Shown: positions 1 through 64,000 of the stretch, one piece after another | Position numbering within the stretch: the first letter of the stretch is position 1 | Layout of the letters: every line of letters begins with the position of its first letter | Assembly (NCBI GenBank): GCA_046563655.1 | Contig: CM102283.1 | Location: 682,001-746,000 of the forward strand | From: Yuukianura sp. NJ FZ-2021 | Lineage: Eukaryota | DNA length: 64,000 nt | Direction: 5' to 3' | Position numbers and translations under genes: made by a program | The notes under the pieces: generated by a model | The model's database searches: none | Told to the model about the DNA's origin: nothing | The model's input: the letters and a program-made list of their open reading frames with translations, nothing else

Positions 1-67
1 TCTTATGTGGGTCCTGTCTAAACACTCTGAAAAGTTTGACTAACTTAGATTTTTTGTCTGTTTTGAG

Positions 68-775
68 ATGCCGCCGCCGAATCAACGTCCAGCGCCTGAT
101 CAGCCGTTTCCATTGCCAACAGATCGTGTCACGTCTTCAATTCCAAAGGCAGGAACTGATGAGCGGTGGGTGTATCCCTCACCACAGGTACAGCGTAGTG
201 TATAATTTGTCGAACAGCCATCTAAATTTTACACGATCTATTAAGAAAATCTACTTCTACACAGATGTTCTGGAACGCAATGCTGCGTAAAGGATGGAAA
301 TGGAAAGAAGATGATTTGAATCCAAAGGATATGAATGCCATCATCTCAATTCATAATGCCAATAATGAGGAGGCCTGGAAGGAAGTTCTCAAATGGGAAG
401 CCCTTCATGCCAGGGACTGCTTAGCGCCTAAACTCAAAAGTTTCTCTGGTCGTGCTCAAGATTTTTCTCCTCGGGCCAGATTCCGAGGCTGGTAAGTTTC
501 GTAGTGACGTTCAAATCCAAATTCAAACCCATTGCTTTACTCAAGTTGTTGATTTGTTAAGGTTGGGGTACGAGATGCCTTTCGATCGTCATGATTGGGT
601 TGTTGATCGTTGTGGAAAAGAAGTTCGTTACATTATTGACTACTACGATGGCGGACCAGTGGATGCTGACACAATGCAGTTTGCTCTCCTCGACGTACGT
701 CCAGCCATGGATTCAGTCGAGAATATTTGGGATCGGATGAAAGTCGCTTACATGCGATGGCGTTTCGCAGACTAA
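68..775 (+). CDS. HCCS: Holocytochrome c-type synthase (cytochrome c heme lyase), last three exons; 5' end probably outside the window
   Basis: Exons ~68-187 ([40 protein letters not shown]), 265-491 ([11 protein letters not shown]...[17 protein letters not shown]...FSPRARFR) and ~562-775 ([28 protein letters not shown]...LDVRPA), with GT-AG introns. These are the canonical heme-lyase motifs. Confidence 0.95.
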
Positions 776-2308
776 CCTCCACCAGCACCACCTCAATTCA
801 AAAGTCAAGTAGGAGTTAGCCAAATTCTAAAGCAGTTTTATAATGGTTAGTGCACCGTATTGTTCAACATGAAATCTCCCGTTGAGTTACCCAAAAACCA
901 ATGAGCCAAGGAAGCATAACATTAAAACCAAAACACGATCAAAGTCAACATAGGGCACGTGTCATTGCGTAAGTATTTTTTTAGTCGTGTCCATTTATGG
1001 CCAGCAACAAAAAGTTTGGTACGAAAGTGAAAGTGAAGTCAAAACGCCCTCGCTCTTTTTAATTGACATTGAAACGAATCAATTCTGTCAAAGATTAGAG
1101 AGCCTGGAGCGATGATTTTGGAATTTTCAGTTTTCCAAAATTTTAAAATTTACTCTTGGGTTGGGAGTATTTTTTTTTTTTATAAAAAACAATTCTACCT
1201 TTTTAACATCGGAATTGCCCTAGCTGATCTCATCGCGATACTCCTAAAATTCATGTTTTGTAGAAACATAGGCCGTCTCACTTGACGAATTTGGATTTTG
1301 AAATGAATAATGGACTCGCCACGCCCAGTCACTGTTGATTGGGAAAATGAAATCAACGGATGAACAACCAGCACCCCACCCTCCAGCTTCATCCTCAAAG
1401 CAATCTACTTTGGATTTAAAAAAGTATGTTACATTTTCGAAAACATTATTTTCATGTTTCATAAAAATTACAATATAAAAATTAACACTTCCGCTTTATA
1501 ACTTTTCAGGCACGTGGGATTACTCCAACACGGTAGCATTGAATGCTTACTTCAACAATGGAATACCTGCTGCAACAATGTGTCTCACCTGTCGGCCTTT
1601 ACATCTCTCCTCAAATGCTAATGAATGAAGAGGAACCTACCTAACAATGTAAAGTTTGGACACAAAAGGATGTGCGAGAAGAGAGATGAAATTGTTGAGC
1701 TAATCCACCTTAGCATCCAACCAATCCCTCCAACATCACAATCAAATACGACGGTAACCCCCAAAACACAATTTTTACAACGGAATTCATGAACCCCCAA
1801 CTTGAACACTGGGAGAACCAACCCCTTCGTCTTCTCGCCACTTTGCAAGTGGAAAGTCACAAAACACCATTCCTCTTCAGTTGGAATCCACCGACGACAT
1901 TTCTCACCTCACTTCAATCTTCAGGTGACTCAATTAATCAACGACAGGGTTTTAGGCTTAAGAGAAATAGAGGTCATCTTGTTTATACTGTACAAGTGGA
2001 GCAGATTTACAACTCGATTGCAACTAAAAGTCAACTTACCAAAGTCAATTTGACATGGTCGAGGAGCAAGGTTGCAGAGAAAGTTAACATTAGTTCAAAT
2101 TCTAAGTTTGGTATGGTCTCAACCTGTGTCGGTGTAAGTTATGTGTATCTTTGGTCCGGGATTGTCATCCACAAACACTATCATCATCCAGTTCCGGTCC
2201 AAATTGAGAAACTGGGTCATTTGAGACTATTGTTTGACCAATTCTAGTTTTGGCAAATGGATCCTGAGTGAAACGGAAACGATAACTTTTTGAATAGTTG
2301 TTTTCGAA

Positions 2309-5300
2309 ATGTTTCGTGGTGGTGAGAGTACATGTTTGCGATGTGCTGATACGGTGTATCCAGTGGACAGGTAATTTTAACCTTGTTTTAAATACGCGCT
2401 GGCGGCGCGGATTTTAGTACTGCTTTTTAGAAATTTTTGAACCGACCAAATCACGATCAGTTTTTGGGGAAAATGAGAAAATAACTTTCGGTTGCGGTTT
2501 CGCTGCGATGTGTTTTGCTTGGGACTAATCGCGACGAAACGAATTTGCAACGTAAAAAGTATTGAATTCGGAATTACCAATTTCACATTGACAATTTGGT
2601 GAGGTTTGATTGAAGTGAAAGACGGAAGTTATAAATTGTGTGGTTAGAGTGGGGACCTCGTGCCTTGAATAACTTAAGGAACGACGATTTGAAATGTTGC
2701 ATAATTACGCAATAGCTGCGCAGAATATGAGCAAAAGTCAATTTTGTTGTAATTTGCATTAGTTTAAAAGTATAATGTGACTTAATTGTTGTTTTTTGTT
2801 TATGACAGAGTTGGTCCTCTCAAAGACTTTTCCTTCTTCCATTCCGGCTGTTTCAAGTGTGTTGTTTGCGGAAGTCGCCTGAGCCTGCGCACTTACTACC
2901 ACTCACAACAGGACCAAGATGACAAGGAAGTCTACTGTATCAGTCACGTGCCCAAAACAGGGCCAGGGCATCTGGACGGCTCAGCAGTCGGCATACGATC
3001 CGCTCTTAACGTTCCACGGAGTTCATCTTATGTGAACGACCAGGTAACCTTGATTTTCAAAAATTTGAAATCTTGTTTGATATTTTTTAACACTTTTGAA
3101 AAATTTGATTCAGATTCGTGGTAACTCCAAGGGGACGTTTGATGCAGACGCTCTCAATATCAAATCTGTAAGGAGAGAAAATGGATCGTCGCCAATGTTT
3201 GACCGCAGCAGTTCTCCCAGTGTCCAGCACCAATTTCAAAATTCCCACCAATTTCAACAGCATTCTCATCCACAACAGAGTCAAGCACAAGGACGTCCTG
3301 GACGACCGCGTTTTGACGCATCGGCACTCCACATTGCGCATGCGCTGCGGGCCACAGAAATCCAGAAAGCGTACAAGAAGGAGAAACCCATGCATTACTA
3401 CTTGGTAAAAAGCAGTTTAAAAAACAACAACATTCCATTTTTGTGTGGGAATTTGTGTGGTTTCAGGTAGCTGTAACTGGTTTTCTTTACATAAAAAAAG
3501 TGAAACGGGATTGATGGGTTGTCATTGTCGATGTGACAGTTGAATGAATGCATTTTGCGGTTGTTGCTAAACTTTTTGCAACAATTAACAAAGAACCACC
3601 ACATTCCTTTTGTTGTTCAGTTATTAATAATTCATGAACAGGCCAAAAATAACGGTAAAATGCATTTTGTGGAAGAATTTGTCTAAGGTGTGAAAAATAT
3701 GCAAAGAGGAAAAACTTGTTTATTAATTTACGATTGTTGTCGATTTATTACCTGTTTGTGCTTAATCGCTGTATTTTTCTTCTTAGGCAAAGGAAGAACA
3801 AACTGAATTGGAGATGCGGCATCGCGTTGAAGAAGATGCTTTGTATAATCGCTTTGCACAAGCCAGAGCGGAAGAAGAAGCCAAAATTACTGCAGAAATT
3901 CGCGAAGAGTGGGAGCGGGAATTGGAAAAATTGGCGTCAAAATTTGAATCTCTCCGAGTCAAAGAGGATCCATTTATGGTACAAAAGCTGAAAGCGAAAG
4001 AACGCGAGGATTTGGAGAGGCACATGACACTGAGGAGAGACAAAAGGAAGGAACTTACAACCCGAAAATTATTGGAACATGAACGGTAAAACTCAAAAAA
4101 AAAATGCAATAATTTTTTATTTTCATGAACGAATTCTGGAATTTATTTTCATTTTTGAATTTTTAGCGCCGCCACGGCCGCTCTGGTTGAAAAGCAGAGC
4201 AAGGAAATGTTGAATTTGATTAACGAACGGAAACGGGAGTTCATTCAGCGCGTTGGCGTAAGCAGCGAAGAGTTGCCGACTCACGAAACAGAACTTTTCC
4301 CGTACCCACCACAAGCTCCACCCCCTGCTCCGTCCAGCATTGAGAAAGTGGATATTTATGGAGACCCGGTGGAATTTTCTGAGGTGGATGAAATTGCCAT
4401 TTCAGTGGCACAAGAAGATCAAAAGACTTTTACAGATTTGGTTCGTAAGTTGCTGAGTCGCTGTGGAACGGATGTCGAAAAAGCTCGGGTAATTTTTCGG
4501 TGGATTACGGTAAAGAACTTGAATGCAATGGATTTTAGTGAAGACGTCAGAACAGACACACCCATGGGGCTGCTTCGAGGCATCAAACAAGTGAGGAACT
4601 TTTTCAAAAAAAGAAAAAATCAGTTTTTCAAAAATGTTTTGTTTTGTAGGGAACAGAAAGCTACCATGTTCTGTTTAAGCGTCTCTGCTCCTACGCCGGC
4701 CTCCATTGTGTTGTCATCAAAGGTCTCTCGAAGTCCGCCGGGTATCAACCCGGACTTCGGTTTTCCGATAACAGATTTCGAAATTCGTGGAACGCCGTGT
4801 TCGTTGCAGGAGCCTGGAGGTAAGCCTACTCTGGTAATAGTAAAATTAAAAAGAAATTTGACCTTTGACCACGATTTTTGTGCAGATTTGTTCAGTGTAA
4901 TTGGGGAGCCCGGCACTTGGTCAATGCCAAAGAACGAGCTTCAAAGTCCGACTCCCTTCGTTACGAATACGACGACCACTACTTTCTCACTGATCCCAAA
5001 GAATTCATCTTTGAATTCTTCCCACAACAAGCCGATTGGCAATTACTCAAAAGACCAATCACAATTCGCGAATTTGAAGAACTACCGTTTGTACGCAGCC
5101 TCTTCTTTCGCTACGGTCTGTACTTTCCATCAGGCCAAAGCAGTGACGGAGTCTACAACAGCCTTGGAGAAATAATTTCTCACTGCAAAGCAGTTATGTC
5201 CACGGACTCTTCAGGTTTTGATTTTTTTTTTCAAATTTTCAAAATTTCTACATTTCGAAATTGTTTTCTTTAAAATTTTTGTGAAATAATATAGGTGCTG

Positions 5301-6288
5301 CGACGGTGCGGATTGGAATGCCTTCCCAGATGGAATCTTGCCTAATTTTTCATTACAATTTGAAACTGTACGATACGGAGGCAGACGTTTTCGATGGTGT
5401 GAGTCTGAAGCGATTTGTGATGCAAAGCGTTGCTCCGCCCCTCGTCTCGTTCCGTGTCCACGCTCCAAGCTCTGGAGCATTCCTGCTTGATATTTTTGCA
5501 AATGCAGTCACTCCAAGGGAGTACTTGACCGGAGAACCAATGAAATTCAAATCTGTTTGCAAGGTAGGAAAGAATTTTTTAAAAACAAATTGAGAAATTT
5601 TTGAAACTATTGAAGTGCAGTTAAAAATGAAATGCAGTTAATGCAGATAAAAAAAATTCTTCATTTTAATTTGCAGGTTAAAATTGAATGTGGAAATCTT
5701 TCCACCGTGATGGTGCCTCTGCCAGACTGTGCCTCTGGAGAATGTGAGGCAAACCTCACTGATCAAATGTTCTTCTTTTTTTCAAAATTTTAATTTTCAA
5801 CAAAATTTTTGAAATTTTGAACTTAGGGGGCCCTGCTAAGGCTACTCGACTATTTGGCCTAATTCCAATTTCGCATCCCGATCCACTTGTCTTTGCTGGT
5901 AGAGAGTTGACCCTGGCTTTCAGAATGTCACGACCTTTGACCGATTTCATGGCCACGCTGCACAAAAATGGAACGGACGGAAAGAAATTAACAAAGTAAG
6001 TTCAATTTAAAACTCTATTTTTCCATACTAGTTTTAATTGCACTTTTATATAAAAAAAAATATTTGCTCTACAGATTTACAAGTCAAGTTGTAAGAAACG
6101 ACGAAGTAATTTTTACAATAAATTTTCCGGAAGAAGGGCAATATGGCCTGGACATTTACACGCGAGAGATCGACGGTCATGAGGACCAATCGGAGAAACA
6201 TTTCTACACTCCTCCGTCCAGTGGCAAGCAACTTCTAACGCACTGCTGCAAGTATCTCATTAACTCATCCAAAAAGAACGTACTCTGA
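2309..6288 (+). CDS. Hil: Hillarin-like protein (N-terminal LIM domain, coiled coil, transglutaminase-like/KY domain), multi-exon
   Basis: First exon MFRGGESTCLRCADTVYPVD (2309-2370) splices to RVGPLKDFSFFHSGCFKCVVCG (LIM). Later exons give coiled coil (EIREEWERELEKL), KARVIFRWITVKNLN, FRNSWNAV, CNWGARHLV, YEYDDHYFLTDP, FPEEGQYGLDIYTRE and LTHCCKYLINS*. Confidence 0.9.
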
Positions 6289-6520
6289 CTCACAACGTAA
6301 CAACGGCTTAAGTTTAGGAAACATTTTTAGTAAAATTGTACAACCTCCAACATTTTTTAATCCTCAGGTCACGTACTTAGGAAGGGAACATTGTACACAA
6401 TTCTTGATACTTTCTAATAACTTACGGTGATTATAGAAAATACTTTAACCTCATAAAACTCTGGTCACGGCTTTAAGTTTTGAAAAAGAAAATTCAAAAA
6501 AATCGTCTAAGAAATCAAAG

Positions 6521-9500
6521 TTACCGCTGTTTCGTTTTCTTCCAGCCTTTTCCAAATTTCTTCCCTTTGTCTTGGTCAGTTTTGGTCTTTTTTGACCCCT
6601 GACCTTCAGCACTATCCTCTTTCGTCGTCAACCTCTTTTCGCCTACTTTGATACTAATTGACTTGGATTCTGTTGAAGTCTGAAGAGCTTGTCGCCAGCT
6701 CTCCTCGCTTCCTTTGATAACGTACTCGCTCAAATCAGCCTTGCGCAGTCGTTCCAACTCCTTGGCCTCTTTGCGACGTAATTCTTCAGCACCAGCCTCT
6801 AACTCCGCCCCTAAACTTTCCGCCAATGGCTTGAAGGCCGGAGTGACGTCCTCTGCTTTATTCAAGTTTTCTTCCAGTGTATCTTCCAGCAGTGTGTTCA
6901 AAAACTGCAGAATTTTTCGGATCGTTTTGTTGAAGAGTCCCAGTAATTGAGTTGCCGGCAGATCAAGCTCCTTCCCTAGCGTTTCCACGGTTTTCTGTTG
7001 CAGGCCCATTCCAAGCAAAACGGCCTAGAGGAAAAAAGAATTTAAATAATTTTTATACAAAATTCACTCGTTTTTAATGTCAATAAGGTTTGCATACGGA
7101 TTGAACAGCTGATAGGTGTGTATCTGCCAGTTTGCCGAGGAAGAACAATTTGGCGAGTGTTGGGAGTAGATCCATGATGAGATGATAGTCTGCCATGTTT
7201 TTCGTGTAGACATCCAGTCGCTTGAGGTCAAACGGCGTGAGGTGAACTCTCAGTTCAGGGACAGTGAGAGGCTCTGGTATGCCAATTGCTTGATTTTTAT
7301 TTTGAAGAAGACTCATGGCCAGAGCTGGTTCAAATGAACTAAACTGGAAGGAGAGGAGGGAGATAAAGCGACGTCTGAAATCTGTCCAGAAGTCCTGCAG
7401 CCACGACCCGCCCCTCTGCCGAGTAGTTTCGTTCTCCAGTTTCTTGAGCATTATGCACGTATGTTCTCCGGTCAAATCATTCGTCGTTTGCCTACAGATT
7501 ATCCAATAATTACTCTTCATACCTCATGTTAGTAAGTTTTTGTTTTTTTTTTTTTTTGCAAAGTTACCAACCTGAGGTAGACTGGTGTAAACCCTGCTCT
7601 CTTCCAGAACTTGAGTAGTGGAAGTGTCACGCCATAGGAAACTCCTAAATAGTCTAACACTTCTGGAGCTCGTTCACTCAGCTTTAGCAACAGAGGTGGC
7701 AAGTTTTTCCTTGGTTCTAGAATTCAAAAATTAACATGGTTAATTACACTAATAAGTTGCCCGCGTGATCCTTAACTTACCGATTGTTTCCTGGAGGAGG
7801 CTCAGCTCCTCGCTTTCTACTACTTCTGCGCTCTCCTTCCCAATTTGAGCGTCCCCGCCTCCAATGTCTATCTTTTCTTCGTAATAATCTTGTAAGAGAC
7901 GAAGGGCTCGTGACCCATACCCCATTGATTGGTAGTCTGAATGAGTAGCAATTCGAACAATTCTAGCTCCAGATAGAGACGGAAAATCTTGATCTTGAAA
8001 CTGCTGTGCTACTGTCCAGGGAATGAGATCTCCAGAGGCCCTTTTCCCTCTCGACAGTGCATCCACTACACTTCGTTTAGAAATCTCACCCTCCAGAGAA
8101 ACCTAACAAACCAGGGACAATGTTAACATAAAAACTTCGTCCAGCAAAATCGGATATGTCTCAGATACTACCTGAATGAGAGCCAATACTTCCGGAAGAG
8201 CCTTTTTGTCTGGATTGACTGGACCAAGGAGACAAAAAAGATGATGCGCAGGGGCATCGCTCATCATCTGGAGGTCATTCGGGGAGTTCTGGAAGGCAAT
8301 AACAAAAATGAAATACATTTCGACTTTCGACATGAATTTTGAGAAGATACTGCCAGTACTTGTACTGAGGTGGCATTCGAATATTATAATTTGGGTCACC
8401 TTATAATGAGAAGCGACGTAGAGTGACACAATTTGCTGAAGAAATGCTTCTGAGGCTTTATGGTAGCAGAAGAGCGTATCTCTGTTGATGTAGTAAAGCT
8501 CGCAAGAAGCCGGAGACGGAAGTCCAGTCGTTAGAGCAGGAGGATTCGTGGCATCAAGGCACAAGACGCCGTTGAGCCAACTCTCCACACCATCTCCGTC
8601 TTTGTAGCGAATCGATTCCTCCAGCGTGATCTAAACAAAGACAACAACAAAAAAGACAATCAGATAAACAACTAACATAAATTAGTTTTTAAACACCCAA
8701 AGAATGTCTACTGCATAACCTCTGTGAGAGTTCGTCCGGAAATGACGGAACGGTCTTTCTGATTTCCTTGTTGAGCTCTACTACCGCTTTGTGTCCGCAG
8801 TTGCTGGATAAGTTTGAGCGACAAAGACCGCCCTGTTCCTTCGTAACCTTTGACAGTAGAGGCCAAGAAGATGAGGCAAGGACCAAAGAGGGACTTGACG
8901 AGAGGAAGTGGAATGGCTGCCGCTTCATCAATTACAACCAACTCAGCATGCCCAAGCTTCGCACTCTCACTGGGATGGATATACTGCAAAGTTAATAAGA
9001 ATTCCGTTTTTTTTTAAATTGCAAGACAAACCAATGCGTATATCTCATTTCATACCTCAATGCATTGTCTGTGATCCCGAAAGAAGGACACTCGCACAAC
9101 GGCCTTCACATCAGCTTCTTTCGATTCCGTAATTTCATAATCAATGTGTTCTTGGTACTCCAGTACATCAAAACCTAAGCAAATCAGAAACGTTAAAAAC
9201 ACGAAGAGTCAAAGTTTTCGTGCACAACTAAAAACACCAACCTTTTAGTATAAACTCGAATAAGGTTTTCAAGTTTTCGGGACTGGGACTCGTAACGTAG
9301 ATGTTGGAGTAGCCGAATGCTATGGCTCCCGCTATTGCAAGTCCTAATGCTGCTGATTTTCCTCTACCACGTCCAGCCGTCAAAGACACAGTCCCAGTCA
9401 GACTCTTCTCCGACAAAACGTCAATAAATTTTAAAACTGCTTTGGCTTGATCCAGAGTTTGACAGCAGTTAAGGAGGACCCCAACTGGCTGCGTGTCCTT

Positions 9501-10602
9501 TAGACTGTTTTTAAGCTCAGCAAGCTCCAGGTCGTGAGCACTCTGTCGAGAAAGACTGGGATCCACGGGTTGAATACTCGCCATGGACGATGAAATTGGA
9601 AGGACGTTGAGACTGTCGTCGATGACGAGGCAACTGCGACATGAAGCAAGAGAGAGCAGGAATCTAGACGAAGTCGAATGAATTCTGTGGTTAAATACAA
9701 AGTACACAGCTCATTCGTTGATAGACAAAGTAAGGGTAAAAATGTCAGAACGGAGTATCGTCAATAAAATCGGATATATGCTTGTCTATTGTAGTTCATC
9801 ATGGTTTACTTACGCAATAACAAAACAGAAAACAAAAAGCATGATGAATTCGTACCTTTCATTAAATCTGCCAACGACATCTTGATGAGCTTCTGTTCGG
9901 AACCTGGCATGAACATCCATACTCATTGTATACAGCTGCTTGAGTGAGTCCATTGTTCTGAGAAGGACAATGACGAGTCCGCCGCCTTCAACAGTCTCCA
10001 CTGTCCTTGCCAAAAGATTGGGTGTCATGGCTTCAAAGTCTTGAAGTACACACATGCCAAAGGTATTTCCAAGGATTTTGTGTGTCTCCGAGTAGTAGCA
10101 GTACCGAATGTTTGTAGAAGCAATGAACAGCTCAAACGGATCGTCCTCGTTTACATCCACCTTTCCGCTCTGGATCTTCCGTTGCAGTTCTCGCATTCTT
10201 TTCTTCCGGTGACTTAAATTTGAAGATGGAGAATTACATTTATTAGTCAACAAAGTCTAAAATGTTACACTTTTGGAATTATGTTGGGACATCACCTGCT
10301 AAACCCTAGTTCCTTTTTGTAGCACCAAAGGACGTTCGGACGAGCTTTGACTGCTGCTTTTGACAGCATATGATGAAGAATAACCACCTAATCCACATAC
10401 AAATTGACCTTTACGAATGATACATTGACCACAAATTATTGTTATTTTTGTACTTCACAAATCAAGATAAGTACTGAAATAATTTACACCTTACCTGATC
10501 TTTGCCTTTATCCCCTACCACTACAAAGAGGGAGCGATGACCTTGTAGTATCCCATTCTCGATTAGAACCCGAATACGATTGTCCACCTTTTTCCGAACC
10601 AT
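6521..10602 (-). CDS. NAT10: RNA cytidine acetyltransferase (NAT10/Kre33), about 12 exons
   Basis: Starts MVRKKVDNRIRVLIENG. Contains ILGNTFGMCVLQDFEAMTPNLLARTVETVEGGG, Walker A TAGRGRGKSAALG, DEAAAIP, GYEGTGRSL, acetyl-CoA motif RIVRIATHSDYQSMGYGSRA, a tRNA-binding region (NMADYHLIMDLLP) and a Lys-rich tail. Confidence 0.97.
9740..9808 (-). ncRNA. Intronic box C/D snoRNA, SNORD27/snR74-like, predicted guide for 18S rRNA Am27/Am28
   Basis: Minus strand reads ATGATGA (box C, 9796-9802), actacaat, AGACAAGCATAT, at, CCGA (D'), TTGACGA (C'), tactccgtt, CTGA (D, 9745-9748). The 12-nt element is complementary to conserved 18S 5' AUAUGCUUGUCU, and the D'+5 rule lands on A27 (human numbering). It lies in the longest NAT10 intron (9664-9855), ~80 nt from the acceptor. 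Confidence 0.88.
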
Positions 10603-13242
10603 TTTATTACTCAACAAAAGTTAACCAATTAATGAAGTTAAAATGAATTGTGCGCATAAAATGTGTAGCGTCACGCAGCTTTCTTTCTAGATGTAACCTT
10701 GTAAGGTACCTACCTAAGGCACTACTGCATTTACTAAGCAAGAAGTCACCACGCTTTAGTAGATCATGCCACAATCGAACATCAAAACATAAAAGATACG
10801 ACTATTCCTAAGACTTATTGAATGGGGTAGTCGAATCCTGAGATCTGCGGATTCGCTGTCTCTTTTAATGAGTGGTTTGGTTAGACAGATTCACTTTCAC
10901 GCGATTTCCCATAAGACTAGGTGCATTTCCGTTGTAATTTATTGTATAATTTCGTTGTAATTCATTCTGTAGTGAAATAAGGCCTTTTAGCCCCAAAAGA
11001 AAAAAAAAACGAAACAACACTACAAGTTTAGGTTGTCCGCTTGTTGCGGAGTCAATGAACTTTTTATTCAAAGTAAAAATGAAAATGAAAAGGCAGTTTG
11101 ACCTCGCAGAGGTCAAACCGCGAGTATTAAAAGTCAACTCTGTTCCAAGCAGAACAGAGTCACAGTGTAGAATGATGATTTGTACGAGGAGTAAAACATG
11201 AACAAATCTAACTCCAAATTAAAATATTTGTAAAGCAAAAGTCTAAATTTAAACGTAAGGTCAATGAAGTACTCTAGTTCTAAGTATTTACATGTTTGTG
11301 TGCAAACTTTTGTGAGGAAGCAAAAGTAAGGTTGGCAGTGTTGACCACTGCACCATGGTTACCTCCTAGCCCACAAGAGGCTAACAACCAGACTTTGCTT
11401 CCTCCGTGCTATTGGACAGAATATTAAGGAATCGTAATTTAATTATTCATTTCTTTGAAAGAGAAATCGCAGATTAGATGAATTCAACCGAGCTTAATGA
11501 CAGAATGAACAAGGGATCTGAATCGCTAACGTGGTTGGTTGTAAACCTTGGTGTTTAGCTGAAAGTCCAAGAATTCCGAGTCCGCCGATTAGGGAGGCCG
11601 GAGACCAGAGCGCGACAAGCAATCTAACAGTCTGGTACTTACACATCCTCTTAACGCCACCCAATCGCAACTTAAGAGCGACACTGGTCGGTAGAGGCTG
11701 CGGCCATAACTCATCATCAGGGTTACAAAAAATATCTTCTTATCAATATTTTATATGTTTTCAATATTCTGGTGTTTACATAAATATTCAATATTTATTT
11801 AAGCGTAAATATTTAGTTAAATATTCATAGGACTTGTAGAACAATACTCCCAAAAGTGCTTCAGAAAAAGAACAGCCTACTTTCGCTTGTATAACTTTGT
11901 AAGGGGTTTAAACGGCAAATAACCCCAGGGTGAAAATTTAAAGAAAGGTATTTTTTTCGACTAAATCAGGATATTATATAGACTAAATTAGGAAACTCAA
12001 AGTTTCGCCCGGGGAAATATGTTCTAAACATGCAAAAGTGCAAAGTCGCTTCCACTTGCAACATTTCCTAAACAGGTTGCGACATGGCCGTTCTCAGTAC
12101 TATGGCTGGTCGCTCCAGGGAGCATCTCCTCGATTCACGACCGGGTCGCATCAGGATGCGTAAGAGGCACAGCATTTAAGGAATCTTAGGAATAGTCGTC
12201 TATTCAACTGTTGAATTTCAATATCAACTGGCTTCATTTGGCATTGGCTTTGGATGGTCGAAGGTCGTATTCACTAGTGGAGCGGGCACATAAACCTAAC
12301 CACATGTGGAATTAAAATGGTGTAATTTAGTCCTTTGCATACTCCCACTCTCTCTCTCAGGCTGGTCCAATTCTTCAACCTCGCTGGGATGCGGGATACC
12401 GATACCACATCAACGGAAGGTTATCACTCCTTGTGCAATAGTATTGGTAAATATCAATTTATCTCTAGCAGGAGATAAATATTTCGATTACAATTGGTTT
12501 TGTTACTTTTCAGCTGATTCTGCTATTTTAAAGTGAAGGTATCGGAAGAAAAAAAAAGCGACAACTACTACGACGGAAGATTCCAGGCAGAAACTGCACG
12601 AGAACGTCGCGTAAATATGAATGACGATTCCTTTCAAATTGCAATAGAGCCTCTTTCCAAGGTTGCTATAGCAACCAATTGTAATGCTACAAGGCTACAA
12701 GGTACCTAACCTTGTAGCAATCAACAATCTGTTTGTTTACCCACCTTGCCTCTGTCAACTGTAGGTTCAAGGAATATTACTACCAGCGATCTATTATTAG
12801 TAGGACTAGGAAACGCAAAATCATTTGGAAACACACTTCGGTATCGGCCCTACTACCTGACTTTGCCATGAGTGAGATCACGCCTACTATTTAGTCCTCT
12901 CTGGAATGGAGAGAGGAGACTGTGAAAGTCTGTAAACTCGTCCTAGCTGTCCGAACCACGCCTTACGCATCACTTACGCCACTGCACACGCTGAGTTATA
13001 GTTATCATCGTGCGAAGTTCCCAGCAGAAGCTCATAATTATGTTGTCAGATTTAAAGGTAAATAAGTATTTTGCCTGTTTCCTTCTCTAGTGCCTAATTG
13101 GTCGGTCAACGACTCGGTTTTCAGAGCGTAACTTAGGTTTTACGTTTGTTAAGGTTAGGACAACCTTAACTAACTTGCGCTCTGAGAAGTATGGCGCTAA
13201 ATGAGTACTCAGCTCTAGTTTCTAATATTATAGTGCCATTTA

Positions 13243-13320
13243 AAAGCACATGATGATCAATCAGTCATTAGACAAGCATAAATCCGATTTTATTGACCAT
13301 ACTCCGTTTTTATGCCTTTA
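13243..13320 (+). ncRNA. Second SNORD27-like box C/D snoRNA copy with degenerate D box (possible pseudogene)
   Basis: ATGATGA (13250-13256)...AGACAAGCATA aat CCGA tttta TTGACCA tactccgtt TTTA. The core is nearly identical to the NAT10-intronic copy, but box D is TTTA instead of CTGA. Terminal stem aaagca/tgccttt. Confidence 0.7.
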
Positions 13321-13655
13321 AGATTAAGCTTGTATAGGTTTTGGGTTTGGCGTTATTCCAATCTGTTACATAGTTGTTATTGATTGATTATGAGGTCTGA
13401 GTTTTCTTTTGTTTCCTTCGTTTAACCTGTCGCTGCGTCTTTTTTTCTTTAAGCTCCTGATCTGCGTCAGTGATGCCGACGTACTCATCTTCGAACGCTG
13501 AACATTCTTCCAATTTTATCTTCTATGGTGCAACTCATTCAACGGACTCACCTCTCTGTCACCATACTACCGAACCGTACCGAGGTATACAATTAGTCTG
13601 CATATATGTAAGTGTTCAAACGTATTTTGATTTTATTTGCCACTGGTGGGCAACG

Positions 13656-13722
13656 CACGAATGATGAACATCAATAGACAAGCGTATAGCTGACATCATT
13701 GACGATAATTTGTTCTGATATT
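13656..13722 (+). ncRNA. Third SNORD27-like box C/D snoRNA (all boxes intact)
   Basis: ATGATGA (13661-13667), acatcaat, AGACAAGCGTAT, ag, CTGA (D' 13690-13693), TTGACGA (C'), taatttgtt, CTGA (D 13715-13718). The guide keeps 18S pairing through a G:U wobble. It sits between a GTAAGT donor (~13608) and a pyrimidine-rich AG acceptor (~13814). Confidence 0.85.
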
Positions 13723-14469
13723 TTTTCCAAATAATTCAAATTTAGTTAATATGCACTCTGAATTATGCTTTACTTTCTTGTATCTAACCGTGGAATTCTT
13801 TTGATTTTCGCTAGGAGCGGCGTCATCTACGATACTCCAAGATCTACGTCGGGAGTCCCAGTAACAAGTCGGAATAAAACGTCAAAAGCTCTCGCTTATG
13901 AGAAAGGATGGAAGTCGACCAACAACACGTTATTACTGCCATAGATACATCAACTCGACTGCGAAGCGTAGACTCATTGAAGGAATTTCGATGAACACTA
14001 GTATGTATCTGTTATTTGCTCATCAGGATGTTGTGACCAGAATCAACGGCAGGTACTATAATCCATTCTGGTTATTTGGATTCTAGTAATTGCTTTGCAA
14101 GCGTAACTCACCGTCAGTTATCAGCAATACGAGTTAATTAAGCAAATTCATTCCTAATTAATCTAAGAACCCAGTTCAATTTCCTGCTTGACATGCTCAT
14201 ATTTGGTCACAAATGGGTCAGTCGTCGGTATTAACAAATAATTTTTATTGAACACTCACATATGGCTTATATATAGGTTCATGTTTTAGTTAACTTTTCC
14301 TCTCTTAATGTACTAACCAATGAGTGATGGATGAGTTGAGAGAAGAGTCGTTTGTGGAGGCTCGGATATAGGCACGTTTTGTGCAGTGGTATCAGCAGTT
14401 TTCACTGCTGAACAGGGGAGATAATCCGTTAGGTTAGGTTCGCCATGCGTATTATTATCATATATTCTA

Positions 14470-15050
14470 CAGTGAGGTCCAGCTAAAAGAGTACACCTAA
14501 AATATAAAAAACTTGTTTATTTTTGAAACCAAATAAACTATGGGAGGGGGAAACAGGCTACATATTTCATGTAGCATTGCCCATTTATGTTTCCCTCGAA
14601 GAAGAGGTGCAATGCTGGTGTCACCAATAACGCCAGCCCAAACGTTGACCTTTGTGGCATTTTGAGATTTGGTTGCTCTCATCCATTGAGGATTCGAATC
14701 TCACCAATACCTAGTCAATAATTTAATGCTTAGTTTTATTTAAAATCATATCAATAAGTTTTGTAAATATTACAAACCGGAAGTTCTGGTGGTTCATGCG
14801 ACCATTCAAAAAGACAAGACCAGGGTACTGCATGCACATTTTCATCATTTGGTCACAAAATTCAATTTTTTTTCGGATCGTTCTGGGTCAAGGTTTGATG
14901 GAATTGGACTAATATAGATGAAATCTTTAAAGTTGTAGAATTCTTTTTACAAAAGTTCTTGAAATCCGTGAAATAGGTCTTGTTGAGACATTTAGATTCG
15001 CAGAAACATAGGCTAAAATGGATTGTAAAGATACTTGTACTTGGAATCAG
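14470..15050 (-). mobile_element. Decayed Tc1/mariner-superfamily DNA transposon remnant
   Basis: TA-CAGTGAGGTCC terminus at 14468-14480. Fragmentary transposase motifs FLNGRMNHQNFR and NPQWMRATKSQNATKVNVWAGVIGD occur in broken frames. Confidence 0.65.
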
Positions 15051-15658
15051 AAGATTCGGATATACACCAATGAAACCAATGAAAACTGTGCTTTTCTAAA
15101 ACTCGACTGTTGATAGTAATATGCAACCATCTCGGCACGATGCTGAGTTATATGCTAAGGCATTGGTACAACGATAGAAAAACGATAAGCGTAAGAAAAA
15201 GGAGTTTCGACAGTCGAATTTGTTGCTGCTTTTAAAAAGAAAGGAAATACAATTATCAGAGGGAAAAAAATACGGAAAAATTTTTTCTATTGACTCGGTC
15301 AATCCAGCAGCATGGAGCAAAGTCCTCGCCATGTCCTTGACATGGCGAGGTTGGCTCTTTCTGCTCTTCCGTTTGATTCGGGAGAGTAAGCGACGGTCGT
15401 CTCGTGAATAATTCCTTTCTCTTCAACATAATTATTAATTGCTTGATTTTCAAATCCAGTGGCGTTATCGCTTCTGAAAATCTTCACTGGTCTTCCAGTT
15501 TGCATTTCTAAAAATTTGATTTGGTTGATAACGCACTATGGAATATCAGACTTCTTTCATGAAATGAACAAATCGAAATCTTGAACCTTCATCTGGGAAA
15601 AGGACAAATTATTGATTTCCAGGCAATGATTTTGTCGGCATTTTTCCAACTGTGTCTG

Positions 15659-16146
15659 TGTGAGCGGTTTAAGCGGGTTAAACCACTCACAATCTAAGGG
15701 GCAATAGGCCTATAAGTATTAGGTTATATCTGGGCCCAAAGCTACTTTCTGGCGCAGTAGCCAATACTGGGATAGCTCAAGGACTGCTCAAGCACTGGTG
15801 AAGTATTCCTCGAGTAGGGAGTTTTCTAGATCTCAAACATAATCCTCTCAACAGCTTTATCGTTTATCTGACGTTGATTATAGTTCCGGAGTTTGAGTTT
15901 ATCTCAAGATACTATAGTGCTATTCTCGAGGCATCATTCACCGCTGATTACAGTCAGTTATATTTGAATAGTGTAGATATAGATTCAGGAGGCCGATATC
16001 TGTTTAGTACGTTATGAGAGCTCGGCATCATTGGTTTTCTTGGCGGCTGACGTATTCCGAGTACGGAGAAACCTGAACCGGTGAGTTCCCAGAAGTCCTT
16101 GCTGGCCAAGCCTGCTTCTGGAAGTATGCCTCCTAAATAGGTGACA
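15659..16146 (-). mobile_element. Solo LTR, family A (TGTCAC...CTCACA), 5-bp TSD GTCTG, inserted in the copia integrase
   Basis: GTCTG at 15654-15658 and 16147-16151. Removing the insert restores GEMLHADTVGKMP in frame. Homologous to 20658-21487 in the opposite orientation. Confidence 0.85.
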
Positions 16147-17171
16147 GTCTGCATGAAGCATTTCTCCAGGTTTCAAGTTCCTGTTTGGTGAAAGTTCTGG
16201 AAATGGTTTACGAGCCTCTTCTCCAATTTTGCAATCTGAGCAATCAAACTTTCCCCTTCAATTGATCAAGTGAAATTCCTGTCACAGTTTTATTCCTGAC
16301 AGTTTCCAGAATGTACTGAAAATTCGCATTAGCCAAACGCCGATGCCAGAGTTTGGAATCTTCTTTCATGGCTGATGAAAGTGATTTCAGCTAATTTTCA
16401 TATGGTCTGAAATTCATCTCATACATATTGTTTTTCTGGGTAGCAGTGAAACATGAATTTCCACTTCGAAATAAAAATTCCGTTTTCTCTTTGGTTCTGA
16501 CAATCTTAAATCATTTCTTCGTCATTGCAACTTCACTGAATAAGTTTGTCGCTCCAGGAACGTAAAAACCACCTGAAATTGTCCACTGAATCTACTTTCC
16601 TTCAATCTAAGCTTCCGGTTCCACCGTTCCTTTTCCGAGTGATTCAATTGAACCCTTGTCAGTCAAATAAATCAACTTCGGATTCGAAAATTCTTCAAAA
16701 TTTTTGAACCAAGTTAAATTTCCGCAAATGCTCCACGAGTCGTTGCTCCAGAATCACTAAACAAATGTTAGTGTCTCTTTCATTTTCTTCTGCCATGTAA
16801 GCAAATGTAGAGAAAGTAATGTCTCCTTTCTCCTGGTTTATTCTTTGTTGCGGACTTTCCCCATGAGGACTTTCTTTGCGTTTGTTCCTGCAGTGCTTGG
16901 CAGAATGGTCCATTTTGAAGCAGATTCTGCATTGACCTGGTGCAGCTTTCCTTTTCAGTCCTATATCCGGGTTTGATTTGCAATTTTTCGCAAGATACCC
17001 AATTTCTGCCACGACCAACATCTAATTCCGCCACGACCAACATCTAATTACTTTCTTCCTATTCGGGTCTTCAGTTTTCGAAGTCCCATAATTTTTGAAA
17101 CGGGGTGAATCTTCGAATTATTAAAATCTTTAGAAAACCGTGGCTCTAATGAAAAACTGTTGGCAATTTTT

Positions 17172-18146
17172 TGAAAATTACCAATAGCCGAGGCCCCCAG
17201 GCCTCTTCGGGTCTAAAACCCGCTCACCCCTCGTGACCTGTTGACCCCCCCCCCCCGGGCCCTTAAGGAATCTCCCTACTCATAATGACTCCTGACCGAG
17301 GTGGGCCTCACCCGTGTCTACTATACTTTCTGGAACGGATGCCCTAACGTTATGTGAGGTCGGCCCTACCGGACCCACCTGCTTAGGCTCCATGCTGAGC
17401 CATAAGCTAACTAAGCCTTAGATCTACAGTAAATGAAGCTTATTTCTTTTACCTCTGACAGCTACAGATGAAGCCTCGCGATGATAAATAAGGCGGAGAT
17501 GAATTTGTAGAGTTTTATTTCCCCGATAAAGTGACGAGTGAGACTTAATCTCTAGAGAAAGTTCTTCCTAACAGAGCTTGAAGAAAAGCTAATTTGAAAA
17601 TGACTTTACTTAGTTTCTAACAAGAAAGCGAATTTAAGATTGACTTTACAAAGTCTCTAGCAAGAAACCTAATTCAAGATTGACTTAACTTCTATACAAT
17701 TTCCACTAGTATTTATAACCTAGATCTTGACCCACGCTATCCTCAAGGTTTGACCATCCTTGGCAACACCCTTGGGACTCAAGTCCGTGATCAGACGTTA
17801 ATGACCAAGATTTATGATCCAATTCAGTCATTAATGTCTGATATCAGACAAAGTTGCGATCGTATGCAAATTGACAACTTGTTAGTTTGCATTGGAATCA
17901 TTCGTTGACAGGCTGATTCCCCATGCTCAACAAATGTAGTAACTTGTTGAGCAATTTACTTTGTTGCGTCAGCCTTTTTCCTATCTGTAAGTTGAAAAGA
18001 TCATTTCCCATAAATCATTGCAAAAGTGACTTTATCAATTTGCATACTCGTCTTCTAATCTCTAATTTTGCTTAATTAACATTAGTCCGATTTTGACTTA
18101 TCCCGAAATTTACGAAATCTGGGATGATTCAAAATCCGACGTTACA
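17172..18146 (-). mobile_element. Solo LTR, family B (termini TGAAAA...CGTTACA on +), probable 4-bp TSD TTTT
   Basis: ~1-kb non-coding insert between the copia gag and Zn knuckle. Internal ~33-bp tandem units (aagaaaagctaatttgaaaatgacttt). Clearly similar to 19088-20142 and ~21860-22588. Confidence 0.7.
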
Positions 18147-19087
18147 TTTTGCTACACTTCATGAGGATTAGAAGAAAAATCTTGGTAGTTTTAGAAGTTC
18201 CAAGAATTCCATCAATCAGTCTCTGGTCCAACTCTTCTTTCATTCAACCTTGCCAAAAGGTTAATTATCGTTTTTGAATCTGAGTCCCAAGATTTCTTAA
18301 ACGGCTTAAACGTTGGATCTGGCATAGCAGAAATAATTCTGGATACTACTGCCGCTTTCTTCATTGGAACATCAATCTCTTCCAAATCTCTCCAGAGATG
18401 CTGCTCTGCGTACGCTTCAATTAACTTATTCTCTGGCGAAGTTTCAAAGCCATAAAAGCTCATAAGCGTCTGTTCACATTTACAACGCTTGCGCCTGAAT
18501 TCAAATCTTTCAACTTCGAATACATTTCAAAAGAAGTTTTACATGTAAAAATGTGTGAGACCTGATTTGGCTTTAACGTTGGAACTATGATCGCTATTGC
18601 CTGTATGTCCTTCTGGTCCCACTTTTCCTGCTTCTTGTCGCAATCATCGACTGCAGGTTTCTTCTTTTCTCCAAAAGCAATTTGCCACAATCCCATTGAC
18701 TTTAAGTACAATAAAATTGACAACTTCCAATGCGAAAAATTTGAACCATCCAACTTCACAAGATGCTTTGAATCGATCACACTTATTGCATCCAGTGTGT
18801 AAAAAGTTCATAAATTCATTGTTGAATTTTCTTCTTTTCAAAGTACCTGGTAACTTTAAGGAACGGGAGTTCATTAGATCTGATATAGTTTTGAACAACA
18901 CGAACAGTTTCACAAGGAATCTGTATTATCGTCGGTTCCTGATTTCTAACATTTTGACTTTTTCTAGATTCTTACATAAATTGATAATGAAACAACTTTC
19001 TCTTTTTCAAGTTTCAACAGAGGCAATTTGACGAACCTCCCAGAAAAGGAACAAAACTTTTCCTCGCCTTTAACACTAATTATTCTC

Positions 19088-20142
19088 TGAAAATAATTAA
19101 GGCGTTCTAGGCATCCTACCTATTCGGGTCTAACACCCGGTTGTTCCTAACTCTGAGACGATCCTTCCGGGCCCTCATGACATTCCTAACTTCTTATGGC
19201 CTAATCCCTTGGGTGGGGCCGGTCCCACCGGACCCACCTATGCCTACGGACAATAAGTAGATGACGGTTAACGAGCATTTGTTCACCTTATACAGCTGCA
19301 GATGACTCCCAAAAGTTGACTCGTGATGTCTTTTTGAAGAATAAACGGATCTGAAGTGGTTGGTGACAGTGATGTATTTTACTAGTTTATTTTCCCCAGA
19401 GCTTCAACATTTCCCCTTGAAGATATCCTTTCCCTAGCTTAACGAAAGTGGCTAATCTGCCAATAAGAACTAACTTAGAGAGAGAGAGAGAGAAAAGCTA
19501 ATTTGAAAATGACTTTTAAAAGCTTGAAAAAAAGGCTAACCTAAGACTGACTTCCTTAGACTACTTCTGAGCAAATAGCTAACTTAAGAATGACTTCTAA
19601 AAGCTTGAAAGAAAAGCTAATCTAAGACTGACTTTTTTATTTTCTAACAAGAAAGCTAATTTAAGATTGACTTAACTTTAACAGAGTTCCCACTAGTATT
19701 TATAACCTAGTCAGTAACCTACTCTGTCCTCTAATTCTAATTACCCTTGGCAACTTGTGTCCGCAATCGGACGTTAATGACCAGGATTTATAATCCTGTT
19801 TAGTCATTAATGTCCGATATCAGACAAAGTTGCAAGAGTATGCAAATTGACATCTCGTCAATTTGAATTAAAATCACTCGCTTTACTTGTGACATTACAT
19901 GTCCAACAAGTGTAAAAACTTGTTGGAGAAGTAAAACAGTTGCGTCAGCCTTCTGCTGAATTGTCAGGGCAAAGATCAATTATCATAAATTTTTGCAACT
20001 TTGTTGAGAAGGCGGGTTTTGCCAATTTGCATACATGCTCCCTTTTTCACTCTTATCTCTAATTACTCATAATTAGTAACTCATCCGGATTTTAACTTGT
20101 CCCGAGATCCGAATTTCGGGAGAAGTCAAAATCCGTCGTTAA
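19088..20142 (-). mobile_element. Solo LTR, family B copy, inserted next to the copia PBS
   Basis: Shares blocks with 17172-18146 (ccactagtatttataacctag, gacgttaatgacc, atcagacaaagttg, caaaatccgtcgtta). Flanks tctc/tccc look like an imperfect 4-bp TSD. Confidence 0.7.
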
Positions 20143-20394
20143 TCCCTCTGCTACCACTGTTAGAAAACCTTATAAGATAAATTTTCTAGTGGATGAATCA
20201 ACCCTCTGATCGTAATATCCAAATTTGACTATTGTTCTTTATTTAGTTTTCAAATCAAAATATATCAGCAAAACCTTCTAGTAGCTTCTCTGAGTCCCCT
20301 AACAGCATCTAAAAATCTCCCTTCATTCTGATTTAGAAGTAGAAATGAAATATAATTTAAAATTATATTTCATTTCAATTAAAATTCAATTTCA

Positions 20395-21830
20395 ACATTC
20401 AGGAAAGCTGTGGTAATGTCAAACTGAGACATATTCCACCCTTCTTGTGTTGCTAGTGCCAGCATAAAATTTGGAGCGAAAGTTTCTTCGTAATCCACTC
20501 CTTCGACTTGACTAAAGCCTTTGACTACCAGTCGGGCTTTGTGTTTTTCAATTGATCCATTAGGGTTATTTTTTATCTTAAAACAAACGATTTTGTAGTA
20601 TTTTGCGATTTAATGGTCTGGAGACGAGAATCCAGGTTTTGTTTTGAAGTTGGCTCCTGTCACCCCTAAAAACGGCATACTTCCAGATGTAGCCGTGGTC
20701 AGCAATGACATCTGGGGACTCACCGGTTCAGGCTTCTCCGTACTCAGCATTCGTCAGCCGCCGAAACGACCAATGACGCTGAGGTCTGATCCCTCAGTAA
20801 AACAGATATCGGCATCTATGACCTCAGCTTAATAGGACTGTAATCGGACGTAAATAGATCGACTAAGATAACTCTGACGCTCTCGAACTAAATAAACGCC
20901 AGGTTCGGTAAACGACAAAGTTGTTGAACGTCTTAGGTTTATTGAGATCTAGGAAACTCCCTAGTAAAAAGGACTTCACCGCAGATGTTTAAGATCAGAG
21001 TGCACCTTCAACTCGACCTTCCTTATATGGCTGTTGCCAACGAACCTGGTAGCAGGAGTACAGGTTAAACTAGATCTAGCCTAGAACTATACGGAGTTGG
21101 TGGTCGGACAACCGACGCCACCAAAGTTCAACTGCGCTCTATCCTAACCTCCGACTGTCGCGGAGTCCAGACTCTGACTGACTACATACAAAGAGATACT
21201 CTCCAGGTAAAGGTAGGTACATGACTCATTCACACTATGGGAATGCCTTAGTGCATAGCAGGCCTGGAGTTATCCTGTTCTCGGCTAATGCGCCATAAAC
21301 TGGCCTTGGGCCCAGATAACACATACGTCGTAATATTATGAGAATGCCTCAAAGCTGATAAGACCCTGAGTCAGCCAGCTATTTGTTTATGCGCCATATA
21401 GTGGCCTTCGGCCCAGATAAGTGCTAATGCTTATAGGCTTATTGCGCTTTGGAGTGTGAGTGGTTTAATCCGCTTAAACCTCACACAGCTCCTAAACTCA
21501 TCTTCCATTGCTTCTTGCCATTCATCACCCTCTTCCGATGTGATGGCCTCTTTCTAACTGGAGGGTGTTGTTTCTTCACAAACATTTGTTATTTTGTCGC
21601 TTGATTTTGAGCCGAGCTGATCTTCTCAGTGTAGGTTCACTTGTGCTGGATTTTTCTGCATTTTCGGTAGACTCATTTCCAGGATCTGATTTAATTGACA
21701 ATTGCTCAACATTGACGTACTCTGGATCCGTATTTTCTTTTGATGTTTGTCGTGAAATAATTTTTTATTCTCCATTTGATGACTTCCGTAAAAGAATCTT
21801 GTTAGCATCTGTTTAGAAATTATTTCTTTC
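20395..21830 (-). pseudogene. Ty1/copia reverse transcriptase N-terminal fragment (separate or rearranged copy), split by a solo LTR
   Basis: [41 protein letters not shown] and [10 protein letters not shown] are typical RVT_2 motifs. Confidence 0.8.
20658..21487 (+). mobile_element. Solo LTR, family A (830 bp, TG...CA), 5-bp TSD GCTCC
   Basis: GCTCC at 20653-20657 and 21488-21492. Excision restores the copia RT frame. Subterminal hairpin ggtttaa-tccgc-ttaaacc is shared with the 15659 copy. Confidence 0.88.
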
Positions 21831-21859
21831 TTTCGTTTCCTAAGTTGGCCTAACTTCCC

Positions 21860-22588
21860 TTGTTACTATCTTAATTGAGTATGATCAACCCTAGCTATTA
21901 AGACAACAAAAAGAATAATTGTTCTTTTACCTCCTTTAATGCGAATGTATTCGTCGGGAGTTGGGATACGGTACGTAATACGGCAAAACGCGAAGCCAAA
22001 AACAGCAACAGCGGAGAGTTAGTGTTTTTAGATCTTTATTTTCCGGTGAAGAATAGAGTGACTTAACCCTTAAAAATAGTCCTGGAAAGCTCGCAAAAAA
22101 GCTAATTTGAAAATGACTTACTTTCAATTCGTTTCCCACTGATATTTATAGACTATTTCTTAACCTACACTGTCCTTTAATTTCAATTACTCTTGGCAAC
22201 TTGTGTCCACTTTCAGACGTTAATGACTAGGATTTATAATCCAGTTCGCTCATTAACGTCTAATATCAGACAAAGTTGTGAGTGTAATCCAAGTTGACAT
22301 CTCGTCAATTTGTATGAAAGTCACCCGCTGATGGTATGACTTTTGGTGTCCAACAAGTGCAAAAACTTGGTAAATGTAAAACAGTCTTGTCGGCCTTCTT
22401 CTGACTTGTGAGTGCAAAGATCAATTAAAATTAATCTTTGCAGCTTTGTTGCAAAAGCCAGTTTTTGTCAATTTGCATTTTCGTACTTTTTTACGCTCTT
22501 ATCACTAATTTTTCCTAATTTACAATTCGACTGATTTTGAACTTAATCCAAAATTCAAATCCCGGGAAATTCAAAATCCGTCGTTACA
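21860..22588 (-). mobile_element. Family B LTR, third, more diverged or partial copy
   Basis: Same blocks (aagctaatttgaaaatgact, cttggcaacttgtgtcc, atcagacaaagttg), ending caaaatccgtcgttaca. Left boundary uncertain. Confidence 0.6.
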
Positions 22589-23212
22589 CTGTTACAAGTT
22601 TTTTGACATTAACACTATTTGAATCTCTTTCTCCTTCTTGACGTTTGGGGACCTGAGTAGATAGTATGAGATGCCGTAAACTCCAGGTGCTCAAAGCATT
22701 ACTTAGGAAAAGGTGAGGTGGCAGGTCCCAACCATTTCCTCGTAACTTGCGAGCCCCACGGGCAGTGTCTGGATATACCACGTGCCATTAGGTGTAATAC
22801 CAACGGCCTATAGATTAGCTGACTCGCGATATAGATTGTAGACAGTGGGCTATAGATTAACCAGCTAAGTTTTTGTAGCAAATTCAGTGAATATTACAAG
22901 AAACTAATTCAAGACATTTCTGTCTAAGTCCCCTAGCTCATAAATATCTTTATAAGTGCAAGTGTGAGTAATGTCAACGGTTATAGATTAACTGGTTCAG
23001 TTTATTTTTGGAGCAAATTCAATGGACATTGCTATTACTGGAAACTGAAACTGTTTCAACAAATTATTGTCTAAATCCCTAAGCTCATCAAAATCTATTG
23101 ACTCAAGTCGAAATCTTCGCAACAGAAACCGTAATATAATACTAATTTGCTGCAATACTGGCTGACGGTTTTAACTTTCTCGGCTTATTGTTACCCTTTT
23201 GAGGGACCTGAG

Positions 23213-23743
23213 TAATATTTCTCCATTTTCCATCTCCGTTACTTGAGAGATTTCATTTTGCAATTCCCAGGTGACAAAACCTTTGCAATCTCCGCAACAG
23301 TGAACCAAAAATTCTAATTTCCCGCCAACTTCACGATGATTAGAAAGTCTATCGACATCGTATTCGGTAAACAAAAATCAGTTGATTAATATTCTACAAC
23401 TTTTAATTTATTTGTTTTTATTTTAATTTGTGCTTTGTTACCTTTTGAGGGACCCCGGTAATGCGACTCGAAGCATTTTTCAGGTATCTAGCTGGCTCCC
23501 ATGTAACGCTTCCGTCCATGTAACCAGTTCACCTTGAATTCTAGCTTCCGCTTGAAAATTTGATGTCTAGAAACATCGATAGCATAAAATTCTGTAATGA
23601 CAAGGTTTAAACATTTGGACATTTTCTAAAAAAAAATAATGCAATGAAACACATTTTAAACGTTAACTTAAGACTTTCGTGGAGGTTTACGAGCTGTAAG
23701 TAAACCCTTTATCCTAGCACTCCCGTGTTTCGTTTCTTGCCAT
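23213..23743 (-). pseudogene. Decayed multi-exon gene: histone-H3-tail-like N-terminus plus two tandem chromodomain exons
   Basis: Exon ~23440-23592 reads EFYAIDVSRHQIFKRKLEFKVNW/YMDGSVTWEPARYL (one frameshift). Exon ~23213-23366 reads EYDVDRLSNHREVGGKLEFLVH...FVTWELQNEI. Both end gtccctcaaaag(g)gtaac. The first exon reads MARTKHGSARIKGLLTARKPPRK if one A is removed. Confidence 0.6.
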
Positions 23744-25516
23744 CTTCTAACTTTAGTTAAAATTAGAAAGTTAGTTAAAGTTGGTTTGAAATTTGAAGTG
23801 AAGTTGTGTCTCCAATATTCTTTGTAGTTGTGTACAATGTATATAAATAATATTAAATTAAACTATTATGCTAAATTATAAATTATACATAATATACATG
23901 TATTACTGTATTTCTTCTATGCTTGATCCACCAAACTCCACCACTCTTTTGCTTGTTGCATCTCCATGATCGAAGAGGGGCGGCTGATGACAGGCAGTAA
24001 TACACCTAATAGTATAACAAATGCTATACAGCATATAGACGGACCGAGACTTGAATTACTTAAAATTACTCTGGAATTGAATTTTCCTCTATTCTTAGAT
24101 ATAATATTTGAAAATTTTCGCATGACTCTACTTCTCGGTCTTCACTTTTAAATCAATAAAACTTTCAGTGAAAAAGCACTAATATTAAACGTTCGAAATT
24201 ACGTAGTTATTCTGCTGGAATTGCTCTAACGTTTTGGACAATAAAATAGTAGTCTGAAACATCGAGCAATGCGAACTTAAATAACCAACCTTCGCAAACG
24301 CATGTGACAGAATTTACAGATTTCTGACCAATTACCTTTCGTAGAATGCAACATTAGTTTGCTTCATCGAATGTTCAACCGTAAAAAAACTGCATAACAA
24401 TGCTATCTTCGGTGAATTCGGTGAGGTGCGTGGTGTTTGTAATTTCTTCGTAAATACTTATGCTCCTAGTTTGAGAAGATCCTCATCCTTAGATGCAGTG
24501 GAGCAATGCCGAGCTTCTGTAGGAACAGTTCCCTAACGTTGAGTGGAATGTGTTTAGTACTTAGTATCTACTCGTATACAACCAGAAGCGTGAACTCCAT
24601 ATGTACCCTACATATCTTTCCTCATTTATGTGTTAGAAGGGATGAAACAAAACCATTCAATTGAAAAACCGGTTATGAAAAAATGAAAGAAAAATATTTA
24701 ACACATGTTTAAAGTTAAACCTCCAATTGTATTGGAATTCGTGGTTTATGAGATTGTCGGCATGAATTATTGTGAACAGAGTCCTAACCTTTTTGAGTAG
24801 TGGAAGAATTCAGCTGAGGTACTACGGACGAAGTAGTGCAGTTAATGAAAATTAAGCTTCCTAGTGCCTGAAGAAAGCTAAATTTAGGATAGTTATATTG
24901 CATTTCTAACTTATAATTCATGAAATTGCCGCTTTTGTACTTTTTATGTTGCCTTTTTTATCTGTTTTATTTTCTGTTGCATTTATTCCTTTCCGCAAGC
25001 ATAATAAGTTGAGGTGATGATTTCTTTTCACAATTCCGATTAGCGCCTCTGAGTAAACAAGGTGGCAAAAAAATCGCGTGCACAATTTGTGTGCTCCGTC
25101 ACGCAAGCTCACGGATAAATACGACCAAACTAATCAATACTTATACATATTTTATGGGATTCCCCATGTCTGAAGCGGGGTAAACTTTTTACAAGCGAAA
25201 ACGAATCAAAAGTGTGTTCATAATCGTCCTCTGAAAACTAGTTCGTTGAGGGCTCCTGCCTCAACTAGTCTATCACCCATTTTATCCCTAGAGACCTATT
25301 GCCTTGCCTCCGGATCCTGAAGAGATTCCTCCTTATGATCTTGACTTTTTGACGGGGCTGAGCCCACCCATCCAATTACTTCTACAATTAATTCATTCTC
25401 TTTCCCTGTGTTCCAGTGCGAAATCTACCAGTCAGTATTCTAAAATTGATTGCCAGCTTTCTCCACTGTTACAGTATTCCATACGAAGTGTTTTGAGTCT
25501 TAGCTGGTATTCGTTG

Positions 25517-26099
25517 GGGTCCATGCCAATACATAAAAAAGACATCAACTGAAAAGACATCAACACAAAAGACATCAACCAAACAGAAATCAACAACACA
25601 AACACATCAACCCAAAAGACATCAACATGAAAGACATCAACAATACAAACACATCAGCAATGGAAACACATCAAAACAAAAGACCATAACAGAAAAAAGG
25701 AGCATTTTTTAAATTTTTTGAAAATTTAATTAATAAGCCAAACTTGGACAATAGAACCTACAGACGTAATCCTTATAGCGTACTTTACCAAACCGCATGG
25801 TCAGCTAGCCACATGTCATCAGTATTGCTAACTGTGATAGTATAGCCTGACCTACTTTTTTCCAAATTTTAAAAGATTTCCCCAAATTTTATAACCAGGT
25901 ATAAAAAACAAAATTTCTGTTGATGTCTTTTGTCTTGATGTGTTTCCATTGCTGATGCGTTTGCATTGTTGATGTCTTTTGGGTTGATGTGTTTTCGTTG
26001 TTGATGTGTTTGAGTTGTTGATGTCTTTTTGGTTGATGTCTTTTGTGTTGATGTTTTTTTAGTTGATTTAGTTTTTTTCTGATATATTGGCGTGCTTCG
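25517..26099. mobile_element. Foldback-like non-autonomous DNA transposon whose inverted arms are built of short tandem repeats
   Basis: Left arm repeats AAAAGACATCAAC (~25537-25690); right arm repeats GTTGATGTCTTTT (~25918-26070). Outer IR catgccaatac/tatattggcgtg. Possible 8-bp TSD attcgttg/attccttg. Confidence 0.75.
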
Positions 26100-26299
26100 A
26101 TTCCTTGTACTCCATATCCACCAAACTGCTTTTTGGGTCCTTTTCTCTAGCTAGGGAAAGGTGAAGATAGGTGAGGGGGAAGTTGAGAAGTGAGTTTATT
26201 AAAACTTAAATCTCGACTGAAGGCTAAGTTCTGGAGCCCTTAACCTTTTAACTAAGTTAACTCCGTTGTTTGTAGAATGTTCTAGAAAGATTACATCAC

Positions 26300-27892
26300 T
26301 CTCGGAACTTACAGTGTCATTCAAATCTTTGTAGAAGGAATGCTCATCTTAATTGTGTTAAAATAAACACAATAGAAAAACAAAAGTAACGCTCCGAGTC
26401 ACGCAAACTCTTTGAGCAAAGGCGTAAAAATGAAAGAAAATAAAATGAGATCATTGTTCTGAGAGATCGTCACTTTGCCATTCCTATCTCTGGCATTCCT
26501 ATTTCTGGTTTCCCTTTCCGATGCTCATTTTGTTTATAATTAGTGTCTCGTTTATAGGTCCCTGTGTAGGGATGTATTTTTGTACCTATTTAAAATATTT
26601 TTATAGGAGACTGGATTATTTTTGTAGAAACAGTCTCTCGCCCAATACCCCTTCTTGGAGCATATTTTACAAACATCATTTGACTTGTCTGCGATTTTTA
26701 AATTTTCCCTCTTTACCTTCATTAGAAAAGAAGGATTTTGAGGCTGACTCATCAGCCTGTTTTTCTTCCGGTTGCTCTAAATCCAAGGCTTTAATTCTTA
26801 ACAGCAGATTTCCTGACGTTCTTCTTGAACTTTCTACCGACTTCCAAGCTTCCTTAAAATGTATTTGTTATCATCCAAACTGGTGATAACTTTTTAGACT
26901 TCAGACTCCTCGTCTACGACGGAGCCTAATGACCTCAACTACACCGTAAGGTTTTGAATTTCTATCATCGCTTGAAGGGCAGTTTTCTCGTTGCTAGTTT
27001 TAACATTATAAAACTTTGCCAGAGCAGTATTTTTGACTCTTCGCTTACATTTTGATGGAGTTTCGCCAGTTGGTTCCACGATTTTGCAGCAGTGGAACAA
27101 CTTGCAATTGAACTCAATTCTTTGTTTTAAATACAGTGATAAATGCATGATTATTGCTTCAATACTTTACTTGCCCCACTTACTCTGTTCTACACCTGCA
27201 TTTGCAGGTCTTGGTGTAGTCCCATTGACTACCTTTAAAATGCCGTGTGCTCGAAACAAGGTTCTACCCTCAGCTTCCACGTTATGTAATTGTCTTCGTT
27301 AAGTTTTGAAATAGAATCTGCGTCAAATTTTTTGTTTAAAAAATGGTAACTTGTTACGGTCTCACCAGGCGCAGCTACAATTGATAGGTTAGAGTTGGAA
27401 GCCATTGCGTCTTCAGAGCTGTTTTGAAGAAAGGACCTGATTTGGAGGTTCGTACTGATAACGTGTTGAAGATGACTAATTAAACTCAGTCGTTTGTTTC
27501 GAACAAAGTTTGGATATTTCAGAGGTTTTATCTAACAACTATGTTTTTTCCACGAGGCACCACTGACACTTTTTCCTATTTAAGTGACTCGTATTTATAT
27601 GGCTACATTAACCTGGAAGGAATTGACATTAGTCATTGACCTAGTGTCCTTGATGAAACGATTTCTTACGTTATGTTCACCTGGAACTTACTTCAATTCG
27701 TAAACTTTCCTGTATTTGATCTTTATTTCAAATAAAATGAGGTGACTTAATTACTTACCTATAATTAGTTTACCAAATCCAGTTCCTATTTATATTGACG
27801 TCAGTATTACCGGATGTCCTAATTCTGTATTCCTAATCTGGAGCATAATGACGCTTGTTCTCTTTTGTTGGTGATTTTATATATTTTGAACA
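26300..27892 (-). mobile_element. Truncated Ty1/copia element: ~430-bp 5' LTR, PBS, decayed gag with Zn knuckle
   Basis: LTR 27464-27892 (TGTTCAA...TTCAACA on minus) is followed directly by CGTTATCAGTACG. Gag start MASNSNLSIVAAPG near 27406; knuckle CKICSKKGYWARDC at ~26630-26675. Confidence 0.72.
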
Positions 27893-30044
27893 AGATACTT
27901 CGTTGAAGAGATACACTGGAAAGAAAAAGATTAGGTCACCCGAGTAGTACGGTATGGGCGAAAACAAATTTATTAACTGAATTAACATTAGTTATAATCT
28001 TGGTTATATTAGTTCTATGCTGTGTGCTCCAGGAGAGCGAGCCCAGTCGCATCGTACGCCTGTTCTAACGCATAGAAATCATCATGGTGGGGATTCATTT
28101 CAAACTCACTACTCCCTTGTTTTACAGCACACGTGTAATCAGAAGGCTTGTCAATGTTCACCTCAACAGCCTTTTGCCGTATATTTTTTGTTCGAACCTC
28201 AAAAAGCAAAGTGTGATGCCTGGCAATCATTTTCGGGACTCGGAGTTGGGTTACCAGGTTTCAAGGATTCAAACTGGTATGGTAGGTTGTCAATATTACA
28301 GTTGATAATGTAAATGATGCCTCCTCGTTATTGTAGGAGAACGGATAAAGCACATGGCTGCAAGTGAAAAATGCGCACCAAAGTTTTCTCGGTAGCTCAA
28401 AGTTGTGATTTTGATGTGGACACAACCATATTCATTGCAGCATTCACAATTATATTCACGATTTCTTCTGAAAAGAATGGATCGATTCTGTTGTACCTAT
28501 TAGACGGCAGGTTAATATTAGCAAGAGGTAGTCGTGACATTCTTGGTTTATGTAATAATACAATTGCGTGAGCGTTCTCTGGATTTGGCAAAAATTGACA
28601 TCCTGTGCATGTACGCGCGAGTCCCGCCAAGCTACTTTCGTAAATAAAAAAAAAATTCGTGAAAAAGCCAAATTTTGCAATGATATAACCGCAATTATTG
28701 TGTTCAACCCAAGATAAATAATAATGAGTTTTGTATCATGGAGGTGGCGCGCGTTCAAATTTATTTTGGGTCTTTGCATATCCTAATTAACTCTTGAAAT
28801 GCTTCCCTTGCTATAGGAGTCTATGAGAGAGTAGAGACTTCACTAATCAGGACGACATAGGAATCTCCGTAGAATTGAACGGCCCAATTTAGAAGAACAG
28901 AATATAAAGGTAGGCTTCTGACATGAGTGTAGCCTCTCGAGACAGTCGCGGCAGCAGTTTCCGATAAAGGATTTTTGTTGGGTTGAATTTTGCACAATGA
29001 TGATGGTACATCGACGCTTCTTCCATCCCCGCCGGCAGGCGACCAAATTATTTCACTTCCCAGAAATAATCAAAAAATTAGTAATGCCTGTGTTTCCTGG
29101 ATCTTATTCAACAAAAGTTTACTAAAAAGATGGTAAAAGATAATACCATAAACATAACGACACTTTGGACTAACCTTGTATGCTGATTTGACACTAGAAG
29201 TATCCGTCCAAGTCTGGTTGAATATATGCGTCCATTCCATTTCGACCCGTTATCCAAGCAAGCAATGTGTAAAAGCCCCGGAGCCTGGATACGTTCCGTT
29301 GACCATTCCGAGGCTCTTGTTTTCCATGCCATTTAGTCCAGAGTAAATGGAAGCATAATGGCTGAAGTAGATGTTTTGATAAATTCTTTTAGCCCGGAAA
29401 TATGTTTGGATGAGGCCGTTGTAAGTTTAAGGCAAGTTATCCTTGACAAATTCCGCAAAGCTGTGCTCCGCCATTTCGCTGATACCATGTTTTTCCTGAT
29501 TGGCATTTTTTAGCAAGCCTCATCCAATGGCGCATTCAGATCCTTGAAATCGATACTGTTGTATTCAGTTTCAGAACACTTCCCACAGAATCTACAACAA
29601 AAAATAAAAAATTTACAATTTCAAGCAAGCTTGTCTTAGTATAACTCTATAAAAGGTAACCTATAGACCAGTTCCAATTAAGAATATTTCATGGCTTACG
29701 TTGTTGTTTGGACAAGATTCATGGAGCAGAAATCTAGGTACGTAGTGTAGTGTAGCAGTTCGGCGTCAAAGAACTAAAATTCAATCAACGCCATGAATAT
29801 CGAGAACAGTAGAGTTTTTCGTACTTGCACCTCTGCCTGTGAGTAGCAAAAATGTCAAGTTCAAACGGCAATGCAAAATTCGAACGGACTTTAGGTGTGT
29901 TAAGTACAGAAAAGTTTCATCAGCCAGCCATAGAACACTCCTCATTTGGAACCTAAGCACTTATCACTTATCAAGAGTAAACTATTGAGATAATGACAAA
30001 AGGATATCGTGTTTTTTGTGTCTCTCCTTTAATTTTTTAGGAAT

Positions 30045-30500
30045 TTATCTGGGTAACACAACGCTCGTATATTGCTTGTATACGCTTGTACCCGAAACCC
30101 AAAGCGTGAAGCAGGTTTCGAAAAGCAGATTTGCCACAAGCTGTTGTCGGTGCCGGGTGAATTCGTCAAAAATTTGCTTAATTGTTGGAGCAATGTTCTT
30201 TGAATACATATCAACCATAATTCTCCTAATATGATCTGCTTCAAAACTCTCTATTTGTTTTCGTACGCCACCAAGTCGAAATCTCTCACGTGCTGCTGTC
30301 ATCCAGCTATCGTCTTTGTTGTACTTGCTTAACAGTCTGCCAACAGTACATGGGTGAACGTTAACCGTTTTCGCAACTGCTAATGCGTTGGTAACTGCAG
30401 GTATTATTCTCGTCCTTTCTGGAATCCCAAATGCTTCATATGCTGTGAAAGCGTTGATTATGATTTTCTTTGCATCCAGACTAAGAGGACGATGGTTGAA
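30045..30500 (-). pseudogene. Transposase N-terminal HTH remnant (IS630/Tc1/mariner-like)
   Basis: In-frame RPLSLDAKKIIINAF...AVAKTVNVHPCTVGRLL...HIRRIMVDMYSKNIAPTIKQI resembles the bipartite HTH region of such transposases. No DDE core was seen. Confidence 0.45.
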
Positions 30501-33249
30501 TCCGAAAAGGTCGGAAATGTGCTACATTGGTTGGCATACCAGGTGTAGGAACCGTAATCCGTCTGTTGCGATCCTTTCTGTTCATCCGAGTAACAACCCC
30601 ACAGATGGATATTGGCATGTCCAAACCGTCCGCATCTTGAAAATCAACTAGTTCGTTCTCCATCGACGATGGTATCATGTTAAGTTGGCGAGTAAAATTT
30701 GGCCAGAATTTATCGAAAAACGTGACACAGGAACACGAGCAACAGGTTCCATAGACAACGACGTCTACTTTACATCTCATAAACGCGCCGATTTTCCTGG
30801 CTAAGATAAGATTTGAAGTATAATGATTGTAACAGTCAAAGTGACAGATATACTAAGGTATGGGGATATATTGGTAGCTATACTTACGAACAAGAGGGCT
30901 GTTGGTCCATGTACTCTACGTTTTTAAACTCGGATATTTCCTTTCGTCGCTTTCAGTTACATTGAGTAAAAGAACAACAGTTGTTCGTACGGACAGGCCA
31001 CGTAACCGATGTCCAATGTCCAAATCAATGTTCGCGTTATTGTGATTCCCAGTTGTGTAAATTCCAAACAATGTGCCCGTAGTAGTTCTGCGAAAAGATG
31101 CTGTAGGCATATGACTTTCACCACCGATGAACATAACAAAGTTCCTCGCTAAAGATATAACACTTCCCATCACATATGACAATGGGCAATGGAACCCAAG
31201 TTCCAAAAACATTGCTGAGTCATCACCGAAAACTCCGATGTTCACTTCGTTAAAAATTGTGACGCAAGAATTATGATGTTGTGCAGCGTGGGGCTCAACT
31301 GAAGTAAGTGGCCTTGGCGTTGTTGTTTGACCATCGATGGATATGCCATTGATAAGCAACACCAATATACTATACGAAACTTATAATTCCGTTTTTGTTC
31401 TCGAAAGAAAGTAGTTAAACTTTTTACAGGATGATTTTGTCTCTGGTTTATCAGAAGTTAATGAAATCACACGCAGGAGTTTAATGGTCACAAAACAATG
31501 GGTGTGGCATGAGTCCTCAATTTGTGTGCTACTTAAGCAGAAGAAGCTGATTAAAGTTTTCACGACATATTGCTTGTAAAGATAAGGTTAGAAGAGTGAG
31601 AGTCCTTTCGCTCGGGGGAGAAATACCGTAAAGTAAGATGTATAGAGACAACTTAATTTGAGACACTTAATTTGCAATTTTACGGTATTAAAATTAAGCG
31701 GCATGGCTTGAAGTATGAATTACGGAAGCGTCGCAACTAACACAAAGCACAGAATTCATTATATTAGTTCAAATAAAATTTTTAGTTAATTCTTGAAACA
31801 TCAATATTCGTATTCTTAAATCTTAGAACATATCTCAATTGCTTTAGTGGTGCTTAAAACGTGAGTGTGCGAAGTGCTTAACATTTTTTGAAAAGTTCGG
31901 AACCAAGGGTGATTTTTTTGTTTATTTTGCACGTTTTTGTAAAATCAACTCCATCACCCATCAGAGAGAGTCCGGTAAAAAATTTGAGTTAGTAGTGTAC
32001 TGCGTTCCTATGAGTCTGTCGCATCCCATCATGGGATGCGACAGACGGGATGGGATTGGGGACGGGATGGGATTCCCATGCTCATAATAGTGGGTTCTAC
32101 CCACTGAGCGTGTGATCTGCACAATTCGATATGAAATCAAGAAGTTACGGAAAACATTTGAGACCCTTCTCGGACGCATTCACAGAAACAGCAGTGCGCG
32201 CTATTTTAGTTATGATGAGTATTTTCACATTACACACAAACCGAGATGTCGATAGCATTACTATGTATAATTATTAGTGTCCTATACAAGACAAATTTAT
32301 GTATACAATTTTCGCTTTTAAGGCAACTCTTAATAAATATAGAAAAATCTCATTATGGTTTGTGACTATCATTCGTTTATCCTTAAAGCAAATTATTTTA
32401 CAGTTAACATTGCATGCCGATTTGCCAGGTTGTGCACTAGTTGTCACCCAGCTCGTGCCCGTCGTGAAAGCTGTTTCACCACCATACACCTTGGATTTGT
32501 TTCAGATTTGATATCCTTAGTCTATTTCATAGTCTTAGCTATGGATTCTCATATTCATGAAATCCTTTAATGCAATTTGCTGGAAGAAGTTATGTGTTAA
32601 CTGCTGAATGGCAAAGAAGCGACAGTGAAATATGAAATAACACTTTTTGGTAAAATACGACTGACTGACGATTTTCATTTTTCATACAAAATATACTTTG
32701 TTGATTGGATAAATTAGTAAATTAACTTCGGTTGCAGATTAGATTTAATAATATGCAACCGACAAATCAATTTCGAAAGTCGAAATTTATTTGTATGAGA
32801 CATCCACAAACCGCTGGTGAATTTCCATTCGTCTTCATTGTATGACCAAAGTTTCTTTGTAACCTTGAATGATGTAACAAATCATAAAAAAATTCCTTTC
32901 CAAGAGTTGTGGAATTCCAGCTTCAAGCGCAAGAATGACATGCTGCAGATTTTGGGTATTAATTATGGAAGACCTTGAGGTAAATTGTCATTCGAGGACT
33001 CTTCTCTTTTTTTTTTGCGAAGAGGCGAATCACTTGGGCGAATCTTTACCAAGTTTTTTTAGTGGCCGCGAGCGTTGTGGTAGGCACTTCACGTTATCAT
33101 TACTGGTGATTAAATTTATCTTGGCAAGCAGATTTTAGCAATTCACCACAACATTAGCGGGCCGCAGGAGACGTCCAGCACCTAAGCAGACAGCAACGCA
33201 CTTATTGTTCATAGTCTTAATTAAGTATTCAATTGTCCTATTGCCAACA

Positions 33250-36021
33250 ATGATTTCTTGGATTTTAGTAACTGTTGTTACATTTGTCATTGGGTACTTC
33301 GCTTGGGCGTCAAAAAAGAAATCGGGAAAGTCACCGCCAGGTAAATACTTTTAAATTGTTTGTTTAAAATTACTTCAAATTAAAATTAAAATTTAAATTA
33401 AAAAAAATTAAAATTAAAGGCGGAGGCACAAAGTCCATAAGAAAGTGTCCTTAGTGGTATTCAAACGAAATTTTTACAAGTTGTTAGGGTCATTACTGGG
33501 ATCATATGTGCAAATTTTCAGCACACCAGAAACGACAGGTCACAGGTCACGGGGGGTCAAAGGTCACAATGTCATCCCATGACGACCCCATGCAAGCAGC
33601 ATATCGTTGGAACGGGCTTGACGTGTTGATTCAGAAAATGCATATATTTTGCTATTTGTGACGTAAGACAACGCAGTTATGGCGCTTTGAAGTTCAAACT
33701 GTTGAGATTGGCGATGGAGTCGCGAGAGTGAAATCTACGTTTTGCACTTCAAGGCGCGACAACTTCATTGTTTTACGTCATAAATACTGACATTTATACA
33801 TTTTCTGAAACAGTGTTTCAAACCCGTTCCAACGATATGCTACTTGCATGGGGTCGTCATAGGAACACATGTTGACCTTTGACCCCCAGTTACGCTTGAC
33901 CTATCGTTTCTGGGGGGCTGAAAATTTGCATATATGATCCCAGTGTTGACCCTAACAACTGGTAAAAATTTCGTTCGAATACCACCAAGGACACTTTCTT
34001 ATGGACCTTGTGCCATCTCCATTTAAATTACTTTAAAAGTTACGTAGTTAATTTCAAGATTAAGTGATTTAAAAGTTACTGTTAATTAACTTTAACTGAA
34101 TGGAATGGTCAACTAAATCTAAACGTTTAAGCAAATGCTTTGACGTTTCGTAATGTAAAGGGCCACATGGACTGCCGCTCGTCGGAAACTTGTTTCAACT
34201 CGACAAATTTCAACACATTTCATTCTGTAAATGGGCGAAGGAGTTTGGGCCAATCTACAAAGTTCAATTGGCTAATTTAGAGTAAGACCCTGACATTTTT
34301 ACCGCAAAACGCATTTTAAAAAATGCCCTGCTCCCAACTGCTCATATTGTTTTCATTTTAATGCCACGATTTAAACAGAATGGTCGTTGTTTCTGATTAC
34401 AAGATGGTAAAGGAAATGTTCTCGCAATCAGTTTTTAGCGGACGGATGGACTTTTCACTCTTTGACTTCATTCTGGATGGGAAAGTACATGGTAAGGATA
34501 GGATAATTTATTTAGACACATATCATATTATTATTTATATTATAATAAAATTATACTACAGGAATAATCAACACGGAAGGGCCTCACTGGGAGGAACTGC
34601 GTCACTTCACTCTGCGCCAACTCCGTGACTTTGGTTTTGGGAAAAACTCAATGGAGGAGTCAATCATGGTGGAAGTGAACGAATTGATAGATACGCTGGT
34701 TGAGCAGCAGGAGAAGCCAGTGACGAACTCCAAAGACCGTTTGCTGGTTGCTGTCGTTAATTCACTCTGGTTCATCGTCACGGGACACCGCTACAAACAA
34801 AACGATCAGAACATCATCCAGATGACCAACAAAGCTAACAAGTTACTTCAACCAATTTTTGTAAAACTTGAAGTATCACCTTCAGCTTTCTGAAAATAAG
34901 TGTTTTTGTTTAGATTATTTGCTGAACTATTGGAAACTGGAGCATTTATGCTATTCGCTCCATGGATTGCGCGTTCGTTCCCAAGGTTATCTGGATACTC
35001 CAAAATAAAAGAGATAATAGACAACTTCGGTGACATGTTTCGACAGCCAGTGAACGAGCACATGAAAACATACTCCGAGGATTTTCAAAGGTTATTTTAA
35101 AAACATTTAAAAAAATGCCTTGACATGTTAAAACACTCCTTCAAAGGCCAACATTTTTGTAGAGATTTTACGGACGCCTATTTGAAAGTAGCGCATGCCA
35201 CGAAGGACCCAAAATCAGCATTTTATGAAAAACTTGGAAGTAAGCATTTGAATTTAAACTGAATGTGTTAAATCATTATTTTGCTGAAGTTAAACATTTT
35301 TTTTCCAATTTTTACTAACAGTTGAAAATTTGATTTGTGTCTTGGGAGACCTGTATTTTGCTGGAACCGACACAACATCCACAACACTTTCTTGGATGCT
35401 GATTTACTTGTCAAAGAATCCAGAAATTCAAAAGAAACTTCAAGCCGAAATCGAGTTGATCACTGGCAATACAAGGTCTTGCTCTGTGGCTGACCGACCA
35501 AAGTAATTTTAATCAAGCCTTTAACATTTTGAAAGATTTTTTTAAATTAATTCCGTAATCGTTTCAGCATGCCTTACGCAGAGGCCGTGATCGCAGAAAC
35601 TCTGCGCATGTCCAGTATTACTGCACAAGGAGTGGGACACAAAGCTCTCGCTGACACTACTTACAACGGGTACACAATTCATAAGGACACGATCATTACC
35701 CCCAACGTGTACTACATTCATTTTGACCCCAAAATTTGGGGTGACCCGGAAAATTTTCGGCCGGAACGTTTTCTGAGTCCAGATGGAAAAACTTTCAAAA
35801 AACACGAAGCTCTAATTCCATTTTCGGTGGGACGAAGACAATGTTTGGGTGAAACTCTCGCAAGAGACAGTCTGTTTCTCTTCAGCACCAACATTTTCCA
35901 AAGATTTCAAGTGGAATTTGACCCCAATGGACCCGACAATGGATATCAACCTGAACTCAGTTTTATTTTAACGCCCAAACCATTTAATGTCATTTTCAAG
36001 GACAGACACAAATTGGCTTGA
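33250..36021 (+). CDS. Cytochrome P450, CYP2 clan (CYP15/303/304/305-like), multi-exon
   Basis: Membrane anchor MISWILVTVVTFVIGYFAW plus PPGP hinge; WEELRHFTLRQLRDFGFGK (C-helix); AGTDTT (I-helix); ETLR; PERF; heme motif FSVGRRQCLG. Confidence 0.93.
33418..34022. mobile_element. ~600-bp near-palindromic MITE with TTAA target duplication (Kolobok-like) in CYP intron 1
   Basis: TTAA at 33414-33417 and 34023-34026. Arms aggcggaggcacaaagtccataagaaagtgtcc.../...ggacactttcttatggaccttgtgcc are inverted over most of the length. No ORF. Confidence 0.85.
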
Positions 36022-36134
36022 TTTTAAAATTTCAAAGAAATGTTAAAATTCTAAAAGAAATGTTAGGAAAACCTTAAAATCAAAAAAACCTTCCACCTAA
36101 AAATCTGCCCAAAATATTTGTTCAGCATGTGAAG

Positions 36135-37104
36135 TCACATGTCGAGTCCGATTGCTCCGCATGCGATTCTGGTTCCGGAATTTCCATTTGTATGACTCGT
36201 TGGAGCGCCACCTTTACCACAATCGTCTTTGTTCTGAAAAGTAATTGGTTATTGTAGTAAGAACTAATCTACTTAAAAATAAAAGTTATATAAATTGTTA
36301 GGCTAAACTAACCATGTGAATGACCAGTGCTCGGCCTAGGATTGATTTTTTTCCTGCGTTAAGTGAGATGGATCTGGAGGAAATAGAAATGGACGCAACG
36401 CCGAGTGAATCCGTTTTAATGTTTCCAAGATCTCCGGCATGTCTGGGCTTATGCGGTGGACATCCATGAGCTGTCTGAAATTCAAATTTCAAAAAAAGCG
36501 GAGCATATCAATTTTCTAGACGATTTTTTTTTGAAAGTTAGGGTTGCGCTGACTTTTTTGGGGTTGAAGTGGCCACCAGTAGAGTCGCACATATCCGAGA
36601 AATTTCCGTACTCATGGACGTGGAATCCTAGCTCAGCATTTTTGGGGAGGCCATTGACCTTCCCATTAATTCTCAATTCTCCACCTCTCTCAGTAAGAAT
36701 CAAAGTTCCAAGGAATTTGAAATCCCGTGAATACATGGAACACACTCCAGCATTTGAATCCGTAGGTTTACTGGAACCGCCACGCTACAAGAATCCAATT
36801 CAATTTAACTTTAAGTTTAGAATTTCAATTTCGCTTGTTGTTTTTTTCTAATTTCTGGCTAATTTCTAAATCTTTGTTGCTATTTCCAGCAGAAATGAAA
36901 GTTTTACGGTTTCAATGCCCTCGATTTTTGGGTTCAGCAGTTCAATCCCTTCTGAATATACACTGCAGCTGAAAAATACAAATGCAAGGATACTGAAATA
37001 AAAAAATAAAACACCGAAATTAAAAAAAGCCTTTCTCAAATAAAATTTCCAAAGTTGAAAAGCAAGTAAACTTACAGCACACAGTTTACGTTTAGAATCA
37101 CCAT
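36135..37104 (-). CDS. Secreted/extracellular Cu/Zn superoxide dismutase (SOD3-like)
   Basis: Signal-like N-terminus MVILNVNCVLSILAFVFFSCSVYS. Motifs GFHVHEYG, GGHFNP, AHG...RHAGDLGNI, ILGRALVIH and GNSGTRIACG; all Cu/Zn ligands and both cysteines are present. Confidence 0.9.
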
Positions 37105-38244
37105 TTTAGTGTTTATTGGTAGCGTAGTGTAGTGTTGGATTTTGAACTTCGTATACTCCAATGTTTTCTAAAATAAAATCTATTATGCTTCTCTATTTTT
37201 TGAGTTTTGATAGTTTGGGGTTACATGGTCATGAACTGTTTAAAATTTAATTGAGGTATGACAGTTGAAATGGGATTGTCAGTTAAAGTTTCCAAAAGGT
37301 ATTAACATTTCAAGTCATAAAGCAATACACCACCAGAGCCCAGAGGTCACTGACCTCAAGCGCTAAATTGCAACTATTTGTGGTGGCCATTTCCAAACGG
37401 GAATTAAGTTTCAAATTGAGACTCATGCGCGCTGTTCGTGGTCATTATGCATGTCCCCCAGGCTAACTTGAGATGCATCTTTAAAAACTGAAATCAGATT
37501 TCGGAATTGCAAATTGGCAAAAGTGCTCAAAATAAAAAGAGCAAAAGTGCATCATCATCAAAGTAGATCAAAAGTGCAATTATAAGTTTAGTAAGTATAC
37601 TAACGTTCTCTCATCAATGTCGGATTCTCTAACTTAAATTAATAGTAATTCATGCTTAATGGCTAGCAGTAACTTTACTGCGAACGATCAGACTACCCTC
37701 CTCCGGTCTTTTGTCATTCTCCGCTTGTCAGAAATGGATTATGGTTTAAAAATTATCACAGAATTCAACCTGTAGTTACCTTTTCAGGTTTTTATGTACT
37801 AATAACATGGGTATGTTTGGGAAAATAAATACGGGAACAAAGGTATTAAGAAAAATTAAAATAGAAGTGAGTAGGATAACCTTTCACAAAATTTGAGTTT
37901 TTTGAAATTCTTGAGTATTGTGGAAGGCATGCACAGCGTCATGTCCAAAATAAACATTTGATAGGTTAGACCCTTCTAAAAGTATAGGAAATGGGGCATT
38001 GCTGTTAAAGGCTTCATTTCGCTGTACGCACAAATTCTTGTTCAGAAGTGCTGTGCCAGTTCAACAAACTGTACAAATTGTTTCAAAAATCGGCGTGTCA
38101 ATCGGAACCAGAATTCATGAGGCCATTAGTTGCGGTGAGTTTTTTCTAGTAGCTTTGTGTTATATATGTACATCTAATTCATCACAATACATGTAAAATA
38201 CCTAATAATAAACGTGATGTTATCATTTTCAGATTAGCTGTGTC

Positions 38245-38700
38245 ATGGCGTTTGTAGCGCTTAATGCAAGTGACCTGAGTTTTAAAAAAGTGGAGACTGG
38301 AGTCCTAATTCCATGGGACGCATTGCCATTTCTTACTGCCATCTACGTTGTGTCGATTGCAATTGCAGTCGCCATGACGGCAGCATGTTACGACAACCGA
38401 ATTCGTGAGCTTCAGCGGCAGAATGCTCGCCATCAGCGGCAGATTCAACGCATGATGCGTATCATTCATGTAAGTTTTGTACGATTAATATGAGATCTTT
38501 ATTTATCTTTAACAAGCGGAAGCCACAGTGACGGACGACATTCATTCATTGCATTCAAAAAAAAGGCATACTGTTTAACTATAATCGACTATGAACTTTC
38601 AACATTCTAAGTTGGCATAAATATAGCATCCTATTGCACGATATGTTTCCTATTTTTCAGTTCTTGAATTTTTTTTATTTTTCAGAACAATAATTCTTGA
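38245..38700 (+). CDS. Putative small single-pass membrane protein of unknown function
   Basis: The ORF follows an AG acceptor and has a hydrophobic stretch (LPFLTAIYVVSIAIAVAMTAAC) then a basic helix. GTAAGT donor at ~38470 and a tiny terminal exon NNNS*. Confidence 0.4.
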
Positions 38701-40291
38701 CGACCTTTCACGCTTGGAAGGAAACTTTTGATCCTTGGGACTTACTTTTAAATTTTTCTTACTTTTTCGGACATGCGTCTGCACCAGTTGGCGCATGTCC
38801 AATGGCGTACAACGCGGAGAAGGGTCCACGTCCCGTACGCTGGACAGGCTTCAGTCTGACTAATGTCTCCGCTTTTAAAGAGCGCATAACAATTTTCAGG
38901 GGAGTATAATTTCAAAATTAGAAAAGCTGCTTCAACTTTGATTAGGTTATTTATTTACTTATTATTACAATTATTTATGTTGGATGTTTTCTGTTTTTCA
39001 GCGATATTACTGCAGGAAACGCGGATGACGAGGATTCATGAAACTTACAACATGAAACTGACCTTTGATCATTGTTCGTCAACACTTCAGTATTACACCA
39101 CTCTGTCCACTCTGTGCCTAAAACCTAAAAACAATCCCAAGTTCAAGGTTAGGGTCGAAAAAACTTACGAACAAAAACTATACGAATCGCTTCAAAAAAA
39201 AACCTTGAAGTTTATTTATAAGTTTTTTATGTTCGTTTATTTCGACATTTTAGGGCACATAAAATAGTCTAGAAGCTAGTTAATTGAGTAATAAGTTCCA
39301 TTTTATGGTGCTAATTTTGTAATTTTTAAAAGCTGTCAACTTTATTTGCACAAATCGTAGTAAATAATTTTACAAATTGGAATTAGAAAATTGTGAAAAT
39401 GTTTAAATGGAAAAATGTTTAAAAGTTGAATAAAATCCAACGACTTGTTATTTTATTAGTATTAGAGAACATGGTTTGAGTTCAAATTTTAAATGGATCC
39501 AAATATTGCACGTATTCAACTCGATTCTAGTGCTAACTAACTTTTCCTCCAAATAGACGAAACTTTTATCATTTTGCTTTTTTTTAATTCTGTTCGCAAA
39601 TAGTTAACCAAAAGCACCACGACGGTTTTTCTACTTGAAGTTGGCAAATTGTAATTTAACACTTTATTTAATTGTGCAAATTGCAAAATGCGTAACGTTT
39701 AGAGGGAGTAGATCGTACTAAACTGGTTTGTTTAGTATAATGTTTAAATTTACACGAATTGAGTCACACTTCAACCATCCCTTGATGCTAAACTTGCTAA
39801 CTGACTTTCCTCCAAATCGTAATCAAATGTGACAACCACTTCAGGAGCACTAAAACATCCAAATATGGCCAAGGTGCATCGGACAAGTCCAACTTCTGCA
39901 CTTTCCTTCTTGAATATTAGTTATGTTAGACATAGCCTACTTTAAAAAACGTAGGTAAGAAAGTGCGTGGGAGTGATAATGGTAGAGGTGACCTTGCCCA
40001 CACTTGGATGGAAATTGTGTCCATCAAACATGGTCATCTTCTGGGGGCGTTTGAAATTGAGAGTTTTTGGAGTCAAGGGAAACCTACGCTTGAATCACCA
40101 AAACTAACCTTAACAATCCCACGACCAAAAAGACTCGAATTTGGGCCGAGGAGCAGAGTGAAGGTGAAGATTGGTGAGGCTGAGCGTTGGTGTTAAATGA
40201 AGAGACCATCAAAACAAAGCCAATCTCCATTGATGGCAGTTTTGGGAAATCAAGTTGACCAATTGAAATTCCAATTGGAGTTTAGTAACCA

Positions 40292-43200
40292 ATGAGCAAT
40301 CGAGGCAACATGATCCGGTCATGGAGAAACGAGGATGGGACTGAAGCGACGGAGTCCCGCAGCTACTCGTCGTCACACCAACAGCGACAAGTTTCCAAGG
40401 GCGTTCACTCTACGACGACAACCACCAGTTCTAGTTCAAATGGAGGAGCTCCGCACATGGTAACATTTTTCAAAATTTCAGAAAAAAAAAACTGAGTTTA
40501 AAAAGTTTTTCAAACGATGTTAGTAGTATCAGTTGAACTTTAACTGGAAATGCGAAATTTTATCCGCAGACACTGTACAACACGGTGATTGAAGAAAAAA
40601 TTGTGATTGAACAAATCGACAATAGCGCTGCCAAGTTAGCCGAACAACTCAGGGTAAGCTGAAGCCACATTTTGAAAGAAAAAAAGTGTGGAGAATTTGT
40701 TTTTGAATTTCATGAGATGGTGAAATTTTTCGAAAAATATTATTCGTAGTTGTCGATTGAGGAAAAATTTCGAAACTTGTCAAGCACTGTTCAAGATTTG
40801 CTGCAGTGGTTGAAGTCCATTGAGAAAGAATTGGGAAAGCAGGAACCACTACGGGAATTTCTGGAAGGGCTCAAAGCTCAAATCAGCTCTCTCAAGGTAA
40901 ATCGGAAAAAAACTTTCAAAATTTTGAAAATTGTTTTTCTGAAATAGGTATTCATAAAATTTAGCTTTGCATTGTGCTATGAAAGAATTTCAAATTTTGG
41001 ACAGATTTTTGCCAAAAGTTGGCCTTGAAAATCACTTTAAAAAATCTTTTGAAAGTGATTTAATTTTTCCGCTGTTTTTAGAGGTTTAAAGATGTAACGC
41101 GGGATTGGAACGTTGAATCCGATTTTAATTGTCAATTTTGTTTAATTTCGATTGATGAGATTTTTTTGTTGCAAATTCATAACTTTTTTTTATATGTCTG
41201 ATCTAGTTCATCCACGATGATTTATGGAGCCATGGGGAGGATGTGAACTCAACATTTGCCCAAATAAGGACAGTCATCGCGGAGAGCACGACGCTTTCTG
41301 CGCAGAACGTCTCTACTTTGGAAGAGTATGGAACTCAGCTTAAGACGAGATACGACCGAGCAGAAAATGCCGCCGATCAGCTTCTGCGCAAGTCCACCAC
41401 TGCCTATGAGGAACTCAACAAATACAGGCAAGAAAGGTCAAAGGTCAACCAATCTCTACTTTCTTAACTTTGAAAATTTCTGCTTGAATAGCACGGAGAA
41501 AAATGTGTTTCGTGATTGGCTAAAAACGAGTTGCCAAAAGCTGGTTGAAATTGAGCAGAAGATTGAGTCTGGCACTATGAAACAACCAGAAAAAGTGCGG
41601 GAATTTGTGAACGACGTCAATTCGCATAAGGCAGAACTCCGGTTTTTGGAAATGAATGCCAACAGATTCACGGAAACTACGCAGGTCGGAAAACTTTTTT
41701 TTATTACAATATATTTGAATTGATTTATTTTATGTTATTTTTAACAAAAATCAAATAAACAAGGTTGTTATTTAAAACTCAGGATTATTTGACGACATTG
41801 AACGAAATCCGCGCCAAATTGTCTCAAAGGCTTCCAGCCCTTCGAAAGAAGGGGTCAGAAGTTCAAGATGAGTTCAAAGAAATCAGCAGTGTCTACCACG
41901 TAAGCAAATTGCAACTTTGAAATTTTGAAACTTTTATTAAAGTTTTGATTTTTTTTTGAAAAAAATTTAGGACTTGTTGGGTCGAGCCAACAAGTTGATG
42001 GATTCGATGGACTTCAAATCGCGGCAAAGAGAATTTCAAACAAAAGTGGACGAAGCGGTGACTTGGCTTAAAGCAATGACTCCACGCGTCCAAAAATTGA
42101 TTGACGAGCCGCTCCGAACGAAACCGAAGGAAGCCGAAGAACAAATTCGTCGGGCCAAAACAATAAGTGACGAGATTTTTGCCAACCGTGGTTTGATCAC
42201 CGCCGTCAAAAATGTGAGAAACAACTAATTTTCAGGACGTTTTTTTTCTACTTATTTTTTGTTTTGAAATTTCAAACTTTTTGAACTTTTCCAAAATAAT
42301 TGAAATTATTTTTTAGGCTGGAGATAATTTGAGCCGTGATTTACCACCGAGTGAGAGCGCCGCAGTGCTCAAGACTTGCAAAGACCTGGAAGAGCGTTAC
42401 GACAGTCTGGTGACGAATGTGAATTCGAAATTGCGTGAGCTCGAATCAGGAGCAACATTGGTCGGAAAAATTGACGAAAATTTGAAATCAATTCGCGCTA
42501 TTTTGGATCGAGAGGAAGGCAGACTTCCAGCGAGTGCAGTCGGAGCGACACCGAGAGAAGCCGACAGCATTGCCCAGACGCTGCAACAAATCGTACGCAC
42601 ACTTGAAGACAACACAAACCTTCTGGATACTACGCGGTCCTTCATCAATGAACTTCTGCGTAAAGGTCAAGGGAACGAAGGGCTGCGTTCAGAGTTTGTT
42701 GGCCTTCAGGATCGGTGGTCAGCCTTGGATAAAACGGCACGTGACCGTCTCGGCTTTTCCGACACCATCCGAAAATTTTACGAATTAAGCCATTCATTGA
42801 CGTCGTGGTTGGACTCTAAAGAAAAGTTTTTGAATTCAATTCAAGGTGACCCACTTCACCAAATTCAGCAGCTGAAAACACTCAAGAACGACTTCAAAGC
42901 ACAGACGCCAAAATTAAATGAACTCAACAGCCTCGGTGAAGCGCTTCTGCGTAGAGCCAATTTGACCAATCCGGAACGATCTGCCATTGAAGAGACGCTG
43001 GCTACGCTGACTAAACGCTGGAACGACGCTTTGGCTGAAATTGACGCACGGAGGGCTCTCGCAGAAGCTCTTTTAGATGCTCGTGGAAACTTTGACAAAA
43101 ATTGTTCCCGCATTGAAGAGGCGCTGCGCCGGATCAATGAAGATTTGGACACGCTTGGGCAAGAAAGAAACAAGCTCCGTCCAGAAGCATTGTTGAAGCA

Positions 43201-46200
43201 AATCAGAAGTTTAGAAAAACTGCTCAACGCTCAAGCAGGACCAATCGCATCTTTGGAAGCAGCTGGACAGAAGCTTATCGAAGAACTGACCGATTCAGCC
43301 TCAAAATCCGAAGTTAAGACGAAGTTAGCCGGGATTAGCCGACTGTACGACCAATGTTCAAAGAAACTCGAGTCACTTCGGAAAATTGTCGAGGCGGCAG
43401 AACGAGATGCACAAGAATTCAATGAAGCATGTGCAGGATTACAGAAATGGGTAGATTCGCTCTTGCCAAAATTCGACAACGTTTCGATTTCAGCCGATCG
43501 ACCAACCTTGAAAGAACAGGTTTCCATTTACGACAAAGTTGCCAATGAAGTTTTGGCCAAAAAAGTAGAAGTTACCAGGTTGGCCACAAGAGGAAAAGAA
43601 TTTGATTCTCCCGCGCTCCAAAATTTGATGCAAAGTTGGGCAACTCTTGAAAAGGAAGCGACCTCTACACGCAGTCGCGTAAACAAAGCATACGACAACT
43701 GCTTGAAATACGACAAATTGTACCAACCATTTGCTACTTGGTTGTCCACTGCCATTGCTAAGCTAGAGAGTATCAGTTTAGACAGTTTGAAAAAGACGGA
43801 TTTGGAACGGATGCAGCGGGAACTTTCGGATTTGAAAAAAGATTGTGGACGGCGGGCGCATGAGTACAGTGACGTAGAAGCTGCTGGCAATGCCTTCCTG
43901 GCTGCTTGTGACCGAGACAAAGAAGAAGTCAGAAATGAGCTGAGGTCACTCAAAGACGGCTGGGAAGCTTTGCAAAACGGCTTGGACAAACGGCTCGCTC
44001 GACTCACGGAAATCTCCGACAAACTCCGAGCGTTTCACGAACATGTTGCAAGTACAAAAAAGACGTTGGATCGCTGCGACTCGGAATTGGAGACTGCAAG
44101 TGCTGGCTCCAAGTTGAAAGCAATTGCAGACGAGTTGGGGCAACTTGAGAAACGGATTGACGGAATCAAGCGAGAAGGAGACATTCTCTGTCGCCTGGGT
44201 GACGAAGAGGGAGCTGACACAGACAATGTCACTAAAACCGTAGATGACCTCTACGCTCGTCTGGGTCAACTTCGATCAAAGTTGAATTCTCGCTCTGACA
44301 ATTTGGAAGCAGAACAAAAGGCTTTGGCTCTTTGCCAAGAGAAATTTAGAGAAATTAATTCAAATTTAGCCGCTCTTGAATCAGAACTTGATGGAATGAA
44401 AGGGATTGGGCGAGAAATTCCAGTCGTTCAGAGTCAAATTAGCACCATGACAGATTTCAAACGGCGTTTGCGCGAAGAGCAAGATCAATTTGAACATCTT
44501 ACGCGCCATGTTGAGCAGTTAGGTCAGCGCGGAACCGACATCACGCGCCTCAAGCCGCAACTTGAAGAAATTCGCAAGAAACTGGGAACGATCAACACCA
44601 AAAGTTCAACTCGCTCGACTGACCTTGATGCTATGTTGAAGAAGTTACAGGAATTTTACAAATTGTATAGAGCTACTGACGATGAGTTGAGTAGCATTCT
44701 ACGTAAGGAAGCAAATACTGAAACTGCGCAGGCGCTGGATGAACTCAAGCGTCGCGAAGTTTTTGCAACTGGTAAGAAAGTTGAAGAAGTGAATACAATT
44801 GGACGCGGACTGATCAAATCAGCATCTAGCGGTGTTAGCACGAATTTGCTGGAAACGGATTTGGAAAAACTGAATGAAAAATGGAAATTAATCAATGACA
44901 GAGTAAGTCAAAAATTTGATGTAAAAACAAATTTTTCATAATAATCATCAAGTAAAAATAAATTCTTTTAAAATTTAATTGTCTCCGAAATTCCAGATTG
45001 CTGAAAAGAAGCGAATGTTAGAAAATCAACATTTGAAGGGAAAGCAATTTGATGACGCCGTGGCCCAATTCATGGCTGCGTTGAAACACCTCGAATCGCT
45101 ATTGGTTGACGATGGGCGTGTTCATGGTGACGTCGATACGGTCAAACCACTGGTTGCCCAACACAAGGTATTTTTTCAAAATTTCACATTTACAATTTCT
45201 AAATTTTCACTTCAAATAATTTTTGAAACTTTTTTCTTAGAAAGTTGAAGACCAACTATCTACTCGTCGAGTTCAACTGCAGAACATCGTAAAGTCGGCA
45301 GCCGAACTATTGGAATCTACAAATTCAATTGACGAAAAAACCAAAATTTCAAATCACGTTTCCAACGCCAAAGACGCTTTTGATAAGGTCAAGACAAAAG
45401 TGGATCGTAGAACACAGAAGTTAGACAGCGCAATGAGAGATGTGAGTTCAAATCCAGCCGTCTCTTAAAAATTTTATTGTAGCTCAAATATTAACTCTTA
45501 TGTATTCGCAGGCTGAAAAATTGAATGCGTCTATTCACTCAATGCTGGAATGGCTGGCAGTTGCTGAAAAAAAGAAACGAACGTTTCCGGATTCGATCCA
45601 GGGGCTCGATGAAACCAATTCTGTAAAACTGCTGGAAGAACATGAAAAGTAAATAGTACATAACACCAACACAACTACGCGGGAATTTCAATTTTTGTGT
45701 TTAAACTATTTAATTTTCAGATTTTTAAGAGATATGGAGCGAAAAGAAAGTGAAAAAGACGCGACGCTGGAATTTGCCCGTGAAATTTTGGCAAAGGCTC
45801 ATCCCAATGCCGTGAGTACAATCAGAAACTGGATTTCGACGATTGAGAGCAAATGGGCTGACCTCTGGAGTTGGATCAACAAGCAAAGGTCAAAATTATT
45901 GGACCATTTGACCTCTCTGCGTGAATCTACTGATCTACTCAAGGAACTTCTGACGTGGTTGCGCAAGAGGGAAGAGACACTCAAGAGAGTCGATGCAAAA
46001 GCACTGCCAAGCGATTTGGACGAACTCCTGCTTCTTATTAGAGTATGAAAATTACTACTCAATTTAACTCTTGTTTTGAACAGTTTTCAGGTTTTTTAGA
46101 ATCAAAAAAGTCTAGTTCAAAAATTTCCTCCGAAACTTTATATTTTCATAAAACATTTAGGAACACAATGAGTTTATGGAAAGTGTTGACGGAAGACAAG

Positions 46201-47562
46201 TTGATGTGAATACTGCTTGTGGTGTCAGGAGTGCAACATCGGCGCTGAGGCGACCAACCAAAGGCGGTTCCCCAATAAGGACCAAATCTCCTAGGTATTG
46301 CAACCAAATCTAAGTTTCCAAATTTTTGAAAACCTTGTTTTTGAATCATCGGTTTTTGATTAGCCCTGTCAAGGACAGAAGCAGTTTGTTTCCGTCCATT
46401 GGACCAAACTTTGAAAAGGGATCTGAGCCAAACGTCGGAGGCAATGCAATGGTCAAGGTCGTTTGGACCAAATGGAAAGACGTTTGGACTCTGAGTTGGG
46501 ATAGACAAGCTCGCCTGGAGCGACGCTACAACGAACTCATGCGCAAATTCAGCTGGGAGGATTGGAAAAAACGAGTACTAAAAAAATTCAAAAAGAATTC
46601 ATTTTCTTTTTCAAATTGTAACACTAATTTTTAATGTTTTTTTTACTTGCTCAGTTTTTGAAATTCATGAACTACAACAAGGACAGAATCAAAGAGTTGT
46701 TTACCAAATTGGATCGCCGAAACACCGGACTACTGCCACGGAACAAATTCATTGATGCCATAACCAACACAAGTGAGTTTGCCTGTTTCAAATTTTTGAT
46801 TTTTTTTTTTGAATTTGTGTTTCAATTTTCTATTTTCTAACATTTTTTTTTAGATTTTCCAACTACTGACAGCGAAATGAATGAAGTTGCCAACATGTTT
46901 GACACTGGAAACGACGAAACGGATTACATCAAGTTTTTGGCAGCACTTCGTGCTGATTGGGCAGAAAAGAAACCACTCCCTGAAGCCACTCTGATCAACA
47001 ACGAAATTCAGCGCCAAGTTTCAAAATGTACTTGCAAACAGCGATTCAGAGTGGAACAAGTGGCAGAAGGGACTTACAGGGTACTGAATTTTTATTATAA
47101 AAACACCAAGATTTTATTTTCAAAACCATGAATTTAAGTGTTAGTGTGTTCTTTCTGATTGAAGTTTGGAGACAGTCAAAAGTTGCGTCTAGTCCGAATT
47201 CTGAGGTCAACCGTGATGGTTCGTGTTGGCGGAGGGTGGGTGACACTCGAAGAATTTTTGACCAAGAACGACCCGTGTCGCAGTAAGTTGAAGTTGACAC
47301 ATGAGCAGTGCACTTTTGTAACTTTAAATTTATGTAGCTACATTGTTTGTACTACTGGTACATAATGTTTGTGCAAATTTTAGTGAAAGGACGCACAAAC
47401 GTGGAGTTGCGGGAACAGTTGAATACTCCGGAGGGAGCAGCACACATCATGGCTGCATTTGTTGCTAAGCGACGCGGAGATCGTGAAGCCTCTAAATCCC
47501 ATTCGCCAAGTCCAGTGAGACAGCCTGAAAAGGGAATTTGGAAAGACCGCTCTACTTACTAA
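40292..47562 (+). CDS. Short spectraplakin-like protein (shot/MACF1/dystonin family): spectrin repeats, EF-hands and GAS2/GAR domain, ~1,850 aa
   Basis: Many Trp-centred spectrin repeats, including a ~2.6-kb exon. [17 protein letters not shown]-hands ([21 protein letters not shown]) and GAR domain [67 protein letters not shown]. Confidence 0.88.
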
Positions 47563-47887
47563 AGCTTCTCGAAAAAACTAACTTTTCAAAAAAAATATTT
47601 CTTAATTCTGCTCTTTTCTAACACTTTTATAATATATCGTTTTCAAAACAAATACTAGACTCTACAAAATTCTCACCTACCTGCTGAAACAAAAATTCTC
47701 TGCTTTTAAACCTAATGTACTCAACCTGCTAGGTAATAAAATAAATCAATAGTTTAGACAAACTTTCACTTAAAAGTTAACTTGCACAGAACAAATAAAT
47801 ATGAAATAAAATTTTAAATTAAAAAAATAACAATAAAAATTATGGTAACGAAATCGGATTAATTCTTTTTCAATACAGGCGCAAATT

Positions 47888-49468
47888 TTAAATTGGAATT
47901 TGGGGAGTAATGGCCTCTGTGAACGTAAGCAGAAGGTTGAGAGCGGCGTCCAGGATTCTCATCGCAAATGTTTTAACGACAAAATCTCTTTCCTCAATCG
48001 TAAACAAAGTCCCAACACGCCATGCGACTGGCCTGCGTGACTTGTAGAACATGGAGTCGAAGCGTGACCTCTTGAGGTCATTGCACTGAAATGACCTCGT
48101 GTATGTCACTGATGCAATGCTCACCCTCACTGCATAGACTATGACGGCCATGCAGAGGCAGAGGACGACAACGAATGCAAAGGCAAATGTCGTAAAGAGT
48201 ATGGCGTTCAGATCCAGCCAGAATTTTAGAAGGATGAAGATGACGCAGACCAGCATGCCGCAGGCGCCGGAGAACAACATGAGCAACAGATTTGAGTAGA
48301 GTTCGTTGAAGTACGTAAACAGGATTTGCCAATTGCGGTATTTCCATTGCATTCTCAACTTCTCGTTATTGGAGAGCCCAGTTTTGCGCCACCTGAGCAA
48401 ATGAAAGTACAAAATACCTTTAAAATGAATTTTTGATTTTCAAACTTAGAAATAATTTCCTTCTAGGTTAGTTTAAAAATTGTGGCTTTGGTATTAAAAA
48501 TTTTGAATTTAGAAGCAGAGAATTGTTTCAGAACTTAGAATTAGGTTTTAGAGAATTTTGAAGATAAAAAATTCTTGAGTCTAGATTCACATGATTTCCA
48601 ACCTGAGAATTCTAAGCGTTGAATTTGAAATTTTTAAAATTTTTGAAAATCAAATTACTTCAAATTTTCGAGGTTGATTGCTGCGGAGTATGCAGCATAC
48701 ATTAAGAAGCTGGAATGCGATGTCATCCAGTGAGTGGATACATTAAAACTGAATGCACCAATCAGAACGAGGATATATTGGCCGAATCGGCTTTCTGGGA
48801 AAATTGCTTCGAGTGTGTGACGGTAAAATTCAAATCCAGCAAACTTTCCATAGTGAATCACAACAAAACAAATCGGAATCAAAATCTGGATTCCAGACCA
48901 ACAAGTTTCAAGTGAAATAAAGGAATTCCGCTTCTTGAGATCTACGAAATATTTTATGAATTGTCAAAAGAAAAATTCACATGAAAACATTTTTGAACAA
49001 CATTTGAGATATACGAAATGTTTTATAAATTGCAAAAATTTTTTGATTCTTACTGTTAGTTTGTTGGTCACATTTGATGAAACTGTTGAAGACTGCTACG
49101 ATGTCTTTTAGTTGTATCATTGCAAACAGTTGGTAAAAAAGACAGACAGCAAACGATGCGCAAAGTGTAGCAATGAGGATGGTGTTGGAAATCGGATTCT
49201 CTTCCAAAATGAGTTGCAGAGACATCAATGTTAACTTAATTGCTGCAATCAGCATAAGCAATCCCATGAAAATAACTTTTGTCCAACTTTGTTTCAAAAT
49301 TACGAAATGCAGAGTCGGAGTTCGAACGAGATCGAATGGCAAAATTCCGAGAGAAGCGCCGAAGTGAATATAGGAGGACAGCGCCCTCAGTCGCTTGTCG
49401 TCGTCCATGACTACCGTTACGTTAAATTGTTTAAGTTTACGTTTAACTTTCTCAACCACGCTTAACAT
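47888..49468 (-). CDS. Divergent gustatory-receptor-like multi-pass membrane protein (3-4 exons)
   Basis: Multiple hydrophobic helices across ORFs 48977-49468, 48655-48882 and 47888-48412. C-terminal VGTLFTIE...ILDAALNLLLTF resembles the arthropod GR TM7 region. Confidence 0.6.
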
Positions 49469-50475
49469 AGCTTATTTAAAGTAAGAACGTGCGACCCATA
49501 TAAGTTATGTTATCACATGACTTGAATTGGGTCAAGTTGCCACTTGACCAAACGCAGACTAAATCGGATTTGATTTGATCTGACTCAAGTCCAAAAGACT
49601 TTTAACAAAATTCATGTTTGAAATGAATTAACTGCACAAGTCTGCCTATCTGTTTTGCAGCAACCTTTAAAGGTGAAAGTCTTCAAAAGAAACCCATCGT
49701 TAGTAGAATTATGGAGAATTTGAAAAAAAAATTGGAAATACATTATGCTCATAAAGAACCAATTTCTGCAACTTCTCATTTCTAAAATTTTCTGAATGAA
49801 AAAAAAATTGTGAAAAAGATTCAATACCCAGAATTAGAGGAAATTGTGAAGGGTGTGGTACATATGAGATACAATTTAAAAAAAACTTGAATTGTTGAAT
49901 ATTTTGGCTGATTGTTTTGACACATTTGGAAAAGCAAATCATGGTAGTTCAAGTGTTTAATTCACTTTTATTAAAACTAAACTGTTTTTTAGAGCGCAGA
50001 ATTTTTGAAAGTTTTGAACAATAAAAAGATTATGGGGAAAGAACTATTGCAAAGTTGCACTTTTCAAAATTAGTATCTCTGCAAACTTTGCCTTCATTTT
50101 TCAAACCTGCTAGGTTCAGTTGGAGCTTAAACACTGTATTTTACGACAGTCTTCAAAATACTGAAAATTTCCAAAAATTGAAAACCAAAATTCAAGTTCA
50201 AAAAACAAACGGAATTGGAGCGTAGAGCATACAGAAACTGTATGCTGTAAAGTTAAAATTTTTATTGGAGCGAGAAGTTAAATCTTTTTTGACTTGCTCA
50301 GTCAATTCGTAAAATGTTATTTTTTACAATATTAACTTTAATTGTTTAAATTCAGAGAATGAACGATATTGAAGTGAAAAATGATGCCAATGGAATGCGT
50401 TAGTTTTAAGTAAATGGCCTTATTGTGACGCTTAACCTGAATAGTTTTCAACATGTTTCCCAATCTATATTAAAT

Positions 50476-52100
50476 TCAAAATGGAAGGCAAAGTGTTAAA
50501 TGGCAGACAATTTTGTGCGTTATGCACTGGAGTGTGAAACAGGTTCCTTCCACTGGCCCGTAAGTGTAAAGCGAAGACGAAAGATTTTTTGTGGTCCCGG
50601 AGAAGAAGTCGGCTTCTTCCTTCCGAAAATGAATTCCAGTTAATGTGGAGAAACTAAACATACCAATCAATTTCAACTTCAAAATTTGGAACATTCTAAA
50701 AAAAAACTTAGTTTTAAAAACCTAGTCCCAGTGAAGCCTTGGATTCAGAGCGCGAGTAAGCTGGTGACGGTAGGTCAGTTGAGTCTGAAAATTTTAAACT
50801 GTTCATACGCGACATTAAATTTCGCTTCGGCTCCCGTGTCGTCCCAATCACAATTTCCACTTGACCTCTCATCAGTCCCGGCTGTCCAGCGGCTTTTACT
50901 TGATACTGAAACAACAAAGAAAAGTCAAAATTTTGAAAACTTTTCAGAAAAAGAAACTGTACCTGAACAAGATGCGTGATGTTATACAGCACTTTGACGT
51001 TGTACGACGGGACACAAGATGGCGGAACTTTTAGTTTTCCAACATACTCGATGTCCAGCTCCTCCCTTGGTTCCACGTCTTCCACCGAATCCAGCACGAG
51101 TAACGTCGTTTTCGTTTCTCCCGAGACGTTATACACCACACGACGCACGAGACTCACCGTCACTTTCTTCATGGCCAATCCCTTGGAGTTCCCAACTTTC
51201 AACTTGTAATCCACTTCCTCTCCAGCCAAAAATCCGTGATGATCAATCATCAGGAGGGCCGTGATGATCTTCTTGGACGAGAAAACGGACTTGCTGAGAC
51301 CAGACTCGTGATGAAGTGGAAGCATCAGCTCAGCACTCATCTCCGACAGGTTGTTGTAGCCATGGAAACGAACTGGACTCTCCGTGATCTGGATCTGGAG
51401 GGCATGGGCCTTCATGTAGACAGTCAACTTGTATTGGAGAGATCCAAATTTGGAGCCGAACGGAGCCGGCAACTTTTCGCCGGGAACAGTTAACGCGAAC
51501 GGGTAAGTGTGACAGCCAGGCAGAATCAAAATGTCGCCATGTCCACCTAAATCGTAAAAACAGCAAATTCAATACTTAAAAACGTGAAAGTAATAAACAC
51601 AAAAACCGAAACTACAAAATTTTGAGAATTATTCTTTGCGCATGTGCAGATTTTTAACTTACGATCCTCCTCATCATCGAATCCCATGAGCTGCGTTCTG
51701 ATTGGTGACTTGATGTAACTGGCTGAAAATGATTCAGAACCTTGAAAAATTCCCTCCATCTTCTGCACAACGTTACTCCGATTGTCCACTTTCACATCGT
51801 ACTTCAGAATGACGTGTCCATCCAATTGAACTCTCACACCTAAAACCACAAACAAATCGATTAAAATTTCAAAATTTTGAATTTAATTTTTAGTTTTAGA
51901 ATTTGTGCTTTGAACTGACCAGCACATTGAATTTCCTTTGTATTGTTAATGACAAGTCTTCCACGGAGGACTCCATAAGGCCGAACAATGTCTTGGTCCA
52001 CGTGTAGTTTGGAATGAAACGTTCCAAAATAATGTTTTTTCGTCTGAGGCGGAATTCTAGTATTAGCATTCACAGCAGCCACTGCTCCTACACTGGCCAT
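50476..52100 (-). CDS. Arrestin-domain-containing protein (alpha-arrestin); last exon uncertain
   Basis: LRGRLVIN, GVRVQLDG, LPGCHTYPFALTVP..LPAPFGSKFGSLQYKL, GFLAGEEV..KVGN, LKVPPSCVPSY..YNITHLV, VEIVIGT and LPSPAY. Confidence 0.85.
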
Positions 52101-52988
52101 TTTCTAATTCCCAATTTTTCCAAAACAAGTTTAAAACTTATTCAAACTCCTGTTCTAAAACTCGTGTCTCGTCAACTATGTTACTATTTTTCGCAATGCA
52201 GCATTATGCTGCTACTCATCTCACGTCAACTCTTGGCCTAATGGAGTAAACAACCTTGTTGAGTCCAGCAGCTGGAGAGCTGGACAGGAACGTATCGATT
52301 TGCACGAGACGCAAAGGCAAAGGCTTAAGTAGCTTATATTCTATCCAGTTAAGCCCAAAATGTCCTTTTACAGTTTTCCTACTTTACGCTACACGAACTT
52401 CGCCTTGTGCTAATCAATATTAGCTCTTTTGCATCTCTCGTGTGCTCATCATCTCAAGTCGGCCACATTATACCTCTCTGGAGACTACTCAAAATGAACC
52501 ACTTTGGAATTAATGAGGAAAAGTAATTAAAAAGGCTCCAAAAAGAGAGAAACTTTTTTTAAAGTTAGCGGAGGCTTCCAACTTAAATATGAAAAATACA
52601 ATTAAGATTCTGAAAAGGAAAATATTATGAAAAATAATGAAAAAGATTATGAAACTGCGTAAATTACAAAAAAAACGCTGTTTTATTTCCATGTTGAGGG
52701 AAAGAATGAAAATGACAAACACCTTTGACCTTTTTAGGGGTAAAATAAATAGAAACTATATAAGCGGTGGAAACATTACGCGATGAGACTAAAGACGGAC
52801 TAACAAACCACACATTTTGACAATTTTATAACTCTAACGTTAGTTACTAACTAAAGCTACTTTAGTTCTGCGCAGTAGTAGAAAACAGTATTAGAGAACA
52901 TGTACATTACCTTCCCAGTTTTGAGTGCATGCGTGTTTGTGTGTAGTATTTTGAACACGAGTATTGTTGCTTTTTACCATCCCCAATG

Positions 52989-54388
52989 TCAGAAACTGTT
53001 GTTCGTAAAAGTAGCTCCGAGTGGAAAGTTCGGAATGGAGCTCGATCCGGGATGATTGATGTTTGTGAACGTATTTGGATTAGGGAAAGTATCTTGTGGG
53101 CGATCGCTTCTGGCGAGACCAAGTCTTCCGAGATAAGCAGACTTGGGAGATGGATTCACTGCTCCTGGTCCGAAGTTTCCAGTTGGTGGACCATTGCGTA
53201 CAAATGCTGTGGCAGCAACAGGGGCAGGACCGGTGGGAGTATTAGTTGATGCTTCTGTGGTTCGGCTGCCCTTGGATATATGATGAACTCTCTTCTGATG
53301 ACATGCGAGTCCCAGTTCTCCATCGAAAAAGCGATGACAGTCTGGACATTGGATTCTCTTTGTTCCTAGCATTGCTTCGTACTCGACGGGATGATTCTTC
53401 AAGGCATGAAATCTCATTTGCTGCCTTTGTGCGAAGGATTTTTGGCATTTGGGACATGGGTGCCTTCCGTCCACTTTGGTTTTGGAGAGGTTGCCTCTCT
53501 TGATGATCTTTTTCCTCTTTATCTTCTGGAGAATCCGACGGTATTGGGGTGCCTTGGGATTGTAGTCGCTGTCCAAATCATCGTCTATTCGTCGTGGACG
53601 TTTGCGGACGCGACTGTTGTAGGCGCGAACGTCGAGCCAGTCCCCTTCAACTCCGCTTCGCTGTCCTTGTTGTCCGATCTCACTGTAGTCTCCTTCGCGC
53701 TTGGTATTTGCTGGTGAGTTGGAGCTGCTTGTGACGACATTCTCAACTGAAAGGATTACAGTGGAATGAATATCATTTTGAGGCGGAAATGGACGAACAT
53801 GATCCAGGAAAGTTTAAATACAAGTCATACACTGATAGGCAGGAGTGTTGTCGTCGTATGATACAATAGGAACCAGAGCATCTGGGTCAGGATCAATTTC
53901 CTCATCATTAACTGAACCGCCTTCAAGGAAATGGCGTCCCGCATTCCCACCTAGAAGAAACATGAAAGTCAGTCATTATCATTGCACTTATGTGCTTATT
54001 AGATTTCGTTATGCAATGAAATAAGTCGTCGATCATTCATTACCATTGCCGTGAGCAGATGAGACAGTGACTGCCGGTGACATATAATGGACGTCATCGT
54101 CTTCGTCCTTCAATTGATTGCTAAACGGCTGACATAAGCTTTTTGGCAACATTGGATCTGAACCTGAAAATACCATCACGTTAGTCAGTGACAACAGACT
54201 ATTTAAGTACGTAACGTGCTTCTTATGGATAATTAGTCAAGCCGATATTCAACATTGGTTCAAGCACTACAAGATCAGTCAAAACAGAAAGATTCATAAT
54301 TCATACCAAACTTTAGTGTAATCCAATTGCATAGCAAGTCCAGTTTCCTCTGAGTCCGAGCTAAATCCTGTTGAATCTGTTCCATCAT
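52989..54388 (-). CDS. C2H2 zinc-finger protein (two fingers, acidic linker, short N-terminal coiled coil)
   Basis: HPCPKCQKSFAQRQQMRFHALKNH and IQCPDCHRFFDGELGLACHQKRVHH. Upstream exons start at MMEQIQQDLARTQRKLDLLCNW with GT-AG introns. Confidence 0.8.
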
Positions 54389-55033
54389 GATTTGACTTTA
54401 ATTAGTACGAAGTTCCACTGCCGTTGATACTTAAATAATGTAAATAACTCTAAACTAATTACACAATTTGCAGTTTGTTATGAATAAATTAGAGTATAAA
54501 CAGTAAATCCCCCCACCCAATTGATTGCTAAACAACTGATGTGGAGTTGACAAAAAAACATAAACTACAATTTACACAGGTAAGTCTAGAGCACACACCT
54601 CTACATCCTATTCCTATTATGCACACTGTGTGTTGGGCAAAAAAAGATTGTATTATATCCGGTGCAAAATTTTAGTTAATTGACGAATTTAACTAACAAT
54701 CATTTCGAAATCTGAGTTTTAGGATAACTAATTTTATATTTCTTCTTACGTAAAGGTAGTCAACGTGGTGGAAATCACTTTCTGCCGGACAGAACTCTCC
54801 GGTCAAAATTTTGTTACAAGTTTCATTGTTGATAATTTTTTCAGTTTAAGAAAAAGCCAAATTTTTATTATTATTATTATAATTGTTCTTATAATTATTA
54901 ATCAATGATACTTGGGCTGGGCCACACGGACACCTTTTTTTGGTAAAATTTGGTGCTAGTTTTCTCCTAACTATCCGCCGTCATTTCATAAATAATGAAA
55001 TGATGGCAGACGGATGAAATGTTCCATCCAGTT

Positions 55034-56200
55034 TCAGCCGCTGTAACCTCGCGATGCCACTTCGGAATGTCCTGGATTGTTATACCCTTGTGGCGGCCCA
55101 ACTGGATACATTCCACCCCCTGCGACTGCCGGATTGCCGGCGGGTGCGGCTGGTGGACTGTAAGCTGCCATTGACCCAGCAGGATTTGAATTGCCAGCAG
55201 GATTTTGGGCATAGGCCGGGTTTTGTGCAGGATCAGTTGCAGGATTGGTCATGGATTGTGCTGGTGCATAGTTTGATGCAGAGGCTGCAGGATTCTGTGC
55301 AGAGGCAGCGTTAGCGGTTGCGGCTGAAGGATTGTATGCTGCTGCTGAGTTTGAGGCGCCATCTTGCGGAGCAACTGGAGCAACTGGAGCTACGGTGGAG
55401 GCCTGCGGGATTTCAGGAACTGCGGGAACATTTCCTGTGCTGGCAGGATTTGCATTTGGGCTGACGTAACTCTGCGGTTGTGGTGGGTTATACCCTTGAT
55501 TCTGCACAGGATTCTGGGGCGTAGGTGGCGGGTTGTAGCCTGGGTTCTGAGCTGGATTGTTCGGAATAGGTGGTGGGTTGTAAGAAGCTGCGTTCTGTGG
55601 AGGATTATAGGACGTTGGTGGGTTATAACTTGCAGGATTCTGGGCAGGATTGTTTGGCACGGCGGGTGGAGTGTAACCAGGATTTTGAGCAGGATTCGAA
55701 GCAGTAGCTGGATTATAACCTTGATTTTGTGGAGGGCTATATGCAGTGGAAGGTGGATTGTAGCCAGCATACTTCGCAGGATTGTTCCCTTGATTCTGGC
55801 CATTGTTGTCCCCTTGACTGTTGGCATTGTTGTTCCCTTGATTCTGACCATTGCTGTTCCCTTGGTTCTGTGCAGGATTGTTGCCTTGATTCTGTGCATA
55901 GTTGTTCGGAATACCAGGCGGAGTATAGCCAGCATTCTGCGCAGGATGACTCGGAACGCCTGGTGGGGCGTAACCTTGAGTCGGAGCAGCAGGAGCATAC
56001 CCTCCTTTAAAACAAAAATCAATTTAAAAAAATCTTAGAAACCTTTTTCAACAAAGTGAATTAAAAATTTGGCTCTTTTAAACACAGTTTTTTAGCTGAA
56101 GATATTTGCCCGGCATTACAAGTGTACCTTGAGGAGCCGAATGCACGCTATTAGCCATAGTAGCGCCGATGATTAGAAATACAGCAAATATTTTCGTCAT
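55034..56200 (-). CDS. Secreted Pro/Asn/Gln/Ala-rich low-complexity repeat protein (cuticle/matrix-like), 2 exons
   Basis: Signal peptide MTKIFAVFLIIGATMANSVHSAPQ is spliced to an exon with repeated PAQN(Q/P/A)GYNPP units, ending ...SRGYSG*. Confidence 0.8.
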
Positions 56201-56745
56201 TTTGAGCGTTTGGACAGCGATTCCAGAAAGTATTTGTTGTGTTCTGGTTTACTTCTAAAGTGAAATTGAAATGAACATGCGAAACCTGATTTCAAAAGCT
56301 TAACAATTCATGGACGAAACGTGTCTAAAAATTAGCGTCATTTAACTCCATTGTTCTCCCAAGGTTTTCTTTAGAAAAATTAAGACGCCGTAGAAACTTT
56401 CCAATTTTTAAATTTCAATGGGCAATTAACATGTCTCTGCCGATTTTCATCATATTGGAACCTGCTTTTTAAAAAATTGTTTTTAAATTTGGGACAATTG
56501 TGAATTTTTTTTAATCTAATTTTTGTTCTTGAAATGACCTCTGAGACCCGGAATAAGCACAAAATCTAATAAATGCAACCTTAGTCTTTTACCACAATAA
56601 ATTGAGGCTAATTAACACTTAAAAATAATTTCTCGTCCGAGCTTCATAGTATTAAACTGCATAAAAGCCAACTCCAAATGCATGAAATTCATGGAAATAA
56701 AGTTAACAAACAAAATCTTCAAAAAAAATCTGCATTTTGAGAAAC

Positions 56746-57087
56746 ATGAAATTCCAAATGGCAACAATCATGTTGCTTGGAACATTGCTCCTCGCTGTGA
56801 CATACACGGAGGCACTTTCGTACGGAATTTAAAAATTCTGACTAACCATATACTCTTTAAACTAATTTTTTAATTTAATTTACTTCGTTTCTATGATTGT
56901 TAGGATTCGAATGGAGACACATTGTGAGAAAAACAGCTGTTTTGACCCTAACTGGAAACCACTGGAGTGTCCAGGTCATTGTAGCTTCAGCGAGGAAAGA
57001 TGCTACCGAGTACGCAAAATCGGATCTACCGAACCTGAAGAAGTAGAGCGAACATCGCAGGAGTGTTGCTGTACCGTGGAGGGTTAA
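56746..57087 (+). CDS. Small secreted 8-cysteine peptide, 2 exons
   Basis: MKFQMATIMLLGTLLLAVTYTEALS, a GT-AG intron, then IRMETHCEKNSCFDPNWKPLECPGHCSFSEERCYRVRKIGSTEPEEVERTSQECCCTVEG*. AATAAA downstream. Confidence 0.75.
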
Positions 57088-57968
57088 ATCAGTATTCCAG
57101 AACAGTTTTCATTTCAAACATTCTCAAAAATTTAACGTAAACGACAGAAAAAATTTCAAAAATAAAATTTACTGCTGGCATGCAAATTGAATATTTCAAA
57201 GTCCAGCTCCAAAGTCGCTCCAGCGACAATAAGTTGGTACTAATTCAAATGACCAAAATGATTTCTCTTCCAATGCCCCGTTTTCGAAATTGCATTAAAA
57301 CTTCTTTCCAGGTGCAAAAAACTCAATAAATAAAAGTCATATAAAGCACTAATAAGTAGCGAAAGTATTTCGGTACTTTATGTTTTTGCCTGAGTCTGTC
57401 TGTCTGCGCGTCTGTCTGTCTACTAGTGGCAATTACCAATGACCGGATTAATATGTTGTACAAGTACAACATATTATTAAAACAATTTTAACCGAATATA
57501 ATAGCTTTAATTTCATTCAAAAGTTAAATTTATAGTCTCAGTTCAATTGATCCTTAAGCAGAGTAGGTTAAGTCTTAGGAATCTCGACATCTCTTACAAA
57601 AATAAAAATGTATAAATACGTAATGTTGTACTAACAAAAATAGAGATAGCTACAAATAACGAGGAAAGGTTGGGTTTGTAGTTCTTTTTTTTTATGATAC
57701 TTGCTAATGACAAGTTTTTCCGTGTCTTAATTATCGTCCAACACACACATACTATAGGTAATTAGTAAATTTTTAAATGAGTAAAAAATTTTGAGTAATA
57801 GTGGGCAGCGTAATTGGTACCTACCAAAACACAATAATTAAACTAAACCGTAATTTTTATTTTTTTGAACGCGGATAAATGTATGATGTATTTTCCTTGT
57901 TTTGCTTTCAGAAAACAAAAGTGTCAAAAACTTTTGCGGCTCAAACCATTTTTGAAAATATTCACAAT

Positions 57969-60788
57969 ATGGATTGTTTTCAAAACTTGATACTGTTTTT
58001 GGTTGTTTCAGGAGTGAGGACCGATAGGCACATCACTGTAAGTAACATTAGCCTTGGCTACGCAGGATACTAAAACATGATAAATAAATTTATATGCAAA
58101 TATAAAAATTAAATACATAATTATATAATCTAATTTTGGTTGTACAGGAACAGAATATCATAATAAAAGGAAACCAAACTTTTCTGGAGGATTTAGAAGG
58201 CGTGGGAAAAATTTTAACTGTCGATGGGCAGTGCCCACTAATACATTTCGAATTGCACTTCGTTCGAGTGAGGCGGTCCGTAATTGCAAATTTTCTATTG
58301 AATTGTACTAATTTGAAAACTCTGATTTTGCAAAAAGTGGAGTGGGAGTGGGAAACTGAAGCGAATTTTGAAAGGATTCCCCTTCCAAACTTAAAAAAGT
58401 TCGAATTTTCTCTAAGATACGTTAATGATCAGCCCGTTCGTTGGAGCATCGCCGAAACCCTGGAATTGACCAATTTCTTCTATACAAATGCTACTAACAG
58501 AAGCGAAGGAATTTTAGCATTCCAAAATCTGGAATTTGATATTTCGTTGAATACGGGATACGAATCTTTGCAAATGCGCAATTCGAGGTTGGCGGATGGA
58601 GTTTTTCGTGTGGTAACTTTATCAGTTGAGAATGTACATTTAAAGACACTTGGAGACAGGGACATTTGGAGACTCTTGTACAGCAAGAGTCCATACATTG
58701 AAAAATTCACCGCACGGTACTGCACTATTGACGTCAAGTTGTTGACCTTGACCTCTGTCAAAGAGTTGACCTTGTGGTACAACGACCTCATCGGCGGCAC
58801 ATTGTCACAACTTATCAAGTCAGCCGTTGTCCTTGAACGGTTACGGATTTATAGCAAAGTTCATGAAGCAATTGACGTCGCACTTCTTCCCACCAAATCA
58901 CTCGTAGAAATTGATACAAAATCGTTGAGTTTCAGATACAACTCGGTTCCTCCTCACTTGCAACAACAGTTCACACATCTACGCAGGATAAGCGTTTCCT
59001 CTGCTGACCTTGACCTTAACGTTTTTAATTTATCCAAGAAATTTACAAGTTTTGAACTACAGAATTCCTTTTGTGGAACAAATTACATGACATAAATTAC
59101 GAATTGACAACACTGACCATCGACTGTCAGTATTTTGACGAAGAATGTCCTATAGTTGAGCTGGACACACCTCAAATGCGGTCTTTGGGAACTTTACATT
59201 TATATTTCGTTGAAGTTCGAGCCAAGAAGTTACCAGTTTGGTTGAAATTGAGAACCTTGATGCTAGTGAGATGTACAATTGAAGACACCATTTTAGACAA
59301 TTTTGGTCGAATTTTTCCAAGTGTAACTGGTGTTGTATTGGATATGGAGGATGTTTTATCCGAAAAGATACTTTTGGTAGTTGTTAAACTTCGGCCTCAG
59401 TTCATCGGTATGTACATGGCAGGCTTTGACCCAGGAGCTAAGGTCAAAGCTCAATTAGAAACAACATTCAAAACAATATTAAACGCAACATTTACTTACA
59501 GCGGTTTTACGGAAGGAATGTTATGCATGTTTTATTTAAACGGTTCAGCTGGGTACAGGTATGCTAGTCACATCGACTATGTTCGGCTCCCTAAACGGTA
59601 CAGAATTGTGGATCTTTTGGAACTGCATGGATTCTTGGCAAGGAAATTTAGCTCAACATTGTTGTCTCAAATTCACAACACTTACATGACGTTTGTTTAC
59701 TGTATTTGTGGATTTGGACTTGTTTGTAACTGCTTAAGCATCGTTGTGCTCGTGCGTAAAACAATGCGCAGCTCTACAACTTTACTCCTTTTTGCACTCA
59801 CGTGCACGGATTCAGTGTACTTGATTACGGCAATTATTTCGACGGAGGAATTCAGTAATTTGTTTCAAGAATATTTCCGGCGCTCTAATTTAAACGGATA
59901 CGTCGCATACCCAGTCAACAAAACAAGTAAAAACTCAATTTTAAAATTAGAAAAGCAAAGCAAATGCATGAAATTTGTATGTTTGATATATGTGATGTTT
60001 TAGTGTACACGGCGTCGGTGTACATGACGATTTTGATTACTGTGGAACGTTTTATTGCAACTTCGAAACCAATTCAAGCATCATCAATTTTTACAACACG
60101 CAAAGCACGACGTTATACACTGATAGTATTTGGATTTGCAACATTTTTGAATTTACCGCGATGGTTGGAATTTGTAAAATTCCAACCATCGAAGCTTCGT
60201 CTCCTGAGTGGAGTAAATACTTCCCGCGTCAGTTGCACAAATTTCCACTTTACCAAATCATTTACCAGCAACTGCTCTGGTATCTATGTATCTACCTCGT
60301 TCCCTTTGTTACCATCGTTACACTCAACATACTCATCATTGCAGCGGTAAATTTTTAACGACAATTATAAAAAGACAAAACTAAAGTAGTAAAATGCATT
60401 ATTAATGGTTGTTTATTAGGTAACCAATGCAGCAAAAGAACGGCAACGCACTGCAGTAACACAGAATACTGCGCATGACAATTCCTTGAACAGAATGTTG
60501 CTAACAGTTGTTTTTGTGTTTATTTTGTGTAACTCTTTGGCTGCTGCACTGGAACTCAACTTTATTTTGAAAGGAGTTGAGCCTGAAGTTGCAGCCACAA
60601 TAGTTGGTCTACCCATACTGGTCAATTCAGCTGTCAATTTCATCCTCTACTGCATTCTCGGCAGGAAATTTCGCGGCGAATTGAAACTTGTAGTTGCAGA
60701 AATTGGAACATGGATTCGATCTATATGCACTCGTAGAATAATAGACAGGTCTAATTCAATTGAGTTGAGGCAGCATAGGGTCAGGTAG
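57969..60788 (+). CDS. Rhodopsin-class peptide GPCR (FMRFamide-receptor-like 7TM) with signal peptide and ~500-aa LRR-like ectodomain; two single-base frameshifts (pseudogene or assembly error)
   Basis: Signal exon MDCFQNLILFLVVSGVRT; LxxLxL repeats (NLKTLILQ, LPNLKKFEF, SVKELTLWYN, LERLRIY, LRTLMLVRC). TM1 GLVCNCLSIVVL, TM2 LTCTDSVYL, TM3 ITVERFIA, TM4 LNLPRWLE, TM5 LVPFVTIVTLN, TM6 VFVFILCN, TM7 NSAVNFILYC. Frame breaks near 59070 and 60175. Confidence 0.78.
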
Positions 60789-62222
60789 TAAGCAACACCA
60801 TGATACATACACAATTACAAAAACTTAAAACGGAAAACCGATACTACAAATTCGTATACTAATTAAATTCACTAATTTACTTCACCAATAATACTTCACT
60901 CAATAAAATTTGTTTCATTTCGTTGCTCAATTTTTGGCAAAATTTTGAAAAAATCATTCTTACATTTACTTTTGGAGGAATTGGAGTTTTGAAAAATTCA
61001 GCTGAAATTCGACTTTTGGATGTATTTGACTGACGGAAAATTCACGCGTACTTTAACTTCTCGACATGTTTGTCTGGTGATAAATTCACCCGTACTCTAG
61101 CTTTTTGATGTGGCGAAATTTTGAAAAATTCACTTTTACACTTACTTTTGGAGAAATTGGAATTTGGAAAAACTCTCGAAATTTGTTCCCAAGAGCTACT
61201 GCCGCCTAGGGCTTCCACCAAAATGTTGCCACGAATGGTGGGATCACGCTTTGGTGGGTTTCATTGGGGCGTTCATGTGAAATTCAAAAATAAAGCCACT
61301 TGAAATTGAAATGCACAAATTTTTCAATTTTTTCGACATTTCAAATCCAACTCTCGAATTTTTTTCCCCAAATATCGTTGAAATGTCGTTTAAATATTTA
61401 GTGATCATTAAAACGATACACAGTAAATAGTGATTAGGACTATTGAACGGGTCTGGGGCGGAGCCCCAGCAAGCTTTGTGCTGTAAAGCTGGTTTTTAAA
61501 TAAAAACGTTTGGGAAAAATTTGCTAATGATTTAAGGAATAAATTTTTCCTTTACTTCGTTAGTCTAATTTTTGTAGAACGTTGTGACTACAAACAACCA
61601 AGGAAAGAAATGTAAAATTTGTAGTTCTTTTTATCTGAAAAAAATCGATACGAGAATTTTTTCAATAATGAATCCTTTTTTCTTAATCATTACAATGATT
61701 TAAAAAATTTCTGGGTTTTAATTATAGTCCCATGCGCGGAGTTAATTTGTAATTGTTTTGTCATATCACGTTCCGTTTTGTCTCATTACAAAAACTTGCT
61801 CGTCATATTACATTTTCAACAGTATATTTTGCACATTTCAAATAAAATTTTGAAATTCATATTTTTTTTTCTCGACTGTTAACTCAGAAAATGTGGAGGA
61901 TTACTTCAAACCGCGCGGTGTAATGTTGTAATACTGTATATAGGAATAAACTGGAAGTGAGCAAATGGAGGATCTTGGTTTCTGAGTTGAATTGAAATTG
62001 GCACCCGAAAACCGCAAACAAGAAAAGCCGGGTATTTTCGTGACCCCAATTGGCACTTGAAGCCAAAAGTTAATTAAATTAAGGAAACGAGGTCACAAAT
62101 TTCGAGTCATTAAATTGACCTGCGGAAGCCCTTTATAAATAGAAACTTTGAGTGAATTTGTTTCGTCTCCTGTTTCAAATAGAATTTTGGTCTGGTAAAG
62201 TGGGTTCTCAGAAAACTTAAAA

Positions 62223-62480
62223 ATGAAGGTTGCAATTATTTTGGCTGTCGTTGGAGTAGCTCTGATTGGTGGAGCCTTTGGAGGCGAAGCATCCAATCAC
62301 CGTGCGATTCTGTGCGAAGACAAGAACGTGATTGAATTCTGGGAGTCAGATGACCTTCTGGACTTCCACTGTTTCTGCAAGGACACTTCTTGGTTCTGGT
62401 GCAGAAAGGAAGCCAAACCAGCAGAGTCAAATGGATCCGAAGAGGGTGACCTCGGTGTCTCCATCCCCGCTGGACACTAA
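62223..62480 (+). CDS. Small secreted 4-cysteine protein, single exon
   Basis: Signal peptide MKVAIILAVVGVALIGGAFG, AAAATG start context and TATAAATA ~90 nt upstream. Confidence 0.7.
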   Translation: MKVAIILAVVGVALIGGAFGGEASNHRAILCEDKNVIEFWESDDLLDFHCFCKDTSWFWCRKEAKPAESNGSEEGDLGVSIPAGH

Positions 62481-63169
62481 ATTTCTTAAACTTTAATTCT
62501 ACAATTTCAGCTTTATCAAAAAATTGAATTTGATTGAATTCCTAAACTTTGTGCAACAAATTCAACACACTTGTCATTCGATTCATTCCTTTTATTCTAC
62601 ACTACAGAAATACTGTAGTGTAGCGTCTGTACTGTAGGAGATGCTTTGTCTATAGATTGGTATTCGAGAAGTAACTCTTTGTCTTTTAGTTTTATTTGCG
62701 ATTAAATAAAAATCGGCTGTTCCACAACAAAGCCAGTTGAAAACCAACGATATACAATTTTAATTTGGTATTTAATTCTCAACGAGCATGCATTTGTGTT
62801 TTATTACAAAATTTTTCATTTTCAAATAATTCATTTTCTTTGCACGAAGAGGAATACAGACCAAAAAAATTTCACTGGAACTAAAGACTCAAAGATTCAG
62901 ATAATTTTTTAACTTTGCCAATGGTTTGCAAAGGTCAAATATGCCCCCGTGTGTCGTCTGCTATAACTACCATTCAATCGCATGCAAAAGCCTTTTTTCC
63001 AAAAACTCAATTATTTAAAAACTCGTGAGCTAAATCCACATTACCTAAAAGTTCCACTACCTAAATTCCATTTGGTAAAAATTTAATTAACTTTTTTTCC
63101 CCACTCACGTTGATTTCAGTATAACTTAGGAAGCACGCCACTGATTCAACAGCAATTTGTCCAAATGAA

Positions 63170-63525
63170 AACGTTCAAAACAAATTGGTTCAAGGGACTA
63201 ATTGGTTCAATAGGTAAATTGGTTCAAGAGTGAAGTAGTTCAAAACCAATTGGCTCAAGAGTCCAATTGGTTTAAGAGGCAAATGGGTTAAAAAAAACGT
63301 GGATTTAGCATATGTAGATCCTGTTTTGTTTTCCCGCGCCTAAAGCACAGTGTTAGTTTTTAAATTCGCAATAATTATACGCTAGGTTAAGGTAGTGTAA
63401 AGTTTCTTGAACTTGTTTTTTTATGTTGCTTAACTTTTGAACCAATTTCCCTCTTGATCCAATTGGTTTTGAACCAATTCACACTTGCACTAGTTTGCCT
63501 CTTGAACCAATGGCATGGAACCATA
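63170..63525. repeat. Degenerate foldback-like element with inverted tandem motifs
   Basis: AATTGGTTCAA units at ~63183-63290 and the reverse complement TTGAACCAATT at ~63435-63512. Confidence 0.6.
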
Positions 63526-63665
63526 ACTTATACGGGTTTCTCATCACAAAGTTTCTCCCTTTTTTGATGCCCTGCCAGTGCCACCGCAACGACTACAGTT
63601 TGATTCCAAAACTTAATCCTGACGCTGTATTTCTTTGCTAAAACTTGGTCTACAAGTATTACAAA

Positions 63666-64000
63666 ATGAATCTTTTGAAAATTTTGTTCGTGGTTGGCAT
63701 ATGGCTTCCACTTTCTCAATGCCAAGGAGCTAAAATATCTTGAAGGCGTCAATGAACTTGCAGCAGAATACCAAGATTCAGAAGTTCTTATTGTAAAAAT
63801 CAATTCAACCAAGTACGAACTCGATGTTGGGCCAATTACTTCAGTTCCCGTTATACTCCTGGGTAATCCAATTCGCGGGTTTGAAGTTAGGAGGGAATGG
63901 CGTAAAAGACCTTATTCAATTGTTATGTTCATCGTATACCCAACTGATGTCTTCGTACGCACACCCGGATTTGACAATTTTTTCCTTCGCTATTACCCTG
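63666..64000 (+). CDS. Possible 5' end of a secreted or membrane protein gene running out of the window (one frame break)
   Basis: ATG in AAAATG context encodes signal-like MNLLKILFVVGIWLPLS. A +1-shifted frame (NAKELKYLEGVNELAAEYQDSEVLIVK...) stays open to the window end. Confidence 0.35.

Follow-up and report, generated by a model that had tools for sequence, protein, structure and literature searches.

By its sequence, the gene of the 18S acetyltransferase NAT10 hosts a small nucleolar RNA of the U27 type in this animal. The snoRNA, el1 (9741–9807, minus strand), is located in intron 3 of NAT10, and the 64-kb stretch of DNA analysed (the window) holds two paralogous elements, el2 (13245–13312) and el3 (13656–13722), both on the plus strand. 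The explanation that we favor, and to which we assign as a whole a probability of about 0.8, is that el1 is a canonical intron-encoded box C/D snoRNA, the counterpart in this animal of U27/SNORD27/snR74, and that el2 and el3 derive from it together with pieces of its host. An ancestral NAT10 segment comprising the end of exon 3, the snoRNA-bearing intron and exon 4 would have been duplicated in inverted orientation ~2.3 kb upstream of the gene, and subsequently re-duplicated in part and rearranged; the duplicated exon pieces would have decayed to a non-coding mosaic, while the snoRNA copies stayed nearer to el1 than their flanks did. The initial annotation had described three guide snoRNAs, and all three elements are indeed found in the sequence where it had placed them, but only el1 and el3 are structurally complete, as el2 is devoid of box D.

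The coding region of NAT10 (RNA cytidine acetyltransferase; 6521–10602, minus strand, with the ATG at 10602) is split into multiple exons and apparently intact. A tblastn search with the Folsomia candida NAT10 protein recovers amino acids 1–1004 of 1031 in collinear exons, save for approximately amino acids 656–694, and successive exons match the Pfam domains TmcA_N, NAT10_TcmA_helicase, GNAT_acetyltr_2 and tRNA_bind_2; exon 3 displays 83–92% identity to animal NAT10 proteins. Intron 3 (9664–9855, minus strand), delimited by the reading frame of the adjoining exons, is 192 nt long and has GT..AG boundaries. The proposed location of el1 inside a NAT10 intron is borne out by these boundaries, by same-strand NAT10 exons on both sides, and by the sense orientation of the element. 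Matching to the consensus by eye predicts a branch point at the A of TTAAC, position 9691; the 3′ end of el1 lies ~50 nt upstream of this predicted position, and box D precedes the 3′ splice site by 81 nt. The optimal distance of a snoRNA to the branch point is quoted as 40–50 nt in a passage of PMC10234308. Intronic snoRNAs are transcribed together with their hosts, so el1 is expected to be co-regulated with NAT10; the co-regulation put forward for the entire locus in the initial annotation thus follows for el1 and is putative for el2 and el3.

In el1, the C box ATGATGA (9796–9802) is followed by a 12-nt guide (9776–9787), a D′ box CCGA (9770–9773), a C′ box TGACGA (9758–9763) and a D box CTGA (9745–9748). 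The guide pairing, computed against the conserved 18S 5′ motif quoted in the initial annotation, extends over 12 contiguous base pairs, all of them Watson–Crick in el1 and one a G-U pair in el3; no rRNA is present within the 64-kb window. The spacing between guide and D′ in both elements equals that of the Rfam SNORD27 consensus, and since the register is the same, the same target nucleotide is predicted. According to the established snoRNA pathway, el1 would be transcribed within the NAT10 pre-mRNA, released from the spliced intron 3, and trimmed at its ends as far as the bound box C/D proteins permit. The 12 nt preceding D′ would then base-pair with the conserved 18S 5′ motif, and fibrillarin would 2′-O-methylate the A opposite the fifth guide nucleotide, i.e., A28 of the yeast 18S, which corresponds to A27 in human. 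In yeast, 18S Am28 is assigned to snR74 as guide in a table of PMC5699541.

The guide motif and the complete architecture differ in how much they say about the identity of the elements. The exact motif AGACAAGCRTA occurs at three sites in the window, all within el1, el2 and el3; with one mismatch allowed there are five matches against 1.81 expected, and because 3 of 100 shuffles also reach five, the 11-mer is by itself weak evidence. The full pattern TGATGA-N3-25-GACAAGCRTAT-NN-CYGA-N15-45-CTGA has two matches, el1 and el3, and none of 100 shuffles contains any. Rfam SNORD27 is matched over its full length by el1 (25.8 bits, E = 0.37, model positions 1–71 of 71) and by el3 (22.5 bits, E = 2.3), whereas el2 has no Rfam match at E ≤ 10. 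Of the Rfam check suggested at the outset, the family assignment therefore stood, with SNORD27 as the top match of el1 and el3, and the score did not, both values being below the gathering score of 52. These scores imply that el1 and el3 are distant from the sequences on which the RF00086 model was built, and a sub-threshold score does not contradict a common guide and architecture.

A second sequence model, for which 54 metagenome homologues and no sequence of the window were used, yields 44.6 bits (E = 5.8e-13) for el1 and 40.8 bits (E = 9e-12) for el3, with the next unrelated match at only E = 0.62, values to be read in the light of a training set that was gathered with a pattern el1 and el3 themselves satisfy and hand-picked from the 111 distinct pattern matches listed so as to favor those most similar to el1 and el3. 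The match to el2 is partial (25.2 bits, model positions 4–53 of 72). Although absent from the search pattern, the C′ box shows conservation of at least 90% in its T, G and G columns across the 54 homologues, and el1 and el3 carry these bases. Together with the guide register and the Rfam ranking, the strong scores of this model uphold the U27/SNORD27/snR74 type originally given to the elements.

The order of parts in el1 and el3, i.e., box C, an A-rich spacer, the guide GACAAGC(A/G)UAU, two nucleotides, D′, C′, a short spacer and D, and their size of ~67 nt are those of SNORD27 (U27; Rfam RF00086) and yeast snR74. Unlike SNORD27, el1 carries the D′ variant CCGA, which is found in 41 of the 111 distinct metagenome pattern matches listed, and its host is a NAT10 intron, whereas human SNORD27 is hosted by the non-coding gene SNHG1. 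In the fly, the U27/Me18S-A28 copies belong to Uhg1, a non-coding cluster at 54E. The Drosophila genes U27:54Ea, U27:54Eb and Me18S-A28a are listed as isoforms CD5a–c in a supplement (PMC13228274), and on that listing the present animal, judged from its NAT10 to be probably a springtail or some other arthropod, resembles Drosophila in carrying three paralogues of this type of guide; it differs in its hosts, namely a protein-coding gene of ribosome biogenesis for one copy and a decayed partial duplicate of that gene for the other two. The most el1-like of the metagenome matches listed (locus L058) is nearly identical to el1 in its 5′ half, which runs from box C across the guide as far as a CCGA D′ box, and is likewise intronic and sense to its host. 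That host, unlike that of el1, belongs to the Avl9 family (Pfam PF09794, E = 2.9e-17 to 1.1e-6 for three flanking ORFs), so that snoRNAs of this family are hosted by different genes in different organisms.

Both el2 and el3 are situated 2.6–3.1 kb upstream of the NAT10 ATG, past repeat-rich DNA, inside an inverted and decayed mosaic of fragments of NAT10 exon 3, intron 3 and exon 4 (12916–14052, plus strand throughout). The mosaic begins with ψ-exon 3a (12916–13057), a decayed 3′ part of exon 3 identified by alignment, peptide similarity, inverted repeat I3 and blastn; 63 of 89 nt are identical (z = 13.7, the score being reached by 0 of 500 shuffles), peptide similarity is 43% over 44 amino acids, and a GT at 13058–13059 follows at the homologous donor position. 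The el2-bearing ψ-intron a (13058–13453), bounded by ψ-exon 3a and the 5′ part of ψ-exon 4, ends with a pyrimidine tract and an AG (13452–13453) that is at most 1 nt from the homologous acceptor position. Its sequence outside el2 can no longer be aligned significantly with the NAT10 intron (scores reached by 343 and 430 of 500 shuffles), hence the extent of the el2-bearing unit is defined by the exon pieces. The 5′ part of ψ-exon 4 (13454–13600), a decayed start of exon 4 recognized by alignment and peptide, has 105 of 170 positions identical (z = 8.0, 0/500 shuffles) and encodes TLNILPILSSMVQL, compared with SLNVLPISSSMASI in NAT10; its reading frame is interrupted, with an in-frame TGA and indels whose lengths are not multiples of three, and stops appear in the three-frame translation.

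The second intron-like segment, ψ-intron b (13608–13814), holds el3 and carries GTAAGT at 13608–13613 (with an alternative GT at 13585), CTAAC at 13784–13788 and AG at 13813–13814. Downstream of el3 it can be aligned with the 3′ part of NAT10 intron 3, acceptor included (42/58 identical, z = 4.7, 0/500 shuffles), whereas the alignment of its 5′ part to the same intron is not significant (119/500 shuffles reach the score). The 3′ part of ψ-exon 4 (13815–13912; alignment, peptide and inverted repeat I5) corresponds to the end of exon 4 at ~9333–9237, with 70 of 107 nt identical (z = 6.8, 0/500 shuffles) and YSKIYVGSPS matching YSNIYVTSPS; as it is joined directly to the acceptor of ψ-intron b, ~330 nt of exon 4 are missing. 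A weaker, frameshifted candidate for a second exon 3 end, ψ-exon 3b (13947–14052), was identified from its alignment (56/96 identical, score reached by 6 of 500 shuffles) and from the peptides AHQDVVTRIN and LRSVDSLKE in different frames. It is followed by a GT at 14053–14054, and no snoRNA was detected beyond it, the metagenome-based model having no match up to E = 10 in 13723–15045. Transposon remnants occur around the locus.

Collinear inverted matches from blastn and inverted-repeat analysis join 9912–9862, 9791–9749, 9611–9581, 9802–9735 and 9311–9282 to 13008–13862. The fragments follow the parental order, four of them exceed all 500 shuffles (z = 4.7–13.7), and the reading frame is disrupted. 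Retention of the intron indicates that the mosaic is not a retrocopy, and the position of el2 and el3 within it indicates that the snoRNA was copied along with pieces of its host gene. The local duplication onto the opposite strand that was inferred initially is thereby substantiated; however, the two copies do not lie across the NAT10 promoter in a separate host transcript, as had also been proposed, but in a frame-broken inverted NAT10 duplicate at a distance from the ATG.

The two copies have fared differently. The complete copy, el3, consists of a C box (13661–13667), a guide (13676–13687), a D′ box CTGA (13690–13693), a C′ box TGACGA (13700–13705) and a D box CTGA (13715–13718), and is identical to el1 at 55 of 68 positions; the single A-to-G change in its guide (G at 13684) retains pairing as G-U. 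From box C through box D, 11 of 58 positions differ between el3 and el1, and three of these fall inside the 34 box and guide positions (hypergeometric P = 0.023), each leaving the box or the pairing usable. The excess identity of el3 to el1 over that of its flanks is borderline (Fisher p = 0.055). With all four boxes, a pairing guide and flanking splice signals in place, the chances are about even that el3 RNA is still made, provided that the mosaic is transcribed. In el2, the C box (13250–13256), the guide (13270–13283), the D′ box CCGA (13284–13287) and the 3′ segment common to all three elements are retained, the C′-like motif is TGACCA (13294–13299), TTTA (13309–13312) stands where box D is expected, and a T-to-A substitution, three nucleotides ahead of D′, adds a mismatch at guide position 3. 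The lack of box D, the mutated C′ and the guide mismatch make el2 most likely a pseudogene that is now dead. Still, it is identical to el1 at 50 of 55 aligned positions, plus a 5-nt insertion, versus 168 of 259 for its ψ-exon flanks (Fisher p = 8e-5). An identity of 91% within flanks of ~65% argues that the copies were long constrained or converted, and is best explained if el2 was conserved until recently or gene-converted.

The probability that the short box motifs match here by chance, without snoRNA genes behind them, is negligible. The missed Rfam gathering scores fit this reading, and so do the predicted folds: the terminal flanks cofold at −4.8 kcal/mol in el1 and −3.3 kcal/mol in el3, values equaled or bettered by 79 and 157 of 300 shuffles, respectively, and the GUAAA/UUUAC external stem in the minimum-energy fold of el1 is not significant. 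The absence of the full pattern from every shuffle, E-values of ~1e-12 for el1 and el3 in the metagenome-based model, and an identical architecture in at least 117 metagenome stretches speak against it. Retroposition of a mature snoRNA into unrelated DNA, in the manner of a snoRT, is a very improbable source of el2 and el3; the intronic nucleotide similarity between el1 and el2 does stop at the snoRNA borders, as such an event would predict, yet homology to exons 3 and 4 surrounds the copies in the order and orientation of NAT10, the 3′ part of the intron and its acceptor were co-duplicated beside el3, and neither a poly-A tail nor a target-site duplication is seen in the sequence around the copies. 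The model of the initial annotation, in which el2 and el3 occupy successive introns of an independent, UHG-type non-coding host gene that shares a divergent promoter with NAT10, so that all three copies are co-regulated, is in agreement with the divergent orientation, with the GT and AG signals around both elements, and with the existence of multi-snoRNA non-coding hosts such as Drosophila Uhg1, credited with 16 snoRNAs in a passage of PMC4430873. We nevertheless consider it unlikely, since the supposed exons are recognizable as fragments of NAT10 exons 3 and 4, which argues against an independent gene. Furthermore, ~2.3 kb separate the NAT10 ATG (10602) from ψ-exon 3a (12916), parts of this interval have a far higher assembled-contig depth than the DNA around them, suggestive of multi-copy repeats, and the E-box CACGTG was not found between 2951 and 22778.

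Within the favored explanation of an inverted NAT10 duplicate, the present state of the mosaic can be read in two ways. A silent duplicative pseudogene, in which el1 alone is functional and the boxes of el3 have simply not yet mutated enough, has a probability somewhat short of even; it accounts for the broken frames of the ψ-exons, the box D already gone from el2, the non-significant terminal stem and borderline excess identity of el3, and the surrounding transposon remnants. It accounts less well for 11 differences between the bodies of el1 and el3 of which none breaks a box or the guide pairing, for donor, branch-point-like and acceptor motifs that were kept around el3 beside exon sequence only 62–72% identical, and for the conservation of el2 relative to its flanks. 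Alternatively, and rather tentatively, the mosaic at 12916–14052 may be a transcribed and spliced non-coding snoRNA host that is being born from the inverted partial NAT10 duplicate, with the exon fragments as mere carriers of splice sites and selection keeping el3, and until recently el2, as working U27 copies.

Extracts of earlier work describe snoRNA paralogues as arising by duplication within the host gene or into a paralogous host elsewhere (PMC2653536), and copies that lose their boxes as becoming snoRNA pseudogenes (PMC10234308). Compared with the cis/trans framework as outlined in the former, the duplicated unit here is an exon–intron–exon fragment of the host, inverted beside its parent and rearranged, and what serves as the paralogous host is a mosaic of pseudogene pieces. 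No statement that NAT10 serves as a snoRNA host was found in the literature searched. As fragments of the host were duplicated along with the snoRNA, and the ψ-exons are now only 62–71% identical to their parents, hosting by NAT10 would predate an old duplication.

The accepted workings of box C/D snoRNAs are unchanged by these findings; the feature is of a common sort, and its history of duplication is a tidy one. For a poorly annotated animal genome, el1 adds a previously unannotated U27/SNORD27 orthologue, and the locus offers a side-by-side comparison of a maintained copy (el1), a possibly maintained one (el3) and one in decay (el2). Transcription of the mosaic, if it occurs, would exemplify one way in which non-coding hosts of the UHG/GAS5 type come into being.

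Three snoRNA-like elements, el1 (9741–9807, minus strand), el2 (13245–13312, plus strand) and el3 (13656–13722, plus strand), are present where the initial annotation placed them, and they can be aligned over box C, the guide, D', C' and the segment preceding box D. The exact 11-mer AGACAAGCRTA occurs at three sites in the window, those of el1, el2 and el3; with one mismatch permitted there are five sites against 1.81 expected, a number reached by 3 of 100 shuffles, which makes the 11-mer weak evidence by itself. What decides the matter is the complete box C/D architecture. The pattern TGATGA, 3–25 nt, GACAAGCRTAT, 2 nt, CYGA, 15–45 nt, CTGA has two matches in the window, at 9745–9801 on the minus strand (el1) and at 13662–13718 on the plus strand (el3), and none of 100 shuffles contains any match. 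el2 fails the pattern at three points, with TTTA in the place of box D, TGACCA instead of TGACGA in C', and a T-to-A change in the guide three positions upstream of D', such that the claim of three guide snoRNAs holds for el1 and el3, but not for el2, which is broken. A CTGA at 13397–13400, considered as a substitute box D that would give el2 an RNA of about 150 nt, was rejected as unlikely, without a supporting stem. For none of the copies is the terminal-stem energy better than that of shuffled flanks, and the stem thus speaks neither for nor against the elements; single-strand folds were uninformative, as expected for box C/D RNAs.

At gathering thresholds, Rfam returns no match anywhere in the window. 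Under permissive thresholds over 9400–14100, SNORD27 is the top snoRNA match of el1, at 25.8 bits (E 0.37), and of el3, at 22.5 bits (E 2.3). The two matches are full-length (1–71 of 71) and well below the gathering score of 52 bits; el2 has no match under the same thresholds, and a scan of the whole window at E ≤ 0.5 yields nothing further. The Rfam check thus favors SNORD27 for two of the elements, but at scores short of the gathering threshold. In el1 and el3, the guide GACAAGC(A/G)UAU is located two nucleotides from D', identical to the spacing in the SNORD27 consensus. The fifth guide position therefore faces the same nucleotide as in SNORD27, which guides modification of A27 in human 18S rRNA. 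A table of PMC5699541 gives snR74 as the guide for Am28 in yeast 18S. Against the 18S motif given in the initial annotation, the el1 guide (9776–9787) shows Watson-Crick pairing at 12 consecutive positions, and the single A-to-G change in the el3 guide relative to el1 retains pairing as G-U.

To assess family membership independently of the vertebrate-centered Rfam seed, JGI metagenome contigs were scanned with the family pattern, which returned at least 117 stretches with at least 111 distinct pattern matches. From the 111 distinct matches listed, 54 were picked by hand, favoring those most similar to el1 and el3, and aligned without any window sequence to build a sequence-only model, R1. In this alignment the C' box, which is absent from the search pattern, has T, G and G columns that are at least 90% conserved. 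Run on the whole window with filters off, R1 recovers el1 (44.6 bits, E 5.8e-13; model positions 4–69 of 72), el3 (40.8 bits, E 9e-12; positions 5–70) and, over positions 4–53 only, el2 (25.2 bits, E 6.8e-7), while the best other match in the window scores 6.1 bits (E 0.62); the test is only partly independent, because el1 and el3 themselves fit the pattern by which the training set was collected. Of the 111 distinct metagenome matches listed, 41 share the D' variant CCGA of el1 and 5 have the guide G variant. Together, the sub-threshold Rfam matches, the shared guide register and the R1 scores support assignment of el1 and el3 to the U27/SNORD27 type, in agreement with the initial proposal. 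A crude box C/D scan also picked out a 123-nt stretch at 60223–60345 (minus strand), in which box C and box D are accompanied by a terminal stem of 4 bp; it lies on the opposite strand to an overlapping GPCR exon, has no support from Rfam or R1, and is probably due to chance.

Exon 3 of the gene flanking el1 shares 83–92% identity with NAT10, the RNA cytidine acetyltransferase, of animals; among named matches, two springtails rank highest, Folsomia candida at 87% and Orchesella cincta at 86%. With the Folsomia protein as query, tblastn places residues 1 to 1004 of 1031 on collinear minus-strand exons between 10602 and 6605, with only residues ~656–694 unmatched within this range, and four NAT10 domains are found by Pfam on successive exons. 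el1 resides on the same strand in a 192-nt intron (9664–9855) that has GT..AG ends and carries the frame into the next exon. Its box D is 81 nt from the intron acceptor. From its 3' end to a predicted branch-point consensus downstream, TTAAC, the distance is about 50 nt, within the optimum of 40–50 nt given for snoRNA and branch point in PMC10234308. The intronic placement proposed initially is thus borne out by NAT10 exons on either side, and the sequence supports el1 as one bona fide intronic U27-type snoRNA in NAT10.

The surroundings of el2 and el3 are also related to NAT10. A repeat search over 9000–15000 returned el1 and el2 as an inverted pair (93% over 43 nt), el1 and el3 as another (81% over 68 nt), and three more in which NAT10 exon sequence matches the plus-strand flanks of el2 and el3 (9874–9912 with 13008–13046, 9581–9611 with 13498–13528, and 9282–9311 with 13833–13862); blastn gave the same collinear series. 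Piecewise local alignments of NAT10 to the plus strand, each with 500 shuffles, place the end of exon 3 at 12960–13058 (63/89 identical, z 13.7), the start of exon 4 at 13453–13600 (105/170, z 8.0), the 3' part of the intron at 13723–13814, downstream of el3 through the acceptor (42/58, z 4.7), and the end of exon 4 at 13815–13960 (70/107, z 6.8), with no shuffle reaching the score in any of the four. A second copy of the exon 3 end at 13940–14062 is weaker (56/96, z 2.9; 6 of 500 shuffles). The NAT10 intron flanks have no significant alignment to either side of el2 (343 and 430 of 500 shuffles reach the score), nor has the 5' part of the intron to the 5' flank of el3 (119 of 500). The peptides encoded by these psi-exons, i.e., decayed exon copies, are recognizable as NAT10, yet lie in different frames and contain stops: the exon 3 copy has a 44-residue match at 43% identity, and the exon 4 copies include TLNILPILSSMVQL and YSKIYVGSPS.

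Because of the collinear inverted matches, the shuffle-tested alignments and the frame-broken peptides, the plus-strand segment 12916–14052 is, judged by its sequence, an inverted, rearranged, non-coding mosaic of fragments of NAT10 exon 3, intron 3 and exon 4, with el2 and el3 each situated within a copy of the same intron that hosts el1. The origin of the pieces argues against an unrelated host gene, and the co-duplication of exon and intron sequence with the snoRNAs against retroposition of the RNA; it points to duplication of a host fragment at the DNA level and implies that NAT10 hosted the snoRNA before duplication. The event is evidently old, with psi-exons that are 62–71% identical to their parents and intron sequence around el2 that is no longer alignable. 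A fourth, fully decayed copy following the second exon 3 copy (psi-exon 3b, 13947–14052) was considered and rejected; the intron alignment there is weak (16 of 500 shuffles reach the score), and R1 finds nothing.

Our data consequently do not lend support to the initial view, in which three guides belong to two host transcripts on either side of the NAT10 promoter, as el2 and el3 belong to an inverted, decayed partial duplicate of a NAT10 segment. A bidirectional promoter shared by NAT10 and the plus-strand locus is likewise not supported, since the approximately 2.3 kb between the NAT10 ATG (10602) and the first exon 3 copy (psi-exon 3a, from 12916) appears rich in repeats and lacks an E-box. 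Assembled contigs pile up at 10859–11160, 11312–11462, 11765–12066 and 12671–12821 far more than on the surrounding DNA, which suggests multi-copy repeats, and CACGTG, sought as a sign of a shared Myc-type promoter, is absent from 2951–22778. The pile-up contigs have far higher summed depth with many variants and indels; transposon fragments or repeats present in multiple copies are their probable source.

Contigs under a second organism label span 13102–13606 (six other letters, one gap) and 13652–13925 (five other letters), and differ too little from the window to give comparative power; el1 has no coverage in that run, which carries no weight in either direction. Lower-depth contigs under the first label align to the mosaic over 12500–13800 at 80–90% identity with parts skipped, the joints being at 13052/13180, 13433/13552, 13505/13588 and 13718/13786, and their depth is ~12–14 beside ~25–31 in run X1 and 39–49 beside ~100–115 in run X2. 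One of them follows el3 up to where box D ends, and picks up again close to CTAAC. They could derive from a diverged second haplotype or another paralogous copy.

Downstream of the mosaic, transposon remnants occupy 14497–19028, all on the minus strand: a copia-type gag ORF (18463–18807; PF14223, E 2.5e-12) and, identified by eye only, an integrase-like ORF (15299–15535), a zinc-knuckle gag-like ORF (16695–17021) and a mariner-like fragment (14497–14700). On the other side, exons on the plus strand head for the NAT10 3' end, such that the two genes converge; these exons comprise a cytochrome c heme lyase exon (425–772; PF01265, E 5.4e-21), a weak LIM-domain match below the Pfam cut-off (2786–3121) and three ORFs with a KY-like Ig-like domain (4869–6285; PF23265, two above the cut-off). 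Further along, Pfam searches of ORFs identify cytochrome P450 exons (34549–36018, plus), a Cu/Zn superoxide dismutase exon (36485–36784, minus), a large spectrin-repeat ORF with a weak GAS2-domain ORF nearby (42317–47128, plus), an arrestin-domain gene (50717–51568, minus) and a rhodopsin-family GPCR exon (59931–60347, plus).

Introns of genes for ribosome biogenesis and translation have long been known to host guides for rRNA modification, and the Drosophila guides U27:54Ea, U27:54Eb and Me18S-A28a are located in the non-coding Uhg1 gene. Uhg1 encodes 16 snoRNAs according to PMC4430873, and the supplement of PMC13228274 groups these three guides as CD5a–c, i.e., as multi-copy U27-type guides like those at the present locus; the same source gives 95% of expressed Drosophila snoRNAs as intronic and 30% of host genes as encoding ribosomal proteins. 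PMC2653536 describes how snoRNA paralogues arise by duplication in cis and in trans, where the copy may also land in "a paralogous host gene". NAT10 as a snoRNA host was not found stated for any organism in a narrow literature search; this host for a U27-type guide was thus not found reported, and its duplication history is instructive rather than surprising. Among the metagenome matches listed, tblastn with three NAT10 proteins detects NAT10 coding sequence beside none of 117 loci, with flanks of up to 2 kb for 80 of the 117 and as little as ~300 nt per side for the others. Hosting by NAT10 is therefore not general, in a sample that is probably mostly fungal and protist and does not address arthropods. 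The most el1-like homologue among the matches listed (L058; 2001–2057, minus) is flanked by exons of an Avl9-family gene on its own strand; there the guide is hosted by another protein-coding gene, and the host gene is thus not fixed for the U27 family. Two or three U27-type copies occur in tandem at loci L092, L100 and L045 (spacing ~90 nt) and L025/L026 (0.5–1.2 kb), a clustered organization of this guide in other eukaryotes.

The two duplicated copies differ in state, the duplicate apparently carrying one intact (el3) and one broken (el2) snoRNA. Box degeneration, terminal-stem stability and host expression are listed as determinants of snoRNA expression in PMC10234308. el2 is identical to el1 at 50 of 55 positions, with one 5-nt insertion, compared with 168 of 259 for its psi-exon flanks (Fisher p 8e-5). 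It was thus under constraint, or subject to gene conversion, over much of its past, and the three changes that disable it, in box D, C' and guide, look recent. From box C through box D, el3 differs from el1 at 11 of 58 positions, only 3 of which are among the 34 box and guide positions (hypergeometric P 0.023), and its excess of identity over flanks is borderline (55/68 versus 112/165, p 0.055). The three changes, i.e., the A-to-G that gives a G-U pair, a T-to-G at guide position 1, and CCGA-to-CTGA, which makes D' canonical, would each be compatible with function. Consensus splice-like motifs surround el3 (donor GTAAGT at 13608, branch-point-like CTAAC at 13784–13788, acceptor AG at 13813–13814), and around el2 a GT at 13058 and a pyrimidine tract with AG at 13452–13453 occupy positions homologous to the NAT10 intron. 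The pattern of el2 and el3 fits a locus that is now, or was formerly, transcribed and spliced, and the mosaic may represent a nascent non-coding snoRNA host gene.

Follow-up and report, generated by a model that had tools for sequence, protein, structure and literature searches.

The gene at 57969-60788 on the forward strand of the window, i.e., the whole 64-kb stretch of DNA that was analysed, is on balance assigned to an undescribed family of class-A LRR-GPCRs; the copy in the window is most likely a pseudogene, and the intact members would be ligand-sensing receptors. In members of the family a signal peptide would be followed by an LRR solenoid, which has about 460-510 residues and roughly 18 repeats, lacks cysteine-rich caps and a hinge, and would lie about 25-45 residues ahead of a domain with seven helices of the FMRFamide-receptor/Srw peptide-receptor type. 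As judged from sequences and structure models, the family is a new form of LRR-GPCR, with a predicted function.

Reading of the sequence and comparison with homologues gave a compact gene of four exons (Table 1). The comparison covered five related loci (L001 to L005) on metagenome contigs, plus further ORFs. The signal-peptide exon proposed in the preliminary description was confirmed by its start codon, its donor and a hydrophobic core, ILFLVVSGV, with a mean hydropathy of 2.9 over 9 residues. In L001 and L004, too, the big exon is preceded by a comparable short exon of a Met and hydrophobic residues with a GT donor, and the acceptor of intron 1 lay at the homologous place in both. Exon 2 encodes about 510 ectodomain residues leading directly into TM1-TM2 and ends with a phase-1 donor after a conserved NKT; its homologues were colinear with it across query residues 3-290 as well as in the N-terminal half. 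The positions and phases of introns 2 and 3 were identical in L001, L002 and L003, and all three intron positions are common to the window and the related loci. Identity to the homologue exons was 55-56% for exon 3 and 46-52% for exon 4. The end of the feature as previously proposed, position 60788, coincided with the stop codon of the TM6-7 exon. A tblastn search with all exon pieces revealed no second gene copy in the 64-kb window, and Rfam gave 0 matches on the whole window. Searches for tandem and dispersed repeats within the gene gave only short pairs at chance level, and a tblastx comparison of the five related loci with the window gave nothing credible outside the gene. The ORFs next to the gene in L001, L004 and L005 did not point to any lineage, and the best matches of the NAT10 exon of the window, at 67-77% identity, were spread over vertebrates, springtails and a mite.

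Table 1. Features of the LRR-GPCR gene copy (positions are those of the window)
Feature	Position	Strand	Remarks
Exon 1	57969..58037	+	ATG, 23-residue signal-peptide-like N-terminus; phase-0 GTAAGT donor; read directly
Intron 1	58038..58147	+	110 nt, GT..AG, 23.6% GC
Exon 2	58148..59926	+	LRR ectodomain (to ~59600), short linker, TM1, TM2, start of ECL1
Frameshift 1 (ectodomain)	59056..59074	+	35 nt in window vs 36 in L001 between aligned blocks
TM1	~59680-59763	+	Hydropathy; piece residues 209-236
TM2	~59779-59844	+	Hydropathy; piece residues 242-263
Intron 2	59927..60003	+	77 nt, GTAAAA..TTTTAG, phase 1, 23.4% GC
Exon 3	60004..60346	+	TM3 with ERF (DRY-type) motif, TM4, ECL2, TM5
Frameshift 2 (ECL2, between TM4 and TM5)	60186..60190	+	17 nt vs 15 nt in homologues
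Intron 3	60347..60419	+	73 nt, GTAAAT..TTATTAG, phase 0, 20.5% GC
Exon 4	60420..60788	+	ICL3, TM6, TM7, helix 8/C-tail, TAG stop at 60786-60788
TM6	~60483-60572	+	Exon 4
TM7, NSAVNFILY motif	~60588-60665	+	Exon 4
AATAAA, candidate polyadenylation signal	60903..60908	+	115 nt past stop; function inferred

The ectodomain and the first two helices were found together in the relatives as well. A phmmer search against 1.84 billion representatives gave 10 matches at E<=1e-3, four of which (P0001-P0004) aligned over query residues 3-290, i.e., over ectodomain and TM1-2. P0001 is a single ORF of 587 aa spanning ectodomain and TM1-2, and P0131 a single ORF of 694 aa with ectodomain and TM1-5. In L001, L002 and L003 every recovered exon was open, and the spliced models of 825, 774 and 604 aa contained no stop. 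As far as these alignments go, the ectodomain-7TM fusion is a conserved architecture, because the relatives keep the ectodomain and TM1-2 in one frame and share the three intron positions. The lineage-specific receptor architecture suggested in the preliminary description is thus genuine and conserved in divergent relatives, but the copy in the window is broken. Members of the family were seen in environmental (metagenome) contigs and in the window only. When the family profile was used in a word-indexed search, P0001 was the one match among 8000 candidates, so that the family was not enlarged.

A pair of genes, one for a secreted LRR protein and one for a separate FMRFamide-type GPCR with a short N-terminus and a transcript start near 59.6-59.7 kb, is scarcely credible. 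The first frame as assembled does run into a stop (TAA at 59093-59095), which would leave a secreted LRR fragment of 338 aa, and a Met stands just before TM1 in the window copy. However, the frame of TM1 is open for about 200 more ectodomain codons, which are homologous to the relatives' ectodomains. Moreover, a single ORF of 387-694 codons runs through ectodomain and TM1 in six divergent relatives (L001, L002, L003, P0131, P0010 and P0007), whose mutual identity is only 22-42%. Long ORFs shared at such low identity point to selection, as their persistence without selection is not expected; by a rough estimate, 480 open codons would occur by chance with a probability of about 1e-11 at about 5% stop codons.

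Seven helices occurred in the correct order, TM1, 2, 5, 6 and 7 being located by hydropathy and TM3 and TM4 by alignment to positions 61-160 of the Pfam 7tm_1 profile. The TM1-TM2 helices of the window aligned with those homologue helices that match positions 2-53 of the Pfam Srw profile. An orientation with the N-terminus outside is indicated by the signal peptide upstream and by basic residues after TM1. The window ORF 59931-60350 scored 30.6 bits with 7tm_1, barely above the cut-off of 30.5, and 25.2 bits with Srx (cut-off 23.8). With the TM3-5 exons of the homologues, 7tm_1 gave 31.7 bits for L002 and 31.9 for L005, and values below the cut-off for L001 (25.3) and L003 (28.6); P0131 reached 42.6 bits. 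These properties point to a rhodopsin-class (class A) GPCR, whose chain is interrupted by two frameshifts in the window.

The Srw profile (PF10324, threshold 22.2 bits) was scored on single exons. P0001 (25.0), L002 (27.2), P0010 (23.0) and the TM6-7 exon of L005 (22.7) were above the threshold, and L003 (18.8 and 21.4), P0007 (20.4) and the TM6-7 exon of L002 (18.6) below it. No Srw match was obtained on the window's own pieces in the Pfam search, which included the exon-2 and exon-4 pieces. A profile of TM3-5 gave four matches: P0131, which belongs to the same family, P0132 (Srw), P0133 and P0134. By automatic annotation P0133 is an 'FMRFamide receptor-like' protein of Gigantopelta, and the cluster of P0134 contains an 'FMRFamide peptide receptor frpr-18-like' protein of Tigriopus. 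Spliced homologues matched FMRFamide receptor-like proteins over about 300 residues with BLASTP E values of 1e-19 to 5e-29, and exon 4 of the window matched P0133 with an E value of 4e-10. The assignment of the window copy to the family depends on that one match and on its 28-44% identity to the homologues. Sequence comparison thus names members of the FMRFamide-receptor group as the nearest named relatives of the 7TM.

The likeness to FMRFamide, FRPR and Srw receptors (PF10324 plus PF00001) extends over the whole 7TM, which aligned at 26-33% identity. ERF/ERY in TM3, NS..NF..Y in TM7 and PRxFE after TM4 are shared with P0132-P0134, and the same pair of Pfam models matched the controls P0133 and P0134. 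In contrast to these receptors, the family adds a signal peptide and an LRR domain of 460-510 residues before TM1. That receptors of the FMRFamide type normally have short N-termini was borne out by the annotated relatives, in which TM1 begins from about residue 70-80.

By prediction the ectodomain folds as a curved beta/alpha solenoid of LRRs; this assignment comes from the modelled structure and not from the sequence motifs. The big exon of L001 was modelled by AlphaFold2 with a pLDDT of 80.0 and a pTM of 0.72, and the N-terminal 307 residues of the window (58148-59068) with a pLDDT of 75.1 and a pTM of 0.73, from shallow alignments of 9 and 6 rows. For the L001 model, 75 matches to the PDB at E<=0.001 were obtained with Foldseek, and all rows listed were LRR proteins. 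VIA-align likewise returned LRR proteins in 50 of the 50 listed rows, with Z values of 13.8-16.8 over model residues 1-464. Unbiased scanning of 48,161 chains with the window model gave osteomodulin (Z 12.1), FBXL17, APL1B and the LGR5 ectodomain as top matches. The solenoid fold expected for the N-terminal region was therefore recovered in both models, whose recognisable top matches were all LRR proteins.

The sequence motifs gave a different picture. The preliminary description had placed LxxLxL repeats and TM1-TM2 in one ORF, and the ORF 59056-60003 (stop to stop) does contain about 200 leucine-rich residues followed by two helices, but motif counts were no higher than in composition-preserving shuffles. 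LxxLxL-type motifs were within the shuffle range throughout, e.g., 16 vs 12.7+/-3.2, with 93 of 500 shuffles reaching 16. None of the Pfam LRR models exceeded its threshold on the window pieces (best score 15.4 bits, cut-off 27), and LRR_4 on the homologue P0001 stayed below the same cut-off at 24.3 bits. The ESM Atlas linked the ectodomain piece of the window only weakly to LRR clusters of the F-box type (scores 0.87-0.94, shared features well below 170) and yielded no usable match for P0001. The ectodomain contains 4-7 Cys in total, with one conserved CxxxxxxC pair in mid-domain. Six alignment columns had Cys in at least three main rows, none of them between the last repeat and TM1, and no cysteine-rich caps or hinge were found, so that the absence of the hinge was upheld. 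One of the six columns falls inside TM1.

The window copy carries two frameshifts relative to all homologues, at about 59062 and at 60186-60190. Some 320 aa of further LRR-like sequence had been reported upstream of TM1-TM2; a 324-aa ORF (58121-59095) was indeed present there, but it is out of frame with the 315-aa ORF that leads into the helices and overlaps it by 40 nt. By alignment with the homologues this break is a frameshift and not an intron, and it consists of a -1 change at about 59062 or inside the TTTT at 59069-59072. The second site lies between conserved EF and EASS, where five of five homologues have 15 nt (5 codons) and L001, L002, L003 and L005 continue in a single frame. Because of the two frameshifts the fused receptor cannot be made as assembled: translation halts after 338 residues, and the assembled copy could give at most the secreted LRR fragment of that length.

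The window copy is most likely a pseudogene of the LRR-GPCR family, which was probably inactivated recently. An inactivated gene is moderately favoured over an error of assembly, since other genes of the window are without frameshifts and two of the five related loci are also broken. That the gene is intact in the animal, with the frameshifts arising from errors of the assembly consensus or from one null haplotype, and codes for a functional LRR-GPCR about 853 residues long is possible, if rather doubtful. It would agree with three reading-frame segments free of in-frame stops, between the shifts with all frames stop-free, with a similarity to the homologues that runs right up to both shift points, and with the fact that each lesion is one small indel. 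Furthermore, homopolymers of 4 nt (TTTT, AAAA) are located within 10 nt of both shift sites. Such a pattern would also be produced by long-read consensus errors.

However, an error rate of 2 per about 2.6 kb would predict about 4 errors in NAT10 (about 1000 codons) and the 874-codon ORF 42317-44941 of the same window, which are free of such shifts: in NAT10 the frame changed only where HSPs were separated by 61-190 nt, and the ORF was open. Decay is also found elsewhere in the family, with an in-frame stop and a deletion of TM3-4 in L004 and one frameshift in L005. Finally, the window deviates at four positions of TM3/ICL2 (V17, C20, F21 and R24) that do not vary among the four TM3-5 exons of the homologues. 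The window copy should accordingly be annotated as a functional receptor only with read support.

Splicing could in principle restore the frames of the window copy. Removal of two candidate introns, 59021-59130 (110 nt) and 60174-60232 (59 nt), would leave a shorter open receptor; both have GT..AG ends and lengths of 2 mod 3, and the donor at 60174, GTAAAA, resembles the real donors of the gene. This explanation is nevertheless very improbable. Neither intron is present in L001-L005, where conserved coding sequence takes its place (LWNS, the first Cys of the CxxxxxxC pair, and EASSPxWS..PRQ), and the GC contents of the candidates are 30.9% and 47.5%, compared with 20.5-23.6% in the three real introns. 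The donor at 59021, GTTTTT, is poor, and suitably phased GT/AG pairs would be expected by chance near any site.

To our knowledge, LRR ectodomains on class-A GPCRs are textbook matter for the LGR clade only. Like the LGRs (glycoprotein-hormone receptors, LGR4-6 and RXFP1/2), the family has a single chain in which a signal peptide and a large LRR ectodomain precede a class-A 7TM, and the ectodomains of LGR4/LGR5 were among the structural matches (Z 15.1 for the L001 model, Z 11.2 for the window piece). The presumed logic, a ligand on the LRR arc that sends a signal to the 7TM, would also be the same. In contrast to the LGRs, the family lacks the cysteine-rich LRRNT/LRRCT caps and the hinge, has no LDLa module, and has no more than about 25 residues of linker before TM1 in the L001 model. 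The 7TM seems to differ as well: the 7TM profile against PDB sequences gave 89 matches at E<=1, with neurotensin receptor 1 first (E 1.4e-8), and the best 60 of these 89 included neurotensin, neuromedin-U, GPR139 and ghrelin receptors and no LGR. A 7TM distinct from that of the LGRs, as previously proposed, is in agreement with these matches and with those to Srw and Srx.

TLRs, internalins, small leucine-rich proteoglycans and FBXL2/FBXL17 share the predicted solenoid with repeats of about 24 residues, and weak Pfam and Atlas leads pointed to plant F-box-associated LRRs. No subclass was prominent, as quite dissimilar LRR classes gave Z values within about 2 units of one another. The family differs from these proteins in that its Pfam LRR matches are all below threshold and its LRR is joined to a 7TM. 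No fusion of an LRR with an FMRFamide-receptor/Srw domain was found in the literature search. According to the Ciona repertoire paper, one orphan GPCR with an N-terminal LRR has a TM region unlike that of relaxin receptors (PMC2396169), and the supplementary domain tables of that paper might bear on novelty.

In intact members the LRR arc would most likely bind a protein or peptide outside the cell, which may come from another organism. Binding may then switch the 7TM by way of the short linker together with the extracellular loops, and the 7TM would activate a G protein; its coupling motifs are the usual ones (N in TM1, D in TM2, ERF in TM3 and NFxxY in TM7). The receptors would thus work in an LGR-like manner but be built independently on another 7TM. 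If independent, this second union of LRR and 7TM, from a branch resembling FMRFamide and neurotensin receptors, would mean that the architecture is evolutionarily reachable more than once. It would also be a natural experiment in which a bulky ectodomain gates, hinge-free, a 7TM that normally takes small peptides in its helical pocket, and the family would mark an animal lineage with a receptor repertoire absent from annotated databases. A further, unlikely reading is G-protein-coupled pattern recognition of foreign (microbial, prey or conspecific) macromolecules, with a diversifying LRR arc, birth-and-death and frequent pseudogenes; if true, a Toll-like sensing surface would have been wired to heterotrimeric G proteins independently of the LGRs. 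For the immune or chemical sensing raised in the preliminary description, the sole hint is a fast-evolving ectodomain: in one close paralogue pair, dN/dS was 0.80 in the ectodomain compared with 0.23-0.39 in the 7TM.

The receptor gene was resolved as a chain of stop-to-stop ORFs interrupted by three canonical introns, which were read directly from the DNA and whose junctions were checked (Table). The eukaryotic sequence of the window has a GC content of about 39% and short introns of the GT-AG type; the three introns of this gene contain 20.5 to 23.6% GC each, versus 39.5 to 41.7% in its exons. By hydropathy, the end of ORF 59056-60003 holds TM1 and TM2, frame 59996 holds TM5, and the last exon holds TM6 and TM7; Pfam placed TM3-TM4 on ORF 59931-60350 (7tm_1, 30.6 bits with a cut-off of 30.5; Srx, 25.2 bits with a cut-off of 23.8). 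The ORF chain, introns, hydropathy and Pfam placement therefore bear out the coordinates and the core observation of the preliminary description, namely an ectodomain joined in one frame to TM1 and TM2.

Features of the receptor locus and of other parts of the window
Feature	Position	Strand	Details
Receptor locus	57969-60788	+	ORF chain
Short ORF	ATG at 57969	+	hydrophobic N-terminus
ORF, 324 aa	58121-59095	+	stop-to-stop
ORF, 315 aa	59056-60003	+	stop-to-stop
ORF, 139 aa	59931-60350	+	stop-to-stop; overlapped by 59996-60358 (120 aa)
ORF, 122 aa	60420-60788	+	stop-to-stop
Intron 1	58038-58147	+	110 nt, GTAAGT..ACAG
Intron 2	59927-60003	+	77 nt, GTAAAA..TTTTAG
Intron 3	60347-60419	+	73 nt, GTAAAT..TTATTAG
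Overlapping ORFs	4159-5273	+	
NAT10	6569-10602	-	multi-exon
Open exon, 874 codons	42317-44941	+	
ORF, 329 codons	55034-56023	-	
Small ORF	62199-62480	+	signal-peptide-like start

A phmmer search of 1.84 billion cluster representatives with the 290-residue piece encoded by 59056-59926 gave only 10 matches at E<=1e-3 (P0001 to P0010). The alignments of P0001 to P0004 span query residues 3-290, i.e. ectodomain and TM1-2 together, and that of P0006 residues 184-290. P0007 to P0010 match chiefly TM1-2, and P0007 and P0010 carry 280-400 extra N-terminal residues. P0005 is a repetitive protein, and its match looks spurious. All eight proteins examined were singletons from JGI/IMG metagenomes. In metagenome contigs, one scan gave 53 matching stretches, five of which were confirmed as loci (L001 to L005), all from one metagenome. 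Every recovered exon of L001, L002 and L003 is open, and the models spliced by script comprise 825, 774 and 604 residues with zero stops. The positions and phases of the two downstream introns are the same in the window and these three loci, and L001 and L004 have a short Met-plus-hydrophobic first exon before the homologous acceptor. P0131, found with a TM3-5 profile, is a 694-residue ORF comprising ectodomain, TM1-2, an in-frame read-through intron and TM3-5; it aligned to the L001 model across the ectodomain and TM part with 25.7% identity (E 2.6e-23). The shared frames, the introns and the P0131 alignment indicate that the LRR-ectodomain/7TM fusion is conserved across paralogues at only 22-42% identity, with which two separate genes for ectodomain and GPCR are hard to reconcile. 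In P0131, a divergent member of the family, the gene caller read the intron after the conserved NKT in frame (residues about 527-555), producing the ectodomain-to-TM5 ORF. ECL1 of P0131, like that of P0007, P0008 and P0010, exceeds the ECL1 of the window's subfamily by about 40 residues.

In the homologues Srw (PF10324) matched TM1-2 (profile positions 2-53) and TM6-7 (215-317), in some cases above and in others just under the 22.2-bit cut-off, and TM3-5 was matched by Srx and 7tm_1. The exon 2 and exon 4 pieces from the window matched no Pfam family. Srw-type receptors are nematode relatives of FMRFamide/peptide receptors. Four longer proteins, P0131 to P0134, were recovered with the TM3-5 profile. 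P0133 of Gigantopelta aegis is automatically annotated as 'FMRFamide receptor-like', and window exon 4 matched it with E 4e-10, the TM7/helix-8 stretch being nearly identical. The P0134 cluster includes the Tigriopus californicus proteins 'FMRFamide peptide receptor frpr-18-like' and 'Similar to FR FMRFamide receptor', both automatic annotations. These named relatives match 7tm_1 and Srw along their full length, and TM1 starts at about residue 70-80, in agreement with the short N-termini ascribed earlier to FMRFamide-type receptors. Among the best 60 of 89 PDB sequences matched by the profile at E<=1, neurotensin receptor 1 was closest (E 1.4e-8), followed by neuromedin-U receptor 2, GPR139, V1a and the ghrelin receptor. 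No LGR was among these 60.

The ectodomain had been described as LRR-like. By sequence alone this did not stand: LRR motif counts were at shuffle level, and Pfam LRR matches stayed below threshold (15.4 and 14.3 bits in the window; LRR_4, 24.3 on P0001; 19.5 on P0007), but the predicted structure is that of an LRR protein. The ESM Atlas gave weak F-box-LRR leads. The big exon of L001 folded with pLDDT 80.0 and pTM 0.72 (9-row alignment) into about 18 short strands at about 24-residue spacing up to residue 464, followed by a short helix, TM1 (489-523) and TM2 (529-562). With this model Foldseek returned 75 PDB chains at E<=0.001. Every match listed was an LRR protein; TIR1, COI1, Roco, TLRs, LGR5 and LRRC8 were among them. 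All 50 matches listed by VIA-align were also LRR proteins (Z 13.8-16.8). The window residues from 58148-59068 gave pLDDT 75.1 and pTM 0.73 (6-row alignment), and a search of 48,161 representative chains with this model, independent of Foldseek, returned 43 chains at Z>=8, led by osteomodulin (Z 12.1), FBXL17, APL1B, a Leptospira LRR protein and the LGR5 ectodomain; some of the chains, few in number, were unnamed subunits of large assemblies. For these models the Z values show the fold class and no subfamily, because values of such size are common for repeat proteins. Ectodomain cysteines are few, with one conserved CxxxxxxC pair mid-domain; no cysteines were found in the linker and no cysteine caps in the ectodomain of the window family, which upholds the contrast drawn with the cysteine hinge of LGRs. 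The window ectodomain has seven N-glycosylation sequons, an enrichment that was not significant. The ectodomain exon contains an inverted repeat (58208-58233/59111-59136; 26 nt, 81% complementary), the reverse strand of which encodes the same nine residues; this is probably chance.

The 324-aa and 315-aa ORFs, which overlap by 40 nt, lie in different frames, and so do TM4 and TM5; translation from the ATG as assembled ends after 338 residues. Comparison with the homologues identifies both breaks as frameshifts. At the first site 35 nt separate the aligned blocks in the window versus 36 nt in L001, and the protein alignment is unbroken in L001 to L004. At the second, the conserved EF and EASS are separated by 17 nt in the window and by exactly five codons, in a single frame, in all five homologues. 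Frame-restoring GT-AG introns at 59021-59130 (110 nt) and 60174-60232 (59 nt) are formally possible. They were rejected because they would remove residues conserved in every homologue, because none of the homologues has them, and because their GC contents (30.9% and 47.5%) are unlike those of real introns.

The two frameshifts might be assembly errors in an otherwise whole gene, as the three frame segments contain no stop codons, homologue conservation reaches right to both shift points, and 4-nt homopolymers occur no more than 10 nt from either site. A true pseudogene or null allele is nevertheless the likelier reading, and the window copy is probably dead, because the only frame changes in NAT10 against two reference proteins coincide with gaps of 61-190 nt at which query coordinates are contiguous, because the 874-codon ORF is open, because two of the five related loci are damaged, and because four residues around the ERF motif that are invariant in homologues are replaced. 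L004 is a pseudogene of the metagenome organism, since its ectodomain contains an in-frame stop (3567-3569) and the last part of TM3 is missing together with TM4 (about 4854-4931). L005 has an ectodomain frameshift at about 520-535. NAT10 (RNA cytidine acetyltransferase), which served as the control for assembly quality and showed no frameshift against the two reference proteins, had 67-77% identity to animal orthologues in one exon. The 874-codon exon encodes a spectrin-repeat/plakin-like protein, and the adjoining ORFs 41268-41723 and 45653-46048 are probably additional exons.

In intact members the N-terminus would be exported, because a signal peptide is present and TM1 is followed by basic residues. 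The LRR arc may bind a ligand, and the short cysteine-free linker would set it directly above the extracellular loops. The 7TM retains N in TM1, D in TM2, ERF in TM3, P in TM5 and NFxxY in TM7, all shared with the FMRFamide-receptor-like relatives, and these residues make G-protein coupling plausible. L002 (203-2004, intact) and L005 (1-1801) are a recent duplicate or allele pair, as their DNA is 88% identical. In this one close pair, with one partner frameshifted, dN/dS was 0.80 for the ectodomain before the L005 frameshift, 0.39 for ectodomain part 2 plus TM1-2, 0.23 for the TM3-5 exon and 0.38 for the TM6-7 exon. The ectodomain thus diverges faster than the 7TM, as would suit a rapidly changing recognition surface mounted on a conserved transducer.

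In the literature covered, no LRR fused to a 7TM of the FMRFamide-receptor/Srw type was described, and the LRR-bearing rhodopsin-class receptors found there were LGR-type, plus one orphan in Ciona. The architecture was therefore rated as an LRR-GPCR that was probably assembled independently.

Immediately upstream of the receptor gene, the 329-codon ORF on the opposite strand encodes a low-complexity Q/N/P-rich protein with repeated NPPQNQGYNP-like units and contains 24/45/48-nt tandem repeats at 55480-55907. The overlapping ORFs at 4159-5273, recognised by eye, are presumably transglutaminase-like/kyphoscoliosis-peptidase-like. Downstream of the receptor gene, the small ORF starting with MKVAIILAVVGVALIGG has several cysteines and may be an exon encoding part of a small secreted protein.
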